Part shown: positions 1 through 28,108 of the stretch, one piece after another
Position numbering within the stretch: the first letter of the stretch is position 1
How the letters are laid out: each line of letters begins with the position of its first letter
IMG/VR virus record: IMGVR_UViG_2534682170_000012
DNA length: 28,108 nt
DNA from: a virus
Taxonomy: Duplodnaviria > Heunggongvirae > Uroviricota > Caudoviricetes
Strand: one strand, 5' to 3'
Notes under the pieces: generated by a model
What the model was told of the DNA's origin: nothing
What the model saw: the letters and a program-made list of their open reading frames with translations, nothing else
Databases searched by the model: none
Made by a program: the position numbers and the translations under genes

Positions 1-1002
1 TTACCCTCTATTGTCAAAAGGGTTTAATTCAACAGCAGCCTCTAAATGACCCGGAGCAAAATGCGCATAACGCATAGTCATTTTTATATCGCTATGCCCC
101 AGTATTTTTTGCAACACAAGAATATTTCCGCCCCGCATCATAAAATGACTAGCAAACGTGTGACGTAGCACATGAGTTAATTGCCCATCAGGGAGCTCTA
201 TCTTCGCTCTCTTAATTGCAGCGTCAAAAGCCTCATAACATGGTGAAAATAGCGCTCCTCGTTTTTTAGGAAGCATAGCCTGCAATTGAGGTGAAATCGG
301 TACAGTGCGGTTCTTCTTTCCTTTAGTTTTAACAAATGTGATTCGACCGGGCAGTACTTGAGATTGCTTTAATCCTTCTGCTTCACTCCACCGAGCACCA
401 GTCGCAAGCCCAATACGGACAACAACCCCCAAATCTTTATTCCGTGACTCATCACACGCAATCAAAAGGCGTTCAATCTCATCTACATACAGAAACGCCA
501 GCTCCTTTTCTTCCTCACGAAACTTGCGAATTCCAGTCAGGGGGTTTTCACCAGACCACTCCCCAAGGCGCTTCAGTTCGGCAAAAACAGCATGTAGATA
601 TGACTGCTCGCGATTAACGGTTGCTTCACTAAGTTTTTTCTTCCCCTTGGGATTCCATTCTCCTGATAGCCTTCTTTCCCGATAAGTAGCAAACATATTT
701 TTGTCAAACTGAGAAGCAAATGGATCTCCCAGCCTAGAACAAATCGCCTCAAGTTTGACTTTGCGCTCTGCACCAGAGGACAAGGTTTTGCCGTACATCT
801 CAAACCAACGAGCAATCAACTCAGAAAGACGAGGACCAGAACCATCTTGAAACTCGTCTCCAACTCTACTATTCATTAAACGGCGCTCATAAGAGAGCGC
901 CTCACTTTTTGTCGCAAACTGTTTACGAATGCGTTTTCCCGATGCTCCGTAGGGATAACATTCGCAAAGCCATTTACCTGATGGAATCTTACGAACCGAC
1001 AT
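1..1002 (-). CDS. int: Tyrosine site-specific integrase, P2/186 family
   Basis: 333 aa ORF with stop codon at positions 1-3. C-terminal catalytic region HVLRHTFASHFMMRGGNILVLQKILGHSDIKMTMRYAHF is typical of tyrosine recombinases (R..H..R..Y). N-terminus resembles P2-type integrases. Confidence 0.9.
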   Translation of the reverse strand: MSVRKIPSGKWLCECYPYGASGKRIRKQFATKSEALSYERRLMNSRVGDEFQDGSGPRLSELIARWFEMYGKTLSSGAERKVKLEAICSRLGDPFASQFDKNMFATYRERRLSGEWNPKGKKKLSEATVNREQSYLHAVFAELKRLGEWSGENPLTGIRKFREEEKELAFLYVDEIERLLIACDESRNKDLGVVVRIGLATGARWSEAEGLKQSQVLPGRITFVKTKGKKNRTVPISPQLQAMLPKKRGALFSPCYEAFDAAIKRAKIELPDGQLTHVLRHTFASHFMMRGGNILVLQKILGHSDIKMTMRYAHFAPGHLEAAVELNPFDNRG

Positions 1003-1007
1003 TTTTG

Positions 1008-1355
1008 TTACTTATCACATAAATCAAATGCAGCCTTAGTGACGTCCCCCAGATTCTTTTTTAACCCAGGGGCGGCATCATTATCTAGCCAAAATGGATT
1101 ATTGTTATCTAACGGTAACGCACCAAATGTTTTACCTTTTATTCGAGCCAAACCTGTAAGCGCATATAACTTATTATCGTCAAAATTCATCACATAAGGA
1201 TTACCATCAAGACACTGCAATTGAACCTCATCTGTATTAAATGGCCATACTCCATTGAAACTCTCACGTTCAATAGTTTTAAAAGGCATTGCGACGGCGG
1301 AAAAAGAAAACATAGATAAAAAAGCAACTAATAGTTGAACCTTTTTTACTTTCAT
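1008..1355 (-). CDS. Small secreted protein of unknown function (signal peptide, two Cys), lysogeny-operon cargo
   Basis: 115 aa; N-terminal MKVKKVQLLVAFLSMFSFSAVA looks like a Sec signal peptide. Sits between the repressor-side genes and int, 5 nt from the int start. Function unknown. Confidence 0.5.
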   Translation of the reverse strand: MKVKKVQLLVAFLSMFSFSAVAMPFKTIERESFNGVWPFNTDEVQLQCLDGNPYVMNFDDNKLYALTGLARIKGKTFGALPLDNNNPFWLDNDAAPGLKKNLGDVTKAAFDLCDK

Positions 1356-1384
1356 GTCATTGCCTCAATTTAGCTCAAGTAAGA

Positions 1385-2035
1385 TTACAAATTAAAAAAC
1401 ATCCTAGAAATGGCTCCGCCTACCAAAACCCCTACGCAGATAAAGAATATTATTTCTTTTGGATAAAATCGGATTAATTCTGAAGCACGAAGGCGGACTT
1501 CTGGTAAGGTCGAATTCTCTGTGTGGCTTGATACCGATTGTTGCTCTAACCACGACAATGCAGACTGTAACTGAGAACGAGTAAGATCGTTTAAACGTCC
1601 TGTACCGAAATTGATATGGCAATACCGCAGAAGTTTTTGTCGAAGTCCACAGTCTTCACTGTTACGTAATAATAAACTTACAAGAGTCTTACAGGCATCA
1701 TGATCTTTACATCGCTCAAGCATTGCATGCAGAAAACTCTCCGCTGTTTTATATTGATTTATTGTCATATCATCAATACCAGCTACACCAATCTCCGCAT
1801 GTACTTTTTGCCAAATAATAAACGCTTCAGTATTGCTAGCTTCTGCAATAGCAGCAACCAAGCTATTTAGCTCCTTACGCTGTGCCTTAAGCAAAGGGCG
1901 AGCGTCATCATCATTATTCGAAGGGATTGCGATATTGACGGTATGAGAACCATCATATCGCTCTATCTGAATATTCTTTTCGTGAAAATCACGCCCAGCA
2001 ACGCGATTGTTTGAACCGTTTGAGTTGACGGCCAT
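1385..2035 (-). CDS. C-terminally membrane-anchored protein of unknown function, lysogeny-operon cargo
   Basis: 216 aa; the only hydrophobic stretch is at the extreme C-terminus (IIFFICVGVLVGGAI). GGAGGGG RBS upstream of the ATG. N-terminal NNRVAGRDFHE motif repeats the repressor C-terminus. Confidence 0.5.
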   Translation of the reverse strand: MAVNSNGSNNRVAGRDFHEKNIQIERYDGSHTVNIAIPSNNDDDARPLLKAQRKELNSLVAAIAEASNTEAFIIWQKVHAEIGVAGIDDMTINQYKTAESFLHAMLERCKDHDACKTLVSLLLRNSEDCGLRQKLLRYCHINFGTGRLNDLTRSQLQSALSWLEQQSVSSHTENSTLPEVRLRASELIRFYPKEIIFFICVGVLVGGAISRMFFNL

Positions 2036-2050
2036 GTCCCCTCCCTACTA

Positions 2051-2455
2051 TCACCTACCCTTAGTTTCGTTATAGTCACGACCAGCGATACGGTTATTAC
2101 CACCAGAAATATTTAACTCACGCCCTGATGGCTGAGTTTCCTTTTCACTGCCCGCACTTTTTAAAGCCCCGATCACCGCGTTTTTTACATCTAACGAAGC
2201 TGCTCGAAAGCGAGTAATCAACTCCTGCTCATCATCGTTATAAGTTTCAGGTGAGTGAATTCCCAACACAACATACTGAACATCAAGGCCAAAACGAGAC
2301 AGCGCTGCCAAATACGCAGCATCAGGAAAGCTATCTCCTTTCTCATATCTAAGCTGAGTTAGCTTTTTGACTCCACCAATTTCGCTCATAGCAACTTGAC
2401 TAAGCCCCAATCTTTCCCTTTCCTCACGCAACCGCTGACCAATATCATTTTTCAT
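2051..2455 (-). CDS. HTH (XRE-type) transcriptional repressor, candidate immunity repressor (P2 C / 186 CI functional analogue)
   Basis: 134 aa; N-terminal IGQRLREERERLGLSQVAMSEIGGVKKLTQLRYEKG fits an XRE helix-turn-helix. First gene of the leftward operon that ends with int, divergent from the early operon. Confidence 0.7.
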   Translation of the reverse strand: MKNDIGQRLREERERLGLSQVAMSEIGGVKKLTQLRYEKGDSFPDAAYLAALSRFGLDVQYVVLGIHSPETYNDDEQELITRFRAASLDVKNAVIGALKSAGSEKETQPSGRELNISGGNNRIAGRDYNETKGR

Positions 2456-2464
2456 ACAAAAACC

Positions 2465-2493
2465 TTGACAGGTATCTTTTTTGATACCAAAAT
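2465..2493 (+). promoter_or_regulatory. Candidate rightward early promoter with operator palindrome (lysis-lysogeny switch region)
   Basis: TTGACA at 2465-2470, a 17-bp spacer, then CAAAAT at 2488-2493. A perfect inverted repeat GGTATC-N6-GATACC at 2471-2488 fills the spacer. Lies in the 75-bp divergent intergenic region. Confidence 0.35.
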
Positions 2494-2530
2494 GATTTCA
2501 CGAGCTATTAGATGATCACAATATACCACT

Positions 2531-2737
2531 ATGAAACAAGTTCTTCACGATACCAGATCCCGCATTCCGCGTAACACCGCCACAGGTCCAAGACTGGCAC
2601 TTCGGCTGTCCCTCGAAGAGCGAGCCGTCATTGATGAAATGGCAGCTAAAGAACAACGCTCATCCTCTAACATGGCGCGCATGATCTTCCTTCGCGGCCT
2701 AGAGCTAACCCAGAAAGAACAAAACAAATCTTCCTGA
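2531..2737 (+). CDS. Small ribbon-helix-helix-like early regulator (possible Cox/Apl analogue)
   Basis: 68 aa; LALRLSLEERAVIDEMAAKEQRSSSNMARMIFLRGL has a beta-strand then two helices, as in Arc/MetJ/CopG proteins. First gene of the rightward operon. Confidence 0.4.
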   Translation: MKQVLHDTRSRIPRNTATGPRLALRLSLEERAVIDEMAAKEQRSSSNMARMIFLRGLELTQKEQNKSS

Positions 2738-2753
2738 TCAGGAGGCTAGTGGG

Positions 2754-2957
2754 ATGTCAGGTATAACCATCAATATCAATGTGAATGCCCCCTATGTATC
2801 CCTGCAGAAATATGCAGAGATAACAGGTATCCCTCTTAATACATGCAAAAAGATGTTGGCTGACGGTCGAATTATTATCCGCCCCAAACGTGCCAAAATG
2901 GAAAAGCCTGAAGTAAACCTTGTGGCGATGTTAAAAGACGCTTTGGCTAACAGCTAA
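2754..2957 (+). CDS. Small putative DNA-binding protein (excisionase/HTH-like)
   Basis: 67 aa; VSLQKYAEITGIPLNTCKKMLADGRI resembles excisionase/AlpA-type HTH; GGAGG RBS upstream. Confidence 0.35.
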   Translation: MSGITININVNAPYVSLQKYAEITGIPLNTCKKMLADGRIIIRPKRAKMEKPEVNLVAMLKDALANS

Positions 2958-2978
2958 AACAATGAACAGAGCATCATC

Positions 2979-3329
2979 ATGAAAAAACACGCTAATAATC
3001 CATACTCCAAATTTCGTAATGGCGTAGAACGCCATATACACCACGTCGCTACCAGTGCATCACGTAGTAACAATCGCTATAACCTGAACGAGACGCACGC
3101 AACACCAGATGGGCACGCTGTAAAACAAATCGGCGAACACACCTGGCTGATTGAGAAAGCTGGAATAGTGGTTCACAGATGCTCACGCAATCCGTTTACC
3201 GGAAACCGCATTTTTGCATTAAGCAACGGCGATAATCAGTTCGGGCAGGATTTTACATTGTACGAAGCACTGCGCACAGTCGATCGTTTGCTTCGCGGGC
3301 AAAGTTTTATTAAACAGGCTGATTTATAA
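2979..3329 (+). CDS. Hypothetical early protein
   Basis: 116 aa ORF in the early operon, tightly spaced with neighbours; no motif recognised. Confidence 0.4.
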   Translation: MKKHANNPYSKFRNGVERHIHHVATSASRSNNRYNLNETHATPDGHAVKQIGEHTWLIEKAGIVVHRCSRNPFTGNRIFALSNGDNQFGQDFTLYEALRTVDRLLRGQSFIKQADL

Positions 3330-3339
3330 CAGGTGCTTT

Positions 3340-3618
3340 ATGACTAAAGACCATGCACAAGGTGTATTTATCCGCTTTATTGATTTTCGCGGTGAACTGT
3401 TATTACGCGCATCAGCTATTGACGGAGTAGTTCCATCTGAAAAAAATGCAGCTACCTACGTTTATCTGAACGGTACGCGCCTGACAGTAGAACTTCCGTA
3501 CCAGACCGTTCGCGAAATAATTAACGAAGCTGAAAAAGCTCGTCAGGTTAATGGCGATGAACCCTATATCGAAATTATCTGCATGGATTCAGAAGCTGAA
3601 ATTCAGAAAGCAGATTAA
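3340..3618 (+). CDS. Hypothetical early protein
   Basis: 92 aa ORF in the early operon; no motif recognised. Confidence 0.4.
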   Translation: MTKDHAQGVFIRFIDFRGELLLRASAIDGVVPSEKNAATYVYLNGTRLTVELPYQTVREIINEAEKARQVNGDEPYIEIICMDSEAEIQKAD

Positions 3619-3629
3619 AGGGCGTTGCG

Positions 3630-3872
3630 ATGGGCAAAGAATATAAGACTCTCATAAACAAAGCACTTGAGCGTTTTTATTTTCGCTTAAGTGCATCAGG
3701 TACTCATGCTGAACGTGCAGCCCGTGACTCATTAACCAGGGCAATCCGGAGTCTGTATGACGTGGCTTTTTACGCTGATGATCTGGATGCACTTAACGAA
3801 CTTTCCGAGCTGATCTGTGCCGCAGAATGCGGGGAGCATATTGAACCGTATAAGCTGGGGAATATTGCATGA
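3630..3872 (+). CDS. Hypothetical early protein
   Basis: 80 aa ORF in the early operon. Confidence 0.4.
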   Translation: MGKEYKTLINKALERFYFRLSASGTHAERAARDSLTRAIRSLYDVAFYADDLDALNELSELICAAECGEHIEPYKLGNIA

Positions 3873-3982
3873 GTATATTTATCTCATGGCTTGTTCTGAT
3901 TATTTCGGTGGTCTGCGCCATTGGGATTATGCGAATTATTCGTTCAGTAAAAAAGATTGACCGCTTTTTCACTGGCGAATAA
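3869..3982 (+). CDS. Unannotated 37-codon small hydrophobic peptide (putative single-pass membrane peptide)
   Basis: Read by hand: ATG at 3869 overlaps the upstream stop (ATGA); translation MSIFISWLVLIISVVCAIGIMRIIRSVKKIDRFFTGE, stop at 3980-3982. Too short for the ORF track. Confidence 0.35.
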   Translation: MSIFISWLVLIISVVCAIGIMRIIRSVKKIDRFFTGE

Positions 3983-4069
3983 CAGCGCAAATAAAAACCC
4001 TAGGTTAAATAAGAAAATGTAAAAACAATCCGCATTCGCGGAGGTATTCGCACACGCCCAGGAGGTGTA

Positions 4070-4273
4070 ATGGCAATTAAGCATTTTCCTGTCGTTCGTT
4101 TCACTTCCAGAGGACGTGAATACGAAGTCGACGAACGCCTGATTACCACAATCGACAAACACCGCTCAGAAAAGGATGCACACCACATCTATCTCACTGA
4201 CGGTACTTACTTCTGCGCCACTAATGTGGTGCGGGTGAATCTTATCCGACAGGTACAGGATCCACGCAAATGA
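4070..4273 (+). CDS. Hypothetical early protein
   Basis: 67 aa ORF; AGGAGG RBS upstream; stop overlaps the next start. Confidence 0.4.
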   Translation: MAIKHFPVVRFTSRGREYEVDERLITTIDKHRSEKDAHHIYLTDGTYFCATNVVRVNLIRQVQDPRK

Positions 4274-4488
4274 GCAGGAGAAGAATCACTCGCAAACATC
4301 ACCGCACACACCTGAATTCCTCAGCAACGCTAAAGGCACTTATTAAAAGCGAGATCGGTGATTTCTTCGCGGGAGTTGGCTCGCCAGGTGAACCAGAAAC
4401 ACCAGAAGCGATACAGCGTGAGCTCATGATACGCATAGATAGCACTTTTGATTTCTTCTACAGCATGCACGGAATTAAACAGAAATGA
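4270..4488 (+). CDS. Hypothetical early protein
   Basis: 72 aa ORF, translationally coupled to the upstream gene by an ATGA overlap. Confidence 0.4.
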   Translation: MSRRRITRKHHRTHLNSSATLKALIKSEIGDFFAGVGSPGEPETPEAIQRELMIRIDSTFDFFYSMHGIKQK

Positions 4489-4596
4489 ACCTCAAGCCAG
4501 CAATAACTACTCGTAGAACGCCAATTCCTGTAACCGACCGCTTCTGAGTTTTTTGGCAGGAAGCCTTCGCACATCCTTAGTAGAGAGAATTGCAGC

Positions 4597-4986
4597 ATGA
4601 TTGACGCTCATGACTTCACAAGATGGGTGCGCACACAGGACACCCGTCTGGCTCCCGTTCTTCAGGGATTATTTGATCTCTACATCCGTAGTCGTGACAA
4701 CAGAGCACGCACTACAAAACCGGAGAATGCAGACACCCTTTATTTCACAGTAGACGACTGCTACCGCGTGGACTTAACACCACACGGGCTGGCGTTGCGC
4801 TGCCTGACACCGCATGGCGAATCACTGCTGGCGTATTACGACTCCCCGACCTCCGTATTTGCGGCAATGCTGGCGCATCACACTGCTGGCGGGTGTGCCT
4901 CGCTGAGTGAATACACCGCTGAATTTAACCGCCTTTCCACCCTCTTCTCGCAGGAGTGGCAGCGCGTGACGGGATACCAGCCATGA
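4597..4986 (+). CDS. Hypothetical early protein immediately upstream of, and coupled to, the replication gene
   Basis: 129 aa ORF; its stop overlaps the gpA start (ATGA at 4983-4986). Confidence 0.45.
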   Translation: MIDAHDFTRWVRTQDTRLAPVLQGLFDLYIRSRDNRARTTKPENADTLYFTVDDCYRVDLTPHGLALRCLTPHGESLLAYYDSPTSVFAAMLAHHTAGGCASLSEYTAEFNRLSTLFSQEWQRVTGYQP

Positions 4987-7748
4987 GTGAGTTTGCATGG
5001 AGCTGGAATGAACCACGGCCAGCCATTGATCCGGACAGATTTACGGAGCGCAGGCAGGAAACTGAAACCGAGCTGCAACGCGCCATCCGTTACTACCTTG
5101 AGGCGGACAAAAAGGCCCGTAAAGAACAGGAAGCGAAGGAGGAAGCCTTTTTCGCACAATCCACCGTGGGTAAAAAACTCATGGCATCCCTTGAGGAAGC
5201 CGGACAGCGTGAAAAGCTGGCACAAAGCATCATCAGCAAGCGTCAGGCAACAGAACAAGACCCGGTGGCCCGTGCTTTTGCCACACTGAAGGTGCTTCCC
5301 GTTTATCTGCGTGAACCTCTGAGCCGCCACCTCTCTTTCCTGCGCAAAAAACAGGAATCCGATCGTCAGAAAGGCAAAAAGAGCTGGCAGGCTGAACGCT
5401 ACGCGCGCGGAACCCTGCGCAAAATATTCGTACGTCTGGACCGCACCGACAGCCGTTGGCTGACACCGGGTTATCGGTCCCTTGCCGGACGTGAACGCCT
5501 GGACGATTTGCTTTCCCTGCCGCAACTCAACAAACACCAGATACAGACGCTGGCCACCATGACGGCGGCGATGTTCAGCAGCACCTTCGAAAAACTCTGC
5601 GATGGTTTTGGCGCGACCGATGGCGAGCTGACCATGGATGTAACGCTGAAGGCGTATCAGATGCTGGCCCGCATGGCGTTACACTTGCACGCCATGCCTC
5701 CGCATTATGACGCACTGACAACAGACAAAGACCGGAGGAACGAACCGGACACAGAACTGCTGCCGGGCGCAATCCTTCGCCTGACCTGTGCGGAATGGTG
5801 GAAACGCAAACTGTGGCTGTTACGTTGCGAGTGGAGAGAAGAACAACTCCGCGCCGCCTGTCTGGTTTCCAGAAAAACATCGCCCTATTTGAGCCAGGAC
5901 GCGTTAAGCGAGTTTCGCGCACAGCGCGAGAAAACACGCGATTTCCTGAAAAGTTTCATGCTGGAAAACGAAGACGGGTTCACGATTGATCTCGAGACGG
6001 TGTATTACGCGGGAGTAAGTAACCCGGTTCACCGTAAGGCAGAAATGATGGCCACCATGAAGGGGCTGGAACTTCTGGCCGAAGCCCGTGGCGACAAAGC
6101 GGTGTTTCTGACTGTCACCTGCCCGTCAAAATACCACGCCACAACAGAGAACGGTCATCCGAATCCCAAATGGAACGGGGCCACCATGCGCGACTCCAGC
6201 GATTACCTGGTTAACACGTTTTTTGCGGCGGTCCGCAAAAAACTGAACCGCGACGGTCTTCGCTGGTATGGCATCCGCACGGTGGAGCCTCACCATGACG
6301 GCACCGTGCACTGGCATATGATGGTCTTTGCTCATCCGGAAGAAATCGACAGCATCGTGGCCATCACCCGCGATATTGCCATTCAGGAAGACCGCCACGA
6401 GCTGGGCAATGATATTACTCCGCGCTTTAAGGCGGAGTATGTCGACGGCTCAAAAGGCACACCAACCAGCTATATCGCGACCTACATCGGAAAGAACCTG
6501 GACAGCCGCGCCGTGGATGGCATCGACCCGAAAACGGGCAAGCCACGCGTTGACCACGAAACCGGAAAATCAATGGCCGAGAGTGTGGAGCGCGCCATCG
6601 GCTGGGCGCGCCTTCATCGGGTCCGCCAGTTCCAGTTCTTTGGCATCCCCTCCCGTCAGGTGTGGCGTGAACTGCGCCGCCTTGCCAGCCAGATGGCACG
6701 CAACCCGGAAGGCCCGCAACGACTGAAAGATGACGCAATGGATGCGGTACTCGCTGCCGCCGATGCCGGGTGTTTTGCCACCTACATTGAAAAACAGGGC
6801 GGCGTACTTGTTCCACGCAAAGACTACCTGATTCGCACCGCCTACGACCTCGCAGATGAGCTGAATGATTACGGCGAACAGAGCGTACAGATTTACGGGA
6901 TCTGGTCACCACTCATCGGGGAATCCTCCCGTGTGTGCACGCATCCGGATAACTGGAAACTGGTAAGACGTAAACCGGAAACGGAAGACAGCGCCCGCGA
7001 AAATGGTTTTGACCTTCAGGGCGGCCCTGCCGCCCCTTGGACTCGTGGCAATAACTGTCCCCGTGTACAGGAAACGGACAACAACGGGACAGAACAGCCG
7101 GAAGAACGGCCAGCACCGTGGCCGCGGCTTCCTGAAGGCGTTGACGTGAATGAATGGATGCGCTCACTGAAACGGCACGAACGCCGGGCACTGATGCGTT
7201 CGCTGCGTGACAAACAGGCAAAAAACAGCAGTGATGAAATGCAGAACTGGACACAGAGCCGCAAACAGCCACAGCCTTTGCCTGATAACCACGAGTTACT
7301 CGCTAAAGAATGGCGGGAGTCTGCTGAATCTCTCGGCCTGCATATCGGTGAACAGCAGATGCAGCACCTGTTACGAGGCGGCAGTCTGTACGTTGGCGGC
7401 AGCATCATTGCACCGCAGGGATTTGAAATTGTACGCAAACAGGATACCCGCCCGGACAGCCGAATCACGCAGCTCTGGCAACGCCTGAGTCGTAATCACG
7501 GCGTAAGCAGCACGGAGATCCGCCATAACCCGGTCGCCAGCTATCTGGAACAACTAGAGGCATCAGACCCTGAAGCCGCCGCACGCCTGGCATCCACACT
7601 TCAGCAAGACCAGAACACCATGAAAACACCCGTTACCGTACTTTCTGACATGCTGCGCGCCATCCGCGACGCAGAGCACGCACAGAGAATCAGTGAAACC
7701 ACTAAACATGCTCGCAAAAAAATCAGTTTATTGCATCGAACACGATAG
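4983..7748 (+). CDS. A: Rolling-circle replication initiation endonuclease, P2 gpA family
   Basis: VEPHHDGTVHWHMMVF (HUH-type motif) and paired tyrosines YIATYIGKN (Tyr codons at 6471-6473 and 6483-6485) match the remembered P2 gpA active region. Start taken as the ATG at 4983 rather than the ORF-track start at 4956. Confidence 0.88.
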   Translation: MSEFAWSWNEPRPAIDPDRFTERRQETETELQRAIRYYLEADKKARKEQEAKEEAFFAQSTVGKKLMASLEEAGQREKLAQSIISKRQATEQDPVARAFATLKVLPVYLREPLSRHLSFLRKKQESDRQKGKKSWQAERYARGTLRKIFVRLDRTDSRWLTPGYRSLAGRERLDDLLSLPQLNKHQIQTLATMTAAMFSSTFEKLCDGFGATDGELTMDVTLKAYQMLARMALHLHAMPPHYDALTTDKDRRNEPDTELLPGAILRLTCAEWWKRKLWLLRCEWREEQLRAACLVSRKTSPYLSQDALSEFRAQREKTRDFLKSFMLENEDGFTIDLETVYYAGVSNPVHRKAEMMATMKGLELLAEARGDKAVFLTVTCPSKYHATTENGHPNPKWNGATMRDSSDYLVNTFFAAVRKKLNRDGLRWYGIRTVEPHHDGTVHWHMMVFAHPEEIDSIVAITRDIAIQEDRHELGNDITPRFKAEYVDGSKGTPTSYIATYIGKNLDSRAVDGIDPKTGKPRVDHETGKSMAESVERAIGWARLHRVRQFQFFGIPSRQVWRELRRLASQMARNPEGPQRLKDDAMDAVLAAADAGCFATYIEKQGGVLVPRKDYLIRTAYDLADELNDYGEQSVQIYGIWSPLIGESSRVCTHPDNWKLVRRKPETEDSARENGFDLQGGPAAPWTRGNNCPRVQETDNNGTEQPEERPAPWPRLPEGVDVNEWMRSLKRHERRALMRSLRDKQAKNSSDEMQNWTQSRKQPQPLPDNHELLAKEWRESAESLGLHIGEQQMQHLLRGGSLYVGGSIIAPQGFEIVRKQDTRPDSRITQLWQRLSRNHGVSSTEIRHNPVASYLEQLEASDPEAAARLASTLQQDQNTMKTPVTVLSDMLRAIRDAEHAQRISETTKHARKKISLLHRTR

Positions 7749-7793
7749 AAATATAGAGCTAAGGCCGCCCTAGGAATAAGGAGGCCTTGAAAA

Positions 7794-8603
7794 TCAACCT
7801 ATCTTCTTATGAAGTAAAATTAATTTCTGTATTAATTTGGAATGAAACATTGATATATCAGAAATTCTTATTTCATTAGGCGAGTCTATATGATTGGAAA
7901 CTTCTTCCTCCAAGGAGTCACAAATACTTTCTAGATTTTCAATATCTGCATTTAATTCTGGAAAACTATTAAACAAATATAATGAATCCCGTAACTCTCC
8001 TAGTTTTGGTAAAAGAGTATTACTGAATACACTAAGAAACTCCTCTTCTGATAATGCCATGGAGTTTTTAAAACTTTGCACAACATCGAATGCCAACCCA
8101 TTAATTTTAGGCATAATTACTTCTCTTACCCAATACCCTTCATTAATAGCTTCTTTACGTTCTTTTCTATGTTGAACACAAGGAATAACAAAGGATGAAA
8201 CTAAAGCAAATAAAGAGATGCCAATAGAAATCCACTCTGGACCATTTTCCGGAACCTTTACAATATTATATATATCATAGGAATTTGGAACATCTTTGAA
8301 ATAATTAGCAAATAAATCTTTTTTGTTATCCCTTGCCAGAGATAACTTATGAAAGGTGTCGTTTGCCTTTTCACAAAACATCAAGCCATCATTCGGGTTT
8401 CCGGATAACAAAAACGGTGATGATATACCACTAAGTCCTGAATCGGAAATATAAAAAGGCGTGTTTGGATAAAGTGATTCATTACATTCAATGTTTTCTT
8501 TATTGGAAAAATCTGTCACAGAGCAAGCTGCGGGGAATATAAAAAAAATGACAGACAGCGCTGTCATTTTGATTTGAAAAATATTTTTAAAAGAAGGGAA
8601 CAT
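7794..8603 (-). CDS. Cargo gene 3: membrane protein with signal-peptide/lipobox-like N-terminus and one internal TM helix
   Basis: 269 aa, AT-rich. N-terminal hydrophobic segment ends in PAAC; internal hydrophobic helix WISIGISLFALVSSFVIPCV. Start 8603 overlaps gene 2; an alternative ATG is at 8565-8567. Confidence 0.5.
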   Translation of the reverse strand: MFPSFKNIFQIKMTALSVIFFIFPAACSVTDFSNKENIECNESLYPNTPFYISDSGLSGISSPFLLSGNPNDGLMFCEKANDTFHKLSLARDNKKDLFANYFKDVPNSYDIYNIVKVPENGPEWISIGISLFALVSSFVIPCVQHRKERKEAINEGYWVREVIMPKINGLAFDVVQSFKNSMALSEEEFLSVFSNTLLPKLGELRDSLYLFNSFPELNADIENLESICDSLEEEVSNHIDSPNEIRISDISMFHSKLIQKLILLHKKIG

Positions 8604-8931
8604 TTTTATGTAAGCCTCTCCTTACAGCTCTATCTAATTCAGAAAGCATACCTTCTTTATATTCACGACCATCAAGTACAGTGCGACTATAAAATTCGCT
8701 AGGCGAAGAAAATTTCGGCAAAACCGTTTCAAGCATACCTAGAAAGTATGAGCTTGATACAACAATTCCCTTGGGGATCAATAGATATAATCTATCATTA
8801 CTGGTTGTGCAAAATTTCCCTATATTAAAGTAATCATAGGCCTGGCGCCCATTAGAACGTCCAGCAAAAAGTTTCTTGTTACTATCTTTTACTAACTTAT
8901 TGAAATCTATGGTGATGTCAGCCATTTTCAT
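8587..8931 (-). CDS. Cargo gene 2: small STAS-like protein (anti-sigma-factor-antagonist-like)
   Basis: 114 aa; Ser-rich VVSSSYFLG (8737-8763) resembles the phospho-acceptor motif of SpoIIAA/RsbV-type STAS domains, and the size matches. GAGGA RBS; starts 10 nt after the gene 1 stop. Confidence 0.45.
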   Translation of the reverse strand: MKMADITIDFNKLVKDSNKKLFAGRSNGRQAYDYFNIGKFCTTSNDRLYLLIPKGIVVSSSYFLGMLETVLPKFSSPSEFYSRTVLDGREYKEGMLSELDRAVRRGLHKNVPFF

Positions 8932-8941
8932 GTACCTGTCC

Positions 8942-10321
8942 TCAAGTTCGCTGGGTGGCGTTTTCTGGTAGAGGAAAACGAATATTGATCATAACTCCAG
9001 GAAATCGAGCATCCTTCATACGCTTAAGATAGTTGCGATCCGGTTCAGATTCAAGCCCTACATCATTAAAAGGGTAAGTAAAAATGTCACTTTCCTCGTC
9101 ATTAACCAACCTTTGCTTTAATTTATATGATCCATCAAAGTTAATATGAGTACTACCAGATATTAAAGTCATTTTTATCCCACCTTTAATATCTCTTCCC
9201 ATTTTTTTAAGATTATCATGCATATCTTGAAATAACTTCAATAATTCAATTGTTCCGGTGCCAGAACTGTCAGTTTCTTTCTCGTTTTTACAACTCACCC
9301 GCCCTTGCAAGGCCGCTACTGTTGTTAATCCTTCCTTAAACATACCCTTTTTCTTAATATGCTTATTTATGTATGGATTAACTTGTTGACTTAATGAAAA
9401 ATGATCCTCAGGTAAATTATCAAAAGTTTCGCTGATAGTTTTCCCAAAATTGAAAACAGCCAACTCACATATGGGGTTTCGTACGTTATTATTAACAAAA
9501 CCTCTCAAATACCAGCGTGGGCGTTGCTCTAACCCACAATGCCGCTCCGCATTATCAAGGAGTTCCCCCATGCAGGAAGTTAAATGCTTTTCTGCCTCAT
9601 GTACAAGTTTTAAATTATGATCATTTAAGCATTCGTTTATGTATGCGGTAAATTTTTCAGCAGTGACATTTTTTCTGTCATGGGCAAAGGCAGAAGCATT
9701 CTCCTTTCCGATACTATCAGCAGAGAAGATTCGTTTCTTCGGATTCGCTTTTTTCGATGCTTCAGTAGAGTCCAGAACTTTACCTGGTGCAGCATTACTA
9801 ATCTCTTTTACAAGCCCGACATCCCTGATAATTTCAAGATACTGTTCATCTTTAGGGTAGATACCATTAATCTGAATCATCGTATCTTTGAAATTTATAT
9901 TACTTTGCCTTGCTGCTGTAAGAGCAACACCTAATAGACACTCAAGACCAAGACAGTGTTTTTTGTTTTTCTTGTAATCAAAAATATATGATTTCCATTT
10001 ACCTCTTGCAATTAATTTTGTGGCTGCACTAATAAATAGCAGAGATTTCTCTGGATTGTCATATAAGTCAAAATATTTAGGTATTAATATCTTCTCTGCG
10101 TCACGACGAAGAATTGATGAGTCATACTCTTTTATAATCGATATATTTTCAATGAACGTAGCGACTTGGTTTTGGACAGGAGTTGTTTCATCGGAAAAAC
10201 GAAGACTACCATTTTTCTCTTGCGCAGGCTTTTTTTTCTTAGCTCTCTCAACGCTACGAAGAAATCGCAACCATCCACGTAAAAAGGTTCTTTTAGAATC
10301 TTCTTTATTGATTTTTTTCAT
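8942..10321 (-). CDS. Cargo gene 1: large protein with GHKL/anti-sigma-kinase-like ATPase motifs
   Basis: ORF-track frame 8942-10417 begins at a TTG; the first ATG is at 10319-10321 (MKKINKED...). ELLDNAERHCG (9539-9565) resembles the N-box of SpoIIAB/RsbW-type Bergerat ATPases; Gly-rich DSSGTGT (9239-9271) lies downstream. Strongly AT-rich. Confidence 0.5.
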   Translation of the reverse strand: MKKINKEDSKRTFLRGWLRFLRSVERAKKKKPAQEKNGSLRFSDETTPVQNQVATFIENISIIKEYDSSILRRDAEKILIPKYFDLYDNPEKSLLFISAATKLIARGKWKSYIFDYKKNKKHCLGLECLLGVALTAARQSNINFKDTMIQINGIYPKDEQYLEIIRDVGLVKEISNAAPGKVLDSTEASKKANPKKRIFSADSIGKENASAFAHDRKNVTAEKFTAYINECLNDHNLKLVHEAEKHLTSCMGELLDNAERHCGLEQRPRWYLRGFVNNNVRNPICELAVFNFGKTISETFDNLPEDHFSLSQQVNPYINKHIKKKGMFKEGLTTVAALQGRVSCKNEKETDSSGTGTIELLKLFQDMHDNLKKMGRDIKGGIKMTLISGSTHINFDGSYKLKQRLVNDEESDIFTYPFNDVGLESEPDRNYLKRMKDARFPGVMINIRFPLPENATQRT

Positions 10322-10400
10322 TTCCAAATGTTCCTGCAAAGTTAACGTAGCCCACAAGGCGCTAAGTATACTTTCTGCTATATTTTTTTCACTATACAAA

Positions 10401-10428
10401 TGCACAATAGTGCACAAATTTGCACAAT
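10401..10428. repeat. Three direct TGCACAA repeats at 10-bp phasing upstream of the cargo operon; a fourth copy at 10493-10499
   Basis: TGCACAA at 10401, 10411 and 10421, read directly. Possible operator or packaging-recognition element. Confidence 0.3.
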
Positions 10429-10800
10429 TTTTTTGAACGACTTTTTGCCCTTCCGGCCCGCATGGTGGCTGGATCCGTCAAGGATCCGTGCGTGCACAAA
10501 AAAACGCATTTTTTCTGCGCGCAGGTGACGGGGGAACAGCCCGCGTTTCAGGGGGTAAATAGCATCCCCTGAACGATGTCGCAGCGACACAACAGAATGG
10601 CTGTATTTCTCACGCTGAGCGTGAAAAAGACGTGAGGGCTTTTGATTTGATGGGGTGAAAGGTAAGGCCGTCAAAATCGCACTGAGACGGCGAGAACATG
10701 CAGTCAACGCGGTGGGATTGCGTAAGAGTCTGACTGTCGATGATGGCAATCAGCAGGAAAGCGTCGTGAAATTATCTGACTGATACAGGAGCTGGAGAGT

Positions 10801-10825
10801 CGGGGCATAAATTTTTTATGCCCCG
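10801..10825. repeat. Perfect 11-bp-arm palindrome (CGGGGCATAAA ttt TTTATGCCCCG) between the cargo operon and the portal gene
   Basis: Read directly; not followed by a clear U-tract on either strand. Confidence 0.4.
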
Positions 10826-10851
10826 GCGAAGCAGCAGACAAGCGAAGCGCG

Positions 10852-11898
10852 TCAGGATGTGGGCTGGGTGTCTAACAGTGCGTAAGGGTTAAAGCGGATC
10901 ACCTCTTCGCCAAGCCAGTCATTGATGTGCTTCATGGCCTCCATGACGGGCATCAGCTCGTTAATTGCGTAAACCCGCGCGGCCTTCTCCACATCACCAA
11001 ACGCACTTTTTTCGCCCGGCATCGCCCCCATCAGTTGCGGCGGAACGCGGTGCGCAGCCAGCACATCATCACGGGATGCCGCCTTAACATTCATGAACTC
11101 ATCTTTTGCGGTGATCTGCTGGAACGGCAAAATTTGCACCCCTTCTTTGCCCCCGTTGGGCGCATGAATGAGCACGTTTTTAAATGCACCACCACCACGC
11201 GCACCCTGTAACGTTTCTTTCAGGGAGTCCATGCTTTCGCGGTTTACCTGCGCTGCACCGATGTAGATGATGCACCCGGCGTGGGATCCGTTGTCGTAGT
11301 ACAGTTTTCTGAACATGTCCGCCGAATGAGAAAGGCTGGCCGAGAGTAATGCGCCAAGATATTCCGGCATGCCGTAGATTTCCTGGTTAATATCCGGATT
11401 CATCAGGTGGCACACTTTGCCAGGGCGAAACTGGAACGCGTCCTTGCCATCCTGCACATACCACCATGATTCAAGATCGCTTCCGCGTCGCATGTATTTC
11501 GCCAGGGCGTGCCGTAATTTAAGCGGTTCGCCGAGCATATTGCTCCGAAGCTCAAGGAATGCGTTACCGAACACAAACCAGTCCAGCGCCAGCGCCGAGA
11601 AATCCTGCCGGGAAAGCAGCGGGTGCGGGATGTAGCAACCGAGTAATACATTGCGCTTAAAGTAAAGCGCAGACTGATGCCAGGACGTTTGCCGGGCGGC
11701 TCTTGCCAGACCGTACCAGTCCACCGGGGTTTCATACCACCGCCCGTTATCAGCACAGTACATATTGTCCAGCAGGTCATGCCCGGTCAGGCGATAAGGA
11801 CCATCAAATGTGAATGCACTGAGCGATGATTCTTTCCTGAGCGCATCAGCGAGATCAATGCGTGAACTCATGCGCACTTTTTTATTTTTTCTGCTCAT
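10852..11898 (-). CDS. Q: Portal protein, P2 gpQ family
   Basis: 348 aa; size, position and orientation (convergent with the cargo operon, upstream partner of the terminase) as in P2. Confidence 0.85.
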   Translation of the reverse strand: MSRKNKKVRMSSRIDLADALRKESSLSAFTFDGPYRLTGHDLLDNMYCADNGRWYETPVDWYGLARAARQTSWHQSALYFKRNVLLGCYIPHPLLSRQDFSALALDWFVFGNAFLELRSNMLGEPLKLRHALAKYMRRGSDLESWWYVQDGKDAFQFRPGKVCHLMNPDINQEIYGMPEYLGALLSASLSHSADMFRKLYYDNGSHAGCIIYIGAAQVNRESMDSLKETLQGARGGGAFKNVLIHAPNGGKEGVQILPFQQITAKDEFMNVKAASRDDVLAAHRVPPQLMGAMPGEKSAFGDVEKAARVYAINELMPVMEAMKHINDWLGEEVIRFNPYALLDTQPTS

Positions 11899-13649
11899 CA
11901 GAACTCCATAACCGTGAAACGCTCGTTTTCTCCTTCGCCGCCAATTGGTTCGTTAATGACAGCAAGCATGGTTGCCCACGCAAGGTCGCCGTGGCTGATC
12001 CCCCTCGCGCGGTCCGTTTCGTAAGTGATAAAGCCGCCCGGTGTTTTCACCTTACGCACGGCGTTAAAGGCCGCGACCAGCTCGCGTTCGGCGCGATCGT
12101 ATTCCCACCGCCCTGCACGCATTATTTGCAGCATTTTCAGTACCAGCGACCGTTTTGATGACAGCGTGAAGGTGTACGGAATAGCGGCAGGGAAAAACCG
12201 TTTCACTATCTGATAAACAGCCTCCCCGTTCCCGCCCGTCACATCAATGCCGATGTGTTCCACGTTGTAGTGACACGTGAACTCTTCAATGACTCTGGCC
12301 TGTTCTTCAAACTCCAGCCCCTGAACGCGTCGCGTCTCCACCGTTCGAAAACGGCCACCAGGAACAGCCGGAGGAACCACCACGGACACAGCGCCGCTGT
12401 CGCCGTTGCCACTGCTGCCGTTTGCGTCATACCCAATCCATACCGGGCGATTCCCCATCGGGCGGGGAGCAAAAGGTTTCCAGTCTTTCCAGTCGTCGTA
12501 TCCGTCAACACCACAGCCAATCAGGATATTCAGGTTAAATGCCGATTCCCCTTCGCGGACAAACTCACACATATAGAGATTGAGGAACTCGTCTTCGGTG
12601 TTTTCATCACGAATTTCATCAATATCGGTGTGTTTCCAGCCGTGATTAACCACATCTTCCAGCGTGACAATTTGCCGCCACGTCCGGTCAGGGCAGATAA
12701 GCCCGTTATGCAGCGTTTTCCAGTCCACAGAAAAACGCTGGCGTTTATGCGTGGCCTTTTTCTCGTTCCAGCGGTCGCCGTTCCAGTAGGCGTATGCCTC
12801 GTGCGTTTCGGTGGATGGCGTGGAGAAGTAGGTGCGCCGCAGTCCGCTGAGGGTTGCCATAGCGCCAGCCACCTTGCGCAGTTCAGCAAAGCGACTGACC
12901 CAGAAGAATTCATCAAAATAAAAATTGCCCGTATAGGACTGTGCCGACGCAGCAGAAGTGCCGAGAAAATGCAGCTCTGCGCCGTTGGAGAGGATGATTT
13001 TATCGCCCCCTTTCAGCTCCACATCAACTTCAGCCGCGGCCTTCTGAATAATGCTTTTAAACTGGAACGCCTGACGACGCGACGCAGACAAAAAAATCTG
13101 GTTACGCTGATAAGGTTGCACCACATCGTCACGCAGCGCCATCAGCAGTGCTTCCTGTGCAAAATACCAGGTCGCCCCAATCTGTCGGGATTTCAGGATC
13201 ATCCTGTTACGTATCCCGGCTTCCCTGCAAAGGGTCAGGGAGTCAAACCAGCCCCGCTGATGCCACTCCAGCCTGCTGATGATTTTTTCCCGCAGTGCGG
13301 CAATCTGTTCCGGCGTGAAATGATTTTTGAGTTTTTTCGCCCGGCCTTTCTTTCCTGCGGCCATCACATCCGGCTGGCCATCATGCAGCTTTTTAAGCTG
13401 CCGTGTCAGCAGGTCTATTTCCTTGAAGTCACCGCCTGTTTTATTCTGTTTTTCAGTAAGCTGGATGAGGCGCGCATCAATGGATTGCGTGACACGCTGC
13501 ACGGGTGGCGTTTCATCCCACTGGTCGCGTTTTTTCCACGCATAAATCGTGTTCGGGTTTATTCCCATCAGACGTGATATTTCTGCGGGCGGATAACCCT
13601 GCCAGTAAAGTTGTCGCGCACGCTGGCGCACAAAAGCGTCCTGAATCAT
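11898..13649 (-). CDS. P: Terminase large (ATPase) subunit, P2 gpP family
   Basis: 583 aa; N-terminus MIQDAFVRQRARQLYWQGYPPAEISRLMGINPNTIYAWKKRDQWDE is gpP-like. Divergent from the O-N-M-L operon as in P2. Confidence 0.88.
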   Translation of the reverse strand: MIQDAFVRQRARQLYWQGYPPAEISRLMGINPNTIYAWKKRDQWDETPPVQRVTQSIDARLIQLTEKQNKTGGDFKEIDLLTRQLKKLHDGQPDVMAAGKKGRAKKLKNHFTPEQIAALREKIISRLEWHQRGWFDSLTLCREAGIRNRMILKSRQIGATWYFAQEALLMALRDDVVQPYQRNQIFLSASRRQAFQFKSIIQKAAAEVDVELKGGDKIILSNGAELHFLGTSAASAQSYTGNFYFDEFFWVSRFAELRKVAGAMATLSGLRRTYFSTPSTETHEAYAYWNGDRWNEKKATHKRQRFSVDWKTLHNGLICPDRTWRQIVTLEDVVNHGWKHTDIDEIRDENTEDEFLNLYMCEFVREGESAFNLNILIGCGVDGYDDWKDWKPFAPRPMGNRPVWIGYDANGSSGNGDSGAVSVVVPPAVPGGRFRTVETRRVQGLEFEEQARVIEEFTCHYNVEHIGIDVTGGNGEAVYQIVKRFFPAAIPYTFTLSSKRSLVLKMLQIMRAGRWEYDRAERELVAAFNAVRKVKTPGGFITYETDRARGISHGDLAWATMLAVINEPIGGEGENERFTVMEF

Positions 13650-13803
13650 TGCTCCCCCTGAGTAATTACAGGAAGATTACCCGCGCGCGAAACCGTTCTC
13701 CTTAACCCCCTGTTCTGACTGTTTTCTTACAACAAAAGCCCTTTGTATCAGCCTGTTACGCTTTGCCATCATGACTGAAGAACCAGTCAGAGGGGCAAAA
13801 ACT

Positions 13804-14640
13804 ATGGCTAATGAAAAAAAGACATCCCGCAAAAAGTTTCGCGTGGCTGTCTCCGGTGTAACGGCAGACGGGCGCGAAATCAACGGCGACATGCTGAAAG
13901 CTGCCGCCACCAGTTATAACCCGTCCGTTTATGGTGCACGTGTGAATATTGAGCACATCTTGTCACCACTCCCCGGTAGCGAGTTTTCCGCTATGGGCGA
14001 TGTTGTGGGGTTGAGCACCGAAGACATAACCGATGGCCCGCTGGCAGGTCGCACGGCACTGTATGCCGAAATTGAGCCGACCGCTCGCATGATGTCCCTG
14101 CTTAACGATGGTAAAAAAATATACTCCAGTATTGAGCTGGAACCACAGTCAACCATCACGGGAGGCCCTTACCTGCGCGGGCTGGCAATGACCGACACCC
14201 CCGCCAGCCTGGGCACGGAACGTCTGGCCTTTGCGGCACAACAACGTATGCAACTGATGACATTCAACTGTCAGCAGGGAGACGTGGCGATGTTTACCGC
14301 CGCTATGGAGTCAGAACTTATCGAACTCACCGAACAACGTCAGGAAGAAGGCACCCAGTGGTTTAACCGCGTTATGGGGATTATTGGCCGTGGCCGCAAA
14401 GCGGATGACGCCAGTTTCTCCCGTATTCAGGAAGCGGTGGAAGGTGTCGCAACGTCACAGGCCGACATTATCGACCGTTTTAATGCGCTGGAAACCCGCC
14501 ATCAGCAGGACAGCCAGAAAATCACTTTACTGACCACAGAGCTGACAGCACTGAAGGAAAAACTGCGCACGCAGGACGGCGATCCGCAGAACCGGTTCAC
14601 CGCAACGGGCGCAGCCTCCGATCAACTGGCTGACTTCTGA
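13804..14640 (+). CDS. O: Capsid scaffolding protein, P2 gpO family
   Basis: Start taken at MANEKKTSRKKFRVAVSG (GAGGGG RBS) rather than the ORF-track start at 13771. The VYG.R.N.EH and GLA.TD.PASLGTE segments match remembered gpO. Confidence 0.85.
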   Translation: MANEKKTSRKKFRVAVSGVTADGREINGDMLKAAATSYNPSVYGARVNIEHILSPLPGSEFSAMGDVVGLSTEDITDGPLAGRTALYAEIEPTARMMSLLNDGKKIYSSIELEPQSTITGGPYLRGLAMTDTPASLGTERLAFAAQQRMQLMTFNCQQGDVAMFTAAMESELIELTEQRQEEGTQWFNRVMGIIGRGRKADDASFSRIQEAVEGVATSQADIIDRFNALETRHQQDSQKITLLTTELTALKEKLRTQDGDPQNRFTATGAASDQLADF

Positions 14641-14663
14641 TAAGACAAAGGAGCAATTTTTTT

Positions 14664-15716
14664 ATGAATCTGGTGATGTCAGATATTACCCGCAACAAGC
14701 TGGGTTGCTATATGGCGCAGCAGGCGTCGCTTAACAACATCCCGGTATCTGCACTGGTATCGCGATTTACCGTGGAACCCTCGGTGCAGCAGCGTTTTGA
14801 AAACGCAGTAAAGGAGAGCACTGAATTTACAAAAAAAATTAACGTGTTCGGTGTGACCGACCAGAAAGGCGAAAAAATCCTCCTGGACACCACCGGGCCG
14901 ATTGCGCGCACGAATACCAGTTATGACGGCACAAAACGCCGTAACCCGAATAACGTGGTTGATCTGAAAAACCGCAAATATCAGTGCGAACAGGTGAACT
15001 ACGACACGTTTATTTCGTATCCGCAGCTTGATGCCTGGGCGGCACACCCTGATTTTCAGTCACGCGTCAGCACACAGATTGCCCGGCAGGTGGCGCTTGA
15101 CCGCATCATGATCGGTTTCAACGGCACGTCTCACGCAGATGAGTCCAACTTCAGCACCAACAAGCTGCTTCAGGACGTTAACGTGGGATGGCTGGAGCAC
15201 ATCAGAACCGACGCCAGCGAGCGCGTAATGAATGACGTGACGCTGACCTCCCGCAACATGGACAACACCGTGGCGCACGCGGGTAAGTATGCGAACGCTG
15301 ATGCACTGGTACAGGACGCGCGCTCATCCCTGCTGGATGAATGGCACAAGGAAGCTGACGACCTCGTGGTGATTATGGGGCGCAACCTGTTTAACTCGCT
15401 GCGTCTGCCCGTGCTGAACAGCATCAGCGGCCAGAATCCCAATGCGGAATTACTTGCCGGACAGCTCATCCTGTCATCGCGCGCCATTGGCGGGCTGGAT
15501 GTATTCCTTGCGCCGTTCTTCCCGGATTCAACGATGCTGATCACCTCGTTCAATAACCTGTCGATTTACTGGCAGAAAGGAACAATGCGTCGCCTGATGA
15601 AAGACGAGCCGGAATACAACCGCATCGCCACCTACCAGTCCATCAATGACGCTTATGTCGTTGAAGACTATGGCAAGTGCGCGATGGTCACTGGCCTGAA
15701 GTTCGCCGACAGCTAA
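14664..15716 (+). CDS. N: Major capsid protein, P2 gpN family
   Basis: 350 aa; FTVEPSV, GEKI, IMIGFNG and LQDVNVGWL segments match remembered gpN; AAGGAG RBS. Confidence 0.88.
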   Translation: MNLVMSDITRNKLGCYMAQQASLNNIPVSALVSRFTVEPSVQQRFENAVKESTEFTKKINVFGVTDQKGEKILLDTTGPIARTNTSYDGTKRRNPNNVVDLKNRKYQCEQVNYDTFISYPQLDAWAAHPDFQSRVSTQIARQVALDRIMIGFNGTSHADESNFSTNKLLQDVNVGWLEHIRTDASERVMNDVTLTSRNMDNTVAHAGKYANADALVQDARSSLLDEWHKEADDLVVIMGRNLFNSLRLPVLNSISGQNPNAELLAGQLILSSRAIGGLDVFLAPFFPDSTMLITSFNNLSIYWQKGTMRRLMKDEPEYNRIATYQSINDAYVVEDYGKCAMVTGLKFADS

Positions 15717-15761
15717 TCAACTCACGGCGGGCATCATGCCCGCCTGTAACGGAGAGAAAAA

Positions 15762-16562
15762 ATGATTACTCCTGCACAGCAACACTGGCAGAACGTGATG
15801 GCACAGCGCGCAGGCCGGGCGAATGAAGGCGTGGACCACGCCGCGCGTACCGCGCATGAAGAGGTGCTGTATCGTCTGCGTCTGGCACAGGCCCGACTTA
15901 AGGGGGTACAGGCCAGAAGCGCGAAAGCCGCCATCAAAAAAGAGTTGTTGCCGGACTTTTCCGGCTGGATTGAGGGAACGCTGGAGGCTGACGGCGGGCA
16001 GCAGGATGAAGTGATTGCCACGCTGATGGTGTGGGCAATTGACTGCGGCGATCTTCCGCTTGCGCTGCGTATTGGTGCGTATGTGGTCCGTCACAACCTC
16101 ATCATGCCGGATAACTTTGGCCGTACTGCTGCCACGGTACTGACCGAAGAAATCTGCAACCCGGTACTGACGCAGGCCGGGACGGATGCCGACGCGGATT
16201 TGTCCGCCTTTATCGAACCACTGGACACACTTTGGGAAATTGTCGCCAACCAGGATATGCCGGACGAAGTGCGAGCCAAATTATGCAAGGCGTGCGCCTT
16301 TGCCCGCCGTAGCCTGAGCGATGCGGACAGCATGGCCTCATCACTGAAGCTGCTGCGCGAAGCGATGCACCTGAACCCGAACGCAGGTGTGAAACGCGAG
16401 ATTGCAACCCTTTCCCGCGCTCTGAAAAAAGCCGATTCCGCAGCCGCACCAGAAGATGCCAGCACACCACAGGCGCAGAACGAAAGCAGCAAAAGTAAAA
16501 AGACAACGCGGAAGCCTGCAACACGAAAAACCACCGCGACGCAGAAGGCGAAGCGCGGTTAA
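15762..16562 (+). CDS. M: Terminase small (endonuclease) subunit, P2 gpM family
   Basis: 266 aa; ELLPDF, MPDEVRAKL and AGVKREI segments and the basic K/R-rich C-terminus match gpM. Confidence 0.85.
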   Translation: MITPAQQHWQNVMAQRAGRANEGVDHAARTAHEEVLYRLRLAQARLKGVQARSAKAAIKKELLPDFSGWIEGTLEADGGQQDEVIATLMVWAIDCGDLPLALRIGAYVVRHNLIMPDNFGRTAATVLTEEICNPVLTQAGTDADADLSAFIEPLDTLWEIVANQDMPDEVRAKLCKACAFARRSLSDADSMASSLKLLREAMHLNPNAGVKREIATLSRALKKADSAAAPEDASTPQAQNESSKSKKTTRKPATRKTTATQKAKRG

Positions 16563-16663
16563 CGACTGACCCCGTCAGCGGGCGGCGTGCGCGGTGTTCC
16601 GGTTTGACTCCGTGACCGTTTACACCGCGCACCCACCGCCCGATTTTTTCAGGAGTGAACCCC

Positions 16664-17158
16664 ATGAGTATGGTTGCCAGAACCAACCCCGGACCCGCAG
16701 AGGACGACATCACCGATACCGATGATGGTGATACCCGTATTTCAGCGGGTGCATTCTGGCCGGATATTGTGCTGCGTGAGCTGCGTCTGGCGGTACGACT
16801 GCCGGGGCGCGTGACCACCTCCCGCCTGCTGCATACCGCCACCGGGGCGGTGGCTCACGTTACCCGCGAGCTGGAAGCATGGCAGCAGGAACAGCAGGCG
16901 GCTGGCCATCAGACGCTGGCCGATGTTCCGGCACCCGTAATTAACGGAGAAAGCGTCAATCTCTGGCACTGGCGCAATGCCGTTTATACCGCCACACGCG
17001 CCCTGATTCTGGAGCGTTACCGCGATGCGGACACAACGGATAAGGGCGACCGCCGGGCGGACGCACTGGATATACAGACATCGGATTTGTGGCGCGATGT
17101 GAGCTGGGCCATCTCTGACATTCTGCGCCGCCCGCGAATTTTTGCGGAGTTGTGCTGA
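16664..17158 (+). CDS. L: Head completion/stabilisation protein, P2 gpL family
   Basis: AFWPDI, LAEVPAP.INGESVN and ERYRD segments match gpL. Start taken at the ATG at 16664 (AGGAG RBS at 16651-16655). Confidence 0.85.
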   Translation: MSMVARTNPGPAEDDITDTDDGDTRISAGAFWPDIVLRELRLAVRLPGRVTTSRLLHTATGAVAHVTRELEAWQQEQQAAGHQTLADVPAPVINGESVNLWHWRNAVYTATRALILERYRDADTTDKGDRRADALDIQTSDLWRDVSWAISDILRRPRIFAELC

Positions 17159-17358
17159 TGAAAGTGAAGGCACTGGAAGGCGACACCGTGGATTCGCTCT
17201 GTTTCCGGTACTACGGCACGACGCAGGGCGTCACCGAAAAGGTGCTGGATGCCAACCCCGGACTCTGTCAGCAGGTATTTCTGGACGCCGGGCAGGACGT
17301 GGAGATGCCGGAGCCGGAGAAGAAGAAACGAGAAATGATTCAGTTGTGGGGGGAGTAG
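17158..17358 (+). CDS. X: Tail protein, P2 gpX family
   Basis: ALEGDTVDSLCFRYYG...ANPGL matches gpX; ATG overlaps the gpL stop. Confidence 0.8.
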   Translation: MKVKALEGDTVDSLCFRYYGTTQGVTEKVLDANPGLCQQVFLDAGQDVEMPEPEKKKREMIQLWGE

Positions 17359-17360
17359 CA

Positions 17361-17684
17361 GTGAGCACCATTCAAACAGGGATCACAGAGCAGGTTATTG
17401 CGTGGCTCTTTGACCACCTGCCAACGGTGTATGCAGTAGGCGCGGCAGTCAGCATTTCCGCGCTGATGAGTCTTTATGACGGACGAACACTGGTTCAGAC
17501 CGTAACGGGATCGCTGGCGTGCGGCGTTCTTGCCATGGCCGTGGCCGGGTCGTTGCGCTTCTTCGGGTTTCCTGAAGATGCCGTGACGTTTATCGGCGCA
17601 TCAATCGGTTTTATGGGCGCAGAGAAAGCACGCGACAAGGTTATTGCGGCCTTTAATCGCAGGGGGAAGGAGAAGGACGAATGA
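17361..17684 (+). CDS. Putative holin
   Basis: GTG start directly after the gpX stop; about 107 aa with hydrophobic helices (AVGAAVSISALMSLY, LACGVLAMAVAGSL) and a charged C-terminus. Immediately upstream of the endolysin. Confidence 0.6.
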   Translation: MSTIQTGITEQVIAWLFDHLPTVYAVGAAVSISALMSLYDGRTLVQTVTGSLACGVLAMAVAGSLRFFGFPEDAVTFIGASIGFMGAEKARDKVIAAFNRRGKEKDE

Positions 17685-18073
17685 GCAACACATTTAAATT
17701 CAGCAGCCGGAGCGAAAAGAATTTGCAGGGCGTAAATCCTGATCTGGTGAAAGTGACCCGACGGGCACTGGAAATTTCGGAAGTGGATTTTGGTATCACC
17801 GAAGGGTTGCGCAGCCGTTACCGCCAGAAGCAACTTGTGGCCACAGGTAAGAGCCAGACCATGAACAGCCGCCACCTTACGGGACATGCCGTGGATGTTG
17901 TGGCTTATATCGGCAGCCAGGTGTCATGGGAATGGCCGCTGTACGAAAAAATCGCAGCAGCATTCAGACAGGCCAGCCGGGAGCTGAATATTCCGGTGGA
18001 ATGGGGCGGCGACTGGAAGACCCTGAAAGACGGACCGCATTTTCAGTTACCACACGGAGTCTATCCGGCATGA
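17681..18073 (+). CDS. Endolysin, peptidase M15-like (L-alanyl-D-glutamate peptidase type)
   Basis: 130 aa; SRHLTGHAVDV and WGGDW motifs are typical of zinc peptidase M15 phage endolysins. Lysis-cassette position. Confidence 0.75.
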   Translation: MSNTFKFSSRSEKNLQGVNPDLVKVTRRALEISEVDFGITEGLRSRYRQKQLVATGKSQTMNSRHLTGHAVDVVAYIGSQVSWEWPLYEKIAAAFRQASRELNIPVEWGGDWKTLKDGPHFQLPHGVYPA

Positions 18074-18477
18074 AGCTCTGGCCCACGCTGGGTGTCGCTT
18101 TCCTTCTGATTGCCGCATGGGGAACATCCATGCGTCTGTCATGGTCGCTGGGCCGGGAGAACGCCAGAAACGAAGCGCAGGCCAGCACCCTGAAACGTAC
18201 CGCCGACACCCTGAATATCATTAGCGCCGGGGTACAGGATATGCAGCAGGTGCTGGCGCAACTCCGCGTGGAAAATCAGCAACGCAATCAGGACGGAGAG
18301 GCAAGACGTGAACAGCTACGCAACGATATTGCAAAAGATGAATGCGCCCACGCTTTGCCTGACGCTCGTTTTACTGACAGGCTGCGCAGGCACGCAGAAC
18401 GCGCCACGGCCAGCGCCGTCAGTCCGGCTTATACCGCAGACGCTGACCATACCGGTAACGCCTCCCCCCTTCCCTGA
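18070..18477 (+). CDS. Spanin inner-membrane subunit (LysB/Rz-like)
   Basis: ATG overlaps the endolysin stop; N-terminal TM LWPTLGVAFLLIAAWG followed by a charged coiled-coil-like region. The ORF-track start at 17926 is rejected. Confidence 0.6.
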   Translation: MKLWPTLGVAFLLIAAWGTSMRLSWSLGRENARNEAQASTLKRTADTLNIISAGVQDMQQVLAQLRVENQQRNQDGEARREQLRNDIAKDECAHALPDARFTDRLRRHAERATASAVSPAYTADADHTGNASPLP

Positions 18478-18628
18478 CACTCCCACATGGGGAAATCTCG
18501 GTATATGGGGCGACCGCCTTCTGGATGCACTGGAAACCTGTAACGCGGATAAACGGGCCATTGAATTACTGGAACAGCGCAGGCTGCAACGACTGAACAA
18601 CGAGGACAACAACCATGCTGAAAACTGA
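18338..18628 (+). CDS. Spanin outer-membrane lipoprotein subunit (LysC/Rz1-like), overlapping the i-spanin in another frame
   Basis: Internal Met followed by lipobox LLTGCAG; Pro-rich mature part; overlapping arrangement as for P2 lysB/lysC. Confidence 0.55.
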   Translation: MNAPTLCLTLVLLTGCAGTQNAPRPAPSVRLIPQTLTIPVTPPPFPDTPTWGNLGIWGDRLLDALETCNADKRAIELLEQRRLQRLNNEDNNHAEN

Positions 18629-19082
18629 TTCCCTGCGTGAAGCCATGACCCGTTCATGCCGATGGTGTCAGGCCAACCCGGAAAAATTCACCATTTTCGT
18701 GGAGAGCGGCAACATTGAAACGACCGGAGAAACGCCCTCGTTTGTTTACCGCTATCAGATGGTGATGTTTGTCATGGATTACGCCGGGGAGCTGGACGAC
18801 CTCACGCTGCCGCTACTGGCGTGGTTATCCGAAAATCAGCCACAGTTGTTGCTCAATCCGGAGCGTAATCAGGACATCAAATTTTCCGCCGTTATCAATG
18901 ACGATGACAGCGCCGATCTCCTGTTTACGCTCCCCCTGCGGGAACGCGTTCGCATTACGCGCAGCAGTCAGGGTACACCGCAGGCAGAACACCTGCCAGA
19001 GCCAAAACCCCGTCTGCCCTCTTCCGAAGGCGACTGGTCGCATGTATTCCAGGATGTGACGTGGGGTGAAAGCGATGGATAA
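18615..19082 (+). CDS. R: Tail completion protein, P2 gpR family
   Basis: MLKTDSLR...VPVLAWL-like segment (LPLLAWLSENQP) matches gpR. Confidence 0.8.
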   Translation: MLKTDSLREAMTRSCRWCQANPEKFTIFVESGNIETTGETPSFVYRYQMVMFVMDYAGELDDLTLPLLAWLSENQPQLLLNPERNQDIKFSAVINDDDSADLLFTLPLRERVRITRSSQGTPQAEHLPEPKPRLPSSEGDWSHVFQDVTWGESDG

Positions 19083-19710
19083 GGCATTCACCCGTGTGGA
19101 TGAAACCTTTGAGGCCATCCGCGACAGCCTGAATCAGCAGGTCATCAATAACATCGCCAGAAAGCTGGCACAGGATTTACGCCGCGCCCAGCAGGCACGT
19201 ATCCGGTCACAGAAAGCGCCGGACGGGACCGCGTGGACACCTCGCAGACGCCGCGTAACCCGGATACAGGAGCGCATTCGCTTTATCTGGAATAACGAAG
19301 CACGCACGCTGAAAAACTGGCATCACGACACGGGGAAATACGGGCGAACCATTACCGGGTGGGATGAGGATAAAAACAATATCCGCACGTTTTACCGGGA
19401 TGACATCGACCGTTTTCTGGAAATACGCACCCGGCGCATCAACCAGGACAGCACAAAGCGCGTCCCCATGTTCGTAAAACTGCGCACCGCCCGCTACCTG
19501 AAAGCCCGTGCAGATGCTTCCGGTGTGACGGTGGGTTACAGCGGCGTGGCCGCACGTATTGCACGCGTTCATCAGTTCGGTGAGCGCGATCAGGTTGCGC
19601 CGGGCATTTTCACCGATTACCCGGTACGTGAGCTGCTGGGTATCAGCCAGGCAGATGAGCGCCTGATTTATAACACGGTGCTGGGTCGGATTGCGGAGGC
19701 TGTACGGTGA
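19066..19710 (+). CDS. S: Tail completion / virion morphogenesis protein, P2 gpS position
   Basis: 214 aa ORF between R and V; assigned by position and size. Start could be the ATG at 19075. Confidence 0.65.
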   Translation: MKAMDKAFTRVDETFEAIRDSLNQQVINNIARKLAQDLRRAQQARIRSQKAPDGTAWTPRRRRVTRIQERIRFIWNNEARTLKNWHHDTGKYGRTITGWDEDKNNIRTFYRDDIDRFLEIRTRRINQDSTKRVPMFVKLRTARYLKARADASGVTVGYSGVAARIARVHQFGERDQVAPGIFTDYPVRELLGISQADERLIYNTVLGRIAEAVR

Positions 19711-20288
19711 GCGCAGAACTCATGCGACTGCTGAGCAATATCATCCGTACCGGGATCATCTCTGAAGTTGATGAGAAGTCCTGGCGCGTGCGCGTTCGCA
19801 GCGGCGGACTGGAAACAGGCTGGCTGCGCTGGAACACCACGCGCGCGGGAGCCTTCAATGTGTGGCTGCCGCCATCACCCGGCGAACAGGTGGTAATTGC
19901 CTGCATTGGCGGCAACCCGGAAACCGCCATGATAATTGGCAGCCTGTGGAGTGATGCCAGTCCGCCCCCCGGCAAAAGCCTGAAAGAAATCGTGGTCAGC
20001 GCGCCGGACGGCGCGGTGTTCCGCTACGACGCGGACGCAGGCGCGCTGAGCGCCAGCGGCATGAAAACAGCCACCCTGCAGGCATCCGTCAGCGTGACAC
20101 TGGACGCGCCCGTCGTGGAATGCACAGACCTTCTGAGAACAGCGACGCTTGACGTCACAAAAGGGGGAAAGATGAGCGGCAATATCACGCACAGCGGCGG
20201 CGATTTCACCTCAAACGGCATCACAGTGCATACGCATAAACACGGTGGCGTGAAAGGCGGCAGCGATTCGACAGGAGGCCCGCAGTGA
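19707..20288 (+). CDS. V: Baseplate spike/assembly protein, P2 gpV family
   Basis: IRTGII, GEQV, PDGAV and HTHKH segments match gpV; GTG start overlaps the S stop. Confidence 0.88.
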   Translation: MSAELMRLLSNIIRTGIISEVDEKSWRVRVRSGGLETGWLRWNTTRAGAFNVWLPPSPGEQVVIACIGGNPETAMIIGSLWSDASPPPGKSLKEIVVSAPDGAVFRYDADAGALSASGMKTATLQASVSVTLDAPVVECTDLLRTATLDVTKGGKMSGNITHSGGDFTSNGITVHTHKHGGVKGGSDSTGGPQ

Positions 20289-20635
20289 CAACCCGCTACA
20301 CAGGAATGAATCCGGACGGGACGGGAAACCTGAACGATATGGAGCACCTGAAACAGTCAGTCAGGGACATCCTGACCACCCCGCTGGCAAGCCGGGTTAT
20401 GCGACGGGAATATGGCAGCCTTGTGCCTGATTTGATTGACGAACCCATGAATAACACCACGCGTCTGCAATGCATGAGTGCTGCCGTGATTGCGCTGACA
20501 CGATGGGAACCCCGCATTGCCCTGGATGCCATCGACGTTGTCTGGAAGGCAGGAGGCCGCGCCGGGGTGACGCTGTCGGGCACTGTCATGCAGACCATGC
20601 AGAATGTTGAATTAACCATCACGCTAAGGGAGTAA
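20285..20635 (+). CDS. W: Baseplate protein, P2 gpW family
   Basis: MTTRYTGMN...SRVMRREYGSL matches gpW (MTARYLGMN...SRVMRRDYGSL). Confidence 0.88.
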   Translation: MTTRYTGMNPDGTGNLNDMEHLKQSVRDILTTPLASRVMRREYGSLVPDLIDEPMNNTTRLQCMSAAVIALTRWEPRIALDAIDVVWKAGGRAGVTLSGTVMQTMQNVELTITLRE

Positions 20636-20638
20636 ATC

Positions 20639-21535
20639 ATGCCCGCCGTTGACCTTTCACAGTTACCGGACCCCGCCATCATCGCGGAGCCTGACTTTGA
20701 GGCAATTCTGGCTGACACAAAGGCCATGATGATTGCGGCTTATCCCGCCGAACAGCGTGAAGCCGTCTCCGCCGCGCTGGAGCTGGAATCGGAACCCCTG
20801 AACGTTATCGCCCAGACAACAGCGTTTCGTGAAATGCTGTTACGCCAGCGGGTCAATGAGGGTGCACGCGCCTGCATGTTAAGCCACAGCGCCGGGACAG
20901 ACCTGGACAACCTCGCGGGCAATATGAACACAAAGCGCCTGGTTATCACTCCGGCAACGAATACCACCGACGCGGTGATGGAAAGCGACACCTCGCTGAG
21001 ACTGCGGGCGCAACGGGCGTACGACGGCCTGAGTGTTGCTGGCCCGTCAGGTGCATACGAGTATTTTGCCCGCAGCGCCAGCGGTCTGGTGCGTGATGCG
21101 CGGGCTATCAGTCCGTCTCCGGCAAATGTGACGGTTTCCATCCTGTCCACTGAAGGCGACGGCACAGCAACGGAGGCGTTGCTTAATACCGTTCGCGCCG
21201 TTCTGAATGCAGAGGATACCCGCCCGGTGGCCGACCGCCTGACCGTACAGAGTGCCAGAATCGTGACATGGCGGCTGAATGCAAAACTGTACTTTTACCC
21301 CGGCCCGGAATCCGAACCTATTCTGGCCGCGGCGGAATCGTCGTTCAGCAAGTGGCTGGCTGAGCAGGGGCTTATCGGTCAGGACGTGGCGTTATCCGCC
21401 ATTGCTGCCGCACTGCATGTGCACGGTGTGCAACGCGTGGAGATAATCGAACCCACACAGAATATGGCCATCAGCGACATACAGGCGGCGCGCTGTGAGT
21501 CGTTCACCATCAGCGAAGGTGGGCGCAATGAGTAA
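20639..21535 (+). CDS. J: Baseplate protein, P2 gpJ family
   Basis: 298 aa; LESEPL, RPVADR(L)TVQSA, YPGPESEPI and GVQRVE segments match gpJ. Confidence 0.88.
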   Translation: MPAVDLSQLPDPAIIAEPDFEAILADTKAMMIAAYPAEQREAVSAALELESEPLNVIAQTTAFREMLLRQRVNEGARACMLSHSAGTDLDNLAGNMNTKRLVITPATNTTDAVMESDTSLRLRAQRAYDGLSVAGPSGAYEYFARSASGLVRDARAISPSPANVTVSILSTEGDGTATEALLNTVRAVLNAEDTRPVADRLTVQSARIVTWRLNAKLYFYPGPESEPILAAAESSFSKWLAEQGLIGQDVALSAIAAALHVHGVQRVEIIEPTQNMAISDIQAARCESFTISEGGRNE

Positions 21536-22058
21536 TTCGCTGTTACCACCATCAGCCAGCAATTTCATGCGTTGCGCCGAAGCTGTCGGAGCGCGCATTA
21601 CAAACATCCCGGTAGACCTCAACACGCTGTGGTCACCGGATACCTGCCCGGTGCATCTGCTGCCTTATCTCGCCTGGGCATTTTCCGTTGACCGCTGGGA
21701 TCGCAACTGGCCGGAAGAGACAAAGCGACAGGTTATTCGTGATGCATGGCTGATACACCGACACAAAGGGACCATCAGCGCACTGCGCCGGGCCATTGAG
21801 CCGCTGGGATACCTCATTCGCGTGTCTGAGTGGTGGGAGTTCGGCGGAGAACCGGGAACATTTACCGTTGAAGTCGGCACGCTGGACAGTGGCGTGACGG
21901 AGGAAATGTATCTGGAAATGGAGCGGTTGATTGCTGATGCCCGCCCGGTCAGCCGCCACATGACAGGGCTGAATATCATTCAGGAAATTCCGGGGGATAT
22001 TTTCGCAGCGGCGGCAACTTATGACGGTGAAGTTATTACCATTTATCCAGGCGATTAA
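21528..22058 (+). CDS. I: Baseplate/tail protein, P2 gpI family
   Basis: Start taken at MSNSLLPP, overlapping the J stop; PDTCP..LLP.LAWAFSVDRWD and HKGTI segments match gpI. Confidence 0.85.
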   Translation: MSNSLLPPSASNFMRCAEAVGARITNIPVDLNTLWSPDTCPVHLLPYLAWAFSVDRWDRNWPEETKRQVIRDAWLIHRHKGTISALRRAIEPLGYLIRVSEWWEFGGEPGTFTVEVGTLDSGVTEEMYLEMERLIADARPVSRHMTGLNIIQEIPGDIFAAAATYDGEVITIYPGD

Positions 22059-22060
22059 GC

Positions 22061-24226
22061 ATGAGTACCACAACACGAAAATTTAAAACCGTTATCACCG
22101 ATACGGGTGCAAAAAAATTAGCTCAGGCAGCCGCGCCAGATGGTAAGCCTGTCCGCCTGACTCATATGGCCGTGGGCGACGGTGGCGGCGCGTTGCCCAC
22201 ACCAGACAGTAAGCAGACCCGTCTGGTGCATGAGGTGTGGCGACACACTGTTAATCGCGTCATCCTGGACGCAACACATCAGAACCGCATTATTGCGGAG
22301 CTGGTTATTCCTCCTGAAACGGGCGGATTCTGGATCCGGGAAATTGGTGTATTTGATGAGCACGGCGATTTAATCGCGGTGGGCAATACTGCCGAAAGTT
22401 ACAAACCAACCGTTGCCGAAGGGTCCGGACGTGCACAAACATTTCGCACTATTCTGACCGTATCCAGCACTGCCACCGTGGCGCTTACCGTGGATAACAC
22501 CATGGTGATGGCCACAGTGGATTACGTGGATGACAAACTGAAAGAGCATGAACAGTCACGACGTCACCCGGACGCCTCGCTGACCGCAAAAGGCTTTGTT
22601 CAACTCAGTAGCGCCACTAACAGCGATTCTGAAACGCTGGCTGCAACGCCGAAAGCGGTTAAGGCCGCGTATGACCTGGCTAACGGAAAATATACCGCTC
22701 AGGACGCCACGACGGCACGAAAAGGGATAGTCCAGCTCAGCAGTGCAACCAACAGCACGTCTGAAACGCTGGCAGCGACACCAAAAGCGGTTAAGGCGGT
22801 AATGGATGAAACGAACAAGAAAGCCCCATTAAACAGCCCGGCACTGACCGGAACGCCAACAACACCAACTGCACAACAGGGAACGAATAATACCCAAATC
22901 GCAAGCACGGCTTTTGTTATGGCCGCGATTGCCGCACTTGTAGACTCTTCACCTGACGCACTGAACACGCTGAACGAGCTGGCGGCGGCGCTGGGCAACG
23001 ACCCGAATTTTGCGACCACCATGACTAACGCGCTTGCGGGTAAGCAACCGAAAGATGCCACCCTGACGGCGCTGGCCGGGCTTGCTACTGCGGCAGACAG
23101 GTTTCCGTATTTTACGGGGAATGATGTTGCCAGTCTGGCAACCCTGACAGAAGTCGGGCGGGATATTCTTGCGAAATCGACCGTTGCCGCTGTTATCGAA
23201 TACCTCGGTTTACAGGAAACGGTAAACAGGGCTGGTAACGCCGTGCAAAAAAATGGCGATACCTTGTCCGGTGGGCTTACTTTTGAAAATGACTCAATCC
23301 TTGCCTGGATTCGAAATACTGACTGGGCGAAGATTGGATTTAAAAATGATGCCGATGGTGACACTGATTCATACATGTGGTTTGAAACAGGCGACAACGG
23401 CAATGAATATTTCAAATGGAGAAGCAAACAAAGCACCACAACAAAAGACCTGATGAATCTTAAATGGGATGCTTTGTCTGTCCTTGTTAAAGCCCTTTTC
23501 AGCAGTGAAGTAAAAATATCGACAGTCAATGCACTAAGGATATTTAATTCATCTTTTGGTGCTATTTTTCGCCGTTCTGAAGAATGTCTTCATATCATCC
23601 CTACCCGAGAAAATGAGGGGGAAAATGGCGATATAGGGCCACTACGCCCCTTTACGCTTAATCTCAGAACTGGTCGCATAACTATGGGGCATGGTCTGGA
23701 TGTTACAGGAGATATATTTGCAAACCGTTTTGCAATTAACAGTAGTACCGGCATGTGGATTCATATGCGTGACCAGAATGTTATTTTGGGACGCAATGCG
23801 GTATCCACCGATGGTGCACAGGCATTACTTCGTCAGGACCATGCTGATCGCAAATTTATGATTGGTGGGCTGGGAAATAAGCAATTTGGCATCTACATGA
23901 TTAATAACTCAAGGACAGCTAATGGCACCGATGGTCAGGCGTACATGGATAATAACGGGAACTGGCTTTGCGGCTCGCAAGTTATTCCCGGCAACTATGG
24001 CAATTTTGATTCCAGATATGTGAAAGATGTTCGACTTGGTTCACAGAAATATTATGGAGTGAACAACTGGCAAACATGGAATTTCCAGTGCCCGTCAGGT
24101 CATGTATTGTCTGGTATTAATGTTCAGGATACAGGGTCCAACTCTGCCGATAATATAGCGGGCGTTTATTGCAGACCCGTTCAAAAGTATATAAATGGCA
24201 CCTGGTATAATATAGCGAGCGTTTAA
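22061..24226 (+). CDS. H: Tail fibre protein, P2 gpH family, with variable C-terminal receptor-binding segment
   Basis: The N-terminal two-thirds is near-identical in long stretches to remembered P2 gpH ([23 protein letters not shown] repeats, [30 protein letters not shown]). The C-terminal third diverges and ends [11 protein letters not shown]. Confidence 0.9.
23193..23218. repeat. gix/hix-like recombination site, left, inside the tail-fibre gene at the constant/variable junction
   Basis: TTATCGAATACCTCGGTTTACAGGAA matches the reverse complement of the right site at 24 of 26 positions. Confidence 0.7.
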
Positions 24227-24227
24227 T

Positions 24228-24755
24228 ATGATGCACTTAAAGAACATAAAAGCGGGTAATGCTAAAACACTGGAACAGTATGAGTTAACAAAGAAGCACG
24301 GAGTCATCTGGCTTTACTCTGAGGACGAAAAAAACTGGTATGAGGAAGTGAAAAACTTTCAGCCAGACACCATAAAGATTGTTTACGATAAAAATCAGAT
24401 TATAGTCGCTATCACCAGAGATGCTTCAACGCTTAATCCTGAAGGTTTTAGCGTTGTTGAGGTTCCTGATATTACCTCCAACCGACGTGCTGACGACTCA
24501 GGTAAATGGATGTTTAAGGATGGTGCTGTGGTTAAACGGATTTATACGACAGATGAGCAGCAACAACAGGCAGAATCACAAAAGGCCGCGTTACTTTCCG
24601 AAGCAGAAAGCGTTATTCAGCCACTGGAACGCGCCGTCAGGCTGAATATGGCGACGGATGAGGAACGCGCACGACTGGAGTCATGGGAACGCTACAGTGT
24701 TCTGGTCAGCCGTGTGGATACGGCAAATCCTGAATGGCCACAAAAGCCTGAATAA
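24228..24755 (+). CDS. G: Tail fibre assembly chaperone (P2 gpG / Tfa family)
   Basis: 175 aa directly after H; N-terminal region matches the inverted paralogue at 24784-25284. Confidence 0.85.
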
Positions 24756-24760
24756 AAATT

Positions 24761-24780
24761 AAGGCCCGCTATCGGGCCTT
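24761..24780. terminator. Bidirectional hairpin terminator between the convergent fibre-chaperone genes
   Basis: Perfect inverted repeat AAGGCCCG-ctat-CGGGCCTT flanked by A/T-rich runs. Confidence 0.5.
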
Positions 24781-24783
24781 GTC

Positions 24784-25284
24784 TCATTCAGGTTGTTCGG
24801 GAAACGTTACTGGCAGGCTGGAAGTGTCTGTAGATTCGACTTTCTGCGCAAAGAGCATCCACTCTGTTAATTTTTGTTTATTCTCGTCGGAAATGATGCC
24901 CAGCCGTAGCTGTGAGTCCCATAGCTGGGTTTTATCCCTGACGAGCTGTAGCAGGCTTTGCTTTTCATTTTCCGCCTGCTGCCTCTGCTCTTCCTCGGTA
25001 TAAGTTCGCTTTACCACTACGCCATCTTTGAACATCCATTTACCCGAAATGTCAGCACGGCGATTTGCTGTAATATCAGGTAATTCAACGACGCTTGCGC
25101 CTTCCGGATTAATTGCTGAAACATCCTTTTCAATACAAATAATAACGCCGTTATGGCCATAGACCATTTTCAAAGTGTCTGGCTGGAAATTCTTTTGTTC
25201 CTCATACCAGTTTTTTCCATCATCTGAATAAAGCCATTTGATGTTAAATTGCTTTGTTAGCTGGTATTGCTCTTTCGTTCTCAA
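24784..25284 (-). CDS. Alternative tail fibre assembly chaperone (Tfa'), inverted orientation
   Basis: 166 aa; clearly paralogous to G ([31 protein letters not shown]). Confidence 0.8.
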
Positions 25285-25339
25285 AATCGGTGGAGCTGCA
25301 TGACAAAGTCATCGGGCATTATCTGAACATAAAACACTA

Positions 25340-26311
25340 TCAATAAGTTGGAGTCATTACCCCCGCGTTATACCACGTCCCATTAATGCAATACTGAATT
25401 GGCCTTGCCTGAGTTGTATCAATTAATTCATCACGGTTTCCGTTAACTGAACCCGTAACGACATAACCTGACCTGTCAGACCAGCCGGGGCCTTTCCATG
25501 TCTGAACAGATGACAGACCGCCAAGGCGAATACCTGTAATAAACCTTGAGTTACATTCTGCCTGCGTATATGCACCAACATCCCCCGCAGAGGGTTTGCG
25601 TGTTGTGGTGTAAAACTCTGACCAGTTAGCTTCAAAGCCATAACCATCACGCGCTGAACGATAAAAAATACCGCCGTTCCTGTAATTCACGCGGAACTGT
25701 ACAGCAGGGCAACTCCCCGCATTCATATTGAAGTGGAGGATTAATGTCGATGCACCACTGATATCTGCATCATAAACACCGCTATTCCAGTTCCAGCCAA
25801 CAGCTTTATCATTTGCGACCCTGCGTCCTGTTTGCCCTAAAGCAAATGCAGGCTGCTGGTTTTTCGTGTTGTAGTCTCGTCGCCAGCCAGGAGCGTAAGC
25901 ATCACCATGATTAATATAAGTGAATTGAGCGTTAGTAATTCCGCCACCGCTGGACGTGCTCGGCGTAGTAACGCGTATGGTCATTGCGCCGCGAGTGCCA
26001 ATAACTTCCACCACAGCACCTGCAAGACAAATATTTCCGCAACCTGTATCTGTAATAACCTTATTATTTGCATAAGCCCATGAGCCTTTGCACATCCAGT
26101 AAGGATGGTTAAATGCCCCCTGACTCTCCAGCCACGAAATAAATTGCGCAGTTGTCCAGACCTGACTATCGCCACCAATATTCAGCCATGCGCTATATGC
26201 GCGGCAGGCACCAATGTTTTTGGTGAAGGTATCTTTTCCCGGAATATCTGCGCCGTTCTGGTTTTTCTGTAATGCGCCAGAAGCCTGATTTACCGTTTCC
26301 TGTAAACCGAG
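25340..26311 (-). CDS. Alternative tail-fibre C-terminal segment, start-less; would be fused in frame to H after inversion
   Basis: Hand translation of the minus strand from the right gix site gives LGLQETVN, then a novel segment ending [15 protein letters not shown]. The codon just upstream is a stop, so it has no own start. The ORF-track ATG at 26095 is internal. Confidence 0.7.
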
Positions 26312-26322
26312 GTTTTAGATAA
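26297..26322. repeat. gix/hix-like recombination site, right
   Basis: TTCCTGTAAACCGAGGTTTTAGATAA; one mismatch to the Mu gix sequence as I remember it; inverted relative to the left site. Confidence 0.7.
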
Positions 26323-26376
26323 TGGCGGTTTCTGGCCTGCATGGCATGATTTGTGCTTTTGGACGGGAGATTCAGC

Positions 26377-26703
26377 GTGCTGATTGGCTATGTAAGGGTA
26401 TCAACAAATGACCAGAATACAGACCTGCAACGAAACGCTCTTGTTTGTGCAGGATGTGAACAAATATTTGAAGATAAATTAAGCGGAATAAGGACAGGCC
26501 GACCTGGATTAAAACGTGCTTTAAAGCGCCTTCAAAAAGGTGACGCACTGGTTGTCTGGAAACTGGACTGACTGGGTCACTGTATGCGGCATCTTGTCGT
26601 GCTGGTGGTGGAAGCCTGGAAGAAGTATCGGGTGTTGCTGAACCGTGTTAATACAACAACTGCACCGGATATTGAATGGCCAACAGGACCCATTATCGAA
26701 TAG
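26377..26703 (+). pseudogene. Serine DNA invertase (Gin/Hin/Pin/Cin family) pseudogene: premature stop after about 65 codons, decayed downstream part, C-terminal DNA-binding region missing
   Basis: GTG start with GGGAGA RBS; N-terminus LIGYVRVSTNDQNTDLQRNAL...LVVWKLD matches the invertase catalytic domain (Ser in VRVSTNDQ). In-frame TGA at 26569-26571 where the family has Arg. The same frame then reads [14 protein letters not shown], a degenerate version of LGRSMKHLISLVGE, and ends at TAG 26701-26703. Confidence 0.7.
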
Positions 26704-26714
26704 TGCATTACGAA

Positions 26715-26747
26715 CTGCAGGATATTATATGGGATAATATTCTGCAG
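26715..26747. terminator. Near-perfect 14-bp-arm hairpin (CTGCAGGATATTAT-atggg-ATAATATTCTGCAG) followed by a T-rich run
   Basis: Read directly; lies between the invertase remnant and the 3' end of the diguanylate cyclase gene. Confidence 0.4.
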
Positions 26748-26776
26748 TTTATTGGGGCTGTATTTTAAAAAGGTGT

Positions 26777-28108
26777 TTATTTTGAGTGAGTTATCACCTT
26801 GTTTTTTCCGGTTCTTTTGGCTTGATATAACGCTTTATCGGCATTGACTAACATTTCAGATGGACTGAGATTATTCTCTTTTGAAGTAAAGCAACCAATA
26901 CTGACAGTTATTTTCTCAGGTCCATGCGATAATAATTTTTCCGAGCATTGCTCTTCAATGTTTTTTCTGATTCGCTCTGCAATTGATAGCAAGAGCTTTT
27001 GAGTATTACCTTTAATGATAATACCGAACTCCTCACCGCCTAAGCGCCCTAATATATCCTCTTTCCTGATGGATTTTTTTATTATTCTGGTAACCATTAC
27101 TATGACTTGATCACCCATATGATGCCCCCATTTGTCATTGATGCTTTTGAAATTGTCAATATCTAACATTATTACTGAGAAATCATGGTGTTTTGATATA
27201 TTCTTCAATGAGTCAATAAAGTATCTTCTATTGTATGTATTCGTTAGTGGATCATGAATTGCCATATGATTAGCATGATTTAATTTCCTGAAAACATAAT
27301 ACATGAGTGTTGAAATGATATAAATCATTGATATCAATTCAAGAAATTTTGTCATGTACCATGCAGGATGGGATTTATCAATAAAATACAATAAAATTAG
27401 ATTATTGCATACTGACACTATACTAATAAGTATTATACACAACCATATTTTTGAGTAATTACGTATGCTGATGCATGAGCTGATAAGTAATACAAGCCAA
27501 AATACTGATATTATTTTGGTGTACACGATATTCCACGTCGGCAAATGACGATTCAGCGAGTATTGTATAATATTAAGACTATATTTTATATTGTCACTGC
27601 TTAGATTTTTTGCTACAAACGGAGTAATAAAAAGAATTAATATTGACAAAACAACAATTATTATGTTTCTTTTATCTTCTAAAACACTTTTGTTTTTAAC
27701 ATTGGTGGAATAAACAGCCAGAAAGATTATAGATATAAAGCTGAACTGACGGAATAGATAATATATTGCGATATCATTTGATTTCTGATAGATTGTAGAT
27801 AAATCGTTACCTAACGGAGATAAAGAAATAATAGCCACTTCTAATAAATAATACGTGTTGCTCAAAAACGCGAATGAAAGAATTAAGAGATAACTTTGTC
27901 TCTGATTAGAAACATAGTAAAGCAATAGAAAAATAAAAATCATCAGGTTTATGAAAAAAAGCCCAATAATGAAAACACTATAACTTATTTGTGTTGTTTG
28001 TGTTATGTATATTCCATTATTTGCATGCAGTAACAAAAATATAATAGAGATGCATGAAAATAAAAAGATGAAGATTTTTATTTTTATAGGTACCTGGTTG
28101 ATAATCAT
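26777..28108 (-). CDS. Membrane-bound diguanylate cyclase: multi-pass N-terminal membrane domain plus GGDEF domain (YcdT/DgcT-like architecture)
   Basis: C-terminal GGDEF domain with HDPLTNTYNRRYF, RLGGEEFGIII (GGEEF active-site motif) and DKALYQAKRTGKNKV. N-terminal half is highly hydrophobic and AT-rich. The ORF start codon is the last 3 nt of the window, so the true start may lie beyond it. Confidence 0.8.
   Translation of the reverse strand: MIINQVPIKIKIFIFLFSCISIIFLLLHANNGIYITQTTQISYSVFIIGLFFINLMIFIFLLLYYVSNQRQSYLLILSFAFLSNTYYLLEVAIISLSPLGNDLSTIYQKSNDIAIYYLFRQFSFISIIFLAVYSTNVKNKSVLEDKRNIIIVVLSILILFITPFVAKNLSSDNIKYSLNIIQYSLNRHLPTWNIVYTKIISVFWLVLLISSCISIRNYSKIWLCIILISIVSVCNNLILLYFIDKSHPAWYMTKFLELISMIYIISTLMYYVFRKLNHANHMAIHDPLTNTYNRRYFIDSLKNISKHHDFSVIMLDIDNFKSINDKWGHHMGDQVIVMVTRIIKKSIRKEDILGRLGGEEFGIIIKGNTQKLLLSIAERIRKNIEEQCSEKLLSHGPEKITVSIGCFTSKENNLSPSEMLVNADKALYQAKRTGKNKVITHSK

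Follow-up and report, generated by a model that had tools for sequence, protein, structure and literature searches.

Related systems

In ICEBs1 (immR-immA-int) and in lambda (cI-rexA-rexB) the repressor gene is followed, within one leftward operon, by the gene of a protein that acts on the switch or together with it. The int gene is third in ICEBs1, and RexB is a membrane protein. In the P2-like Vibrio phage K139 the order cI-orf2-glo-int is found on one strand and is annotated as a lysogenic operon; Glo, whose gene is located just upstream of int, is a small periplasmic protein that takes part in phage exclusion (PMC4870250). The Salmonella phage PSP3, also P2-like, has the order cI-DUF2511-int. 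YebY, a DUF2511 protein of the copper-linked yobA-yebZ-yebY (AZY) operon, is periplasmic and has a Cys48-Cys113 disulfide, and signal peptides are general in its family; DUF2511 genes also occur with a recombinase gene on one side and that of a CI-type repressor on the other, a context apart from the AZY operon (PMC8689200). Flk (RflH, 'Fluke') is reported to hold the flagellar export apparatus in its early mode (PMC13344023). It consists of two tandem helical Flk_N domains and a C-terminal tail anchor, and the bulk of the protein is cytoplasmic. Bab and Agp (BASS11) are encoded by adjacent prophage-borne genes of E. coli and have a short motif in common, C-terminal in one protein and N-terminal in the other.

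The window, by which we mean the whole stretch of 28,108 nucleotides of a Caudoviricetes virus (IMG/VR record IMGVR_UViG_2534682170_000012), carries two genes between the repressor and int, which code for the proteins ORF216 and ORF115. It resembles K139 in having extra genes before int. However, Glo is unlike ORF115 in sequence, an Flk_N protein is absent from K139, and the cI of that phage is a different and longer repressor. In PSP3, orf28 is a homologue of ORF115 at the same position (29% identity, E 6e-11), but the cI of this phage is of the 186 type and there is no ORF216. ICEBs1 and lambda differ from the window in that no terminal motif is in common. In addition, ORF216 contains no HExxH motif and gave no ImmA/IrrE-type (COG2856) match in Pfam or NCBIfam. 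Neither ORF216 nor ORF115 matched any model of PADLOC-DB v2 at E <= 0.1, and the repressor gave weak HTH-type matches only.

Organization of the locus

The features of the locus are listed in Table 1. On the minus strand the repressor is followed by ORF216, ORF115 and int, with gaps of 15, 29 and 5 nt, respectively, in agreement with a first-pass annotation, which had described two tightly spaced genes of the same strand between the repressor and int. Shine-Dalgarno-like sequences can be read upstream of ORF216 (GGAGG) and of ORF115 (GAGG). From position 2455 to position 1 of the minus strand no terminator-like site is predicted, and the sole promoter-like site (1108-1080) agrees with the consensus at 9 of 12 positions, a level to be expected by chance. 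Only from this spacing and the absence of predicted signals do we infer a single lysogenic transcript, repressor-ORF216-ORF115-int, which would be expressed in the lysogen. The early promoter-like site is located within the 75-nt intergenic region between the repressor and the divergent early genes.

Table 1. Features of the repressor-integrase region, with positions in the window
Feature	Position	Strand	Evidence or remark
int, P2-type tyrosine integrase, 333 aa, end of the leftward lysogenic gene string	1..1002	-	Pfam Int_N E 5e-32, Phage_integrase E 2.5e-22
ORF115, 115 aa, secreted YebY/DUF2511 protein (predicted), in the slot just upstream of int	1008..1355	-	DUF2511 and phrog_2950 E 2e-39
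ORF115 signal peptide (predicted), residues 1-22, ends AVA, no lipobox cysteine	1290..1355	-	sequence and hydropathy
ORF216, 216 aa, tail-anchored Flk_N-family protein	1385..2035	-	phrog_5825 E 2e-101
ORF216 C-terminal transmembrane tail anchor (predicted), residues 194-216	1388..1456	-	hydropathy and AF2
ORF216 cytoplasmic helical domain, about residues 46-172	1520..1900	-	one copy of the unit doubled in Flk
ORF216 N-terminal motif S5-E19 SNGSNNRVAGRDFHE	1979..2023	-	segment predicted disordered
Immunity repressor, 134 aa	2051..2455	-	Pfam HTH_31 and HTH_3; PHROG transcriptional regulator and repressor families
Repressor tail motif S117-E130 SGGNNRIAGRDYNE, then basic C-terminus TKGR	2066..2107	-	matches the ORF216 N-terminus
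Promoter-like site TTGACA-17-CAAAAT of the divergent early operon	2465..2493	+	consensus scan 10/12; prediction only, no proof of function
Divergent early genes: Arc-like RHH protein (2531-2737) and Cox-like excisionase/repressor (2754-2957)	2531..2957	+	phrog_3431 E 1e-28; phrog_575 E 1e-27

The ratio dN/dS of ORF216 and ORF115 against diverged homologues is 0.13-0.34, indicating purifying selection on both. Together with the PHROG family matches, this shows that both are real genes. The region is somewhat richer in AT than int, as had been noted before, and this is mainly due to ORF115: int has a GC content of 0.447 and the repressor one of 0.442, compared with 0.406 in ORF216 and 0.359 in ORF115. 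The segment 1008-2035 was found in 511 of 5426 complete E. coli genomes (about 9%), and int adjoins the host gene yecA in E. coli genomes.

ORF115 and the cargo slot

ORF115 scores 25.9 bits against the Pfam family DUF2511 (PF10709, cutoff 21), covering profile positions 2-87 of 87, and RefSeq annotates it as a DUF2511 protein. It also matches the YebY structure (PDB code 7N0J) with E 0.0067, and its only cysteines, C48 and C113, align opposite the two cysteines of the YebY chain. The first-pass annotation had called this protein secreted, and the prediction agrees: the N-terminus, MKVKKVQLLVAFLSMFSFSAVA, resembles a signal peptide, with the Kyte-Doolittle maximum at residues 6-24. The Pfam score, the signal-like N-terminus and the two cysteines place ORF115 in the DUF2511/YebY family. 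The copper-linked operon context of YebY is absent from the window. The identification of ORF115 with the YebY of the AZY operon was rejected, the neighbors being ORF216 and int and not CopC/CopD homologues. A relationship with Glo of K139 was rejected too (BLASTP E 12); the features they have in common are the position and the periplasmic prediction only.

In related loci the slot between ORF216 and int is occupied by DUF2511 genes, BRCT+WYL genes, genes like orf2 of K139 (32% identity, E 3e-47), small acidic or membrane proteins, or three-gene cassettes. Judged from these sequences, ORF115 is an exchangeable cargo. The protein would be made from the lysogenic transcript, exported by Sec and probably disulfide-bonded. 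In the periplasm it would most likely serve as an envelope-protecting, exclusion or lysogenic-conversion factor.

Predicted structure of ORF216 and of the repressor

Homologues of ORF216, both close and distant, bear the precomputed Pfam assignment PF27202 (Flk_N), and residues 38-168 of ORF216 match the NCBIfam Flk model (NF007987) with E 6e-15. By these two lines of sequence evidence ORF216 is assigned to the Flk_N family. It is not an orthologue of Flk: the score of 55.4 bits compares with an equivalog cutoff of 353, and ORF216 has one copy of the domain, while Flk has two in about 330 amino acid residues. The single copy aligns to either half of Flk (BLASTP E 2e-08). The two proteins are alike in the helical domain, the C-terminal tail anchor and the cytoplasmic location of the bulk of the chain. 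However, Flk has a Pro/Gly-rich N-terminus without the motif described below, and its gene is in a chromosomal, non-phage context. A sequence search of ORF216 against PDB chains gave nothing, a Foldseek search against the PDB gave nothing significant, and all fold matches of the helical domain were below significance. Homologues of ORF216 are currently labeled 'hypothetical', 'membrane protein' or, misleadingly, 'flagella biosynthesis regulator'.

The single C-terminal membrane anchor reported in the first-pass annotation is also predicted here. The only hydrophobic stretch of ORF216 is at residues 195-213 of 216 (Kyte-Doolittle 19-residue maximum 2.24), and the AF2 model has a helix at residues 192-215. 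The position of the anchor is kept among homologues, while its sequence varies. With one predicted transmembrane segment at the extreme C-terminus and no predicted signal peptide, ORF216 fits the class of tail-anchored inner-membrane proteins. The N-terminal residues 1-27 have pLDDT values below 50.

The repressor consists of an HTH domain of XRE/Cro-C1 type (residues 1-64), two helices in residues 74-102 and a disordered C-terminal tail (residues 104-134). The pLDDT of its AF2 model is above 90 across the HTH and below 50 in the tail. In every clade the last residues of the repressor tail form a basic cluster (KK, KGKK, KKNK, RRRKTK).

The motif common to both termini

A motif of 13-25 amino acid residues is common to the disordered C-terminal tail of the repressor and the disordered N-terminus of ORF216. 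Its sequence varies by clade and is matched within pairs. In the repressor tail its consensus is [IV]SGxGNR[IV]AGRD[YF]NExKK, which is kept in all enteric loci. Across 58 homologues of ORF216, the residues G7, N10, R11, D16 and E19 never vary, and G14 and R15 hardly do. The six-frame translation of the window contains the motif only twice, in the repressor tail and in the N-terminus of ORF216. Many Flk_N proteins have two GRD pseudo-repeats where the repressor has one.

The local alignment of the two termini in the window has a score of 62, compared with 20.8 +/- 4.4 for shuffled sequences. For 83 non-redundant pairs the mean score within pairs is 58 in the enteric group and 47.5 in Pseudomonas, against about 20 for the shuffled controls. 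Most z-scores are between 4 and 14, with two defective loci at background, and combinations of repressor and Flk_N proteins from different clades score 19-23. Some clades have private variants of the motif: QIFNGDISGQFAGNQIINN / QEFNGTAQGQFSSRDIINI in Pectobacterium, GQIAGGNIY / EQIAGRDIY in Gilliamella and NNVQIGSV / GNVQIGKV in Ralstonia.

The two copies were also compared at the level of DNA. In 91 unique DNA pairs, codon positions 1 and 2 of the motif are 68% identical, while position 3 is only 35% identical. Residues that are identical use the same codon in only 38% of cases. The motif is thus kept at the protein level and not at the DNA level, since third positions diverge and codons differ. 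A read-through fusion of the repressor and ORF216 was considered and rejected: three consecutive stops (TGA TAG TAG) separate the two genes, and the gap in other loci is not always a multiple of three.

Conservation of the gene pair

In 138 of the 147 related loci screened, the ORF216 homologue directly follows a homologue of the repressor, with a few to a few tens of nucleotides between them. These loci span Enterobacterales, Gilliamella and Pseudomonas, and the pairing persists when the identity of the repressors is only 34-60%. The pair also occurs in phages that have no adjacent int, namely in Pectobacterium and in Gilliamella (loci L154 and L155, with holin/SLT neighbors). In the related phage P88 a P2-type C gene adjoins int in place of the repressor/Flk_N module. 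The repressor and ORF216 together form a module that swaps as a unit. The first-pass annotation had set the window against P2, where the repressor gene is followed directly by int; this contrast holds for the arrangement in P88, but it is not general, as PSP3 and K139 also have genes between the repressor and int.

As a control, a P2-like repressor of E. coli that lacks the tail motif was found to have no Flk_N neighbor. The alignment covers 63% of the query, chiefly the HTH, and is 58% identical. A sub-clade in Pseudomonas (L123) has the repressor and Flk_N pair without a recognizable common motif, and in the Ralstonia phage YO027_3 the Flk_N gene and the repressor gene converge, and the Flk_N protein has no transmembrane segment. 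Thus neither the motif nor the anchor is universal. A profile built from distant Flk_N proteins was nowhere conserved well enough to serve in a locus scan, and a scan with P0145 gave nothing. No published description of the repressor/Flk_N pair was found in the literature on Flk and prophage repressors, on P2-like exclusion and on Xuanwuvirus.

Proposed function and alternatives

In the reading that we prefer, with a probability of roughly 55%, the two genes differ in kind: ORF216 is a conserved member of the immunity module and ORF115 is exchangeable cargo. We consider ORF216 a part of the module and not a moron because of its conserved repressor partner and the co-varying terminal motif. The immunity module would consist of two genes, the HTH repressor and then the tail-anchored Flk_N protein ORF216, whose disordered N-terminal peptide may mimic the disordered C-terminal tail of the repressor. 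The matched peptides could physically couple the two proteins at the membrane, either peptide to peptide or by competing for one site, for example in the Flk_N helical domain. ORF216, anchored in the membrane, would retain the repressor, buffer it or set it free, and would thereby adjust immunity and the induction of the prophage. Its effect on the repressor could be stabilizing or antagonizing. ORF216 might be a co-transcribed, signal-gated modulator with a logic like that of ImmR/ImmA or cI-rexAB. Against this reading, a repressor antagonist that is constitutively co-expressed would need a gate; the exceptions in Pseudomonas and Ralstonia and the lack of a significant fold match also count against it. 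From the sequences we infer both a physical interaction of ORF216 with the repressor and a regulatory role.

A different possibility, which we regard as unlikely, is a templated, amyloid-like pair, in which two beta-forming motifs match each other, one in the tail of the repressor and one at the N-terminus of ORF216. A signal from the membrane or from infection would cluster ORF216, and its N-terminal motif would nucleate the co-assembly of repressor tails. The repressor would be switched off, leading to induction, or conversely ORF216 would be activated as a membrane effector of abortive infection. The layout of the pair, with the motif at the C-terminus of one protein and at the N-terminus of the next gene's product, is the one used to find amyloid signaling motifs, and E. 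coli Bab/Agp is an experimentally tested example (bioRxiv 10.1101/2024.11.07.622273). The window pair shows the adjacent-gene terminal motif that defines BASS/FASS pairs, and its motif co-varies as well. The motifs are rich in G, N, Q and V, are 13-25 residues long and are predicted to be disordered in the monomers, and the two GRD pseudo-repeats of many Flk_N proteins against one in the repressor would also suit such a templated assembly. However, the enteric motif has few residues and many charges (R, D, E, K), the AF2 models give these segments no beta structure, and neither partner has a domain of Bell/HeLo or NLR type. Bab/Agp combines unrelated domains, a Bell-like pore-former with a TPR-PIN sensor in place of an HTH repressor with an Flk_N protein, and the enteric motif is shorter and more charged than that of Bab/Agp. 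An assignment of the window pair as NLR/STAND sensor and Bell/HeLo effector was rejected on the nature of the partners. A new prophage switch, in which the templated co-assembly of matching terminal peptides (amyloid-like or by beta-augmentation, of Bab/Agp or HET-s type) puts the repressor under the control of a membrane-anchored sensor, is for the present a tentative idea with a small chance of being correct.

The peptide could also be a tag for a protease or its adaptor. ORF216 in the membrane, for example near FtsH, would then act as a competing decoy and set the half-life of the repressor. A parallel is known in lambda, where CIII protects CII as a competitor of FtsH. Both motifs are located on disordered termini, the usual place of degrons, and the basic clusters at the ends of the repressor tails in all clades would fit this role. 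Host proteases are conserved, and their tag should be conserved too; the motif is instead clade-specific and matched pair by pair. No protease or adaptor gene was found beside the pair. We consider the decoy quite improbable.

A reading in line with the first-pass annotation makes both genes accessory cargo expressed in the lysogen, for superinfection exclusion, lysogenic conversion or the masking of receptors; the switch itself would not involve them. The same strand, the tight spacing downstream of the repressor and the AT-richness relative to int are in accord with this, as are the predicted membrane-anchored and periplasmic locations of the two products. For ORF115 the proposal fits, given the variable slot, orf28 of PSP3 and the precedent of glo of K139 at the same position. 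It does not fit ORF216, which matches no PADLOC model and stays beside the repressor in different genera and types of phage, in contrast to the changing content of the adjacent slot, and which has a motif that co-varies with that of its partner. There is only a slight chance that both genes are cargo.

The likeness of the two motifs might have no function and be a remnant of local duplication or a result of gene conversion between nearby DNA segments, the two copies being only about 90 nt apart. This is very improbable: third positions are near random in comparison with positions 1 and 2, identical residues mostly use different codons, the likeness survives in every clade in spite of the changed motif sequence, and the tail-less repressor has no Flk_N partner. 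Gene conversion as the source was rejected on the comparison of codon positions in the 91 DNA pairs.

Finally, the homology to Flk and the same tail-anchored topology suggested that ORF216 might target the export gate of the flagellar type III system and so change motility or keep out flagellotropic phages, but this has hardly any likelihood given the score far below the equivalog cutoff, the single domain copy, the absence of the N-terminal motif from Flk, the unexplained link to the repressor, and the abundance of the family in prophages of Klebsiella pneumoniae (for example P0094, 754 contigs), a classically non-flagellated host. A flagellar role was rejected on this host range and on the architecture.

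Significance

Prophages of the P2 type are among the commonest in Enterobacterales, and to our knowledge little is known about the control of their induction beyond Tum of the 186 type. If ORF216 is a conserved member of the immunity module, a membrane partner of the repressor with a matched peptide is a candidate for a non-SOS input to the decision between lysis and lysogeny. The comparison also sets a regulatory gene that stays in place apart from a genuine slot for cargo, between ORF216 and int, and this slot holds diverse candidate defense or conversion genes that can be mined. A templated switch, if true, would tie the status of the envelope or superinfection to induction in P2-like phages and in other temperate phages that have no cleavable repressor of LexA type. 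The signature of a terminal motif in adjacent genes, tied so far to pairs in cell death and defense, is extended to transcriptional repressors. The matching end-peptides of the repressor and ORF216 suggest a new way of controlling prophage immunity.

Gene arrangement

The window is a P2-like prophage (Peduoviridae, Xuanwuvirus-type). Positions 1-3400 are 96% identical to 'Escherichia phage 520873', and yecA adjoins the prophage in E. coli chromosomes. As the first-pass annotation had read, two tightly spaced genes are located on the same strand between the repressor and int; they are ORF216 (Flk_N family) and ORF115 (YebY/DUF2511 family), on the minus strand. The gaps repressor/ORF216, ORF216/ORF115 and ORF115/int are 15, 29 and 5 nt, and Shine-Dalgarno-like sequences precede both genes. 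In the repressor-int stretch no terminator-like site was predicted on the minus strand, and the single internal promoter-like match on this strand is at chance level. The layout suggests that both genes are expressed in lysogens. The region is indeed AT-richer than int, with GC contents of 0.406 (ORF216) and 0.359 (ORF115) against 0.447 (int) and 0.442 (repressor). Both genes are under purifying selection (dN/dS 0.13-0.34 versus diverged homologues), and the segment 1008-2035 was found in 511 of 5426 complete E. coli genomes.

Positions of the features in the window
Feature	Position	Strand	Basis or remark
int	1-1002	-	ORF listing
ORF115	1008-1355	-	ORF listing
ORF216	1385-2035	-	ORF listing
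HTH repressor, 134 aa	2051-2455	-	ORF listing
Arc-like and Cox-like early genes	from 2531, divergent	+	family matches
Arc-like ORF	2531-2737	+	phrog_3431, E 1e-28
129-aa ORF	4597-4986
gpA-like replication endonuclease ORF	4956-7748		930 aa from GTG start
Three ORFs (269, 114, 491 aa)	7794-10417	-
Tail-fibre genes	22061-24755	+
Tail-fibre-assembly gene	24784-25284	-	inverted
gp37_C-like fibre fragment	25340-26095	-
Serine invertase fragment	26353-26571		N-terminal 72 aa
MASE4-GGDEF diguanylate cyclase gene	26777-28108	-	443 aa, to window edge

Pairing of ORF216 with the repressor

The single C-terminal membrane anchor claimed earlier for ORF216 is borne out by one hydrophobic segment and by a TM helix in the AF2 model. 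In this model residues 1-40 are disordered and residues 50-172 form a helical domain, which a variable linker joins to the C-terminal TM helix. The family, named Flk_N in Pfam (PF27202), is small, with only 89 clusters at E <= 1e-3 among 1.8 billion representatives.

An ORF216 homologue is located directly 3' of a repressor homologue in loci from genomes and viral contigs, sampled from Escherichia, Klebsiella, Serratia, Erwinia, Hafnia, Arsenophonus, Yersinia-type, Gilliamella, Pectobacterium and Pseudomonas. With pairing defined by one single ORF, 100 aa or longer, that ends upstream at -60 to +40 nt from the homologue start, an upstream repressor-position ORF is present in 138 of the 147 screened loci. 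The pairing persists with repressor identity as low as 34-60%, and int does not adjoin the Pectobacterium and Gilliamella pairs. This genomic context is decisive: ORF216 belongs to the immunity module and is neither an insertion into it nor cargo. In the related phage P88, P2-type C directly adjoins int instead. One P2-like repressor of E. coli aligns with 63% of the query, mainly the HTH, at 58% identity and has a different C-terminus; the genes that follow it are others, with no Flk_N protein among them.

Shared terminal peptide

The repressor ends with ...NISGGNNRIAGRDYNETKGR and ORF216 starts with MAVNSNGSNNRVAGRDFHEK...; in the six-frame translation of the window the motif occurs only at these two places. 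Monomer predictions show both segments as disordered. The match is kept in every enteric locus, while other clades have a different motif which is yet again common to both partners.

Motifs shared by the two partners in other clades
Clade	Repressor C-terminus	Flk_N N-terminus
Pseudomonas type 1	FHGxVGQxVAGNxTNKSGVTFNVG	FHGxVGQxAxGDINNYGIxIxL
Pseudomonas type 2	TFxEVGQYIHGSVNQSGLTLNVG	FHGxVGQxAxGDINNYGIxIxL
Pectobacterium	QIFNGDISGQFAGNQIINN	QEFNGTAQGQFSSRDIINI
Gilliamella	GEGQIAGGNIYT	AEQIAGRDIYNIT
Ralstonia	GGSNNVQIGSV	GHGNVQIGKV

For 83 non-redundant pairs the mean within-pair local alignment score is 58 (enteric) and 47.5 (Pseudomonas), compared with about 20 for shuffled sequences and 19-23 for cross-clade combinations. 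Gene conversion as keeper of the similarity is ruled out by the motif codons of 91 unique DNA pairs, where identity is 68% at positions 1 and 2 against only 35% at position 3, and where identical residues use the same codon in only 38% of cases.

Exceptions exist: a few loci are disrupted, and one Pseudomonas sub-clade keeps the pair and lacks a recognisable shared motif. At the Pseudomonas locus L123:2384-3543 the paired HTH repressor has a different helical C-terminal domain, and its Flk_N partner is extended by 60 aa at the N-terminus and lacks the shared G/N-rich motif; this sub-clade may have an alternative coupling interface. In Ralstonia phage YO027_3 (L093:2459-4033) the Flk_N-like ORF runs convergently to the repressor and has no TM segment, and still both carry NVQIG, containing VQIG.

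ORF115 and the cargo slot

ORF115 exceeds the gathering score of Pfam DUF2511 and also matches phrog_2950 and the solved periplasmic protein YebY. Its signal-peptide-like start agrees with the secretion proposed earlier. Its sole two cysteines, C48 and C113, align with those of YebY, which form a Cys48-Cys113 disulfide (PMC8689200).

In related loci, gathered with ORF216 as bait, the stretch from the ORF216 homologue to int spans 320-1900 nt, apart from one IS-disrupted locus with 3084 nt; its contents differ among prophages. They include DUF2511, in the near-identical E. coli type and in three further loci; a protein (about 292 aa) that has BRCT and WYL-like matches; a TerB-like+BRCT protein, about 295 aa long, which is homologous to K139 orf2 (32% identity, E 3e-47) and weakly matches PADLOC PDC-S48; small acidic proteins; a membrane protein of 242 aa; a three-gene cassette; and a zinc-ribbon-like protein that has a tail-anchored coiled-coil protein as its partner. 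These contents come from loci L003-L091 (e.g. L075:4648-5535, L084:4551-5447, L080:5654-6503). A related zinc-ribbon-like ORF is also found 3' of the tail-less repressor P0327. By its gene content, the slot directly upstream of int is a cargo hotspot, and ORF115 is cargo.

Two characterised P2-like phages have genes at the corresponding position. Such arrangements are found in PSP3 (cI - orf28 - int), where orf28 is a DUF2511 gene with a product 29% identical to ORF115 (E 6e-11), and in the annotated lysogenic operon of K139 (cI - orf2 - glo - int). The glo product is a periplasmic exclusion protein (PMC4870250), and DUF2511 genes have been noted between recombinase and CI-type repressor (PMC8689200). 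ORF115 has no similarity to Glo and no match to defence models. With these precedents, it is reasonable that ORF115 would be lysogen-expressed periplasmic cargo, possibly for exclusion or conversion. The first-pass annotation had regarded both genes as such cargo; this view fits ORF115, in its variable slot, and fails for ORF216, an invariant repressor partner.

Proposed mechanism and alternatives

Since matched, co-evolving terminal peptides occur on proteins encoded side by side, direct physical coupling is the best explanation. The two peptides would pair with each other, or alternatively both could compete for one co-evolving site, for example the Flk_N helical domain. Coupling to the tail-anchored ORF216 would bring the repressor to the inner face of the membrane or keep it there. 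In the model that we propose, ORF216 is a co-transcribed, membrane-tethered repressor modulator, tuning immunity or gating induction. We give a probability of about 0.55 to this overall account, an immunity module with ORF216 as coupled repressor modulator and ORF115 as cargo; support is good for its genomic part, from which we infer the mechanism.

The shared peptide could instead be a decoy degron competing for a protease, as lambda CIII competes for FtsH. This would fit the disorder of the termini and the basic ends of the repressors, but clade-specific co-variation is not easily explained. An amyloid-like templating pair is improbable. Adjacent genes with a G/N/Q-rich motif at the C-terminus of one product and the N-terminus of the next are the hallmark layout of amyloid signalling pairs, for instance Bab/Agp of E. 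coli (bioRxiv 10.1101/2024.11.07.622273), and many Flk_N proteins have two GRD pseudo-repeats versus one in the repressor; however, the partner domains are unrelated to those of amyloid signalling systems, and the enteric motif is short and charged. A pure cargo or exclusion gene conflicts with the invariance of ORF216 beside the repressor. Host Flk, which is tail-anchored and regulates flagellar export (PMC13344023), has two Flk_N copies, but a Flk-like role is unlikely for ORF216, which has one copy, scores far under the Flk equivalog cutoff and belongs to a family abundant in Klebsiella pneumoniae prophages, and this role would leave the repressor link unexplained.

Other features of the window

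The near-identical RefSeq genome L001 leaves the Arc-like ORF unannotated and has a 45-aa minus-strand 'hypothetical protein' at its position. The 129-aa ORF carries the RefSeq label 'inositol monophosphatase', yet has no Pfam match; the upstream part of the gpA-like ORF overlaps it, so the true start of the gpA-like ORF is uncertain. The three ORFs between the replication gene and the portal/terminase genes, where P2 has its known accessory-gene hotspot, match nothing in Pfam or PADLOC; the first gene at this place is annotated ParM-like in a near-identical E. coli prophage. The segment 24784-26571, following the tail-fibre genes, looks like a decayed invertible host-range segment. The diguanylate cyclase gene, directly after the tail-fibre region, could be prophage cargo at the P2 Z/fun-type position or mark the edge of a truncated prophage.

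In NC_049344 (L002, 'Escherichia phage 520873'), positions 1039-3065, int is divided into two CDS, and ORF216 and ORF115 are unannotated and recovered only as 3-4 tblastn pieces. The broken genes are probably due to frameshifts from sequencing or to decay of the prophage. No other E. coli phage record carries the repressor/Flk_N module.

Significance

It is already known that P2-like phages can have genes, DUF2511 included, between repressor and int. No description of the repressor/Flk_N pair was found in the searchable literature, and within 50,697 deposited phage records relatives are confined to one E. coli prophage that was extracted computationally and five Ralstonia records that are unverified. 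The new element is the repressor/Flk_N module with matched peptides, in kind a repressor with a co-encoded modulator. This module occurs commonly in E. coli, has a clear definition and lends itself to direct tests, and the mechanism proposed for it is a putative one.

Follow-up and report, generated by a model that had tools for sequence, protein, structure and literature searches.

A matching peptide at the C terminus of a phage repressor and the N terminus of its membrane-anchored neighbour

The XRE-family repressor of a P2-like prophage ends in a short peptide that recurs at the beginning of the protein encoded directly downstream, and in distant phage lineages, where the peptide itself is different, the two copies still resemble each other. 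We consider it most likely, with a probability of roughly 55%, that the two copies bind each other and so tie repressor activity to the cell membrane. That the two copies bind, how they would be arranged and which protein would control the other are inferences from sequence comparison.

The repressor and its partner in a P2-like immunity region

The window, by which we mean the entire 28,108-nucleotide stretch of DNA analysed here, is a P2-like (Xuanwuvirus) prophage; Escherichia phage 520873 (Peduoviridae, Xuanwuvirus) matches 83% of its first 8 kb at 94% identity. The minus strand of positions 1–2455 holds four co-oriented genes, for the repressor, a 216-aa protein that we call the partner, a DUF2511 protein and an integrase (Table 1). 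The layout is that of a P2-like (Peduoviridae) immunity region, in which the repressor reads towards int and opposite to a cox-like gene, with P2-type genes adjoining. From this position relative to int and cox, together with the Xuanwuvirus identity, we conclude that the gene encodes the immunity repressor of a P2-like prophage. No terminator-like site was found between the repressor and partner genes, a Shine–Dalgarno sequence precedes the partner ATG, and the two open reading frames (ORFs) share one frame. The gap between the two genes ranges from −3 to +33 nt in other lineages, where the frame also varies. A fusion made by read-through or frameshifting was rejected on these grounds and on the three consecutive stop codons seen here: with spacing and frame unconserved elsewhere, read-through can be no part of the design. 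The segment carrying both genes is present in 524 of 5,426 complete Escherichia coli genomes.

Table 1 Features of the repressor–partner region (positions in the window)
Feature	Position	Strand	Size or residues	Basis or remarks
XRE-family repressor	2051–2455	minus	134 aa	ORF list; Pfam HTH_31/HTH_19/HTH_3; phrog_8
Partner protein	1385–2035	minus	216 aa	ORF list; phrog_5825 (E = 2e-101)
DUF2511 protein with signal peptide	1008–1355	minus		
Tyrosine integrase	1–1002	minus		
Arc-like gene, Cox-like gene, P2-type replication genes	from 2531	divergent		PHROG matches for Arc-like and Cox-like
Intergenic spacer	2036–2050	minus		Two more in-frame stops (TAG TAG) after the repressor TGA, then GGAGGGG Shine–Dalgarno
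Repressor tail motif LNISGGNNRIAGRDYNE	2066–2116	minus	residues 114–130	Followed by the basic end TKGR
Partner N-terminal motif VNSNGSNNRVAGRDFHE	1979–2029	minus	residues 3–19	Copy matching the repressor tail
Partner second conserved segment IQIERYDGSHTVNIAIPS	1919–1972	minus	residues 22–39	

On the minus strand, the repressor C terminus reads ...LNISGGNNRIAGRDYNETKGR, and the partner, which has an Flk_N domain and a C-terminal membrane anchor, begins with MAVNSNGSNNRVAGRDFHE. The final residues of the repressor ORF are GRELNISGGNNRIAGRDYNETKGR, directly before the stop codon, and the partner ORF opens with MAVNSNGSNNRVAGRDFHEKNIQIE. The initial annotation of this DNA had reported a peptide common to the two termini, and both copies are present. 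The segments that it had delimited, 2066–2104 (encoding GGNNRIAGRDYNE) and 1979–2017 (encoding GSNNRVAGRDFHE), do hold the motif, but they comprise 13 residues each and not the 15–16 that were quoted, and the full match is longer, at 17 residues. The best local alignment, between LNISGGNNRIAGRDYNE and VNSNGSNNRVAGRDFHE, covers these 17 residues with a Smith–Waterman score of 62, which lies 8.9 standard deviations above shuffles of the partner N terminus; when all six frames of the 28-kb window were scanned, no other match to the tail scored above 30. The similarity between tail and N terminus is beyond chance, as the annotation had held.

The annotation had also described the underlying DNA segments as similar and had taken this as evidence of a tandem duplication, a claim that did not hold up. 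The two aligned 39-nt segments are identical at 27 of 39 positions, with no identical run longer than 5 nt, and the motif pair was not reported by a repeat finder. Four of the nine identical residues use the same codon and five use different ones, close to the 3.6 shared codons that independent codon choice would give on a rough estimate. The shared residues by themselves account for the DNA identity, and the match is not the product of a recent DNA duplication. Across 32–34 distinct DNA versions from homologues, the invariant motif residues (G, N, R, A/G/R/D and E) are each encoded by two to five different codons, which indicates that purifying selection acts on the peptide. Codon usage, the short identical runs and the absence of the pair from the repeat finder output also led us to reject a DNA-level repeat or an operator as the explanation.

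Conservation and co-variation of the motif pair

Repressor homologues across Enterobacterales end in INVSGxGNR[IV]AGRD[YF][NH]ExKK, and partner homologues begin with MxVNSxGxxNRxAGRDFxENxIQIxxFDGRHTINIAIPS; over 32–34 distinct DNA versions, the family consensus is INVSGQGNRVAGRDYNENK for the repressor tail and VNSTGEQNRIAGRDFNENN for the partner motif. Invariant partner residues are G7, N10, R11, D16 and E19 in the motif and I24, D28, T32, N34 and P38 in the second conserved segment (residues 22–39). It is with this second segment that MAFFT aligns the single motif of the partners from Pectobacterium and Gilliamella Mu-like phages. All 80 of 80 IMG/VR contigs with an Flk_N gene carry a tail-bearing helix–turn–helix (HTH) ORF that ends 9–18 nt upstream of it; in 29 of these contigs, the HTH comes from a different XRE subfamily, and the C-terminal helices and tail are unchanged. 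A close tail-less repressor from E. coli (119 aa) has other downstream genes and no Flk_N neighbour. According to the annotation, its reading would be overturned if homologues showed the motif to be generic and of low complexity, with no relation between the two proteins. The homologues revealed the opposite, a motif that is conserved in both families and always paired in the enterobacterial lineage. The enterobacterial copies are similar, not identical, and do not track each other residue by residue (NRVAGRDYNEN, for example, occurs with NRISGRDFNEN), which suggests that specificity sits at the level of the motif class.

For distant relatives, we looked up genomic neighbours and then assembled 80 loci by repressor alignment, with one genome per species; the repressor alignment was chosen for this purpose, and the diverse Flk_N alignment contained no conserved stretch of 7–10 columns. 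Distant relatives of the repressor have different Gly/Asn/Gln-rich tails, each of which resembles the N terminus of its own downstream protein (Table 2). Such matched tails occur in prophages of Gamma- and Betaproteobacteria, both Mu-like (BcepMu-type) and others. Co-variation was tested across 12 distinct motif classes, a small set with phylogenetic structure: the cognate scores summed to 549, permuted pairings gave 313 ± 32, and the cognate sum was not reached in any of 200,000 permutations. The cognate partner was the top-scoring partner for 10 of the 12 tails, and the same tails scored at background against partner residues 61–120. An unbiased six-frame comparison within 5-kb loci placed the best match of the tail at the N terminus of the downstream ORF in about 16 of about 20 partner-bearing loci, in some of which the partner start codon is approximate.

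Table 2 Matched termini in different lineages
Source	Repressor tail	Partner N terminus
Pectobacterium	QIFNGDISGQFAGNQIIN	QEFNGTAQGQFSSRDIIN
Gilliamella	GEGQIAGGNIY	AEQIAGRDIY
Jeongeupia	TVDYGNAQIGQASAGDIVN	TVSFGGAQIDQAAAGDINN
Pseudomonas	QQFNGPVGSVTSGDVVN	QQFNGAVEQVAAGDIKN
Bordetella	QVFHGQVGQ	QIFRGQVGQ
Metagenome-assembled Pseudomonadota genome (L041)	QHGSGMQVGHVS	QTGSGTQFGQVS
Phage BcepMu gp17/gp18	EQVFHGSVGQAV	KQEFNKPVGQAI

In these loci, the repressor core (RLREERERLGLSQ..., helices 74–101) is nearly constant while the tails are completely different, which makes a tail-specific docking site in the core unlikely and favours pairing between tail and motif. Tails also occur without a partner, in Xanthomonadales-type loci and in Pseudomonas phage Komp_PAO1_1, so the tail must also serve the repressor on its own. 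The comparison indicates that the tail is an older element than its pairing with the partner. The annotation had offered, as one possibility, that an unusual tail arose by a rearrangement, of which the match would be the footprint; such tails proved to be ancestral in the repressor family and are also found in repressors that have no partner.

Architecture of the two proteins

The partner consists of an N-terminal motif region, an Flk_N helical domain at approximately residues 50–172 and a C-terminal membrane anchor at residues 192–215. Its homologues carry the precomputed Pfam assignment PF27202 (Flk_N). The NCBIfam model for Flk (NF007987) matched residues 38–168 with E = 6e-15, at 55.4 bits against a cut-off of 353; the partner has the Flk_N domain alone in common with Flk and is no full-length equivalog of it. 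An AlphaFold2 (AF2) model from a 61-sequence alignment placed helices at 50–172 and a C-terminal helix at 192–215. Residues 1–41 had a pLDDT of 40–48 in this monomer model despite many invariant positions, and the second segment was modelled at low confidence with a weak β bridge from 23–24 to 35–36. A sequence search of the PDB returned no match to the partner. Pfam, NCBIfam, PADLOC and PHROGs provided no function beyond Flk_N and phrog_5825, and no match to a toxin or a PADLOC defence system was found. By tblastn against 50,697 deposited phage genomes, the partner was detected only in Escherichia phage 520873, where the gene is in pieces. The Flk_N family is small, with 140 clusters at 50% identity among 1.84 billion proteins.

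Partners in the wider set are of several types. Many are Flk_N proteins with a C-terminal anchor and others are small proteins with two hydrophobic spans; the Aeromonas and BcepMu-type partners have an extra coiled coil, a membrane span and a Cys-containing C-terminal domain. Pfam made no assignment for ten non-Flk_N partners, and a resemblance of the small two-span proteins to SLATT effectors was dropped on that result. In a Thiothrix locus (L035), the partner ORF of 57 aa is motif and anchor alone. At loci from Cellvibrio (L063) and Oleiphilus (L022), the motif opens each of two consecutive downstream genes, and the partners of three loci (L041, L055 and L083) have no obvious membrane span. 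The constant features of the partners, as judged from these sequences, are the N-terminal motif and a predicted membrane anchor, the latter in nearly all cases.

The AF2 model of the repressor comprises an HTH domain (residues 5–64) and two helices (74–101), followed by the tail (102–134) with a pLDDT of approximately 48 in the monomer. Its relatives in the PDB, by sequence search, cover the HTH only (P22 c2) and leave the tail uncovered. The repressor is not of the self-cleaving LexA/lambda CI type: an Ala-Gly dipeptide is present in the motif, Pfam found no S24 peptidase domain, and the protein ends 10 residues later. In BcepMu-type phages, the HTH gene of this repressor family holds the position of the c repressor.

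Proposed association of the two termini and rival explanations

We propose that the shared peptide is a matched association segment, short, Gly/Asn/Gln-rich and with alternating hydrophobic residues, which has no confident structure alone and would fold on binding. One copy lies at the free C terminus of the repressor and the other at the free cytoplasmic N terminus of the membrane-anchored protein encoded immediately downstream, and the copies would pair like with like, probably as β strands. By binding the repressor tail, the membrane protein would keep some of the repressor molecules at the inner membrane, and the availability or oligomeric state of the repressor, hence immunity and induction, would be coupled to the state of the membrane protein. 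Control could run in either direction, with the partner sequestering the repressor or the repressor restraining or activating the partner. The complex may keep the repressor at the membrane, tethered or sequestered, and so offer a possible RecA-independent route to induction, or the repressor may instead control a membrane effector. The annotation had considered a shared interaction tag linking the repressor to the membrane protein, and this idea fits the pairing, the conservation and the co-variation between lineages. We also counted the low AF2 confidence of both segments, despite their conservation, in favour of pairing with folding on binding. Direct like-with-like pairing is favoured by the constant repressor core beside the divergent tails, by the existence of a minimal partner of motif plus anchor, and by the movement of the two-gene unit between unrelated P2-like and Mu-like backbones, where the different neighbouring genes make a co-travelling third factor unlikely. 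Three considerations weigh against the pairing model. The two proteins probably come from one operon in a fixed ratio, so that simple sequestration would be odd unless a signal acts on the partner; there are the tail-bearing repressors that have no partner; and the enterobacterial copies do not follow each other position by position.

A serious rival, though in our judgement an improbable one, is amyloid-like (prion-like) signalling, in which the motif would act as a template in the manner of HET-s/NWD2 or BASS. Clustered motifs of one protein would nucleate a cooperative cross-β fold and convert the other, thereby either firing a membrane effector (exclusion, abortive infection or lysis) or driving the repressor into inactive assemblies (induction). 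Amyloid-signalling motif pairs (fungal HET-s/NWD2, PP and sigma; bacterial BASS1–10; Bab/Agp with BASS11) are the closest known kind. They share with the pair described here a motif of approximately 20 residues, G/N/Q-rich, at a C terminus and an N terminus encoded by adjacent collinear genes that lie a few nucleotides apart or overlap, as well as a membrane-targeting side and modular partners. BASS motifs were discovered through exactly this arrangement, the C terminus of one gene product matching the N terminus of its collinear neighbour (bioRxiv 10.1101/2020.01.06.895854), and a motif pair from an E. coli prophage, Bab/Agp with BASS11, has been shown experimentally (bioRxiv 10.1101/2024.11.07.622273). 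Our motif is of low confidence as a monomer, a single motif-bearing protein occurs with exchangeable partners that target the membrane, in some loci with two of them, and the enterobacterial partner has two conserved N-terminal segments to the one of the repressor. The φ-Q-φ-G core of RHIM, PP and BASS3 is recognizable in some pairs, such as GSVQVGYAGGNV with GNLQVGIAHGDV and GSGMQVGHVS with GSGTQFGQVS, but these are a minority of tails and partners, and the core is absent from the motif of the window (NRIAGRD). The domain partners also differ. In the amyloid pairs, the upstream protein is a Bell/HeLo effector and the downstream one an NLR/STAND or TPR sensor; here, the upstream protein is a DNA-binding lysogeny repressor with an XRE HTH only, and the downstream one is a small membrane protein, tail-anchored with Flk_N or two-span. 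No NLR/STAND or comparable oligomerizing sensor and no Bell/HeLo domain is present, and neither the Flk_N partners nor the unassigned membrane partners matched NACHT, NB-ARC or Bell. The pairs described here belong to temperate phages of Gamma- and Betaproteobacteria. Compared with typical BASS motifs, the enterobacterial one carries more charge; both enterobacterial copies have the same charged residues (R, R, D and E), which would be expected to clash in an in-register parallel stack. We regard it as possible, but doubtful, that temperate phages of Proteobacteria use an amyloid-like motif shared by repressor and membrane protein as a switch that withdraws the repressor or fires a membrane effector.

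Less likely than this is recognition of both termini by a common third party, whether a protease or adaptor reading a degron (an option that the annotation had raised), a chaperone or a phage antirepressor. Such a factor would act on both proteins at once, by degradation or other control, or it would be drawn to the partner, a decoy for the repressor tail. Chain termini are typical positions for degrons, and the repressor tails all finish Lys/Arg-rich, which recalls the recognition of MuA by ClpX and the role of the Mu repressor C terminus in control by ClpXP; this basic extreme end, however, is absent from the partner. The motif holds the Ala-Gly at which LexA-type repressors are cleaved, but the S24 domain is missing. 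A conserved host factor would not need a motif that differs wholly between lineages and yet matches within each pair, and a phage factor would have to travel with the unit, the neighbours of which differ between P2-like and Mu-like phages. Less likely still, and in our view very improbable, is an evolutionary footprint with no present function, left by a tandem duplication or by fission of a gene running from HTH to anchor, or kept alike by gene conversion. The two ORFs of the window do share a frame and the copies are 87 nt apart. The matching copy in enterobacterial partners is an extra segment ahead of the stretch that aligns with the single Mu-like motif, which suggests one past duplication in that lineage. 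Fission was rejected, since no fused HTH and Flk_N protein was found among the 140 family representatives drawn from 1.84 billion proteins. Identical DNA runs of 5 nt or less are too short for conversion, five of the nine identical residues differ in codon, and both copies are under strong purifying selection. Moreover, matched pairs with unrelated motifs and unrelated partner folds would call for many independent duplications.

Direct association of the two termini, the reading that we prefer, also bears comparison with other systems. As in type II toxin–antitoxin operons with an HTH antitoxin (of the HigA, HipB or MqsA type), the gene for an XRE protein whose C-terminal extension is disordered immediately precedes a second gene in one operon. 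In contrast to these, the repressor occupies the immunity position of a P2-like or Mu-like switch and the downstream proteins are without a match among toxin and defence families, so we do not place the pair in this class; to our knowledge, antitoxin tails do not resemble the N terminus of their toxin. In its Flk_N helical domain and in the tail anchor at its C terminus, the partner resembles Flk, a flagellar biosynthesis regulator of Salmonella and E. coli. Flk differs from it in being chromosomal and approximately 330 aa long; Flk starts with MQPxSGPG... and a Pro-rich stretch and has no N-terminal motif. For repressor sequestration, there are parallels in vibriophage VP882, where Qtip acts on the phage cI, and in the C-terminal tail of the Mu repressor with ClpXP; in both, control works through protein contacts or a C-terminal tail and not through RecA-stimulated self-cleavage. 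We know of no homology between these and the pair described here, nor of any description of a shared terminal motif in them, and the partner here differs in its membrane anchor and in its probable co-transcription with the repressor. Adjacent genes with terminal motif pairs are thus known, and the version made of a repressor and a membrane protein is apparently new: a literature search covering part of the journals found no account of such a pair or of phage Flk_N proteins.

In the classical view, P2-like prophages cannot be induced by the SOS response, and the way in which Mu-like repressors read the state of the cell is understood only in part. The conserved, co-varying peptide link points to an undescribed form of lysogeny control, or to a prophage exclusion or abortive-infection function that is wired to the repressor. 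The module is very small, with a motif of 17 residues, and it is common, occurring in E. coli, Klebsiella, Salmonella, Yersinia, Pseudomonas and Burkholderia (BcepMu gp17/gp18). If the motif were amyloid-like, it would be the first case outside pairs of an NLR or TPR sensor with a death effector. An amyloid-like switch, if real, could give P2-like and Mu-like prophages a RecA-independent induction pathway, and amyloid signalling, known from NLR/effector immune pairs, would then reach the lysis–lysogeny decision itself.

Gene layout around the repressor

The start codon of the partner gene, which encodes the Flk_N membrane-anchored protein downstream of the repressor, lies in the same reading frame as the repressor and is preceded by a strong Shine-Dalgarno sequence (GGAGGGG). 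Coordinates of this junction, of operator-like and promoter-like sites, and of a gene downstream of the partner are listed in the table. Because this last gene, encoding a DUF2511 protein, is missing in Mu-like versions of the repressor–partner module, it is probably an unrelated moron.

Features of the repressor region, in window coordinates
Feature	Position	Details
DUF2511 protein with signal peptide	1008-1355	phrog_2950; between partner gene and integrase gene
Repressor stop/partner start junction	2036-2053	TGA, then in-frame TAG TAG, Shine-Dalgarno sequence, partner ATG
Operator-like inverted repeat	2471-2488	GGTATC-N6-GATACC; between repressor and Arc-like/Cox-like genes
Related 20-nt copies of the repeat	2438-2457 and 2823-2842
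Promoter-like site	2465-2493	plus strand

The genome record of Escherichia phage 520873 (NC_049344.1, 1001-3447) has the integrase gene annotated in two pieces and gives no annotation for the partner gene, which tblastn matches in four pieces only. This fragmentation suggests frameshifts or sequencing errors in the record.

Basic ends of the repressor tails

Nearly all repressor tails end in a Lys/Arg-rich stretch that follows the motif (2054-2065 in the window; comparison loci L002-L089), examples being TKGR, ENKK, NKKNK, RRRKTK and GGKKRGARK. The partners have no Lys/Arg-rich stretch of this type. The basic end of the repressor may serve as a ClpX-type signal, or it may bind the membrane or DNA.

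One tail behind different HTH domains

We found that a second, distinct XRE HTH subfamily (ARLKAERKRLSLKQ...) bears the same C-terminal helices and AGRD tail, in IMG/VR locus L139 and 28 other IMG/VR loci, and in Salmonella enterica subsp. salamae (L092, 767-1192). The Flk_N partner downstream of these genes is the same as that of the other subfamily. The tail module was thus retained when DNA-binding specificity was swapped. At the Salmonella locus (767-2801), three tandem HTH genes precede a single Flk_N gene; the AGRD tail is intact in two of them, and the third has lost the tail core RxAGRDY, leaving NISDTGNNENK.

Follow-up and report, generated by a model that had tools for sequence, protein, structure and literature searches.

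The frame at 3869-3982 (+ strand) of the window, the whole stretch of 28,108 nucleotides that was analysed, is almost certainly a real translated gene. This mini-gene consists of 37 codons followed by TAA, encodes a single-helix membrane peptide homologous to gp07 of phage P88, and is the last cistron of the first early-operon block in a P88-like prophage (Xuanwuvirus, P2 family). The analysis shows its coupled architecture, the selection on its coding sequence and its hydrophobic helix. As an explanation of the whole, we lean towards a translationally coupled early inner-membrane peptide that probably binds a membrane protein.

Position and annotation of the mini-gene

The start codon ATG occupies 3869-3871 and the stop codon 3980-3982, and the product is a peptide of 37 aa, MSIFISWLVLIISVVCAIGIMRIIRSVKKIDRFFTGE. 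Re-reading the sequence returned the same frame and the same translation as those given in the preliminary description of this DNA. That description had also called the frame unannotated, which is not the case, as RefSeq/PGAP, P88 gp07 and UniRef already list the peptide. The RefSeq entry WP_000021671.1 ('hypothetical protein') covers exactly the equivalents of 3869-3982 in an E. coli genome that is 99.9% identical, and the entries WP_000021663.1 and WP_000021655.1 occupy the mini-gene position as well. P88 gp07 (YP_009113050.1), which is 92% identical to the window peptide, bears the record name 'membrane protein', and UniRef calls the O157:H7 variant of the peptide 'Prophage membrane protein'. 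A peptide identical to that of the window is found on 597 contigs under the label 'hypothetical protein', and an annotated CDS covers the match in 58 of the 60 complete E. coli genomes sampled; the mini-gene is missing from a few phage records, for example NC_049344. P88 gp07 and the RefSeq and UniRef entries represent the same gene as the window's (81-100% identical, 37 aa), located at the same place after the DUF4754 gene and starting with the same ATGA overlap, with no substantive difference. No function is assigned to them, and none falls into a Pfam, PHROG or NCBIfam family. The existence of the mini-gene is not news, given that annotation pipelines call it already.

The region around the mini-gene matches P88-like phages (genus Xuanwuvirus, family Peduoviridae, the P2 family) with 88-93% identity over 1.2 kb, and E. 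coli prophages with up to 99.9%. Its layout is P2-like, with integrase and repressor genes on the minus strand, a Pe-like promoter, and then a + strand operon that contains a Cox-like gene and leads to replication gene A. The promoter-like sequence TTGACA-17-CAAAAT (2465-2493, + strand), presumed to be Pe from its match to the consensus only, stands at the head of the early operon, in a position analogous to Pe/pR of P2 and 186. It is followed on the same strand by an Arc-like gene (from 2531), the Cox-like gene (from 2754), a DUF4761 gene (from 2979), a gene for a 92-aa protein (from 3340), the DUF4754 gene (3630-3872) and the mini-gene. Three small genes (from 4070, 4270, and 4597) lie beyond the gap downstream of the mini-gene, and the gene for replication endonuclease A (4956/4983-7748) comes after them, all on the + strand. 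Given this P2-like layout and the Pe-like site, placing the mini-gene in an early operon, as had been done at first, appears fair by analogy with P2 and 186. In the early regions of P2 and 186, no small hydrophobic ORF was found, and these two phages manage without such a peptide.

The peptide gene is widespread. A 131-nt query matched 1051 of 5426 complete E. coli genomes, about a fifth, with many O157:H7 strains among them, and the peptide family also occurs in the Citrobacter rodentium phage Shae_phiSM and in prophages of Salmonella and E. albertii. Divergent forms of 41 aa come from genomes whose module is absent from complete E. coli genomes.

Coupling, conservation and selection

The ATG of the mini-gene overlaps the TGA stop codon (3870-3872) of the upstream gene, forming an ATGA (3869-3872, + strand) that is a putative signal for coupling by termination and reinitiation. 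The upstream gene (3630-3872, + strand) encodes an 80-aa DUF4754 protein (Pfam PF15946, E = 2e-54); it is the constant 5' neighbour of the peptide gene and always precedes it in the pooled loci. The overlap had been reported before and is indeed present. Of 220 loci, 217 retain it, among them three divergent ones (L089, L090, and L094) in which the surrounding codons differ, and it fits translational coupling. A Shine-Dalgarno-like GGGGA (3857-3861, + strand) lies 7 nt upstream of the ATG, within the last codons of DUF4754. Its duplex with the 3' end of 16S rRNA was calculated at -5.5 kcal/mol, against -4.8 for the DUF4754 site and -3.8 for that of the 92-aa gene; by duplex energy, it is at least as good as the sites of the neighbouring accepted genes. 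Purine-rich motifs resembling Shine-Dalgarno sequences are located upstream of the ATG in divergent loci too (AAGGGGAA, GAGGAG, and GGAGA). A programmed -1 frameshift fusing DUF4754 to the peptide was considered and rejected. The peptide is in the -1 frame relative to DUF4754, but this frame is open only from 3854, and L089, L090, and L094 have no slippery heptamer in common.

Homologous loci were collected by searches anchored on the neighbour DUF4754, because selection for intact copies of the peptide was to be avoided. Pooling IMG/VR, metagenomes, GTDB genomes, RefSeq and phage records gave 231 loci. In an HMM search of all their ORFs, no locus with DUF4754 and sufficient DNA beyond it lacked the peptide gene; the sole two misses were contigs ending just after DUF4754. 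About 212 of 220 related loci have an intact copy of the gene. The window's own form of 37 aa is present in 188 of the 220, and a 41-aa form in 15, from divergent lineages. Nine loci encode a 45-aa form, in which one T has been lost from a run of five (3965-3969, + strand, codons F33-F34), giving the tail ...RFSL(V/T/M)NN..KT... Four encode a 30-aa form ending in ...SVKKD*, whose sequence fits the gain of one A in a run of six (3949-3954, + strand, V27-K28-K29). Broken copies were counted at four loci, including phage 503458, where DUF4754 is frameshifted as well.

Substitutions in the mini-gene are distributed as in a coding sequence. Across 75 haplotypes, pN/pS is 0.315 in the mini-gene frame, compared with 1.10 and 1.51 in the other two frames. 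A narrower first sample gave pN/pS values of 0.28 for the peptide, 0.06 for DUF4754 and 0.23 for the 92-aa gene. The + strand frame 0 is the only one open in all 81 of 81 haplotypes, and in the antisense direction, the best frame is open in 30 of the 81; neither the antisense frame nor the antisense sequence exhibited special conservation. The three divergent loci are the most informative on this point. Their DUF4754 proteins share only 26-42% identity with that of the window, and synonymous divergence has reached saturation (pS 0.68-0.84); the peptides are still 53-78% identical, with a pN/pS of 0.25-0.38, and their genes keep the same length class, the same overlap and a purine run resembling a Shine-Dalgarno sequence upstream. 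In E. albertii, DUF4754 is 76% identical to the window's and the peptide 83-84%. The preliminary description had held that a frame lacking conservation among relatives would speak against a gene; the frame is conserved among relatives, and better than that of the neighbour DUF4754. Judged by these sequence comparisons, the amino-acid sequence is under purifying selection, the peptide gene is the best conserved gene of its neighbourhood, and this conservation is real evidence against chance.

About 4% of the loci have a broken copy, and the gene is therefore not essential to the resident prophage.

A chance ORF, with nucleotide conservation due to recent common ancestry or to an overlapping element on another frame or strand, is effectively refuted by the divergent loci, the frame-wise pN/pS and the open-frame test, and we give it next to no weight. 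Most sampled loci are indeed >90% identical at the DNA level, and 37-codon open frames that start in an ATGA are not rare in themselves, but conservation persists across loci with saturated synonymous divergence, the other frames have pN/pS above 1 and contain stops, and the hydrophobicity of the product is unique among the small ORFs of the window. Among the 143 ATG-started ORFs of 30-50 codons that the two strands of the window contain, one has a maximal 19-residue Kyte-Doolittle mean (KD19) >= 2.5, and shuffled sequences give 0.1. In a separate scan of small ORFs with other limits, the mini-ORF ranked top.

Predicted topology and candidate functions of the peptide

Codons 3-21 (3875-3931, + strand) encode the predicted transmembrane segment, IFISWLVLIISVVCAIGIM, which is the 19-residue stretch with the highest Kyte-Doolittle mean of the peptide (KD19 2.81). 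Codons 22-37 (3932-3979, + strand) encode a basic juxtamembrane tail, RIIRSVKKIDRFFTGE, which carries a net charge of +3 and is predicted to be cytoplasmic. The one predicted transmembrane helix with a basic C-terminus that had been described at the outset agrees with both the KD19 value and the charge on the C-terminal side. AlphaFold2, supplied with the family alignment, predicted one helix spanning residues 2-35 with a mean pLDDT of 87. The product is likely a single-pass membrane peptide with its N-terminus outside and its C-terminus inside.

Homologues were searched with the peptide extended by three upstream codons. The family core, MSIFISW...AIGIMRII..K.IE.(F/L)F in peptides of 37-45 aa, is common to all 45 database clusters and to the profile matches. 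Among the 75 haplotypes, M1, S6, W7, I23, and K28 are invariant, and L10, I11, G19, I24, I30, E/D31, and F34 are nearly so. The last 4-5 residues are replaceable in the 41-aa and 45-aa variants. Since these residues tolerate frameshifts in the 45-aa variants and truncations to 30 aa occur, part of the tail is dispensable. Searches of Pfam, PHROGs, NCBIfam, PADLOC and PDB sequences with the peptide or its profile yielded no usable relative; the Pfam scan of the peptide returned only a sub-threshold match to DUF2975. A profile search of 1.84 billion representatives gave 18 matches, all of them members of the same short-peptide family. A literature search found nothing on the peptide, DUF4754, the early genes of Xuanwuvirus or fil/dhr of 186.

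We propose the following course of events. Ribosomes that end DUF4754 at its TGA would restart at the overlapping ATG, aided by the weak GGGGA site, and the peptide would therefore be made together with DUF4754. As its position in the operon suggests, its expression would require derepression of Pe and begin shortly after infection or induction, and it would stay repressed in the lysogen. The product would form one continuous helix, with residues 3-21 spanning the inner membrane; following the positive-inside rule, the two-residue N-terminus would be periplasmic and the basic tail (R22, K28, K29, and R32) cytoplasmic. In the membrane, the peptide would probably serve as a small transmembrane ligand that binds another membrane protein and alters its activity during takeover. 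Candidate partners are an inner-membrane protein of the host and, in the injection machinery of a superinfecting phage, the part that inserts into the membrane.

Partner binding is proposed because conservation is residue-specific and not merely hydrophobic, because the positions of highest conservation, S6, L10, S13, A17, I24, K28, and E31, share one side of the helical wheel, and because precedents exist in T4 Imm and the phage peptides that bind YfiN. Variability shows no significant helical periodicity (permutation p = 0.16), and the conserved helix face as an interface is only suggestive. We hold a specific partner-binding modulator, as set against the alternatives below, as a tentative choice.

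T4 Imm, a small inner-membrane protein that a contractile-tailed phage produces early, prevents superinfection through binding to the tape-measure protein, which itself inserts into membranes (bioRxiv 10.64898/2026.03.06.709160), and the P. aeruginosa diguanylate cyclase YfiN is the target of certain phage peptides (PMC8085984). The window peptide would fit the description of Imm as the small inner-membrane product of an early gene by its operon position and its hydrophobic helix. However, Imm has 83 aa and 9.3 kDa, more than twice the length of the window peptide, in which no similarity to Imm was detected with Pfam or PHROG. In E. coli, the small regulators MgrB, AcrZ, MgtS and CydX, about 30-50 aa long, each exert their effect on a larger inner-membrane protein by binding to it. 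The YfiN-binding peptides, from PB1-like phages, likewise act by binding a larger inner-membrane protein (PMC8085984), which is the mode proposed here. Neither they nor the four E. coli peptides are related in sequence to the window peptide.

A further step, that the peptide is the founder of an undescribed family of early transmembrane effectors of phages and that it binds and switches off one specific inner-membrane machine, is a conjecture we regard with somewhat more doubt than partner binding itself. If it were true, the machine would be a host complex or, as with T4 Imm, the tape-measure channel that a superinfecting phage inserts into the membrane, and the peptide and the co-varying hairpin 45 nt downstream of it (see below) would mark the end of a conserved host-takeover module comprising DUF4761, DUF4754 and the peptide. 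Small phage membrane peptides are under-studied; T4 Imm, DicB and the YfiN-binding peptides, among the few that are understood, each turned out to act precisely on a membrane machine of the host or of a phage. The mini-gene is a sound but ordinary candidate, a conserved hypothetical protein of the small phage membrane-peptide kind. As a target, the peptide is unusually easy to justify: it is clearly under selection, exceeds its neighbours in conservation, is very common in E. coli, pathogenic lineages among them, and is short enough for synthesis.

Among the alternatives, an unlikely one that nevertheless fares best is that the peptide is a membrane anchor or subunit, which in a fixed-ratio complex tethers the soluble helical DUF4754 to the inner membrane, the complex being the active unit. 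The two genes are never found apart, their ATGA overlap is kept, and coupled overlapping cistrons often encode partners. Yet the divergence of DUF4754 in loci where the peptide holds its identity (26-42% versus 53-78%) is unlike that of tightly co-adapted surfaces, and the DUF4754 model offers no structural hint of such an assembly. The AlphaFold2 model of DUF4754 is helical (pLDDT 88), and Foldseek found no PDB match at E <= 0.001, only generic helical bundles with a best E of 1.4. Searches of PDB sequences with DUF4754, DUF4761 and the 92-aa protein gave no meaningful match.

Slightly less probable than the anchor is a putative effector of the Kil or type I toxin kind, causing membrane damage, depolarisation or a division block with no specific partner as part of early host shutdown. 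The Kil-like possibility had been raised in the preliminary description. The type I toxins Hok/Gef, TisB, Ldr, Ibs and ShoB have 19-50 aa, a single hydrophobic helix and charged ends, and the window peptide resembles toxins of the Hok, TisB and Ldr type in its size, its hydrophobic helix and its basic tail. These toxins are expressed from separate transcription units under the control of antisense RNA, whereas the window gene is coupled within an operon and matches none of their families. A type I toxin-antitoxin system was rejected for this locus: a small hydrophobic peptide fits (37 aa, KD19 2.81), but the defining antisense unit was not found. A consensus scan of the minus strand from 2300 to 5200 detected no promoter-like site, and Rfam gave no match, so that both an antisense promoter-like site and an Rfam antitoxin RNA are lacking from these results.

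The Kil side of this alternative draws on location. Kil of lambda, KilR of Rac, DicB of Qin and Fil of 186 are, like the window peptide, small proteins of phage early or cryptic-prophage operons. In the analogous part of the 186 early operon, fil, which encodes a cell division inhibitor, and dhr occupy a comparable slot just before the mid-operon gap and its terminator tR1. Kil, KilR, DicB and Fil, however, are proteins of 47-75 aa and not simple single-pass hydrophobic helices, and they have no profile similarity to the window peptide. DicB is also reported to affect inner-membrane proteins (PMC6832061). No profile match of the peptide to any toxin, Kil, DicB or holin family was obtained, and hhalign against 186 Fil returned a probability of 0.9%. 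Against an autonomous toxin, the gene is without a promoter of its own, embedded and coupled in the operon, and the invariance of S6, W7, and K28 exceeds what simple membrane disruption needs. A holin or antiholin was also considered; this reading fails because of the early-operon location, between the Cox-like gene and replication gene A and not in a lysis cassette.

The downstream gap and its hairpin

The mini-gene is followed by an A-rich intergenic gap of 87 bp (3983-4069, + strand), which ends in the strong Shine-Dalgarno sequence AGGAGG (4060-4065) of the next gene, whose ATG begins at 4070. The preliminary description had mentioned about 90 bp of non-coding DNA here. The size agrees, but the gap is not featureless, as it contains a conserved hairpin, TCCGC-ATTC-GCGGA (4029-4042, + strand), with a 5-bp stem about 45 nt past the stop codon. 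All five pairs are retained in 182 of 187 scored loci, divergent ones included, while the loops vary. Two compensatory double changes, independent of each other, were observed. TCCGT/ACGGA in 27 loci converts the loop-closing pair from C-G to T-A, and TCTGC/GCAGA in 7 loci does the same at the third pair. Seven loci contain G.U pairs, for which pairing is possible only in the + strand RNA. On the minus strand, the hairpin scores terminator-like; the wobble pattern favours the + strand RNA over the reading as a minus-strand terminator. The hairpin is not like an intrinsic terminator of the + strand either, because no U-run follows there. A longer stem, pairing the end of the ORF (3975-3981) with 4045-4051, is present in the MFE fold and was discarded, as it is not kept across loci and the z-score of the fold is only -1.3.

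With such a hairpin downstream, the mini-gene could in principle act in cis only, translation serving to cover the RNA with ribosomes up to the hairpin, in an anti-polarity or leader-peptide-like manner, and the peptide itself being functionless. We consider this improbable. The conserved + strand RNA hairpin 45 nt past the stop and the terminators of P2 and 186 at the analogous mid-operon gap are in its favour; against it, the amino-acid sequence is selected (pN/pS 0.3) and has invariant residues, no terminator-like site was found on the + strand, and loci do not preserve the long-range pairing of the ORF end with the gap. A leader peptide or attenuator was rejected on the same three counts, that is, the constrained sequence, the lack of a + strand terminator-like site and the unconserved pairing of the ORF end with the gap.

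The hairpin sits where P2 and 186 have their mid-operon terminators. Just to the right of it, at about 4050-4065, lies a mosaic junction at which alternative downstream genes are joined.

Hairpin and mosaic junction downstream of the mini-gene

The 87-bp gap (3983-4069) that separates the 37-codon membrane-peptide gene (3869-3982, + strand) from the next gene at 4070 contains a conserved hairpin, TCCGC-N4-GCGGA (4029-4042), approximately 45 nt 3' of the peptide stop codon. Its 5-bp stem has undergone two independent double compensatory substitutions, and the G.U intermediates pair in + strand RNA only. The loop sequence is variable, and an A-rich run lies upstream. The hairpin has no terminator-like character on the + strand; at the matching position, the early operons of the reference phages P2 and 186 carry mid-operon terminators. 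Slightly further downstream, the sequence shared by related prophages ends at a mosaic junction (~4050-4065), shortly 5' of the Shine-Dalgarno (SD) site of the next gene. Beyond this junction the downstream genes differ among the related prophages; for instance, E. albertii carries one of 137 aa and the divergent locus L094 one of 119 aa.

Divergence and length variants of the peptide

Between lineages, the DUF4754 protein (80 aa, 3630-3872, + strand) evolves far faster than the coupled 37-aa peptide, with identity falling to 26%, whereas that of the peptide never drops below 51%. When only the E. coli clade is considered, the order is reversed, with pN/pS of 0.06 for DUF4754 and 0.28 for the peptide.

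The length variants of the mini-gene map to two internal homopolymer runs. Loss of one T from the T5 run (3965-3969) yields 45-aa variants with a different tail, found in 9 of the 220 loci compared, and 4 loci carry 30-aa truncations at the A6 run (3949-3954), which, judging from the sequence, the gain of one A would produce. The variation of the C-terminal tail looks like the slippage-prone type. Among the phage records of the collection, a broken peptide copy occurs only in phage 503458 (NC_049341.1), where the DUF4754 and peptide genes are both frameshifted, reflecting either prophage decay or sequencing error.

Individual related loci and a conflicting gene call

The closest complete genome (NZ_CP195454.1) is 99.9% identical across window positions 3300-4500. 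In it, an inserted IS5-family element, ISKpn26, separates the repressor gene from the Cox-like gene (equivalent to ~2500-2750), and its replication endonuclease (equivalent to 4983-7748) is annotated as frameshifted; the window has neither this insertion nor this frameshift. A 226-kb contig labelled 'Vagococcus sp. WN89Y' (NZ_JBQPOM010000071.1) contains the enterobacterial prophage module, with a 96% identical DUF4754, despite the Gram-positive assignment of the assembly. The module is probably due to contamination or a mislabelled contig.

Gene calls also conflict near the Cox-like gene. The 68-aa ORF at 2531-2737 (+ strand) matches PHROG 3431, 'Arc-like repressor' (E = 1e-28), but lacks an SD-like site (duplex +0.4 kcal/mol). 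The RefSeq call in related prophages is instead WP_001673482.1, a 'hypothetical protein' of 45 aa on the minus strand (equivalent to ~2545-2682), which appears to occupy the same place as the Arc-like ORF.

Follow-up and report, generated by a model that had tools for sequence, protein, structure and literature searches.

A minus-strand operon of three genes, hereafter A, B and C, occupies the variable cargo slot between replication gene A (gpA) and portal gene Q of a P2-like prophage of E. coli, and encodes a kinase with its own STAS domain, a small DUF4325/STAS-like protein and a membrane protein. We read this trio as a known kinase-STAS type that is new in having a membrane protein in the toxin position. 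Specifically, and by analogy with the VapKSC system, we put the probability at roughly 45% that the trio is a self-contained, mobile, phospho-regulated anti-phage system of the abortive-infection or toxin-antitoxin type that follows VapKSC logic. "The window" below denotes the whole stretch of DNA that was analysed, 28,108 nucleotides in length.

Location and layout of the operon

In the exact-match genome annotation, the cassette is flanked by replication gene A, whose end is at 7748, and by portal gene Q, whose stop lies at 10852. Similarity with other P2-like phages ends at 7707, within the last 41 nt of gpA, and is back at ~10400. The GC content is 0.350 in the cargo (0.36, 0.36 and 0.32 in the three genes) versus 0.565 in gpA and 0.539 in Q and P. 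By the drop in GC and the end and return of P2-like similarity, the variable cargo segment spans 7708..10400 and takes in the last 41 nt of gpA. The earlier note had placed an AT-rich operon at 7794-10436; the AT-rich insert was borne out (0.350 vs 0.54-0.565 in the flanks), but the similarity break moves its limits to ~7708-10400. The full insert was found in 23 of 5,426 complete E. coli genomes and the flanks in ~1,142 of them. This comparison of gene content excludes the trio as core genes of P2-like phages and, together with the listing of the trio in a P2-hotspot catalogue (see below), agrees with the earlier proposal that the A-Q (tin/old) interval is a variable cargo slot. The slot is strongly enriched in validated defence systems, and its cargo acts against competing phages (PMC9122126). 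Note that the prophage within the window may be a truncated remnant that still keeps the cassette.

Three minus-strand ORFs make up the operon, at 8942-10417 (TTG start, 491 aa), 8587-8931 (114 aa) and 7794-8603 (269 aa). They are as tightly packed as was first noticed: the stop of cassette A (8942) is separated by 10 nt from the first ATG of B (8931), and 17 nt at the end of B overlap with the start of C (8587..8603, minus strand). Given this overlap and the AAGGAGAGG Shine-Dalgarno sequence just upstream, B and C are probably translationally coupled. A GAGGA Shine-Dalgarno sequence precedes the first ATG of B, and the RefSeq protein WP_000763711.1 begins two codons later. The true start of cassette A is almost certainly the ATG at 10321, which gives 459 aa as in RefSeq WP_000723541.1; the TTG at 10417 (491 aa) was rejected as it lies inside a TTGTGCA repeat of the upstream region.

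That upstream region (10322..10440, minus strand) contains promoter-like -10 elements and, at 10427-10401, three exact copies of TTGTGCA that recur every 10 bp; these repeats are on the side of the junction that belongs to the conserved backbone. Since a promoter scan upstream of cassette A found 8 candidates against 9.4 expected, which is not above chance, we claim no specific promoter. A consensus scan placed a terminator-like hairpin just downstream of gene C (7754..7773, minus strand), and 9 terminator-like sites were found in the region versus 2.1 ± 1.8 expected. Each of the three ORFs has a conserved family (59, 41 and 21 clusters for A, B and C, respectively) and the three-gene order is kept elsewhere, so they are real genes and not chance ORFs.

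Catalogue entries and distribution of the trio

The module had been taken for undescribed in the earlier note, which is only partly right. The exact trio is P2-hotspot system #19, 'HATPase_c | DUF4325', with 155 occurrences in Table S5B of Rousset et al. 2022 (PMC9122126). The protein sequences listed there are those of the window, apart from two residues of C that are different in the representative given. System #19 is a catalogue entry with HHpred labels only, without clone, name or mechanism; the trio appears in Tables S5A/B and is absent from the systems cloned in that study (PMC9122126). In addition, B is among the genes that the machine-learning method DefensePredictor (2026) predicts to be novel defence genes, and the analogous VapKSC was characterised in 2026. 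No experimental test of the trio was found in the literature.

Scans with PADLOC (PADLOC-DB v2.0.0), Pfam and NCBIfam gave no significant match for any of the three proteins, so that the PADLOC check left the trio outside every model. When PADLOC models were applied to all 45 members of the A family and to 80 members of the wide B family, only single marginal matches were obtained, and the best match of C, PDC-S02 at E 0.031, was not significant. In the PHROGs scan, A matched phrog_3364, a family of unknown function, and nothing else was significant for the three proteins. Rst_3HP ('hp + hp + hp', pFR109), which likewise consists of three hypothetical-protein genes in the P2 hotspot and was validated against P1, was considered as the identity of the trio and rejected, because the pFR109 proteins (MGGETSAIQR..., MAKKLYFATD... 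and MKKVKWLKLN...) are unrelated in sequence and there was no PADLOC match.

The same three-gene order occurs in Klebsiella, Aeromonas, Vibrio, Pantoea, Salinivibrio and Spirosoma. The trio is thus conserved as a unit from Enterobacterales to Bacteroidota, with the identity of A falling to 24% in the latter. The Klebsiella copy sits in the same A-Q slot. Diverged copies adjoin R-M, AAA_15, HNH and NERD genes and are also located in other prophages, on plasmids and on chromosomal islands outside prophages; these diverged loci comprise the trio only, with no added PP2C or sigma-factor gene. A tblastn search of 50,697 phage records with A and B was negative, so the trio is not known from any isolated phage. 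In the Francisella phage KIRK, genes Fhv_0046-0048 (a 293-aa protein, a DUF4325 protein and a TM protein) may form a second, smaller trio of the kinase-STAS-TM kind. We counted the defence-gene neighbours, the P2 slot, the mobility and the DefensePredictor flag on B in favour of an anti-phage role.

Protein A

Protein A (459 aa; 8942..10321, minus strand) consists of a basic N-terminal helix (aa 1-35), a STAS-like domain (aa ~41-205; 9707..10201, minus strand) and a SpoIIAB/RsbW-like GHKL kinase domain of the Bergerat fold (aa ~206-459; 8945..9706, minus strand). It had been noticed as a large protein with GHKL/anti-sigma-kinase-like motifs, which holds; the internal STAS-like domain was missing from that first reading. 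In VapKSC-type operons, too, the product of the first gene has a STAS domain with a GHKL kinase domain behind it. As judged from the structural model, the fold of A is STAS plus SpoIIAB/RsbW-type GHKL, and the structures closest to it are those of anti-sigma factors, which bind sigma factors and inhibit them. A profile search of the PDB with A returned no match.

In the A family, the G2 glycine loop is invariant, as are Glu253 and the Mg-binding Asn257. In the G1 box, on the other hand, the whole family, Spirosoma included, has an invariant Asn (N291) instead of the adenine-binding Asp that is present in GHKL ATPases, VapK among them. Given this substitution, A could differ from these enzymes in ATP binding or kinase activity, or lack either. 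Furthermore, an invariant Glu (E127) appears, if faintly, to occupy the phospho-serine position of A's own STAS domain.

Protein B

Protein B (114 aa; 8587..8931, minus strand) is a divergent DUF4325/STAS-like protein. Invariant in its family are LFAGRxNG and S59-S60-S61-Y-x-x-G65, and the codons of Ser60 and Ser61 (8749..8754, minus strand) mark the candidate phosphorylation site. S61 is at least 90% conserved in the wider family, lies four residues ahead of the invariant G65 and aligns with the DS serine of the STAS protein TM1081; the spacing is the same as that of S58 and G62 in SpoIIAA. S60 aligns with S48 of VapS, which is a demonstrated phospho-site (PMC13373217).

A profile search with B gathered 121 relatives. 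A Pfam scan of 80 of them assigned four to DUF4325 (best E 3.7e-8) and found no other recurring family, and B itself had no direct Pfam match. DUF4325 is also the HHpred label of B in Rousset et al. 2022 (PMC9122126), and VapS itself belongs to DUF4325 (E 2.7e-17). With hhalign, the wide B profile matched VapS at E 0.0096 (0.098 with a narrower profile), a weak match with consistent register that is below significance. Structure searches with B gave nothing significant, and its profile did not recover VapS (9Z7O) from the PDB. The STAS likeness proposed for the small protein is therefore upheld at the sequence level only, by the HHpred label, the transitive DUF4325 link and the in-register VapS match. 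B is predicted to be the phospho-acceptor and regulator of the trio. Among remote proteins with the B domain (L010-L012), no kinase gene was adjacent, and these contexts shed no light on the trio.

Protein C

Protein C (269 aa, WP_001548207.1; 7794..8603, minus strand) is the predicted effector. It begins with a lipoprotein-type signal (aa 1-27, with Cys27), followed by a variable periplasmic part (aa 28-110), a conserved PESGPEW motif, a TM helix (aa 123-143), a conserved juxtamembrane motif and a cytoplasmic helical domain (aa 144-269 for the region after the helix). The TM helix (8175..8237, minus strand) is conserved and coincides with a Kyte-Doolittle peak of 2.26 over aa 122-145 in a 19-aa window. 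This peak and the family alignment of the segment confirm the third gene product as a membrane protein, for which Rousset et al. list '1 TM in protein 3' (PMC9122126).

Members of the C family were found as third genes in Klebsiella, Aeromonas, Vibrio, Pantoea and Salinivibrio. In the family alignment, conservation was 0.44 in the periplasmic region versus 0.75-0.87 in the TM and juxtamembrane regions, and the periplasmic part ranged from ~110 aa down to almost none, being near-absent in the Pantoea and Spirosoma versions. Since the family conserves the TM helix and the cytoplasmic domain but not the periplasmic part, the core function of C would lie at or inside the membrane. Pfam contained no PIN or other domain in C, and profile scans and a PDB profile search revealed no similarity to known pore-formers or toxins.

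Comparison with characterised kinase-STAS systems

The closest characterised system to the trio is VapKSC, which consists of a kinase, a STAS antitoxin and a PIN toxin (Chambers, Rani, Min, Villa, Corbett; EMBO J 2026, PMC13373217). Both systems have the order STAS plus GHKL kinase, ~115-aa protein with a conserved Ser, and effector, the small protein being DUF4325/STAS in VapKSC, with an absolutely conserved Ser/Thr at the start of helix 2, and DUF4325/STAS-like by sequence in the trio; both are encoded on mobile or defence-associated DNA; and in both the small-protein gene overlaps or abuts the effector gene. The N and G1 boxes of VapK and the Ser motif of VapS are in register with A and B, although the hhalign comparison of the A profile with VapK gave E 0.15, which is weak and below significance. 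VapK homologues were limited to two plasmid matches in the collections searched. The effectors differ, in that VapC is a cytoplasmic PIN nuclease whereas the trio has a lipoprotein-signal/TM protein without PIN. The kinases differ as well: VapK has 302 aa and A 459 aa, A adds the basic N-terminal helix and a larger STAS region, and the G1 box has Asp in VapK and Asn in A. The trio thus looks like a membrane-acting cousin of VapKSC. VapKSC confers ~2-log protection that needs the kinase, the Ser and the toxin, and its activation by ssDNA and its antitoxin function were shown or supported (PMC13373217).

The kinase of CapK-CapS has an HTH-STAS-GHKL make-up and is associated with immune operons; upon an infection or DNA-damage cue, it phosphorylates a STAS protein at a conserved Ser (PMC13373217). 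CapS is a wHTH repressor of the downstream operon, whereas B has no DNA-binding domain and its predicted output is the co-encoded membrane protein. CapK and VapK are themselves the sensors, and the cue for both is single-stranded DNA, which they bind between their STAS and kinase domains (PMC13373217).

The trio had also been proposed to be a partner-switching module. The pair on which classical partner switching is built, a GHKL anti-sigma-type kinase and a STAS antagonist, is present here, with the likeness of B to STAS proteins resting on its amino-acid sequence. On the other hand, Pfam and NCBIfam scans detected neither PP2C nor sigma-factor domains in the three cargo genes. Thus, the kinase-STAS pair stands but a classical module does not: unlike SpoIIAB-SpoIIAA and RsbW-RsbV, the trio has no sigma factor or PP2C phosphatase, its kinase is fused to its own STAS domain and its third component is in the membrane. 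A phospho-regulated toxin-antitoxin switch is the better analogy.

Proposed mechanism and alternatives

By analogy with VapKSC, we suggest that A acts as a cytoplasmic STAS plus GHKL serine kinase of the SpoIIAB/RsbW/CapK type, and that B, co-made with C by translational coupling, would hold the conserved cytoplasmic domain of C in the resting lysogen and keep C inactive at the inner membrane. A superinfecting phage would supply a cue upon which A phosphorylates B at Ser60/Ser61, and phospho-B would release C. The freed C may then damage or depolarise the inner membrane, so that the infected cell and the phage would both be stopped. The overlap of B and C, which is typical of antitoxin-toxin pairs, was counted in favour of the toxin-antitoxin character, and the order kinase-STAS-third gene, as in vapKSC, in favour of VapKSC-like logic. 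Counting against such logic are the lack of a phosphatase gene in the cassette to reset the switch, the weak sequence links to VapK and VapS, the Asn G1 box, the absence of known toxin relatives of C and its variable periplasmic domain, which could equally mark a sensor.

A more specific form, whose parts we take jointly and hold as tentative, gives the CapK/VapK kinase-STAS immune switches a branch with membrane effectors, of which the trio would be the founding example. The kinase would have a built-in phosphomimetic Glu in its own STAS domain and an atypical Asn G1 box, and would phosphorylate the free DUF4325 protein and thereby unleash an inner-membrane effector with a lipid anchor; the trio would be an ancient mobile unit, spread from Enterobacterales to Bacteroidota, that may sense a cue other than ssDNA.

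If the proposed mechanism is true, the kinase-STAS phospho-switch of CapK/CapS and VapKSC would be a modular sensor wired to a membrane effector besides a repressor or a nuclease, and bacterial immunity would have a further case of its 'shared sensor, swapped effector' theme. A cargo type that ranks among the twenty commonest in the E. coli P2 hotspot (155 loci in Rousset et al.), unnamed so far, would gain a function, and C would represent a new family of regulated membrane effectors, one without known relatives. The Asn G1 box of A and the Glu that takes the pseudo-phospho-site in its STAS domain would offer simple handles on how such kinases stay off in uninfected cells.

The low conservation of the periplasmic segment of C (0.44 vs 0.75-0.87) would also be expected if it tracked phage diversity. 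The lipid-anchored periplasmic domain of C might accordingly sense phage adsorption, DNA injection or envelope damage, and C would signal via its conserved cytoplasmic domain to A and B, with A as the output and B as its antagonist; A would either act as a kinase on host or phage proteins or, like SpoIIAB/RsbW, sequester a transcription factor. The structural kinship of A with sigma-binding, inhibiting anti-sigma factors would fit this arrangement, and the extra basic helix and large STAS domain of A could dock on C or on a target. We nevertheless consider it unlikely: the periplasmic segment is near-absent in Pantoea and Spirosoma while the trio is kept, so it cannot be an essential sensor; the trio encodes neither a sigma factor nor another obvious target; and CapK and VapK, its characterised relatives, are kinases that do the sensing themselves.

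Partner-switching modules such as RsbW/RsbV and SypE/SypA classically regulate stress responses and biofilm. We counted this, together with the antitoxin-toxin-like layout of B and C and the persistence of the cassette in what may be a truncated prophage remnant, in favour of a module with no direct anti-phage role, either an addiction (post-segregational killing) element that stabilises the prophage in a toxin-antitoxin-like manner or a lysogenic-conversion module whose signalling alters host envelope or stress physiology. Defence genes next to diverged copies, a slot strongly enriched for validated defence systems, the machine-learning prediction of defence and the anti-phage activity of the closest characterised system all speak against it and make it improbable.

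Superinfection exclusion, in which inner-membrane C would block entry of the incoming phage genome while A and B only tune its activity or amount, has a low probability. A prophage-encoded inner-membrane protein with a lipoprotein signal and a TM helix would suit it, as would a slot whose cargo acts against competing phages (PMC9122126), but known Sie proteins usually work alone without a kinase/STAS pair, conservation in C is highest on the cytoplasmic side, and the trio is also found on plasmids and chromosomal islands outside prophages. It is similarly improbable that A is a pseudokinase or nucleotide sensor that regulates B and C by binding alone, in a true partner switch that needs no phosphorylation, as might be read from N291, invariant in place of the G1 Asp even in Spirosoma, and from the faint Glu at the phospho-site position of its own STAS domain, since the invariant Asn257, Glu253 and G2 loop argue for retained nucleotide chemistry and the serines of B are invariant as well.

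Anatomy and boundaries of the cassette

The window, a P2-like E. coli prophage, opens with an integrase (1-1002) followed by early genes. Between the phage replication gene A (4956-7748, plus strand) and the portal gene Q (10852-11898, minus strand), which is followed by terminase, capsid, lysis, tail and tail-fibre genes, we found three minus-strand ORFs, namely cassette genes A (8942-10417 from a TTG start, 491 aa), B (8587-8931, 114 aa) and C (7794-8603, 269 aa). The ORF calls agreed exactly with the spacing described in the earlier note (a 10-nt gap between A and B and a 17-nt overlap of B and C), and the GC content of the insert was 0.350 versus 0.565 for phage gene A and 0.539 for Q plus P, confirming that three packed AT-rich genes occupy the A-Q interval. 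The interval first proposed, 7794-10436, does hold variable cargo, but its limits had to be shifted: similarity to P2-like phages stops at 7707, 41 nt before the phage gene A stop, and resumes at ~10400, indicating that the exchangeable segment is ~7708-10400. Given that the final 41 nt (13 codons) of phage gene A, 7708-7748, are unlike those of other P2-like phages, the left recombination boundary of the hotspot lies inside this gene.

The TTG at 10417 is not credible as the start of cassette gene A, since it is located within one of three exact TTGTGCA direct repeats upstream (10427-10421, 10417-10411 and 10407-10401, minus strand, 10-bp period); RefSeq starts the gene at an ATG at 10321, giving 459 aa (WP_000723541.1). 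The third repeat is followed by a degenerate TTGTATA (10399-10393, minus strand). The repeats mark the exact junction of cargo and backbone, on the side that P2-like phages share, and may represent an operator, part of a promoter or a recombination hotspot. At the start of B (8926-8931), RefSeq uses the second ATG (112 aa); the first, giving 114 aa, has a better placed GAGGA Shine-Dalgarno sequence upstream, and the MKM/MNM N-terminus is kept in the family. Furthermore, AAGGAGAGG precedes the ATG of C within the end of B, suggesting that B and C are probably translationally coupled. Note that a hairpin with a 10-bp stem, AAAATGACAG-CGCTGT-CTGTCATTTT (8545-8570, minus strand), lies in the 5' coding region of C over the Met13 codon, at which two C-family members begin; it might influence how C is translated or point to another start site.

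Predicted domains of the three proteins

The AlphaFold2 model of A, based on 45 homologues, was confident (pLDDT 81.8, pTM 0.81) and shows three fused parts: a basic helix at the N-terminus, with 13 K/R among 35 residues, a STAS-like domain (~41-205) and a GHKL kinase domain (~206-459). Consistent with a Bergerat fold, E253, N257 and H261 of the N box and G354-x-G356-T of the G2 box are invariant. In contrast to GHKL ATPases, VapK (described below) included, in which an Asp of the G1 box normally contacts adenine, A has Asn: the box reads F-N291-x-G293 throughout the family, E. coli and Spirosoma included (codons for N291-F-G293 at 9445-9453), which could reflect altered nucleotide use or a pseudokinase. 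When the A and B families were aligned (E 0.12), the invariant E127 and G131 of A stood opposite B S61 and G65, suggesting, speculatively, that in the STAS domain of A a phosphomimetic is fixed where the acceptor would be; this could be a built-in pseudo-product that is displaced upon activation.

The structure model of B was also confident (pLDDT 89.8), and several lines of sequence evidence converge on DUF4325, a "STAS-like domain of unknown function", the label that HHpred gave B in Rousset et al. 2022 (PMC9122126). A B-family profile found 121 cluster representatives among 1.84 billion, and DUF4325 was the only Pfam family with more than one match to B relatives (4 of 80 scanned, best E 3.7e-8). 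The best PDB profile match, the STAS protein TM1081, was not significant (E 0.42), and that alignment puts the invariant VSSSYFLG of B on the "DSFSLG" phospho-serine motif of STAS proteins. LFAGRxNG and S59-S60-S61-Y-x-x-G65 are invariant in the B family; across the wider family the same holds for G24 and G65, and conservation reaches at least 90% at G28 and S61. Remote relatives of the B domain lie in very AT-rich, ankyrin-repeat-rich surroundings on metagenome contigs (L010-L012), in one case with an extension fused at the N-terminus. No GHKL kinase adjoins them on these contigs, indicating that the domain is also used outside kinase-containing operons.

C starts with a lipoprotein-type signal that is nearly invariant (…FPTAC27S). 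This is followed by a periplasmic stretch of low conservation (28-110, majority fraction 0.44), the PESGPEW motif, which is strongly conserved, a TM helix (123-143), the juxtamembrane motif KERKEAINEGYWIREVIMPK (conservation 0.87) and a conserved, helical cytoplasmic domain. Since the versions from Pantoea and Spirosoma have hardly any periplasmic part left, the conserved core of C consists of its TM helix and cytoplasmic part. No relatives of C were found in Pfam, PADLOC, NCBIfam, PHROGs or the PDB. Of the interpretation in the earlier note, which is supported in part, the domains (that of B at sequence level) and the tin/old hotspot assignment are borne out.

Distribution and prior record

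The whole 3.2-kb query was present in 23 of 5,426 complete E. coli genomes and its flanks in ~1,142, supporting the proposal that the insert is variable cargo of the P2 hotspot; all 23 copies are annotated as three hypothetical proteins. The three genes are genuine: A, B and C each belong to a small, conserved family (59, 41 and 21 clusters, respectively, out of 5.8 billion) in which nothing is named or has a Pfam domain. No relatives of A or B were found among 50,697 phage genome records. The trio occurred together and in the same gene order in every context examined, including six outside E. coli: a Klebsiella P2-like prophage, in which it likewise occupies the interval from the portal gene to gene A; an Aeromonas veronii lambdoid prophage, adjoining methylase, HNH/SRA and NERD genes; Vibrio parahaemolyticus, adjoining a type I R-M HsdR gene and AAA_15 genes; and plasmids of Pantoea, Salinivibrio and Spirosoma (Bacteroidota), in the last of which A is just 24.5% identical. 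As examined with local HMMs built from the families, the second genes were B-like in all six contexts and the third genes C-like in all except Spirosoma, whose third gene still encodes one TM helix and then a helical tail. The trio is conserved across phyla, and its frequency among P2 prophages of E. coli makes it relevant.

The trio had been thought undescribed. No library that we used names it, but WP_000723541, WP_000763711 and WP_001548207 occur together dozens of times in Table S5A of Rousset et al. 2022, and in Table S5B they are P2-hotspot system #19 ("HATPase_c | DUF4325"), for which 155 occurrences and the remark "1 TM in protein 3" are recorded (PMC9122126). The sequences are absent from the tables of validated or tested systems in that study, and identity with its validated three-hypothetical-protein system Rst_3HP was rejected, the proteins being unrelated. 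DefensePredictor lists B as a "Predicted novel defense gene" (mean log-odds 7.46) and does not include it among the validated systems of the main text (PMC13092281). Searching full texts for the accessions turned up no further paper, and no report of the trio being tested was found in the literature. The trio, catalogued and flagged for defence by machine learning through B, is a putative kinase-STAS switch with a membrane third component.

Comparison with VapKSC and a proposed mechanism

In CapK/CapS, an ssDNA-activated HTH-STAS-GHKL kinase phosphorylates a conserved Ser of a STAS-wHTH repressor, and the three-gene VapKSC operon encodes VapK (STAS plus GHKL, 302 aa), the 116-aa STAS antitoxin VapS with phospho-site S48, and the PIN toxin VapC, and protects against phage Bas42 by about 2 logs (PMC13373217, Chambers et al. 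2026). We recovered the VapK and VapS sequences from the deposited model and checked VapS against PDB 9Z7O (E 3e-71). In Pfam, VapS is a clear DUF4325 member (E 2.7e-17) and VapK matches HATPase_c (E 8.5e-5). The comparisons with the trio were weak and consistent in register: the A family and VapK (E 0.15) aligned at the N box (ELLDNAERH / EIYANSFEH) and G1 box (FNFGKTI / VDFGVGI), and every alignment of B with VapS (E 0.098 for the B family, 0.0096 across 58 columns for the wide profile) put B S60 on VapS S48. Architecture, gene order and sizes are like those of VapKSC, whereas the third gene differs, so that we did not class the trio with VapKSC. We nevertheless think that it works like VapKSC.

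Most likely, B, produced in step with C, would keep the cytoplasmic domain of C inactive; A would detect an infection cue and phosphorylate B at S60/S61, and the released C would compromise the inner membrane and abort the infection. We favour this scheme given the VapKSC precedent, the B/C overlap, which resembles those of antitoxin-toxin pairs, the invariant serines of B together with the invariant catalytic Asn and Glu of A, and the defence-rich neighbourhoods. Against it we counted the weak sequence links, the tentative fold of B, the Asn in the G1 box of A, the complete orphan status of C and the lack of a phosphatase in the cassette. "Partner switching", the term used at first, stands for the kinase and STAS-like pair but needs qualification. 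Alternatively, C could be a sensor instead of an effector, acting through its periplasmic domain, which is indeed variable; the conservation of C is concentrated in the TM and cytoplasmic parts, which favours the scheme in which B restrains C. The trio is directly testable now using the VapKSC playbook.

A VapK-like kinase gene followed immediately by one for a VapS-like small protein was also present as two-gene cargo beside integrase or portal genes in other temperate phages, namely Burkholderia P2-like phage vB_E188 (L013, 4501-5708; between the integrase and portal genes, next to BrnTA) and Marinitoga phage MPV1 (L014, 2911-4264), suggesting that kinase-STAS pairs are recurrent phage accessory genes. 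In addition, a table published for Francisella phage vB_FhiM_KIRK (PMC7924643) gives Fhv_0046-0048, close to the genes for the cI repressor and integrase, as consecutive genes for proteins of 293 aa (hypothetical), 112 aa (DUF4325) and 125 aa (TM); they may be a compact second kinase-STAS-membrane trio.

Other AT-rich regions of the window

A MASE4 plus GGDEF diguanylate cyclase gene (26777-28108, minus strand, GC ~0.29) directly follows the tail-fibre and tail-fibre-assembly genes, and among 5,426 E. coli genomes 20 have this junction. Genes for a tail sheath, tube or tape measure do not follow within the window; the prophage may be truncated or rearranged at this end, or the window may enter host DNA. 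A second AT-rich patch (1008-2455, minus strand, GC 0.38), between the integrase and the early genes, encodes a DUF2511 protein (115 aa), a 216-aa protein without a family and a 134-aa HTH repressor-like protein, and may be another accessory slot.

What the first reader, a model, noticed from the sequence alone, without database searches (positions are those of the whole stretch)
8587..8931. Cargo gene 2 looks like a STAS-domain anti-sigma-factor-antagonist partner with a Ser-rich loop (VVSSSYFLG)
At 114 aa it has the size of SpoIIAA/RsbV. The VVSSSYFLG motif at 8737-8763 resembles the DSSG phospho-acceptor region of STAS domains. It lies immediately downstream of the kinase-like gene, the classic partner-switching arrangement. 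In a phage cargo locus this would suggest phosphorylation-controlled sequestration or release of an effector.
Basis: inference. Interest (0 to 1): 0.7.

Follow-up and report, generated by a model that had tools for sequence, protein, structure and literature searches.

The report
Kinase-gated three-gene prophage defence cassette
The small gene is real and is a distant relative of the STAS-like "DUF4325" proteins; it is the middle gene of a conserved kinase / small protein / membrane protein cassette in the P2 prophage defence hotspot. The cassette most resembles the recently described VapKSC phosphorylation-controlled toxin-antitoxin defence system, but has a different, membrane-bound third protein.

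Summary
The ORF at 8587-8931 (minus strand, 114 aa) and its VVSSSYFLG motif at 8737-8763 are real and under selection. Ser61 is S or T in 121 of 123 diverged homologues.

The window is an E. coli P2-like prophage. The gene is the middle of a low-GC three-gene cargo cassette between replication gene A and portal gene Q, the known P2 defence hotspot.

- **Gene 3:** a membrane protein with a conserved transmembrane helix and cytoplasmic domain.

The gene order is kept in all 13 loci examined, on prophages, a satellite-like island, plasmid-like contigs and chromosomal islets.

The closest known system is VapKSC (Chambers et al., EMBO J 2026). It comprises a STAS-GHKL kinase, a 116-aa DUF4325 antitoxin with a conserved Ser, and a PIN toxin.

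Rousset et al. 2022 already listed this exact cassette as P2-hotspot system 19, "HATPase_c | DUF4325", and apparently did not test it.

This is a new variant of a known kind, of moderate interest.

The parts
8942..10321 (-). Gene 1, 459 aa (an alternative TTG start at 10417 would give 491 aa): basic N-terminal helix, then a canonical STAS domain, then a SpoIIAB-like GHKL kinase/ATPase domain
9707..10144 (-). STAS domain inside gene 1 (about aa 60-205). The position that aligns by hand to the canonical phospho-Ser is Leu124.
8945..9676 (-). GHKL domain of gene 1 (about aa 216-459), with N box E253/N257/H261 (9539-9565), G1 box N291-F-G293 and G2 box G354-x-G356
8587..8931 (-). Gene 2, 114 aa (or 112 aa from 8925): the finding. 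A small DUF4325-like / STAS-like protein and the putative kinase substrate.
8737..8763 (-). VVSSSYFLG motif (aa 57-65): strand end, Ser cap and first turns of helix 2. S61 is the candidate phospho-acceptor.
   Evidence: Invariant in close homologues. S61 is S118/T3/Y1/N1 and G65 is 121/123 in remote homologues. Helix 60-67 in the model. Weak alignments place S61 against VapS S48 and the motif against IDSFSLG of TM1081.
8848..8862 (-). G24-R25-x-N27-G28 loop before helix 1, the second most conserved element of gene 2
   Evidence: G24 122/123, R/K25 108/123, G28 122/123. Invariant in close homologues.
8608..8643 (-). Conserved C-terminal helix of gene 2 (aa 97-108; E98, R101, A102, R105 invariant), followed by a GLHKNxPFF tail. 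A candidate effector-binding region, by analogy with the VapS C-terminal region.
   Evidence: The analogy comes from PMC13373217.
7794..8603 (-). Gene 3, 269 aa: signal/lipoprotein-like N-terminus, a variable middle part, a conserved TM helix (aa 125-143; 8175-8231) and a conserved helical cytoplasmic domain with an (E/D)x(Y/F)W(V/L/M)R(E/K)V motif. The putative effector.
   Evidence: ORF. Alignment and hydropathy of 11 homologues. No Pfam, NCBIfam or PADLOC family. '1 TM in protein 3' in Rousset Table S5B.
8587..8603 (-). 17-nt overlap of the gene 2 stop with the gene 3 start (likely translational coupling)
   Evidence: The same overlap is seen in the Morganella and Aeromonas loci.
10365..10392 (-). 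Promoter-like site upstream of the ATG at 10321 (weak evidence only)
   Evidence: 9 of 12 matches. The number of promoter-like sites in the region does not exceed shuffled controls.
7759..7773 (-). Terminator-like hairpin just after the gene 3 stop
   Evidence: terminator-like sites are enriched (9 found against 2.6 expected).
4956..7748 (+). P2-type replication endonuclease (gpA), left border of the hotspot
   Evidence: RefSeq annotation of the identical locus.
10852..11898 (-). P2-type portal protein (gpQ), right border of the hotspot
   Evidence: RefSeq annotation. Matches to portal genes of P2-like phages.

Best explanation
Gene 2 is the middle component of a mobile three-gene anti-phage cassette carried in the gpA-gpQ hotspot of a P2-like prophage. 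The cassette works like VapKSC.

Proposed roles:
- Gene 1 is a CapK/VapK-like sensor kinase: a STAS domain fused to a SpoIIAB-type GHKL domain.
- Gene 2 is a small, divergent DUF4325/STAS-like protein. In the resting cell it binds the cytoplasmic domain of gene 3 and keeps it inactive.
- Gene 3 is an inner-membrane protein and the effector.

Proposed sequence of events: on infection, gene 1 is activated and phosphorylates the conserved Ser61 at the start of helix 2 of gene 2. This releases gene 3, which damages the membrane and aborts the infection.

Shown here:
- the domain content of gene 1;
- conservation of the Ser motif and of two other surface elements of gene 2;
- the remote link of gene 2's family to DUF4325;
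- strict three-gene synteny, and location on mobile elements and in the hotspot.

Inferred by analogy only: phosphorylation of S61, the gene 2-gene 3 interaction, toxicity of gene 3, the nature of the trigger, and the anti-phage phenotype.
For: Location:
- The cassette lies between gpA and gpQ of a P2-like prophage. This is the cos-proximal defence hotspot described in PMC9122126.
- Its GC content is about 35%, against about 55% in the flanks.

Gene 1:
- ATP-binding residues are invariant across 53 homologues.

Gene 2:
- It belongs to a real, conserved family.
- S61 is S or T in 121 of 123 homologues, at the N-terminus of the second main helix.
- DUF4325 is the only recurrent Pfam family among remote homologues: 13 at E <= 0.01 and 4 at E <= 1e-5. 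P0139 scores 27.4 bits against a cutoff of 23.
- VapS, the experimentally studied antitoxin, is itself a clear DUF4325 member (E 2.7e-17).
- The broad gene 2 profile aligns S61 with VapS S48, though weakly.

Synteny and mobility:
- The order g1-g2-g3 on one strand is kept in 13 of 13 loci, from Escherichia, Morganella, Aeromonas, Proteus, Yersinia, Idiomarina, Rosenbergiella, Erwinia, Pseudoalteromonas, Variovorax, Achromobacter and a metagenome.
- The cassette sits in a second P2-type hotspot in Yersinia, in a satellite-like island, next to integrases, on plasmid-like contigs, and near a CAP12/Pycsar TIR gene.

Precedent (PMC13373217):
- CapK phosphorylates CapS on S54.
- VapS S48E no longer neutralises VapC and fails to co-purify with it.
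- VapKSC has the same gene order (kinase, STAS protein, effector) and protects against phage Bas42.

Prior catalogue entry: Rousset et al. list this exact cassette as 'HATPase_c | DUF4325', 155 occurrences, with 1 TM in protein 3.
Against: - Gene 2 has no direct Pfam, NCBIfam or PADLOC hit.
- Direct sequence comparison with VapS, VapK, CapS and CapK is not significant.
- Gene 3 has no similarity to any known toxin, and its toxicity is unknown.
- The aromatic residue needed for ssDNA activation in CapK (W68) and VapK (F54) has no obvious counterpart. By my own hand alignment, the matching stretch of gene 1 reads HCLGL.
- The G1 box carries Asn (N291) where VapK has Asp.
- The cassette does not appear among the systems tested in Rousset 2022, so no phenotype is known.
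- No co-fold of gene 1 with gene 2 could be run.
Confidence: 0.5

Rival explanations
1. Gene 2 is a non-phosphorylated adaptor or ligand-binding subunit. The GRxNG loop and the SSS helix cap would form an anion- or nucleotide-binding site, or simply a protein interface. Gene 1 would then act as an ATP-driven switch that sequesters and releases gene 2 by binding, as in anti-sigma sequestration, without phosphotransfer.
For: The two most conserved elements of gene 2 are glycine-rich or Ser-rich helix N-termini, which are typical anion-binding geometries (my own knowledge). The G1 box of gene 1 has Asn instead of the usual Asp, so its nucleotide chemistry may be atypical. The fold match of gene 2 to phospho-accepting STAS proteins is weak.
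Against: The hydroxyl at position 61 is kept in 122 of 123 homologues (S, T or Y), as expected for an acceptor. The catalytic Glu and Asn of the N box are invariant. The closest characterised relatives do use phosphorylation or a phosphomimetic-sensitive Ser.
Confidence: 0.2
2. The signal runs the other way. Gene 3 would be the sensor, an envelope-exposed lipoprotein-like membrane protein that detects phage adsorption, DNA entry or envelope stress. Gene 2 would relay its state to the gene 1 kinase or ATPase, which would be the output. Alternatively, the cassette is a prophage conversion or superinfection-exclusion module rather than an abortive-infection system.
For: Gene 3 has a signal/lipobox-like N-terminus and a region between that N-terminus and the TM helix (presumably periplasmic) that is highly variable between homologues, as expected for a part under diversifying selection. 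Gene 1 carries an extra basic N-terminal helix and insertions absent from VapK.
Against: The variable middle part is absent or very short in some homologues (Erwinia, Rosenbergiella), whereas the TM helix and cytoplasmic domain are always kept. GHKL-STAS proteins are the sensors in the characterised relatives. No effector-like domain was detected in gene 1.
Confidence: 0.12
3. The resemblance of gene 2 to STAS/DUF4325 is superficial. Gene 2 would be a small alpha/beta protein of a separate fold, and its Ser motif would have a purely structural role (helix capping).
Against: DUF4325 is the only recurrent Pfam hit among remote homologues, and 4 of them reach E <= 1e-5. Rousset et al. independently labelled this cassette DUF4325. 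The best, though not significant, PDB sequence hit is an anti-sigma antagonist, aligned in register on the motif. Gene 2 is an obligate neighbour of a SpoIIAB-like kinase. CapS, whose STAS fold has been solved, also misses the Pfam STAS and DUF4325 models.
Confidence: 0.1
4. The cassette is a literal partner-switching module. Gene 1 would be an anti-sigma factor holding a host or phage sigma factor, and gene 2 its antagonist, controlling transcription.
For: SpoIIAB is the top structural hit for gene 1. Gene 2 has the size of SpoIIAA or RsbV.
Against: There is no sigma factor and no PP2C phosphatase gene in any of the 13 cassettes, and the invariant third gene is a membrane protein. The cassette travels as cargo on prophages, satellites and plasmids across distant hosts, which is hard to reconcile with a host-specific sigma partner.
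Confidence: 0.05

Closest known systems
VapKSC (VapK STAS-GHKL kinase, VapS DUF4325/STAS antitoxin, VapC PIN toxin); Chambers et al., EMBO J 2026, PMC13373217
   Same: Both are three-gene operons in the order kinase, small STAS-like protein, effector. The kinase is a STAS domain fused to a SpoIIAB-like GHKL domain, with the same E-x3-N-x3-H N box and similar G1, G2 and C-terminal motifs. The small protein is about 115 aa, with a conserved Ser/Thr at the start of helix 2 and a conserved C-terminal helix. Neither system encodes a phosphatase. Both are associated with defence loci.
   Different: Gene 3 is a membrane protein, not a PIN nuclease. Gene 1 is 459 aa against 302 aa, with an added basic N-terminal helix and insertions. 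VapS hits DUF4325 at 2.7e-17, whereas gene 2 does not hit it at all. Pairwise sequence similarity is not significant. The ssDNA-contacting Phe54 of VapK has no clear equivalent. N291 replaces the Asp of the G1 box.
CapK/CapS (HTH-STAS-GHKL kinase and STAS-wHTH repressor controlling CBASS, Bub and other operons); the same paper
   Same: A STAS-GHKL kinase is encoded immediately upstream of a STAS-like substrate. Phosphorylation of a conserved Ser on the second helix has been shown biochemically for CapS S54.
   Different: Gene 1 has no predicted HTH and gene 2 has no wHTH domain, so a role as a DNA-binding transcriptional repressor is unlikely. The output would be a protein-protein switch rather than transcription.
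SpoIIAB/SpoIIAA and RsbW/RsbV partner switching (Bacillus)
   Different: There is no sigma factor and no PP2C phosphatase. A STAS domain is fused to the kinase. Gene 2 is not a canonical STAS by Pfam or by fold search. The third gene is a membrane protein.
Pfam PF14213 DUF4325 (STAS-like domain of unknown function)
   Same: The motif pattern matches: Gly/Arg before helix 1, then strand, Ser, aromatic residue and helix 2. 13 of 123 remote homologues hit the model. Rousset et al. labelled this cassette DUF4325.
   Different: The query and its 37 close homologues fall below detection by the Pfam model. The R-to-G loop before helix 1 is shorter than in VapS.
P2-hotspot system 19, 'HATPase_c | DUF4325' (Rousset et al. 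2022, Table S5B)
   Same: The protein 1 and protein 2 sequences as held in the table match the window; protein 3 differs at two residues. This is the same cassette.
   Different: It is only catalogued there (155 occurrences, '1 TM in protein 3'). No phenotype or mechanism is reported, and it does not appear in the table of evaluated systems.

Membership tests
Canonical STAS / anti-sigma-factor antagonist (SpoIIAA, RsbV; Pfam STAS, STAS_2) | Significant match to the STAS sequence profiles | tested here: not met
   No Pfam hit at E <= 1 for gene 2. The best PDB profile hit is TM1081, at only E 0.36.
Canonical STAS / anti-sigma-factor antagonist (SpoIIAA, RsbV; Pfam STAS, STAS_2) | STAS fold (beta-hairpin, then alternating helices and strands) superposable on SpoIIAA or RsbV | tested here: inconclusive
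Canonical STAS / anti-sigma-factor antagonist (SpoIIAA, RsbV; Pfam STAS, STAS_2) | Conserved Ser/Thr at the N-terminus of helix 2 | tested here: met
   S61 is S118/T3 of 123, in the first turn of helix 60-67.
Canonical STAS / anti-sigma-factor antagonist (SpoIIAA, RsbV; Pfam STAS, STAS_2) | Cognate SpoIIAB/RsbW-type GHKL kinase encoded next to it | tested here: met
Canonical STAS / anti-sigma-factor antagonist (SpoIIAA, RsbV; Pfam STAS, STAS_2) | Sigma factor target and PP2C phosphatase in the module | tested here: not met
   The cassette has only three genes, and the third is a TM protein with no Pfam hit.
Canonical STAS / anti-sigma-factor antagonist (SpoIIAA, RsbV; Pfam STAS, STAS_2) | Phosphorylation of the Ser by the kinase | not testable with these tools
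   This needs Phos-tag gels, mass spectrometry or at least a co-fold.
Pfam DUF4325 (PF14213) | Match to the family HMM above the gathering score | tested here: not met
   The query has no hit. Indirect support: 13 of 123 remote homologues hit at E <= 0.01 and 4 at E <= 1e-5; P0139 scores 27.4 bits against a cutoff of 23. Rousset et al. labelled the cassette DUF4325.
VapKSC | Kinase with a STAS domain followed by a GHKL domain | tested here: met
   the architecture is as described in PMC13373217.
VapKSC | Small DUF4325/STAS protein with an absolutely conserved Ser/Thr and a functional C-terminal region | tested here: inconclusive
   The size, the conserved Ser and the conserved C-terminal helix are present. 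Homology to VapS is only transitive, through DUF4325.
VapKSC | VapC-like PIN nuclease as third gene | tested here: not met
   Gene 3 has no PIN hit and is a TM protein. This cassette is therefore not a VapKSC member.
VapKSC | Gene order kinase, STAS protein, effector | tested here: met
VapKSC | ssDNA-activated kinase (conserved aromatic residue in the STAS domain) | tested here: inconclusive
   By hand alignment, the gene 1 stretch that matches VapK THCRF54L reads KHCLGL. No structural superposition was possible.
VapKSC | Anti-phage protection | not testable with these tools
   Only context is available: the P2 hotspot and mobile-element cargo positions.
CapK/CapS | HTH on the kinase and wHTH on the STAS protein (transcriptional repressor) | tested here: not met
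   Gene 2 is a single 114-aa domain. The gene 1 N-terminus is one long helix with no HTH hit. CapS shows HTH_24.
Known defence systems in PADLOC-DB v2.0.0 | Match to any PADLOC model | tested here: not met
   Genes 1 and 2 have no hits, and gene 3 has only a chance-level hit (E 0.031).

The most novel reading that the evidence does not exclude
The cassette would be a new class of kinase-gated abortive-infection system with three distinctive features:
- A phosphorylatable STAS-like antitoxin holds back a previously unknown, envelope-anchored membrane toxin.
- The trigger differs from the ssDNA that activates CapK and VapK.
- Some lytic phages counter the system with orphan copies of gene 2 that act as non-releasable decoy antitoxins. 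These would be the orphan homologues in L002 and L015, which lack the C-terminal tail.
Probability: 0.15. Interest if true: 0.75.

Novelty: new variant of a known kind. Interest (0 to 1): 0.5.

Why it matters
If the model holds, the STAS-GHKL kinase plus STAS-like substrate pair is a general, portable "sensor plus latch". Bacteria and their prophages would be plugging it onto different effectors: a transcription factor in CapKS, a PIN nuclease in VapKSC, and here a membrane protein.

This cassette was the 19th most common occupant of the E. coli P2 hotspot, with 155 occurrences in Rousset et al. 2022. It is present in 23 of 5,426 complete E. coli genomes, and relatives occur in beta- and gamma-proteobacteria. 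It would therefore turn a fairly common group of "hypothetical proteins" into a testable defence system.

It would also provide a second, independent effector on which to test whether Ser phosphorylation of DUF4325 proteins is a general release mechanism. Gene 3 would be a new membrane effector family.

Tried and rejected
**Direct family searches**
- Pfam, NCBIfam and PADLOC gave nothing for any of the three proteins.
- PDB sequence-profile searches found no significant hit with the gene 2 close-family profile, its broad-family profile or the gene 1 profile.

**Fold searches for gene 2**
- The AlphaFold-database library was unavailable, so DUF4325 models could not be compared.

**Profile and sequence comparisons**
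- hhalign of the gene 2 family against gene 1's own STAS domain found no similarity.
- hhalign, hmmsearch and jackhmmer of VapS, VapK, CapS and CapK against the gene 1 and gene 2 families gave in-register but non-significant alignments, or nothing.
- Pfam scans of all 53 gene 1 homologues gave only one weak HATPase_c_2 hit.

**Database and literature checks**
- tblastn of gene 2 against 50,697 phage records gave no match. Megablast of the locus against the same records matched only the portal flank.
- I considered that this might be the three-gene 'no predicted domain' system of Rousset et al. that protects against P1. I rejected this because their table lists this cassette separately as 'HATPase_c | DUF4325'. 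Its sequences and the term DUF4325 are also absent from their table of evaluated systems, and PADLOC has no match.
- I considered the new P4 systems of PMC13586616 (Bandua, Aernus, Toga, Reve, Crouga, Hailong). None has this composition.
- Promoter scan: the count does not exceed shuffled controls.
Full report
**1. The observation**

The ORF is real. It lies at 8587-8931 on the minus strand and encodes 114 aa. A GAGGA Shine-Dalgarno sequence sits 7 nt before the ATG at 8931. RefSeq annotates the 112-aa form starting at 8925. The gene starts 10 nt after the stop of a 459-aa gene (8942-10321) and overlaps the start of a 269-aa gene (7794-8603) by 17 nt.

It is a conserved protein, not a chance ORF:
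- 41 homologue clusters at 42-99% identity, mostly in Enterobacterales plus Aeromonas.
- 122 remote homologues at E <= 1e-3 in a library of 1.8 billion representatives.

The motif is the best conserved part. S59, S60, S61, Y62 and G65 are invariant in 38 close relatives. In 123 diverged relatives, S61 is S in 118, T in 3, Y in 1 and N in 1, and G65 is kept in 121. A second conserved element is the loop G24-R25-x-N27-G28 (G24 and G28 each 122 of 123). A third is the C-terminal helix (E98, R101, A102, R105 invariant among close relatives).

**2. Where it sits**

The window is an E. coli P2-like prophage. The locus is 100% identical to strain WS1933D. The three genes form a low-GC island (about 35%, against about 55% in the flanks) between the replication endonuclease gpA and the portal gpQ. 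This is the cos-proximal hotspot of P2-like phages that carries old/tin in P2 and many defence systems in other strains (PMC9122126).

The full cassette is present in 23 of 5,426 complete E. coli genomes. RefSeq calls all three products hypothetical proteins.

**3. Gene 1 is a STAS domain fused to a SpoIIAB-like kinase**

From the secondary structure, the STAS domain spans roughly aa 60-205 and the GHKL domain aa 216-459. A strongly basic helix (aa 6-28) precedes them.

The ATP-binding motifs are invariant in the family: E253-x3-N257-x3-H261 (N box), N291-F-G293 (G1) and G354-x-G356-T (G2). By my hand alignment, the position of gene 1's own STAS domain that corresponds to the canonical phospho-Ser is Leu124. 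If so, this internal STAS is not itself a substrate.

**4. What gene 2 is**

Direct tests are negative or weak:
- There is no Pfam hit at E <= 1.
- The best PDB profile hit is the anti-sigma antagonist TM1081, at only E 0.36. It does align SSSYFLG with IDSFSLG, in register.

Indirect tests are positive:
- Among the 123 members of the broad family, DUF4325 ('STAS-like domain of unknown function') is the only recurrent Pfam family. 13 members hit at E <= 0.01 and 4 at E <= 1e-5, with a best E of 3.7e-8. One of them, P0139, passes the gathering score (27.4 against 23 bits).
- The element order in the model is: strand, strand, Gly loop, helix 1, strand, Ser cap, helix 2, short helix, strand, helix. 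This is compatible with a minimal STAS, and the conserved Ser sits in the first turn of the second main helix, where SpoIIAA, CapS and VapS carry theirs.
- Rousset et al. labelled this exact cassette 'HATPase_c | DUF4325' in their Table S5B. It is system 19 of the P2 hotspot, with 155 occurrences and '1 TM in protein 3'.

My conclusion is that gene 2 is a divergent relative of the DUF4325/STAS-like group (about 75% confidence). It is not a demonstrable member of either Pfam family.

**5. The cassette is an obligate three-gene unit on mobile elements**

Using HMMs of the three proteins, every locus that has a gene 1 homologue has g1-g2-g3 in the same order and on the same strand. This holds in 13 of 13 loci:
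- the E. coli P2 hotspot;
- a Yersinia aleksiciae P2-like prophage, again between portal and GPA;
- a Morganella island with a D5-type primase, integrase and AlpA, that is, satellite-like;
- Proteus, between an integrase and a tail gene;
- a Rosenbergiella contig with a Rep3 initiator, and a Pantoea plasmid;
- Erwinia, near a CAP12/Pycsar TIR gene and a transposase;
- Achromobacter, next to phage tail genes;
- a metagenome contig next to an integrase;
- chromosomal islets in Aeromonas, Variovorax, Idiomarina and Pseudoalteromonas.

The gene 2/gene 3 overlap is also kept. This distribution is typical of a defence cassette.

**6. Gene 3**

Gene 3 has no family hit. Alignment of 11 homologues shows:
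- a signal/lipobox-like N-terminus;
- a region between that N-terminus and the TM helix (presumably periplasmic) that is variable and sometimes missing;
- a conserved TM helix (aa 125-143) followed by a basic stretch;
- a conserved helical cytoplasmic domain of about 125 aa, with an (E/D)x(Y/F)W(V/L/M)R(E/K)V motif.

The conserved core is therefore the membrane anchor plus the cytoplasmic domain, where gene 2 could reach it.

**7. Comparison with what is known**

Chambers et al. (EMBO J 2026, PMC13373217) describe two related systems.
- *CapK/CapS:* CapK (HTH-STAS-GHKL) is activated by ssDNA and phosphorylates CapS (STAS-wHTH) on S54, on the second helix.
- *VapKSC:* a three-gene operon of VapK (STAS-GHKL), VapS (116 aa, a STAS domain plus a short C-terminal region, conserved S48) and the PIN toxin VapC. 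VapS is the antitoxin. The S48E mutant no longer neutralises VapC and fails to co-purify with it. The operon protects against phage Bas42.

I recovered the VapS and VapK sequences from their supplementary model file. VapS is a clear DUF4325 member (E 2.7e-17). VapK shares with gene 1 the E-x3-N-x3-H N box and similar G1, G2 and C-terminal motifs. hhalign aligns the N and G1 boxes in register, although without significance. The broad gene 2 profile places S61 on VapS S48, at only 7.3 bits.

The cassette therefore has the VapKSC architecture and order, but it fails the VapC criterion because its third gene is a membrane protein. It also lacks the HTH modules of CapK/CapS. It is not in PADLOC-DB v2. 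It is not among the new P4 systems of PMC13586616. It does not appear among the systems that Rousset et al. tested.

**8. Most likely mechanism**

I put about 0.5 on the whole chain:
- Gene 2 binds and silences the cytoplasmic domain of gene 3.
- An infection cue activates the gene 1 kinase, which phosphorylates S61.
- Phosphorylated gene 2 lets go, and gene 3 damages the membrane, aborting the infection.

Shown here: the domain architecture, the conservation pattern, synteny, and location on mobile elements and in the hotspot. Inferred by analogy with VapKSC and CapKS: every biochemical step.

The trigger is open. By hand alignment, the ssDNA-stacking aromatic residue of VapK/CapK has no evident counterpart, and gene 1 has an extra basic N-terminal helix and an Asn in place of the G1 Asp.

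The rival explanations are:
- a non-phosphorylated adaptor or ligand-binding role for gene 2 (0.2);
- reversed signalling, with gene 3 as an envelope sensor, or a non-abortive exclusion function (0.12);
- a merely superficial STAS resemblance (0.1);
- a literal sigma-factor partner switch (0.05).

**9. Verdict**

'STAS-like substrate next to a SpoIIAB-like kinase, controlling an effector by phosphorylation' is the best reading and now has a published precedent. However, gene 2 is not a canonical anti-sigma antagonist, the canonical STAS domain is in gene 1, and nothing about phosphorylation has been tested.

The domain labels for this cassette were already in a 2022 supplementary table. The new points are its placement as a membrane-effector variant of the VapKSC/CapKS family and the strict three-gene conservation across proteobacteria. 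I rate it a new variant of a known kind, with interest 0.5.

Noticed in passing
L002 5148-5468 and L015 3927-4247 (metagenome contigs SRR11277006 and ERR11042402): Orphan gene 2 homologues (106 aa, 42% identity) sit alone, with no gene 1 or gene 3 homologue, in two related phage-like contigs made of many small co-directional genes. One contig also carries a Pyr_excise (denV-like) gene and an R2K gene. The orphans keep KxLFAGRENG and IVVSSSYYFG but lack the C-terminal GLHKNEPFF tail. They could be phage-borne decoy or anti-defence copies.
   Followed up: partly
window 26777-28108 (-): A 443-aa ORF encodes a multi-TM N-terminal region and a GGEEF (GGDEF diguanylate cyclase-type) motif, in a 29-35% GC stretch at the end of the window, just after the tail-fibre region. 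It is not at the corresponding place in strain WS1933D, which instead has a frameshifted recombinase and tail genes there. It may be a second cargo gene or host DNA.
   Followed up: partly
window 24228-26095: There are two tail-fibre-assembly-like ORFs in opposite orientation (24228-24755 + and 24784-25284 -), plus an inverted ORF whose C-terminus (INGTWYN) resembles that of the tail fibre gene (25340-26095 -). This looks like an invertible host-range segment. WS1933D has a frameshifted recombinase next to the equivalent region.
   Followed up: no
window 9449-9451 (gene 1 residue N291): The G1 box of the gene 1 GHKL domain has an invariant Asn (VFNFGKT) where VapK has Asp (VVDFGVG). This hints at atypical nucleotide recognition.
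   Followed up: no
window 10238-10306 (gene 1 residues 6-28): A strongly basic, amphipathic N-terminal helix (KRTFLRGWLRFLRSVERAKKKK) is followed by a low-confidence linker. It is absent from VapK and occupies the position of the HTH in CapK. It could bind nucleic acid or membrane.
   Followed up: no
Rousset et al. 2022, Tables S1 and S5 (PMC9122126): A different 'HATPase_c | DUF4325' system (number 69, 9 occurrences) is catalogued in the P4 satellite hotspot. Several P2-hotspot arrangements contain a DUF4325 protein next to hypothetical proteins and DinI. STAS-like/kinase modules therefore seem to recur in these hotspots.
   Followed up: no
window 10322-10417: The mechanical ORF for gene 1 extends 32 codons upstream to a TTG at 10417 (491 aa). 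Homologues and RefSeq start at the ATG at 10321, and a promoter-like site (10365-10392) lies inside the extension, so the long form is probably not real.
   Followed up: partly

What the first reader, a model, noticed from the sequence alone, without database searches (positions are those of the whole stretch)
7794..8603. Cargo gene 3 is a membrane protein with a lipoprotein-like N-terminus, a possible effector or sensor
The product has a positively charged N-terminus followed by a hydrophobic segment ending in PAAC, a signal peptide with a lipobox-like cysteine. A single internal helix (WISIGISLFALVSSFVIPCV) separates a roughly 110-aa external part from a roughly 115-aa acidic cytoplasmic domain. 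As the last gene of the operon it is a natural candidate for the membrane-disrupting effector or for an envelope sensor of phage entry. A perfect palindrome GACAGCGCTGTC lies at 8553-8564 inside its 5' end.
Basis: inference. Interest (0 to 1): 0.55.

Follow-up and report, generated by a model that had tools for sequence, protein, structure and literature searches.

The report
Membrane partner of kinase–STAS prophage cassette
This gene encodes a small inner-membrane protein that always travels with a SpoIIAB-like protein kinase and a small STAS-like protein in a P2-prophage hotspot; it is most likely the membrane-acting toxic arm of an untested anti-phage module built like the recently described VapKSC system.

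Summary
The ORF at 7794-8603 (-) is a real 269-aa gene with four parts: a signal peptide ending in a conserved Cys27, a fast-evolving 97-aa external segment, one TM helix (124-143), and a conserved 126-aa acidic four-helix cytoplasmic domain. Its own 'FPAAC' fails the strict lipobox pattern because of Pro at -3, but 18 relatives carry canonical lipoboxes.

The cassette is already catalogued but untested: Rousset 2022, P2-hotspot system 19, 'HATPase_c | DUF4325', signal peptide and 1 TM in protein 3.

New here:
- The three genes co-occur in every locus examined.
- The architecture parallels VapKSC (kinase, DUF4325 antitoxin, toxin), with this membrane protein in the toxin slot.

The family's conserved core is the TM helix, which has an invariant Ser/Ala face, plus the cytoplasmic bundle. 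Three relatives lack the external part, which argues against an obligatory envelope sensor.

It lies inside a conserved 10-bp hairpin followed by a U-run, with two compensatory changes among nine homologs.

Best reading: a membrane effector gated by a kinase/STAS partner switch (confidence about 0.45). Function is untested.

The parts
7794..8603 (-). Gene 3 CDS (269 aa plus stop at 7794-7796), the last gene of the cargo operon
   Evidence: ORF list. PGAP makes the identical call, WP_001548207.1. 21 homolog clusters.
8526..8603 (-). Signal peptide, residues 1-26: n-region MFPSFKNIFQIK (+2) and h-region MTALSVIFFIFPAA
   Evidence: Phobius signal peptide in Rousset Table S5B.
8523..8525 (-). Cys27 codon, the candidate lipid-modified +1 Cys (followed by Ser at +2)
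   Evidence: Cys kept in 20 of 21 clusters. Canonical lipoboxes in 18 relatives. The window's own motif has Pro at -3 and fails PS51257.
8235..8522 (-). External (periplasmic) segment, residues 28-123. Residues 28-110 are highly variable. The juxtamembrane motif I-Y-N-x-V-x-V-P-E-x-G-P-E (111-123) is conserved.
   Evidence: 18-20% identity over 28-110 in loci where gene 1 is 56-71% identical. Mean column conservation 0.46 for 28-110 against 0.82 for 111-123. AlphaFold2 pLDDT below 50.
8175..8234 (-). Transmembrane helix, residues 124-143, with a conserved small-residue face (S126, S130, A133, S137)
   Evidence: KD 2.26. AlphaFold2 helix 123-152. The face residues are 91-100% small in 44 diverged members and all fall at 180-240 degrees on the helical wheel.
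7797..8174 (-). Cytoplasmic domain, residues 144-269: basic stop-transfer QHRKERKE, the family signature INEGYW-x-REVI-x-PK (W158 and P165 invariant), and a four-helix bundle
8545..8570 (-). Conserved mRNA hairpin AAAAUGACAG-CGCUGU-CUGUCAUUUU followed by a U-run. It covers codons 12-20, including AUG13.
   Evidence: Terminator-like scan. RNAfold z = -3.2. Nine distinct homologs are 100% paired with 2 compensatory pairs; 10 of 500 shuffles reach this.
8554..8565 (.).
   Evidence: Not enriched and not conserved.
8587..8925 (-). Gene 2 (112 aa by the PGAP start; the longest ORF starts at 8931): a small STAS-like (DUF4325 by published HHpred) protein with invariant S58-S59 and a conserved C-terminal tail
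   Evidence: 'HATPase_c | DUF4325' in Rousset Table S5B. No direct Pfam or PDB hit here.
8942..10321 (-). Gene 1 (459 aa by the PGAP start): an N-terminal basic helix, a STAS-fold domain and a GHKL Ser-kinase-like domain (E253, N257, H261, N291-x-G293, G354-x-G356 invariant)
7754..7773 (-). Terminator-like stem-loops immediately after the gene 3 stop codon (candidate operon end)

Best explanation
Gene 3 is the membrane-embedded output (toxin or effector) of a three-gene kinase / STAS / membrane-protein module carried as cargo in the gpA-portal hotspot of a P2-like prophage.

Shown or well supported:
- The product is exported by an N-terminal signal peptide that ends in a conserved Cys. That Cys is probably, but not demonstrably, lipid-modified.
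- About 97 poorly conserved residues lie in the periplasm.
- The protein crosses the inner membrane once, with a helix that carries an invariant Ser/Ala packing face.
- A conserved 126-aa four-helix bundle sits in the cytoplasm.
- Gene 3 is always encoded directly after a STAS + SpoIIAB-like GHKL kinase (gene 1) and a small STAS-like protein (gene 2).

Inferred by analogy with VapKSC and with SpoIIAB/SpoIIAA partner switching:
- In uninfected cells the gene 2 protein binds the cytoplasmic bundle of gene 3 and keeps it inert.
- An infection cue activates the gene 1 kinase, which phosphorylates the invariant Ser58/59 of gene 2.
- Gene 2 lets go, and gene 3 self-associates through its TM face and damages inner-membrane integrity. 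The cell stops growing before the phage completes its cycle.

A conserved hairpin plus U-run at the start of gene 3 may hold its expression below that of gene 2. That is the antitoxin-over-toxin ratio such a design needs.
For: Topology: plus published Phobius.

Obligate triad: HMMs for g1, g2 and g3 all hit, in the same order, in every one of the 14 loci searched (8 distinct contexts). The 4 further loci fetched later (L030-L033) show the same three-gene layout in their called genes. These span Escherichia, Citrobacter, Raoultella, Morganella, Proteus, Aeromonas and Vibrio, and include the 177-aa short variant.

Gene 2: labelled DUF4325 by HHpred in Rousset Table S5B. DUF4325 is Pfam's 'STAS-like domain' and VapS is a strong member (E 2.7e-17). 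The VapS phospho-acceptor S48 aligns with gene 2's invariant S58, although that alignment is not significant.

The VapKSC precedent: kinase, then STAS antitoxin, then toxin, with experimentally shown antitoxin function, loss of inhibition in the phosphomimetic mutant, and phage protection (PMC13373217).

The third slot is the variable one across the wider kinase-STAS class: PIN in VapKSC, an unrelated 1-TM helical protein in P4-hotspot system 69, and gene 3 here.

The TM helix is not a passive anchor: S126, S130, A133 and S137 lie on one face and are 91-100% small in 44 members.

The core retained in all members is the TM helix plus a cytoplasmic domain of near-constant length, about 126 aa.

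Defence-type contexts: P2 hotspots; a locus next to HsdR and AAA_15 genes in Vibrio; a locus next to a methylase and an SRA-HNH gene in Aeromonas.

Foreign cargo: 34.9% GC against 54-56% in the flanks.

Hairpin and U-run.
Against: - No experiment on this cassette exists. It is not among the systems Rousset et al. cloned, and no paper cites its accessions.
- None of the three proteins hits PADLOC, Pfam, NCBIfam or, for gene 3, PHROGs.
- Sequence-level links to VapK and VapS are weak: gene 1 profile E 1.3e-3 with probability 18%; gene 2 probability below 1%. I could not predict gene 2's fold myself.
- The very fast-evolving external segment could instead point to ligand recognition.
- The residue matching VapK's ssDNA-contact F54 is not aromatic in the (low-confidence) alignment, so the trigger cannot be carried over from VapKSC.
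- No g2-g3 complex prediction could be run.
Confidence: 0.45

Rival explanations
1. Gene 3 is the sensor or membrane anchor, not the effector. Its external segment, or the TM helix itself, detects envelope perturbation, phage adsorption or DNA injection. The signal passes through the cytoplasmic bundle to the STAS protein and kinase, and the kinase is the true effector because it phosphorylates host or phage targets.
Confidence: 0.25
2. Gene 3 is a superinfection-exclusion envelope protein. Like known prophage lipoproteins and inner-membrane proteins, it blocks DNA entry or receptor use, and the kinase/STAS pair only regulates it.
For: It is prophage cargo at the locus where P2 itself carries exclusion genes (old, tin). 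It has a signal peptide with a lipoprotein-type Cys and an exposed, variable periplasmic segment.
Against: An exclusion protein should depend on its external part, yet that part is dispensable in the family. The most conserved parts are the TM face and the cytoplasmic bundle. Strict linkage to a kinase and a STAS protein is not a known feature of exclusion proteins. The triad also occurs outside prophages, in a Vibrio island.
Confidence: 0.1
3. On the lipoprotein sub-claim only: the N-terminal segment is an ordinary Sec signal cleaved by signal peptidase I (for example after A-C-S28), or an uncleaved anchor. On this reading Cys27 is conserved for another reason, such as a periplasmic disulfide with Cys77.
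For: Pro at -3 violates PS51257 and the classical [LVI][ASTVI][GAS]C lipobox. 11 relatives use Cys-less signal-like N-termini, so lipidation is not essential to the family. Cys77 is nearly invariant in the close clade. A downstream TM helix already anchors the protein.
Against: Cys sits at exactly this position in 20 of 21 close clusters, always preceded by A or G. Clade members with L or I at -3 pass the strict pattern (LTAC, ITAC, LCAC, LTGC; P0016's ISAC fits the classical lipobox but fails PS51257). 18 relatives pass the pattern, two of them with Asp at +2, the classical inner-membrane retention signal. The h-region is only 14 residues, too short for a stable TM anchor.
Confidence: 0.35
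4. The cassette is not an immune system at all. It would be a prophage or host physiology module, such as a stress-response partner switch acting on an envelope protein.
For: Not all P2-hotspot cargo is defensive; Rousset et al. note partition systems and toxins there (passage from file 9). The CapK/CapS authors stress that such kinase modules may answer general stress. There are no hits to defence libraries.
Against: The locus type, the low GC, and the co-location with restriction and ATPase defence genes in non-prophage contexts. The rapid diversification of gene 3. The VapKSC analogue does protect against a phage.
Confidence: 0.1

Closest known systems
VapKSC (VapK kinase, VapS STAS antitoxin, VapC PIN toxin; Chambers et al., EMBO J 2026, PMC13373217)
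   Same: Both are three-gene operons in the order kinase, small STAS-like protein, third gene. The kinase combines a STAS domain with a SpoIIAB-like GHKL domain. The small protein is about 112-116 aa, has an invariant Ser in the same motif position and a conserved C-terminal tail. VapS is Pfam DUF4325, the label HHpred gave gene 2. Both occur in mobile or defence contexts in Enterobacteria.
   Different: The third gene here is a signal-peptide, 1-TM, four-helix-bundle membrane protein, not a cytoplasmic PIN RNase. Gene 1 is 459 aa against 302 aa, with an extra N-terminal basic helix and insertions. Sequence similarity is marginal. The ssDNA-contact aromatic residue is not evident. Nothing has been tested experimentally for this cassette.
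Rousset et al. 2022 P2-hotspot system no. 19, 'HATPase_c | DUF4325' (Table S5B)
   Same: It is this very cassette. Protein accessions WP_000723541, WP_000763711 and WP_001548207 are listed, with 155 occurrences and the notes 'signal peptide in protein 3' and '1 TM in protein 3'.
   Different: That table is a catalogue entry only. The cassette was not cloned or tested, and no mechanism, family analysis or link to partner switching was given. It is distinct from their validated 'hp + hp + hp' system.
SpoIIAB-SpoIIAA and RsbW-RsbV partner-switching modules
   Same: Gene 1's C-terminal half is structurally closest to SpoIIAB and RsbW, and its N-terminal domain to RsbV/SpoIIAA-type STAS. It is paired with a small STAS-like protein that has a conserved Ser.
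   Different: There is no sigma factor and no PP2C phosphatase in the operon. The kinase carries its own STAS domain. The third component is a membrane protein.
P4-hotspot system no. 69, 'HATPase_c | DUF4325' plus a 165-aa 1-TM protein (Rousset Table S1B)
   Same: Same three-part logic. Its protein 2 is a clear DUF4325 member (E 2.5e-14). Its third protein is a short N-terminus, one TM helix and a helical cytoplasmic domain, like the short members of the gene 3 family.
   Different: The third proteins show no detectable homology (hhalign probability below 1%). The kinases align only weakly.
Transmembrane effectors of abortive-infection systems (for example RT-nitrilase + 1TM, Hydrolase + 3TM, 2TM + 1TM + TIR in Rousset 2022)
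   Same: A small TM protein encoded last in a hotspot operon beside a sensing or enzymatic component. Such proteins are usually taken to be the killing effector.
   Different: No sequence or specific fold relationship. Here the TM protein has a signal peptide, a periplasmic segment and a large cytoplasmic bundle.
Unimolecular spanins (phage T1 gp11 type); from my own knowledge, topology only
   Same: An N-terminal lipoprotein signal (here with Ser at +2, the default outer-membrane sorting residue in E. coli), a roughly 90-100-aa periplasmic segment, and a C-terminal inner-membrane TM helix.
   Different: Gene 3 has an additional 126-aa cytoplasmic domain and no sequence similarity to spanins. 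The lipobox is off-consensus. Some relatives have Asp at +2, no Cys, or no periplasmic part. It is not in a lysis cassette.

Membership tests
VapKSC-type kinase / STAS-antitoxin / toxin module | Kinase with an N-terminal STAS domain fused to a SpoIIAB-like GHKL domain | tested here: met
VapKSC-type kinase / STAS-antitoxin / toxin module | Small DUF4325/STAS protein with a conserved phospho-acceptor Ser and a C-terminal inhibitory tail | tested here: inconclusive
   No Pfam or PDB hit by HMMER for 34 members. hhalign against VapS gives probability below 1%, but S58 aligns with VapS S48. Published HHpred labels it DUF4325. S58, S59 and the tail residues E96, R99, A100 and R103 are invariant.
VapKSC-type kinase / STAS-antitoxin / toxin module | Third gene is a VapC-like PIN nuclease | tested here: not met
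   Gene 3 is a signal-peptide, 1-TM, four-helix-bundle protein with no PIN fold or motif.
VapKSC-type kinase / STAS-antitoxin / toxin module | Detectable sequence homology of the kinase to VapK | tested here: inconclusive
   Gene 1 profile against VapK alone: E 0.15. Against VapK plus the P4-69 kinase: E 1.3e-3, probability 18%, 299 aligned columns spanning STAS and GHKL.
VapKSC-type kinase / STAS-antitoxin / toxin module | Aromatic ssDNA-contact residue in the kinase's STAS domain (VapK F54, CapK W68) | tested here: inconclusive
   In the low-confidence alignment the matching position in gene 1 is Lys, not an aromatic residue.
VapKSC-type kinase / STAS-antitoxin / toxin module | Toxin neutralised by the STAS protein; phage protection requires all three genes | not testable with these tools
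   Needs expression and plaque assays.
Bacterial lipoprotein (signal peptidase II substrate) | Positively charged n-region and a hydrophobic h-region of 7-22 residues, with Cys at position 15-35 | tested here: met
   K6 and K12; a 14-residue h-region; Cys27.
Bacterial lipoprotein (signal peptidase II substrate) | Lipobox matching PROSITE PS51257 or [LVI][ASTVI][GAS]C | tested here: not met
   The window has F-P-A-A-C, and Pro at -3 is outside both patterns. 18 of 51 relatives do match.
Bacterial lipoprotein (signal peptidase II substrate) | Conservation of the +1 Cys among orthologs | tested here: met
   20 of 21 close clusters.
Bacterial lipoprotein (signal peptidase II substrate) | Lgt/LspA processing (globomycin sensitivity, acylation) | not testable with these tools
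   SignalP and LipoP are not available here, and an experiment is needed.
Single-pass inner-membrane protein, N-out / C-in after signal cleavage | One TM segment with the positive-inside charge bias | tested here: met
   KD 2.26 at 125-143. PENGPE (acidic) lies before the helix and QHRKERKE (basic) after it. AlphaFold2 helix 123-152. Phobius 1 TM.
Known anti-phage systems in PADLOC-DB v2.0.0 | An HMM hit for any component | tested here: not met
   0 families for all three proteins at E <= 0.01.
Rousset 'hp + hp + hp' system (pFR109; Rst_3HP) | Homology to the three validated proteins | tested here: not met
   The sequences printed in Table S2A are unrelated. The cassette's sequences occur only in the catalogue file.
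Intrinsic terminator or attenuator (for the 8545-8570 hairpin) | A stable stem-loop immediately followed by a U-run, conserved among homologs | tested here: met
   10-bp stem, 6-nt loop and a run of at least 8 U. All 9 distinct homologs keep it, with 2 compensatory pairs. The stem is AU-rich (3 G-C pairs), so any termination is likely partial. Its function was not testable.

The most novel reading that the evidence does not exclude
The kinase / DUF4325 / single-pass-membrane-protein triad is a distinct, uncharacterised anti-phage family. In it, a SpoIIAB-type partner switch gates a membrane effector directly at the protein level rather than gating a nuclease. Phosphorylation of the small STAS protein frees a cytoplasmic four-helix bundle, and the attached TM helices then assemble through their invariant Ser/Ala face into a membrane lesion. 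A conserved attenuator hairpin inside the effector's signal-peptide codons sets the antitoxin-to-toxin ratio. The hypervariable, sometimes outer-membrane-targeted periplasmic tail could add a second, envelope-derived input.
Probability: 0.3. Interest if true: 0.7.

Novelty: new variant of a known kind. Interest (0 to 1): 0.5.

Why it matters
Kinase plus STAS partner switching was shown only in 2026 to control bacterial immunity (CapK/CapS and VapKSC).

This cassette would extend that logic from transcription factors and a PIN toxin to a membrane protein. That would show the kinase-STAS pair to be a portable 'trigger' that can be attached to unrelated outputs.

The cassette is frequent enough to matter: 155 P2 loci in Rousset's survey and 23 of 5,426 complete E. 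coli genomes. It is small (2.6 kb) and easy to test.

If gene 3 is the killer, it is a new type of single-pass membrane effector with a defined helix-packing face. If it is the sensor, it would be a rare example of envelope-level phage sensing wired to a Ser kinase.

The conserved hairpin inside the coding sequence is a compact candidate for intra-operon dosage control of a toxic gene.

Tried and rejected
- Family libraries. Pfam, NCBIfam and PADLOC gave nothing significant for any of the three proteins, and PHROGs gave nothing for gene 3. Gene 1 weakly matches phrog_3364, which has no known function. Scanning diverged relatives gave only a sub-threshold HATPase_c_2 hit for one gene 1 relative.
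- PDB sequence searches with single sequences and profiles: no hits.
- Identity with Rousset's validated three-hypothetical-protein system: rejected, because the sequences differ.
- Homology of gene 3 to the third protein of the P4 'HATPase_c | DUF4325' cassette: not detectable.
- The palindrome as a protein-binding site or other significant element: rejected, because it is neither enriched nor conserved.
- Met13 as the true start. I considered it because AUG13 sits in the hairpin and two database entries start there. It is judged less likely for three reasons. Wider-family members have no internal Met. Their basic n-region exists only if translation starts at the Met1-type codon that overlaps the end of gene 2. 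Indels between Met1 and Met13 are all in frame.
- The search for related loci with the wide alignment failed because no block was conserved enough. The species-representative genome scan found only 2 loci. tblastn against isolated phages found none.
- No paper mentions the accessions, and I found no named system with this composition.
Full report
SETTING

The window is an E. coli P2-like prophage. Bases 7600-10800 are 100% identical to E. coli WS1933D. The full cassette occurs in 23 of 5,426 complete E. coli genomes.

The finding lies between the gpA replication endonuclease (ends at 7748, + strand) and the portal and terminase genes (10852-13649, - strand). This is the known P2 cargo hotspot.

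Three minus-strand genes fill it:
- gene 1, 8942-10321, 459 aa
- gene 2, 8587-8925, 112 aa
- gene 3, 7794-8603, 269 aa

PGAP makes the same calls and names all three 'hypothetical protein'. The cargo is 34.9% GC against 54-56% for the flanking phage genes.

CHECKING THE OBSERVATION

The N-terminus has two lysines (net +2). A 14-residue hydrophobic stretch follows, ending in P-A-A-C27. The only other hydrophobic segment is W124-V143 (Kyte-Doolittle 2.26).

The residues before that helix are acidic (PENGPE) and those after it are basic (QHRKERKE). The positive-inside rule therefore puts the C-terminal domain in the cytoplasm.

The mature external part is 97 aa (net -6). The cytoplasmic part is 126 aa (net -7, pI 5.1).

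An AlphaFold2 model built on 21 homologs gives no confident fold for residues 1-120. It gives one long helix at 123-152 and a confident four-helix bundle at 155-268, with pLDDT 85-92.

Rousset et al. 2022 ran Phobius on this exact protein. They recorded a signal peptide and one TM helix.

THE LIPOPROTEIN QUESTION

Cys27 is conserved in 20 of 21 close clusters. The window's clade, however, has Pro at -3 (F-P-[AT]-A-C), which fails PROSITE PS51257 and the classical lipobox.

Sister sequences have LTAC, ITAC, ISAC, LCAC and LTGC. More distant relatives have textbook boxes, including SIIGC-D and LIGAC.

Across 51 members the N-termini divide as follows:
- 18 pass PS51257
- 18 have the off-consensus [AGS]-C
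- 11 have Cys-less signal-like N-termini
- 3 have no external part at all
- 1 fits none of these classes

So 'lipobox-like' is accurate. Lipidation is plausible but unproven for this protein, and it is clearly not essential to the family.

WHAT IS CONSERVED IN THE FAMILY

The family is small. There are 21 clusters in 5.8 billion proteins, and 38 representatives at E <= 1e-3 in 1.84 billion. None is in isolated phage genomes. Only 2 of about 185,000 species-representative genomes carry it.

Conservation is very uneven. In the close clade the mean column conservation is:
- 0.46 for residues 28-110
- 0.82 for the juxtamembrane motif 111-123
- 0.72 for the TM helix
- 0.84 for residues 144-170
- 0.65 for the rest of the bundle

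W158 and P165, in the motif INEGYW-x-REVI-x-PK, are invariant across 44 diverged members.

In the TM helix, S126, S130, A133 and S137 lie on one face (180-240 degrees). They are 91-100% small residues in all 44 members. This is a helix-packing motif, which a passive anchor would not need.

The cytoplasmic domain keeps a nearly constant length of about 126 aa. The external part ranges from 18 to 141 aa.

Where gene 1 is 56-71% identical and gene 2 is 62-75% identical, the external segment of gene 3 is only 18-20% identical.

THE PARTNERS

Gene 1 has no Pfam hit. Its invariant residues nevertheless form GHKL N, G1 and G2 boxes.

Gene 2 gave no hits by HMMER against Pfam or PDB. Rousset's HHpred-based Table S5B lists the cassette as 'HATPase_c | DUF4325', and Pfam describes DUF4325 as a 'STAS-like domain'. 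Gene 2 has invariant S58-S59 in a V-V-S-S-S-Y-F-L-G motif and a densely invariant C-terminal tail.

HMMs for the three genes hit, in the same order, in all 14 loci searched, which represent 8 distinct contexts. Four further loci fetched later show the same three-gene layout in their called genes. The contexts are:
- P2 hotspots in several Enterobacterales
- a P2-like prophage between the cI repressor and integrase genes (there the gene caller had truncated gene 3)
- an Aeromonas prophage next to a methylase and an SRA-HNH gene
- a Vibrio island next to HsdR and AAA_15 genes
- a metagenomic contig with the 177-aa short form

COMPARISON WITH WHAT IS KNOWN

The cassette is Rousset et al.'s P2-hotspot system no. 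19, with 155 occurrences. It was only catalogued. It is absent from their tables of cloned systems, and their validated 'hp + hp + hp' system has unrelated sequences. No paper cites the accessions.

The closest mechanistic precedent is Chambers et al. 2026 (PMC13373217). CapK (HTH-STAS-GHKL) phosphorylates the STAS protein CapS. In VapKSC, a STAS-GHKL kinase, a 116-aa STAS antitoxin with an essential Ser48 and an inhibitory C-terminal tail, and a PIN toxin together give phage protection.

I recovered the VapK and VapS sequences from the paper's AlphaFold3 files. VapS is a strong DUF4325 member (E 2.7e-17), and VapK hits HATPase_c.

Direct profile comparisons with genes 1 and 2 are in the right register:
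- VapS S48 aligns with gene 2 S58.
- VapK E156 and N160 align with gene 1 E253 and N257.
- The kinase alignment spans the STAS and GHKL domains at full length.

They are statistically weak, however: probability below 1% for gene 2, and E 1.3e-3 with probability 18% for gene 1.

So this cassette works like VapKSC in architecture, but it is not a demonstrable sequence-level member. One defining feature, the PIN toxin, is clearly not met.

A P4-hotspot cassette with the same Pfam pair has an unrelated short 1-TM helical protein in the third position. This strengthens the view that the third slot is the exchangeable output.

MECHANISM

Best reading, confidence about 0.45: gene 3 is the effector. 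It is held inactive through its cytoplasmic bundle by the gene 2 protein. It is released when the gene 1 kinase phosphorylates Ser58/59, and it then acts on the inner membrane through TM-helix self-association.

What is shown: the topology, the obligate triad, the kinase/STAS fold of gene 1 and the conserved TM face.

What is inferred: gene 2 binding to gene 3, phosphorylation-driven release, membrane damage and anti-phage function.

Against this reading: the bundle has no insertable hydrophobic helix. The fold searches are uninformative. No complex prediction could be run.

The sensor reading (0.25) is favoured by the hypervariable external part. It is undercut by members that lack that part. 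Superinfection exclusion and a non-immune role are each about 0.1.

THE PALINDROME AND THE HAIRPIN

The 12-bp palindrome is at 8554-8565. It is not enriched and not conserved.

It lies inside a larger inverted repeat on the mRNA, AAAAUGACAG-N6-CUGUCAUUUU, followed by more U residues (8570-8545). This is the minimum-free-energy structure, with z = -3.2. The terminator scan also picks it up.

Nine distinct homologous sequences all keep the stem while the loop varies. All 90 cells are paired, and two pairs change A-U to G-C on both sides. Both changes cost amino-acid substitutions (Thr to Ala with Val to Ala; Lys to Arg with Phe to Leu). Two further changes give G-U wobbles. Ten of 500 shuffles reach these values.

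This is suggestive evidence, though not proof, of selection on an RNA structure at codons 12-20. Plausible roles are partial termination or translational damping ahead of a toxic gene, or masking of the internal AUG13.

Met1 remains the more likely start codon. Wider-family members have no internal Met and need the Met1-type start for a basic n-region.

VERDICT

The 'effector' interpretation is the better-supported of the two offered, but it rests on analogy.

The object is a catalogued but uncharacterised cassette. It is best described as a new variant of the kinase/STAS-gated toxin design, with a single-pass membrane protein in place of the nuclease. Interest is moderate, and the cassette is compact and directly testable.

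Noticed in passing
window 8545-8570 (- strand): A conserved 10-bp-stem, 6-nt-loop hairpin followed by a U-run lies inside the signal-peptide codons of gene 3 and includes AUG13. Nine homologs keep it, with two compensatory A-U to G-C changes that alter the protein. It may be an intra-operon attenuator or a translational brake.
   Followed up: yes
Rousset 2022 Table S1B, P4-hotspot system 69 (sequences): A second hotspot cassette labelled 'HATPase_c | DUF4325' has an unrelated 165-aa protein (short N-terminus, 1 TM, helical cytoplasmic domain) in the third position. This suggests a wider kinase-STAS-membrane-protein class with independently recruited outputs.
   Followed up: partly
L010 (DEQA01000158.1, 'Planococcaceae bacterium UBA3378' MAG, 3,147-bp contig): This Firmicutes MAG contig is 99% identical to the E. 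coli cassette at the protein level. It is almost certainly a mis-binned or contaminating enterobacterial prophage fragment.
   Followed up: no
L014 6732-7340: The third gene of this triad was under-called in the source annotation: a 93-aa ORF at 7059-7340. The full 202-aa ORF with a signal-like N-terminus matches the gene 3 family HMM (E 2e-34). This triad sits between the cI repressor and integrase genes of a P2-like prophage, not at the gpA-portal hotspot.
   Followed up: yes
window 10401-10800: The roughly 400 bp between gene 1 and the portal gene is 92-97% identical to many isolated P2-like phages (P88, 500465-2, Chuche and others), while the cargo itself is absent from all of them. This marks the conserved portal-side boundary of the hotspot. 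A terminator-like site lies at 10520-10504 (-).
   Followed up: no
BFVD hit P51700 (Haemophilus phage HP1, 23.2-kDa protein in the int-C1 intergenic region): A weak structural match to gene 3 (E 0.13, probability 0.80) in another P2-like phage, at the same int/cI moron position where L014 carries its triad. It may be a distant analogue, or it may be chance.
   Followed up: no
window 7754-7773 (- strand): Two overlapping terminator-like stem-loops lie in the 45-bp gap between the convergent gene 3 stop (7794) and the gpA stop (7748). This may be a shared terminator for the two converging genes.
   Followed up: no
External segments of gene 3 relatives (for example P0016, P0018, P0019, P0081, P0086, P0090, P0092): Several diverged members carry a C-x(8-11)-C pair with the pattern C[LI]xxxxxxL[KQ]xC in the external part. 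This is compatible with a periplasmic disulfide loop. The window protein keeps only the second Cys (C77).
   Followed up: partly

Follow-up and report, generated by a model that had tools for sequence, protein, structure and literature searches.

A three-gene cassette in the gpA-portal hotspot of a P2-like prophage encodes a predicted anti-sigma-kinase-like GHKL domain fused to a STAS-like domain

We examined a 28,108-nt stretch of viral DNA (IMG/VR record IMGVR_UViG_2534682170_000012), referred to here in its entirety as the window. It is a P2-like prophage with integrase, HTH repressor, Phage_GPA, portal, terminase, capsid, and tail genes. The old/tin hotspot of P2-like phages, between gpA and the portal gene, here holds a 2.6-kb cassette of three genes (Table 1) with a GC content of 0.33 vs. 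0.55 in the flanks. We denote the genes, in order, gene 1 (K-like), gene 2 (S-like), and gene 3. The assignment of a control region ahead of gene 1 is tentative and was read off the sequence; promoter-like sites were not enriched over shuffles. The longest minus-strand open reading frame at gene 1 (8942-10417) opens with a TTG, and its first in-frame ATG lies at 10319-10321, as the initial annotation had stated and translation of the frame bore out. We rejected the TTG at 10417 in favor of the ATG because the resulting 459-aa product is the same as WP_000723541 (PGAP/RefSeq annotation of a 100%-identical Escherichia coli chromosome) and because all gene 1 homologs share an MKK/MRK beginning.

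Table 1. Features of the cassette, in window coordinates (residue numbers are those of the respective protein)
Feature	Position	Strand	Remarks
Terminator-like hairpin	7759-7773	-	~20 nt past the gene 3 stop; consensus scan only
Gene 3	7794-8603	-	269-aa membrane protein; 17-nt overlap with gene 2
Gene 3 transmembrane helix	8169-8234	-	~aa 124-145
Gene 2 (S-like)	8587-8931	-	114-aa putative DUF4325/STAS-like protein; starts 10 nt past the gene 1 stop; GAGGA ribosome-binding site
S59-S60-S61 of gene 2	8749-8757	-	Candidate phospho-acceptor; N-terminus of helix 60-67
Gene 1 (K-like)	8942-10321	-	459-aa protein: basic N-terminus, STAS-like domain, predicted SpoIIAB/RsbW-like GHKL domain
Predicted Bergerat-fold (GHKL) domain	8945-9616	-	aa 236-459
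G2 box DSSGTGT	9251-9271	-	aa 351-357 (G354, G356, T357); from conservation; N-terminus of helix 356-373
Enlarged ATP-lid insertion	9272-9436	-	aa 296-350, ~55 residues between G1 and G2 boxes; near-invariant Y317, H321, Q339, S343
G1-box-like NFGKT	9437-9451	-	N291, G293; Asn instead of the canonical adenine-binding Asp; from conservation and alignments
N-box ELLDNAERH	9539-9565	-	aa 253-261 (E253, N257, H261); from conservation and alignments
STAS-like domain	9707-10114	-	~aa 70-205; element order b-b-a-b-a-b-a
Basic N-terminal region	10172-10321	-	aa 1-50; 15 K/R vs. 6 D/E; helix 6-29
Putative control region	10365-10427	-	Sigma-70-like hexamers at 10392-10365; upstream, three TTGTGCA repeats spaced 10 bp (10401-10427)

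The cassette is a conserved unit. Homologs of gene 2 and then gene 3 followed gene 1, always in this order, in all 29 loci checked by sequence, which span gene 1 homologs of 100% to 28% identity, and three further loci had the same gene sizes and order (judged by size and order only). It was carried by 23 of 5426 complete E. coli genomes. A tblastn search of isolated phage genomes did not find gene 1, which leaves prophages and metagenomic viral contigs as the only known sources of the cassette. The gpA-portal slot was used in 16 of the 26 viral loci that had a full-length gene 1 homolog. A Vibrio copy adjoins type I R-M/AAA_15 genes, an Aeromonas prophage copy lies beside methylase, HNH, and NERD genes, and further copies are near integrases or in a lambdoid prophage. 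No sigma-factor or PP2C Pfam families were present among the neighbors in four annotated loci, or in the three-gene cassette itself.

Gene 2 (WP_000763711) had no Pfam match in its window version, including to DUF4325 (PF14213). One ortholog (L030), which our gene 2 profile matched with an E-value of 2.7e-10, scored 34.3 bits against the Pfam "STAS-like" DUF4325 model (threshold 23). The best PDB sequence match of the profile was the STAS antagonist TM1081 (E = 0.42). Family invariants are G24, R25, G28 (with N27 in 54/55), the stretch [S/T]59-S60-S61-Y62, and E98/R101/A102/R105. Within the serine motif, [S/T]59 was kept in 54, S60 in 53, and S61 in all 55 members, making this stretch a candidate phospho-acceptor. 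The protein also has a conserved C-terminal helix and lacks a DNA-binding (wHTH) extension. An hhalign profile-profile comparison of gene 2 with the STAS-like domain inside gene 1, as possible paralogs, was not significant.

Gene 3 has two hydrophobic segments and is laid out as an N-terminal hydrophobic signal/anchor, a variable periplasmic part that is missing from some orthologs, a transmembrane helix, and a conserved cytoplasmic helical domain with the motif W-x-R-E-V-x-x-P. It had no Pfam match, hence none to a VapC-like PIN nuclease, and PADLOC gave a chance-level match only.

Gene 1 belongs to a sizable family. A word-indexed search returned 59 clusters, all annotated as hypothetical and without Pfam domains, and an exhaustive profile search returned 1173 representatives at 50% identity (561 at E-values up to 1e-30), mostly 430-460 aa long. 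Profile scans of gene 1 with HMMER against Pfam, NCBIfam, and PADLOC gave no significant match. The initial annotation had suggested the Pfam HATPase_c families as a check on its reading of gene 1 as a GHKL ATPase, and this check came back empty for the window protein; HATPase_c_2 was touched by three of 45 homologs (best E = 0.007) and HATPase_c by two of 45 (best E = 0.041), in no case reaching the gathering score, and none of the HATPase_c-clan models matched in 10 distant family members. Searches of PDB sequences with the full profile, the C-terminal domain alone, and a C-domain profile returned no GHKL match. For all three cassette proteins, nothing usable came out of Pfam, NCBIfam, PADLOC, or PHROGs; the sole match was that of gene 1 to phrog_3364, a family of unknown function (E = 2.4e-7). 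Such a lack of significant Pfam, NCBIfam, PADLOC, and PDB sequence matches, together with a best Foldseek E-value of 0.05 and structural evidence that consists of a predicted model, would speak for a fortuitous N-box match in a protein outside the GHKL superfamily. We regard that explanation as highly improbable.

We built an AlphaFold2 model of gene 1 from 45 sequences (pLDDT 81.8, pTM 0.81). The model contains an alpha/beta-sandwich Bergerat fold, and comparison with solved structures placed its closest neighbors within the GHKL superfamily among the SpoIIAB/RsbW anti-sigma serine kinases. A Foldseek search of the PDB was not significant by E-value, and its highest probabilities and TM-scores (0.54-0.61, normalized to target length) again belonged to SpoIIAB. 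Because the fold match is strong, gene 1 is not left without a HATPase_c-like fold, and the earlier reading of gene 1 as a SpoIIAB/RsbW-type GHKL protein holds at the level of the fold, on the strength of the predicted structure and motif conservation.

The same model also matched STAS proteins (RsbV 8.8, TM1442 8.3, RsbS 7.7, and SpoIIAA 6.9), each aligned over ~90 residues at 2.1-2.9 Å. Since STAS and Bergerat folds differ, these matches must stem from the N-terminal half. This half is predicted to run through strands 72-74 and 77-79, helix 90-106, strand 111-115, helix 124-139, strand 150-154, and helices 159-177. The element order is that of a STAS domain, and gene 1 therefore appears to consist of a basic N-terminus, a STAS-like domain, and a GHKL domain, in this order. 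Both fold classes were thus recovered in one polypeptide from a single model, with their order taken from the secondary structure. The N-terminus is K/R-rich in all homologs and may bind nucleic acid.

At the motif level, rereading the sequence confirmed ELLDNAERH followed by Cys-Gly on the minus strand, as initially described. The pattern E...NA..H occurs once in a six-frame translation of the window, compared with 0.15 occurrences expected from composition. By itself this is only mildly unusual and weak evidence; conservation is what makes the case strong. Among 190 aligned family members, each at least 400 aa long, E253, N257, G293, G354, G356, F364, G389, and N419 were invariant, H261, Q339, and S343 were each kept in 189, and T357 was kept in 179. 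E253, N257, and H261 are in register with E46, N50, and H54 of SpoIIAB and with E156, N160, and H164 of VapK, and the corresponding box in CapK reads ELIGNVRDH (CapK and VapK sequences were taken from the supplement of Chambers et al. 2026). The assignment to a SpoIIAB/RsbW-type N-box is thereby upheld. An hhalign comparison of the family with a SpoIIAB profile was not significant, which is a weak test as that profile is of low diversity (Neff 1.5); the alignment places the three N-box residues as above and SpoIIAB D81-x-G83 on N291-x-G293.

The stretch DSSGTGT had been proposed as a possible G box at 9239-9271. Its conservation sustains a G2-box assignment, and the range needed trimming, as the coordinates quoted took in an additional IELL. 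In hhalign this stretch aligned with the RGLG segment of VapK. The enlarged lid that precedes it holds a motif, TVAALQGRVS, that resembles THALKNGGLS of CapK when the two are read directly off the sequences.

The G1 box is atypical. The canonical D-x-G-x-G with its adenine-binding Asp is not found in gene 1; the first Gly is invariant, the second is replaced by Thr or Ser, and residue 291, at the Asp position, is Asn in 173, Ser in 14, and Asp in two of the 190 members. NFGKT aligns with SpoIIAB D81-x-G83, with VapK D190-F-G192, and with the SDSGLG segment of CapK; CapK (ISDSGLG) and VapK (VVDFGVG) keep the Asp, whereas gene 1 has Asn. Hsp90 and GyrB mutants with the equivalent Asp-to-Asn change lose ATP binding. 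Because Asn sits at the adenine-binding position, ATP use and kinase activity of gene 1 are in doubt. Overall, the predicted structure and motif conservation indicate that gene 1 encodes an anti-sigma-kinase-like, putatively ATP-binding domain fused to a STAS-like domain, which extends the initial interpretation by the internal STAS-like domain, the G2-box assignment, the Asp-to-Asn change in G1, and a strictly conserved three-gene cassette.

The cassette had been cataloged before. Row 19 of Table S5B in Rousset et al. 2022 (PMC9122126) lists "HATPase_c | DUF4325" with 155 occurrences and the remark "1 TM in protein 3", in a table derived by HHpred. This is the window cassette: Proteins 1 and 2 match our translations over the part shown, with two residues differing in protein 3. 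The entry is a domain label in a supplementary table and proposes no mechanism, and the cassette sequences are absent from the tested-system tables S2A and S2B of the same study. Another system from that work, Rst_3HP ("hp + hp + hp", protective against P1), likewise comprises three genes without annotation and occupies this P2 hotspot; we rejected identity with it since the protein sequences are unrelated, and the cassette proteins had no usable PADLOC match. In the DefensePredictor supplement (PMC13092281), gene 2 is marked as a "predicted novel defense gene", and the portion of that study's tested-system table text available to us contains none of the three cassette accessions. Literature searches on DUF4325, on STAS with anti-phage, and on partner-switching with phage gave nothing relevant, and GHKL with STAS led to Chambers et al. 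(EMBO J 2026; PMC13373217).

The systems in that paper, CapK/CapS and VapKSC, are the closest known to the cassette. CapK (HTH-STAS-GHKL) is an anti-sigma-kinase-like protein; once ssDNA has activated it, it phosphorylates S54 of CapS, a STAS-wHTH repressor, and the pair controls CBASS, Bub, and Thoeris operons (PMC13373217). In the three-gene VapKSC operon, which protects against phage Bas42, VapK (STAS+GHKL) phosphorylates the 116-aa STAS antitoxin VapS on S48, freeing the PIN toxin VapC (PMC13373217). A variant with a membrane protein is not mentioned there. The domain label (from the 2022 supplementary table) and the mechanistic paradigm (from 2026) were therefore already known; what is new is the predicted membrane-effector version, which is absent from annotation libraries.

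The two systems resemble the cassette in different ways. Like the cassette, VapKSC has three genes in the same order, a first protein that combines STAS with an anti-sigma-kinase-like GHKL domain, and a presumed effector as its third gene. VapS and the putative STAS-type product of gene 2 are both ~115 aa long, and both appear to carry a conserved Ser/Thr close to where helix 2 begins and a C-terminal helix that is likewise conserved; in the gene 2 family HMM alignment, the VapS phosphosite S48 falls on S60. The effectors differ, a PIN nuclease in VapKSC and a membrane protein in the cassette, and gene 1 (459 aa vs. 302 for VapK) adds the basic N-terminal extension and the ~55-aa lid insertion. 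CapK shares with gene 1 the STAS+GHKL fusion, an extra N-terminal module (the basic N-terminus of gene 1 occupies the place of the CapK HTH domain), and apparently an immediately following gene for a STAS protein with a conserved Ser. However, CapS is a repressor carrying a wHTH, whereas gene 2 has no DNA-binding domain, and no immune operon lies downstream from the cassette, where the membrane protein is followed by the phage gpA gene. SpoIIAB/SpoIIAA and RsbW/RsbV (HATPase_c_2 + STAS) supply the nearest solved structures for both gene 1 domains and follow the same N-box/G2-box logic. Those kinases, 140-160 aa in length, have one domain each; they hold on to a sigma factor, and a PP2C phosphatase resets them. 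In gene 1, the kinase-like domain is fused to a STAS-like domain and has no above-threshold HATPase_c_2 match, and no sigma or phosphatase gene is associated with the cassette.

In one-to-one searches the gene 1 family HMM scored 7.5 bits against CapK (E = 7.6e-5; best of 500 shuffles 3.5), the best among the GHKL proteins compared, and 0.8 bits against VapK (E = 0.0082; best of 500 shuffles 0.4). It scored 3.1 bits against SpoIIAB (E = 0.0016) and 0.9 bits against a putative RsbW sequence (E = 0.0073). The similarity of VapKSC to the cassette is marginal in sequence (one-to-one E-values of 0.008 for VapK and 0.004 for VapS). An hhalign comparison of VapK with the gene 1 family aligned 123 columns in register from the N-box through x-F-G and the lid to the G2 box (E = 0.073). 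Further likenesses are RGLGL vs. (R/S)G(Q/T)GT in the G2 box and, at the C-terminus, FEGTILNITL of VapK vs. FPGVMINIRF of gene 1. An attempt to build a VapK profile drew a blank in viral contigs and turned up just two weak matches in plasmids.

Is gene 1 a kinase at all? It could instead be a GHKL fold acting as a pseudokinase or as a switch for another nucleotide. Gene 1 would then work purely by sequestering its partners, in the manner of SpoIIAB and RsbW with their sigma factor, and would alternate between its internal STAS-like domain, the small STAS protein, and a target, with no phosphotransfer. In favor of this are the residue 291 counts, set against invariant E253, N257, G354, and G356 at the Mg/phosphate site. 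The internal STAS-like domain likewise lacks a conserved Ser: Residue 123, which our own alignment with SpoIIAA puts at the phospho-acceptor position, is Asp, Cys, Gly, or Ser. No PP2C phosphatase gene was found in or near the cassette at loci with Pfam-annotated neighbors. On the other hand, absolute conservation of a catalytic-type Glu and a Mg-binding Asn is unexpected in a dead enzyme, gene 2 retains an invariant Ser pair where VapS and CapS are phosphorylated, and the two proteins built in the same way, CapK and VapK, have kinase activity. We therefore consider a gene 1 without kinase activity unlikely, if credible.

The reading we favor, which we hold to be on balance probable, if narrowly so, is that the cassette is an operon in the P2 gpA-portal hotspot that encodes a VapKSC-like kinase/STAS switch whose release of a membrane effector would abort infection. 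What we observed are the predicted fold, the conserved motifs, a three-gene order kept without exception, and the placement in the hotspot; from these and the analogy with VapKSC we infer kinase activity, the acceptor residue, the trigger, gene 3 toxicity, and an anti-phage phenotype. In uninfected cells, the small STAS protein encoded by gene 2 would keep the cytoplasmic domain of gene 3 inactive, with this membrane protein taking the part that the toxin VapC plays in VapKSC. The kinase-like domain of gene 1 would be activated by a cue from the phage, perhaps ssDNA lodged between the GHKL domain and the basic N-terminus/STAS domain, and would then phosphorylate gene 2 at S60/S61 or capture it in a nucleotide-dependent manner. 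Gene 3, set free, may damage the envelope or membrane and so bring about abortive infection. Since a phosphatase gene is missing, a one-way switch would fit.

Alternatively, the same parts could serve prophage regulation or lysogenic conversion with no anti-phage role, for instance as an anti-sigma-like regulator acting on host or prophage transcription, or as an envelope-stress signaling device that senses through the membrane protein. The nearest solved relatives are anti-sigma kinases that control transcription, CapK/CapS, too, regulates transcription and is not an effector, and the variable periplasmic part of gene 3 could be a sensor. We find this quite improbable, however: Gene 2 lacks a wHTH extension, no sigma-factor gene is associated with the cassette, the slot it occupies holds old/tin and many validated defense systems in P2-like phages, the cassette is AT-rich mobile cargo also found in unrelated prophage slots and beside R-M genes, and DefensePredictor scores gene 2 as defense.

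We also entertain a bolder version of the favored switch, which we rate as rather unlikely. The cassette would be a new abortive-infection system made of a CapK/VapK-like STAS-GHKL sensor, a small STAS antitoxin, and a membrane-damaging toxin, in which the Asn-for-Asp change would adapt the sensor to a non-ATP nucleotide (e.g., a 6-oxopurine) or make it a nucleotide-gated pseudokinase. If true, such a sensor would depart from all characterized GHKL kinases. Even apart from this version, Asn at the adenine-binding position turns nucleotide use by GHKL proteins into a well-defined biochemical problem.

Defense-annotation tools miss this family because no Pfam, NCBIfam, or PADLOC model exists for it, and the small E. 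coli cassette is open to direct, standard phage-panel assays. If the VapKSC-like model holds, the kinase-STAS switch of CapK/CapS and of VapKSC, with its PIN toxin, would also drive a membrane effector, and would do so inside the best-studied prophage defense hotspot of E. coli.

Our own alignment to SpoIIAA placed residue 123 of the gene 1 protein, the cassette member carrying both a STAS-like and a GHKL domain, at the phospho-Ser position of the antagonists. Across 190 sequences of the gene 1 family, this position was most often occupied by D (94), followed by C (49), G (22), and S (21). The internal STAS-like domain therefore looks non-phosphorylatable, since D, C, or G predominates at this residue, and the acidic side chain found in half of the family appears to resemble a phosphomimic. 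The features discussed here are summarized in the table.

Features in and around the cassette and in the remainder of the prophage
Feature	Coordinates	Strand	Remarks
DUF2511 protein (115 aa) and 216-aa ORF	1008-2035	minus	between integrase and HTH repressor
Replication protein (930 aa)	4956-7748	plus	Phage_GPA domain
Gene 1 residue C123	9953-9955		internal STAS-like domain
TTGTGCA direct repeats, three copies	10401-10427	minus	spaced exactly 10 bp; immediately upstream of gene 1 promoter-like hexamers
Fourth TTGTGCA copy	10493-10499		66 bp farther upstream of the three-repeat cluster
Tail-fibre and chaperone genes	22061-24755	plus	
Second gp37_C tail-fibre C-terminal fragment with its own Caudo_TAP assembly chaperone	24784-26095	minus	
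MASE4-GGDEF diguanylate cyclase gene	26777-28108	minus	after the tail-fibre module; region 26100-28108

The most distant triad we found (locus L030, 4713-6980; gene 1 28% identical) sits in a non-P2 phage contig, directly after ORFs whose translations, in our reading, look like lysis genes. Its gene 2 encodes a canonical DUF4325 protein, and its gene 3, the membrane-protein gene, encodes only 170 aa, made up of a TM helix and the family's cytoplasmic domain, with no periplasmic part. DefensePredictor Table S6 (PMC13092281) contains an entry named VPUS.

The TTGTGCA heptamer was not enriched across the window (10 found vs. 7.3 expected); only the phased cluster upstream of gene 1 is conspicuous, and it may serve as an operator for some regulator. 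The TTG start assigned to gene 1 in the ORF track (10415-10417) falls inside one of these repeats.

Elsewhere in the prophage, the segment holding the DUF2511 gene may be another accessory slot; its 216-aa ORF had no Pfam match. In the replication protein, the Phage_GPA domain is confined to residues 194-518, and the C-terminal region of ∼400 residues was likewise without a Pfam match.

The P2 tail genes and ogr, which would be expected downstream of the fibre genes, are absent from the window. In the related genome WS1933D, the region corresponding to 26100-28108 instead holds more tail genes, one for a tape measure protein and one for a product labelled "phage tail protein". When 24700-28108 was used as a query, part of it matched E. 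coli genomes at thousands of sites, pointing to a repeated element where the junction lies. In the region of the diguanylate cyclase gene, the prophage may break off early or run into a different element.

The second fibre fragment and its chaperone lie inverted, directly after the first tail-fibre and chaperone genes, and in WS1933D a frameshifted recombinase adjoins the genes corresponding to them. The arrangement across 22061-26095 looks like an invertible host-range switch.

Follow-up and report, generated by a model that had tools for sequence, protein, structure and literature searches.

The cos sites of P2, P4, and 186 have been described as a "55-bp core" (Ziermann and Calendar 1990, as cited in PMC9122126, PMC3931495, and PMC5694545), and this core is the only account given in the literature accessible to us, whose coverage extends neither to Ziermann and Calendar 1990 itself nor to the Christie and Calendar review. 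P2-type phages package from monomeric circles (PMC2231350), and in P2-like phages the region adjoining cos is a hotspot in which defense genes are found and cargo is rapidly swapped (PMC9122126). In a study of P2/P4 cosmids, better transduction was attributed to longer flanks around the 55-bp core (PMC9594776). For the P88-like phage group, the accessible literature contains no binding, cleavage, or packaging experiment.

Cohesive ends are annotated in the P2 and 186 records, and the P4 record begins with the 19-nt cohesive-end sequence of P2, so that positions in all three can be counted from the nick. Taking the first base of the 19-nt overhang as our reference, with the right and left ends of each record joined, we found the word TGCAT at -123, -111, -101, and -29 in P2 and at -124, -111, -101, and -29 in both 186 and P4, which also carry a related word at -35. 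The cut-proximal copy in P2 and P4 reads TGCATTAAAA at -29. Among these three elements, the bases between the words differ and the 60-bp spacer that separates the distal triplet from the proximal copy is unalignable; what is conserved is the words and where they stand, and nothing else. By BLAST, P4 and P2-type phages resemble each other only over about -38 to +22, and this stretch is the 55-bp core of the literature. The core includes the proximal word and excludes the distal three, so the distal triplet could be an accessory rather than an essential part of the site. The distal words are too short to be detected by BLAST, which may be why they are absent from annotation. The flank effect seen with the cosmids, for which no coordinates are given, agrees with a functional distal element, and descriptions of the triplet in P2 and P4 may already exist.

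We analyzed a 28,108-nt stretch of viral DNA (IMG/VR record IMGVR_UViG_2534682170_000012; hereafter, the window) that, judging from its sequence, is a P88-like (Xuanwuvirus, P2 family) Escherichia coli prophage; its nearest phage records by BLAST are Xuanwuvirus (P88-like) phages. An integrase gene lies at the left end of the window and the replication gene A at approximately 4956 to 7748, followed by an AT-rich, minus-strand cargo operon of three genes (7794 to 10321; 459, 114, and 269 amino acids) whose ATG is at 10321 and which is not part of the element described here. To the right lies the portal gene Q (10852 to 11898, minus strand), which is the right-hand neighbor of the cos region as it is in P2, and beyond Q lies the large terminase gene P (11898 to 13649, minus strand), after which come genes O, N, and M on the plus strand. 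Between the cargo and the 3' end of Q, at 10401 to 10499, is an array of short repeats, and this order of A, cargo, array, and Q is the same in P2, placing the array where the cos of a P2-family phage is expected. The genes for both terminase proteins, gpP and gpM, are carried by the same element, as is also expected of a P2-family cos, and they are 44% and 37% identical, respectively, to their P2 counterparts.

The array consists of four copies of TGCACAA, all on the plus strand. A distal triplet, R1 to R3, occupies 10401 to 10427 (copies at 10401-10407, 10411-10417, and 10421-10427) and marks where the conserved cos block begins on its left side, while a cos-proximal copy, R4, lies at 10493-10499 and is followed by an A tract, the two together occupying 10493 to 10505. 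These positions, which were first recognized in a first-pass annotation of the same DNA, were recovered both by direct reading and by pattern search. As that annotation had also noted, the array sits upstream of the minus-strand cargo operon at the junction of AT-rich and GC-rich DNA, where GC content rises from 0.376 (10001 to 10500) to 0.528 (10501 to 11000). Over the whole window, TGCACAA itself shows no excess (10 copies observed versus 7.15 expected), but its layout is distinctive: in a de novo search of both strands of the entire window for any 5-mer present three times at 9- to 12-bp intervals with a fourth copy 66 to 78 bp further on, the array was the sole match. When the scan was widened slightly to accept three copies 9 to 13 bp apart, no coding control had the layout, and of 1520 dinucleotide-preserving shuffles made from comparable 1.2-kb regions, two had it.

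We then placed the array relative to a predicted cut. The window interval reads ...caaaTGCACAAtagTGCACAAattTGCACAAtttttttgaacgactttttgcccttccggcccgcatggtggctGGATCCGTcaaGGATCCGTgcgTGCACAAaaaaacgcattttttctgcgcgca|GGTGACGGGGGAACAGCCC..., where the bar marks the predicted nick, and the 19-nt plus-strand sequence GGTGACGGGGGAACAGCCC at 10524 to 10542 is the predicted equivalent of cosN by homology to the P2 end. In direct comparison, 13 of its 19 positions agree with GGCGAGGCGGGGAAAGCAC, the cohesive end annotated in P2. The flanks of the cut are similar, reading GCGCGCA|GG in the window and GCGGGCG|GG in P2, and the distance from R4 corresponds as well. We infer that terminase would cut at 10524-10542 and leave 5' cohesive ends. 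Counted from this predicted nick, the TGCACAA copies stand at -123, -113, -103, and -31, and the same positions are occupied in P88, in P88_4B11, and in phiT5282H, a phage of a different genus whose first copy reads TGCACGA. The start-to-start distance between R3 and R4 is 72 bp in all of these, as it is in P2, 186, P4, and many loci in genomes, and the window therefore has the 3+1 architecture, with three phased words, a 72-bp interval, and a fourth word some 30 bp from the nick, that we defined here from P2, 186, and P4. By homology, then, the array shares its architecture with the arrays of P2, 186, and P4 and differs from them in its word. Separately, the linear record of P88_4B11 (LR595891) is opened within the R3-R4 spacer, at the equivalent of window position 10445/10446. 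We considered these ends as physical ends and rejected them, as they fall inside the spacer and homology to P2 puts the cut 78 bp further right; they are probably not the physical ends of the genome.

Because the array lies at the head of a cargo operon, it could belong to the cargo or to the phage, and the first-pass annotation had left open whether it was an operator or activator array or a terminase recognition element near cos. It proposed that the region between A and Q be aligned with that of related phages, and in that alignment the repeats are conserved outside the cargo, in P88, P2, 186, P4, and distant genera. BLAST alignments to P88-like phages start at query positions 77 to 79, corresponding to window positions 10399 to 10401, and a 151-nt probe matched 1140 of 5426 complete E. 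coli genomes with alignments starting at probe positions 2 to 4, which again corresponds to 10399 to 10401, where R1 begins. The matching genomes carry other cargo and nearly always a P88-like flank on the Q side, and in P88 and P88_4B11 a different cargo, on the opposite strand, terminates just before the first repeat. As similarity to relatives with unrelated cargo begins at the first repeat, the comparison indicates that the repeats are phage backbone and not cargo.

The same boundary is seen in an anchored comparison of 13 distinct P88/Novemvirus-type sequences from several genera (Citrobacter, Serratia, Symbiopectobacterium, Enterobacter, Pantoea, Mixta, a "Vagococcus" contig, and phages P88 of Escherichia and phiT5282H of Enterobacter). 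The majority fraction was 0.51 in the 12 columns to the left of R1, none of which was invariant, compared with 0.984 in the repeat words, 0.77 in the spacer, and 0.976 in the predicted cohesive-end sequence. What had been called a structured non-coding element at the cargo junction is thus conserved as well as non-random in its layout. The contig assigned to Vagococcus sp. WN89Y (NZ_JBQPOM010000071.1) has a portal gene 100% identical to that of the window and the same cos region, and this Firmicute assembly is probably mislabeled or contaminated with E. coli. In some E. coli prophages, such as that of E2348/69, similarity begins at 10372 instead of 10401, and the 29 bp adjoining R1 (10372-10400) thus seem to be common to some differing cargo modules.

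The three cargo proteins had no match in Pfam, PADLOC, or NCBIfam, were assigned only to PHROGs of unknown function (phrog_3364, E = 2e-7), and are each named "hypothetical protein" in RefSeq. Lying as it does in the known P2 defense hotspot, the operon at 7794-10321 is a candidate for an uncharacterized defense system. A candidate promoter for it, recognized by its match to the sigma-70 consensus (GTGAAA, 16 nt, TATACT), is located on the minus strand at 10365 to 10392, in cargo-specific DNA to the left of the homology break at 10401 and 9 bp from R1; its -35-like hexamer falls within the 29 bp shared by some cargo modules. The array would therefore lie roughly 9 to 35 bp upstream of the -35 of this promoter, and in P2 the annotated starts of the old-tin mRNA lie 26 to 32 bp from the first TGCAT, so that the -35 region of that cargo promoter overlaps R1, as might be expected if the repeats were an operator, activator, or UP-element array that drives the leftward cargo promoter. 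Such a role nevertheless seems quite improbable to us as an account of the array. The repeats are kept whatever the identity or orientation of the cargo, including in P88 and P88_4B11, where the cargo is reversed and ends before the array; P4-like satellites retain them too, after the 3' end of psu; the promoter model leaves unexplained why there is a fourth copy, why the spacing is 72 bp, and why the distance to the cohesive end is fixed; and the window has no TGCACAA in its immunity and early control region. We accordingly set aside the operator/activator array as the function of the repeats, since they do not co-occur with one cargo but are carried beside unrelated and reversed cargo and by satellites. 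Of the two roles first suggested, then, recognition by terminase near cos is the one supported, and we reject the regulatory one on the ground that the repeats stay in place when the cargo changes. It is possible that the array, or terminase bound there, affects cargo transcription secondarily, but this cannot be the reason for its conservation.

To determine how widely the architecture recurs, we collected 80 species-level loci by means of their portal protein, of which 76 had enough downstream sequence to scan. An unbiased scan for the 3+1 layout downstream of the portal gene was positive at 20 of these 76 loci, compared with none in coding controls, 2 on the opposite strand, and 2 in the 1520 shuffles, and comparison anchored on cos revealed further loci that have the 3+1 layout with degenerate words. 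The words fall into classes. Loci of the TGCAC class have spacings of 10, 10, and 72 bp, and those of the GCATG or TGCAT class have spacings of 13, 10, and 72 bp. Two further classes come from the cos-anchored comparison rather than from the exact-word scan: GCGTCA with a proximal TGCGTT in Collimonas, and CGCA(A/T) with a proximal TGCAT in Photorhabdus and Xenorhabdus, in which the distal CGCAA and CGCAT are not strict matches to the proximal word. When the word changes between clades, it usually does so in the distal and proximal copies together (15 of 15 loci for GCAC, and 9 of 15 for GCAT). About half of the portal loci have no confident cos within 1.5 kb, and we do not claim that the architecture is universal. 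Among 120 viral contigs matching a triple GCACAA, a fourth copy lies exactly 72 bp further on in 87, the array adjoins a portal gene in 85, and the overhang is identical in 79; four more contigs have a complete cos array and no portal match, all of them near the end of the retrieved stretch, and the remaining matches are unrelated.

The satellites provide a more stringent comparison, as they share just packaging with their helpers. Using Psu, we collected 80 satellite loci, with Psu as little as 62% (62 to 64%) identical to that of P4, and reduced them to 47 distinct cos regions. All 47 carry ATGCAT at -124, GTGCATG at -111, TTGCATG at -101, and CTGCATTAAAA at -29, and across them the majority fraction is 0.998 in the words and 0.92 in the spacer, where 7 of 60 columns are invariant. 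In P4, where psu ends ahead of the array, the cargo hotspot (gop/beta) is on the opposite side of cos, so regulation of cargo cannot explain why the array is retained. Given that only packaging is shared, the array is best read as a cosB-like element for recognition by terminase.

Since the homology break falls exactly at R1 in hundreds of genomes, and since the hotspot beside cos is known for fast swapping of cargo (PMC9122126), the repeats might instead be regarded as a recombination junction for cargo exchange at the defense hotspot and not as a packaging signal. A break of this sharpness would, however, be no less expected wherever an essential element ends, the repeats have no associated recombinase, and both the fixed geometry relative to the cohesive end and the retention of the array in satellites whose hotspot is on the other side argue for packaging; we consider a junction function very unlikely. 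A recognition role within cos, by comparison, explains why the geometry is fixed, why the array adjoins the cut, why its outer boundary is sharp, and why satellites retain it. Collectively, these data make it likely, in our judgment, that in the cos of this P88-like, P2-family prophage the four TGCACAA copies make up the part recognized by protein, functionally analogous to cosB of lambda. The array is most likely an ordinary but unannotated element that recurs in many P2-like phages and in all of the P4-like satellites examined.

The remaining features of the interval were evaluated in light of this assignment. The spacer between R3 and R4 (10428 to 10492, plus strand) contains a T7 tract at 10428-10434, a conserved CCCTTCC box at approximately 10448-10454, and both copies of an 8-bp direct repeat, GGATCCGT. 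A scan for terminators listed GTGCACAAATTTGCAC followed by AATTTTTTTG at 10410-10425, raising the idea that rightward transcription is kept out of cos by an intrinsic terminator made up of R2, R3, and the T tract. Such a hairpin has a stem of 5 pairs and a predicted stability of -6.1 kcal/mol (z = -0.61), no better than that of shuffled sequences, and the arrays of P2, 186, and P4 have neither such a hairpin nor a T tract, making a terminator here extremely improbable. An imperfect 15-nt inverted repeat at 10489 to 10523 (pair I1, TGCGTGCACAAAAAA / TTTTTTCTGCGCGCA) connects R4 with the predicted nick and has a folding energy of -17.8 kcal/mol (z = -2.3), calculated with RNA rather than DNA parameters; it was not conserved in the other genera of the anchored comparison. 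No Rfam family reached its gathering score, the only match being gyrA (22 bits versus a threshold of 45) on the hairpin of the presumed Q terminator. This hairpin, a perfect 11-bp inverted repeat (CGGGGCATAAA / TTTATGCCCCG) at 10801-10825 just downstream of Q, corresponds in position to the tQ terminator annotated in P2.

The direct repeat of GGATCCGT had been reported together with the TGCACAA copies, and pattern search confirmed it at 10471-10478 and 10482-10489; the window has three copies of this sequence in all, versus 0.96 expected. The repeat is real in the window, but it is not conserved as a pair, a conserved GATC position being matched by the proximal copy alone. The distal copy (10471 to 10478, plus strand), whose GATC lies at 10472, occurs only in the E. 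coli P88 lineage and is missing in the Citrobacter, Enterobacter, Pantoea, and Serratia relatives, and a GATC at -52 was present in 1 of 37 anchored loci. In the proximal copy (10482 to 10489, plus strand), the GATC at 10483-10486 corresponds to -41 and is a positionally conserved Dam-type site: 21 of the 37 anchored P2-like cos regions, from many genera, have a GATC starting between -42 and -40, compared with an average of 2.9 per 14-nt window in the background. P2, 186, and P4 have no GATC at -42 to -40. On this alignment, what some clades conserve is one Dam-type site close to R4 and not the direct repeat. Some sites of the Photorhabdus/Xenorhabdus type have extra GATCs at -96/-93 and -85.

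We next asked which protein might read the words. The gpP of the window is a large terminase of full extent, combining an ATPase domain with an RNaseH-like nuclease domain (Terminase_6N, Terminase_6C, and Terminase_5), and residues 6 to 63 at its N terminus (13461 to 13634, minus strand) match a helix-turn-helix (PF06056, 92 bits; HTH_23, 29.7 bits). Two residues before the conserved Trp of its putative recognition helix, the window has Tyr36 and P2 has Gln42. At all 32 loci that have both a cos anchor and gpP, this residue tracks the proximal word, Tyr being found with GCAC (15 loci), Gln or His with GCAT (15 loci), and Ala with GCGT (2 loci), in a comparison that covered gpP only. Five of the 32 (L024 to L028) have a P2-like overhang yet CACAA repeats, and these too obey the pairing of residue and word. 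The co-variation favors gpP as the reader, but because the clades are few, with only about three or four independent changes of word, it is confounded by phylogeny.

The small terminase subunit, gpM (15762 to 16562, plus strand; PF05944), is a candidate for an alternative or accessory binder. The usual fold of small terminases consists of a helix-turn-helix plus an oligomerization core. The AlphaFold model of gpM (pLDDT 82.8) is unlike this fold, being all-alpha and TPR-like with a disordered, lysine/arginine-rich tail at residues 230 to 266; searched against structures, it matched no DNA-binding fold, helix-turn-helix, or TerS and had only weak matches to TPR proteins, and by sequence gpM had no relative among solved structures. 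Within the packaging explanation, we see about an even chance that gpP is the reader of the words. A more specific proposal is that packaging specificity in the P2 family is read not by the small subunit but by the helix-turn-helix at the N terminus of the large one, with several copies docking on the phased 3+1 array and a single helix position (Tyr, Gln/His, or Ala) setting the fifth base of the word (TGCAC, TGCAT, or TGCGT); this we put forward tentatively, as a rather unlikely but specific possibility.

Alternatively, the array could function within cos and be read by a host nucleoid protein, or through DNA shape (bending), in place of sequence-specific terminase contacts. In favor of this idea, the copies share one face of the helix, R3 and R4 are bordered by T and A tracts, a 72-bp loop would require strong bending, and the gpM model has no DNA-binding fold. 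A host factor, on the other hand, predicts one word per host, and both TGCACAA and TGCAT are present in E. coli, where a full P4-type (TGCAT) cos is found in 1069 complete genomes alongside the 1140 of 5426 with the TGCACAA type. Moreover, the word tracks a residue in a phage helix-turn-helix, and the IHF consensus WATCAANNNNTTR, allowing up to one mismatch, has no match across 9988-13475, including the spacer. We therefore think it unlikely that the words are read by a host protein or by shape.

Returning to recognition by terminase, the observed architecture, conservation, homology boundary, and protein/DNA co-variation suggest a model in which terminase would bind the array, with R1 to R3 on one face of the helix and R4 72 bp away, all on the cargo side of the predicted cleavage at 10524-10542. 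Bending or wrapping of the 72-bp spacer could then allow the distal and proximal copies to meet, which would position the nuclease at the adjacent cleavage site and select the DNA for packaging. In such a model, the most likely reader would be the N-terminal helix-turn-helix of gpP, with gpM as a partner or scaffold, and the cargo operon would merely abut the outer edge of an essential element.

This moves the array from a possible regulator of defense cargo to the outer boundary of a packaging signal, and, if it is that boundary, the swapping of cargo in the hotspot would halt at exactly the first base of R1. The prediction follows that a working cos cassette of the P2/P4/P88 type needs about 125 bp on the cargo side of the cut and not just the 55-bp core, which is relevant to the design of cosmids and transducing particles, to automatic delimitation of hotspot cargo, and to the placement of genome ends in phage records. 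The correspondence between word and helix is a testable hypothesis for the specificity of terminase and hence for the compatibility of helpers and satellites. If the gpP helix-turn-helix code were true, the switch to TGCACAA in the P88 lineage would blind its terminase to the TGCAT-type cos of satellites and would represent an escape from molecular piracy through packaging specificity. Such an escape would fit the samples at hand, limited as they are: no P4-like satellite with a TGCACAA array was seen among the 120 viral-contig matches, and all 80 Psu loci were of the TGCAT type, even though each type of element is found in about 20% of complete E. coli genomes.

Among known packaging sites, the array can be compared with three. 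The pac site of P1 consists of clusters of Dam-methylated TGATCA/G hexamers that flank the cleavage region. The array resembles it in having a short word clustered in two groups, with a conserved GATC near the proximal group, but TGCACAA contains no GATC, only one GATC (-41) is conserved, and the site would have defined cohesive ends and no headful series. In lambda, cosB comprises the sites R3-I1-R2-R1, which are bound by the winged helix of the small terminase subunit gpNu1, with a bend provided by IHF. Both sites have short repeats on one side of the nick, arranged as proximal and distal groups with a spacer to be bent, and by analogy both would serve to anchor terminase beside the cut. They have no sequence relationship, however; the spacer of the window lacks an IHF consensus, and the candidate reader of its words is a helix-turn-helix fused to the large subunit rather than a winged helix in the small one. 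The closest counterparts are the cos sites of P2, P4, and 186. These differ from the window in word and spacing (TGCAT at 12-13 and 10 bp, versus TGCACAA at 10 and 10 bp) and at 6 of the 19 overhang positions, and the window region has no BLAST similarity to P2. In each case, however, the site lies between the A-side cargo and the portal gene Q and combines a homologous GC-rich 19-nt end, a proximal TGCA-type word with an A tract, three phased distal words, a 72-bp spacing, and homologous terminase genes.
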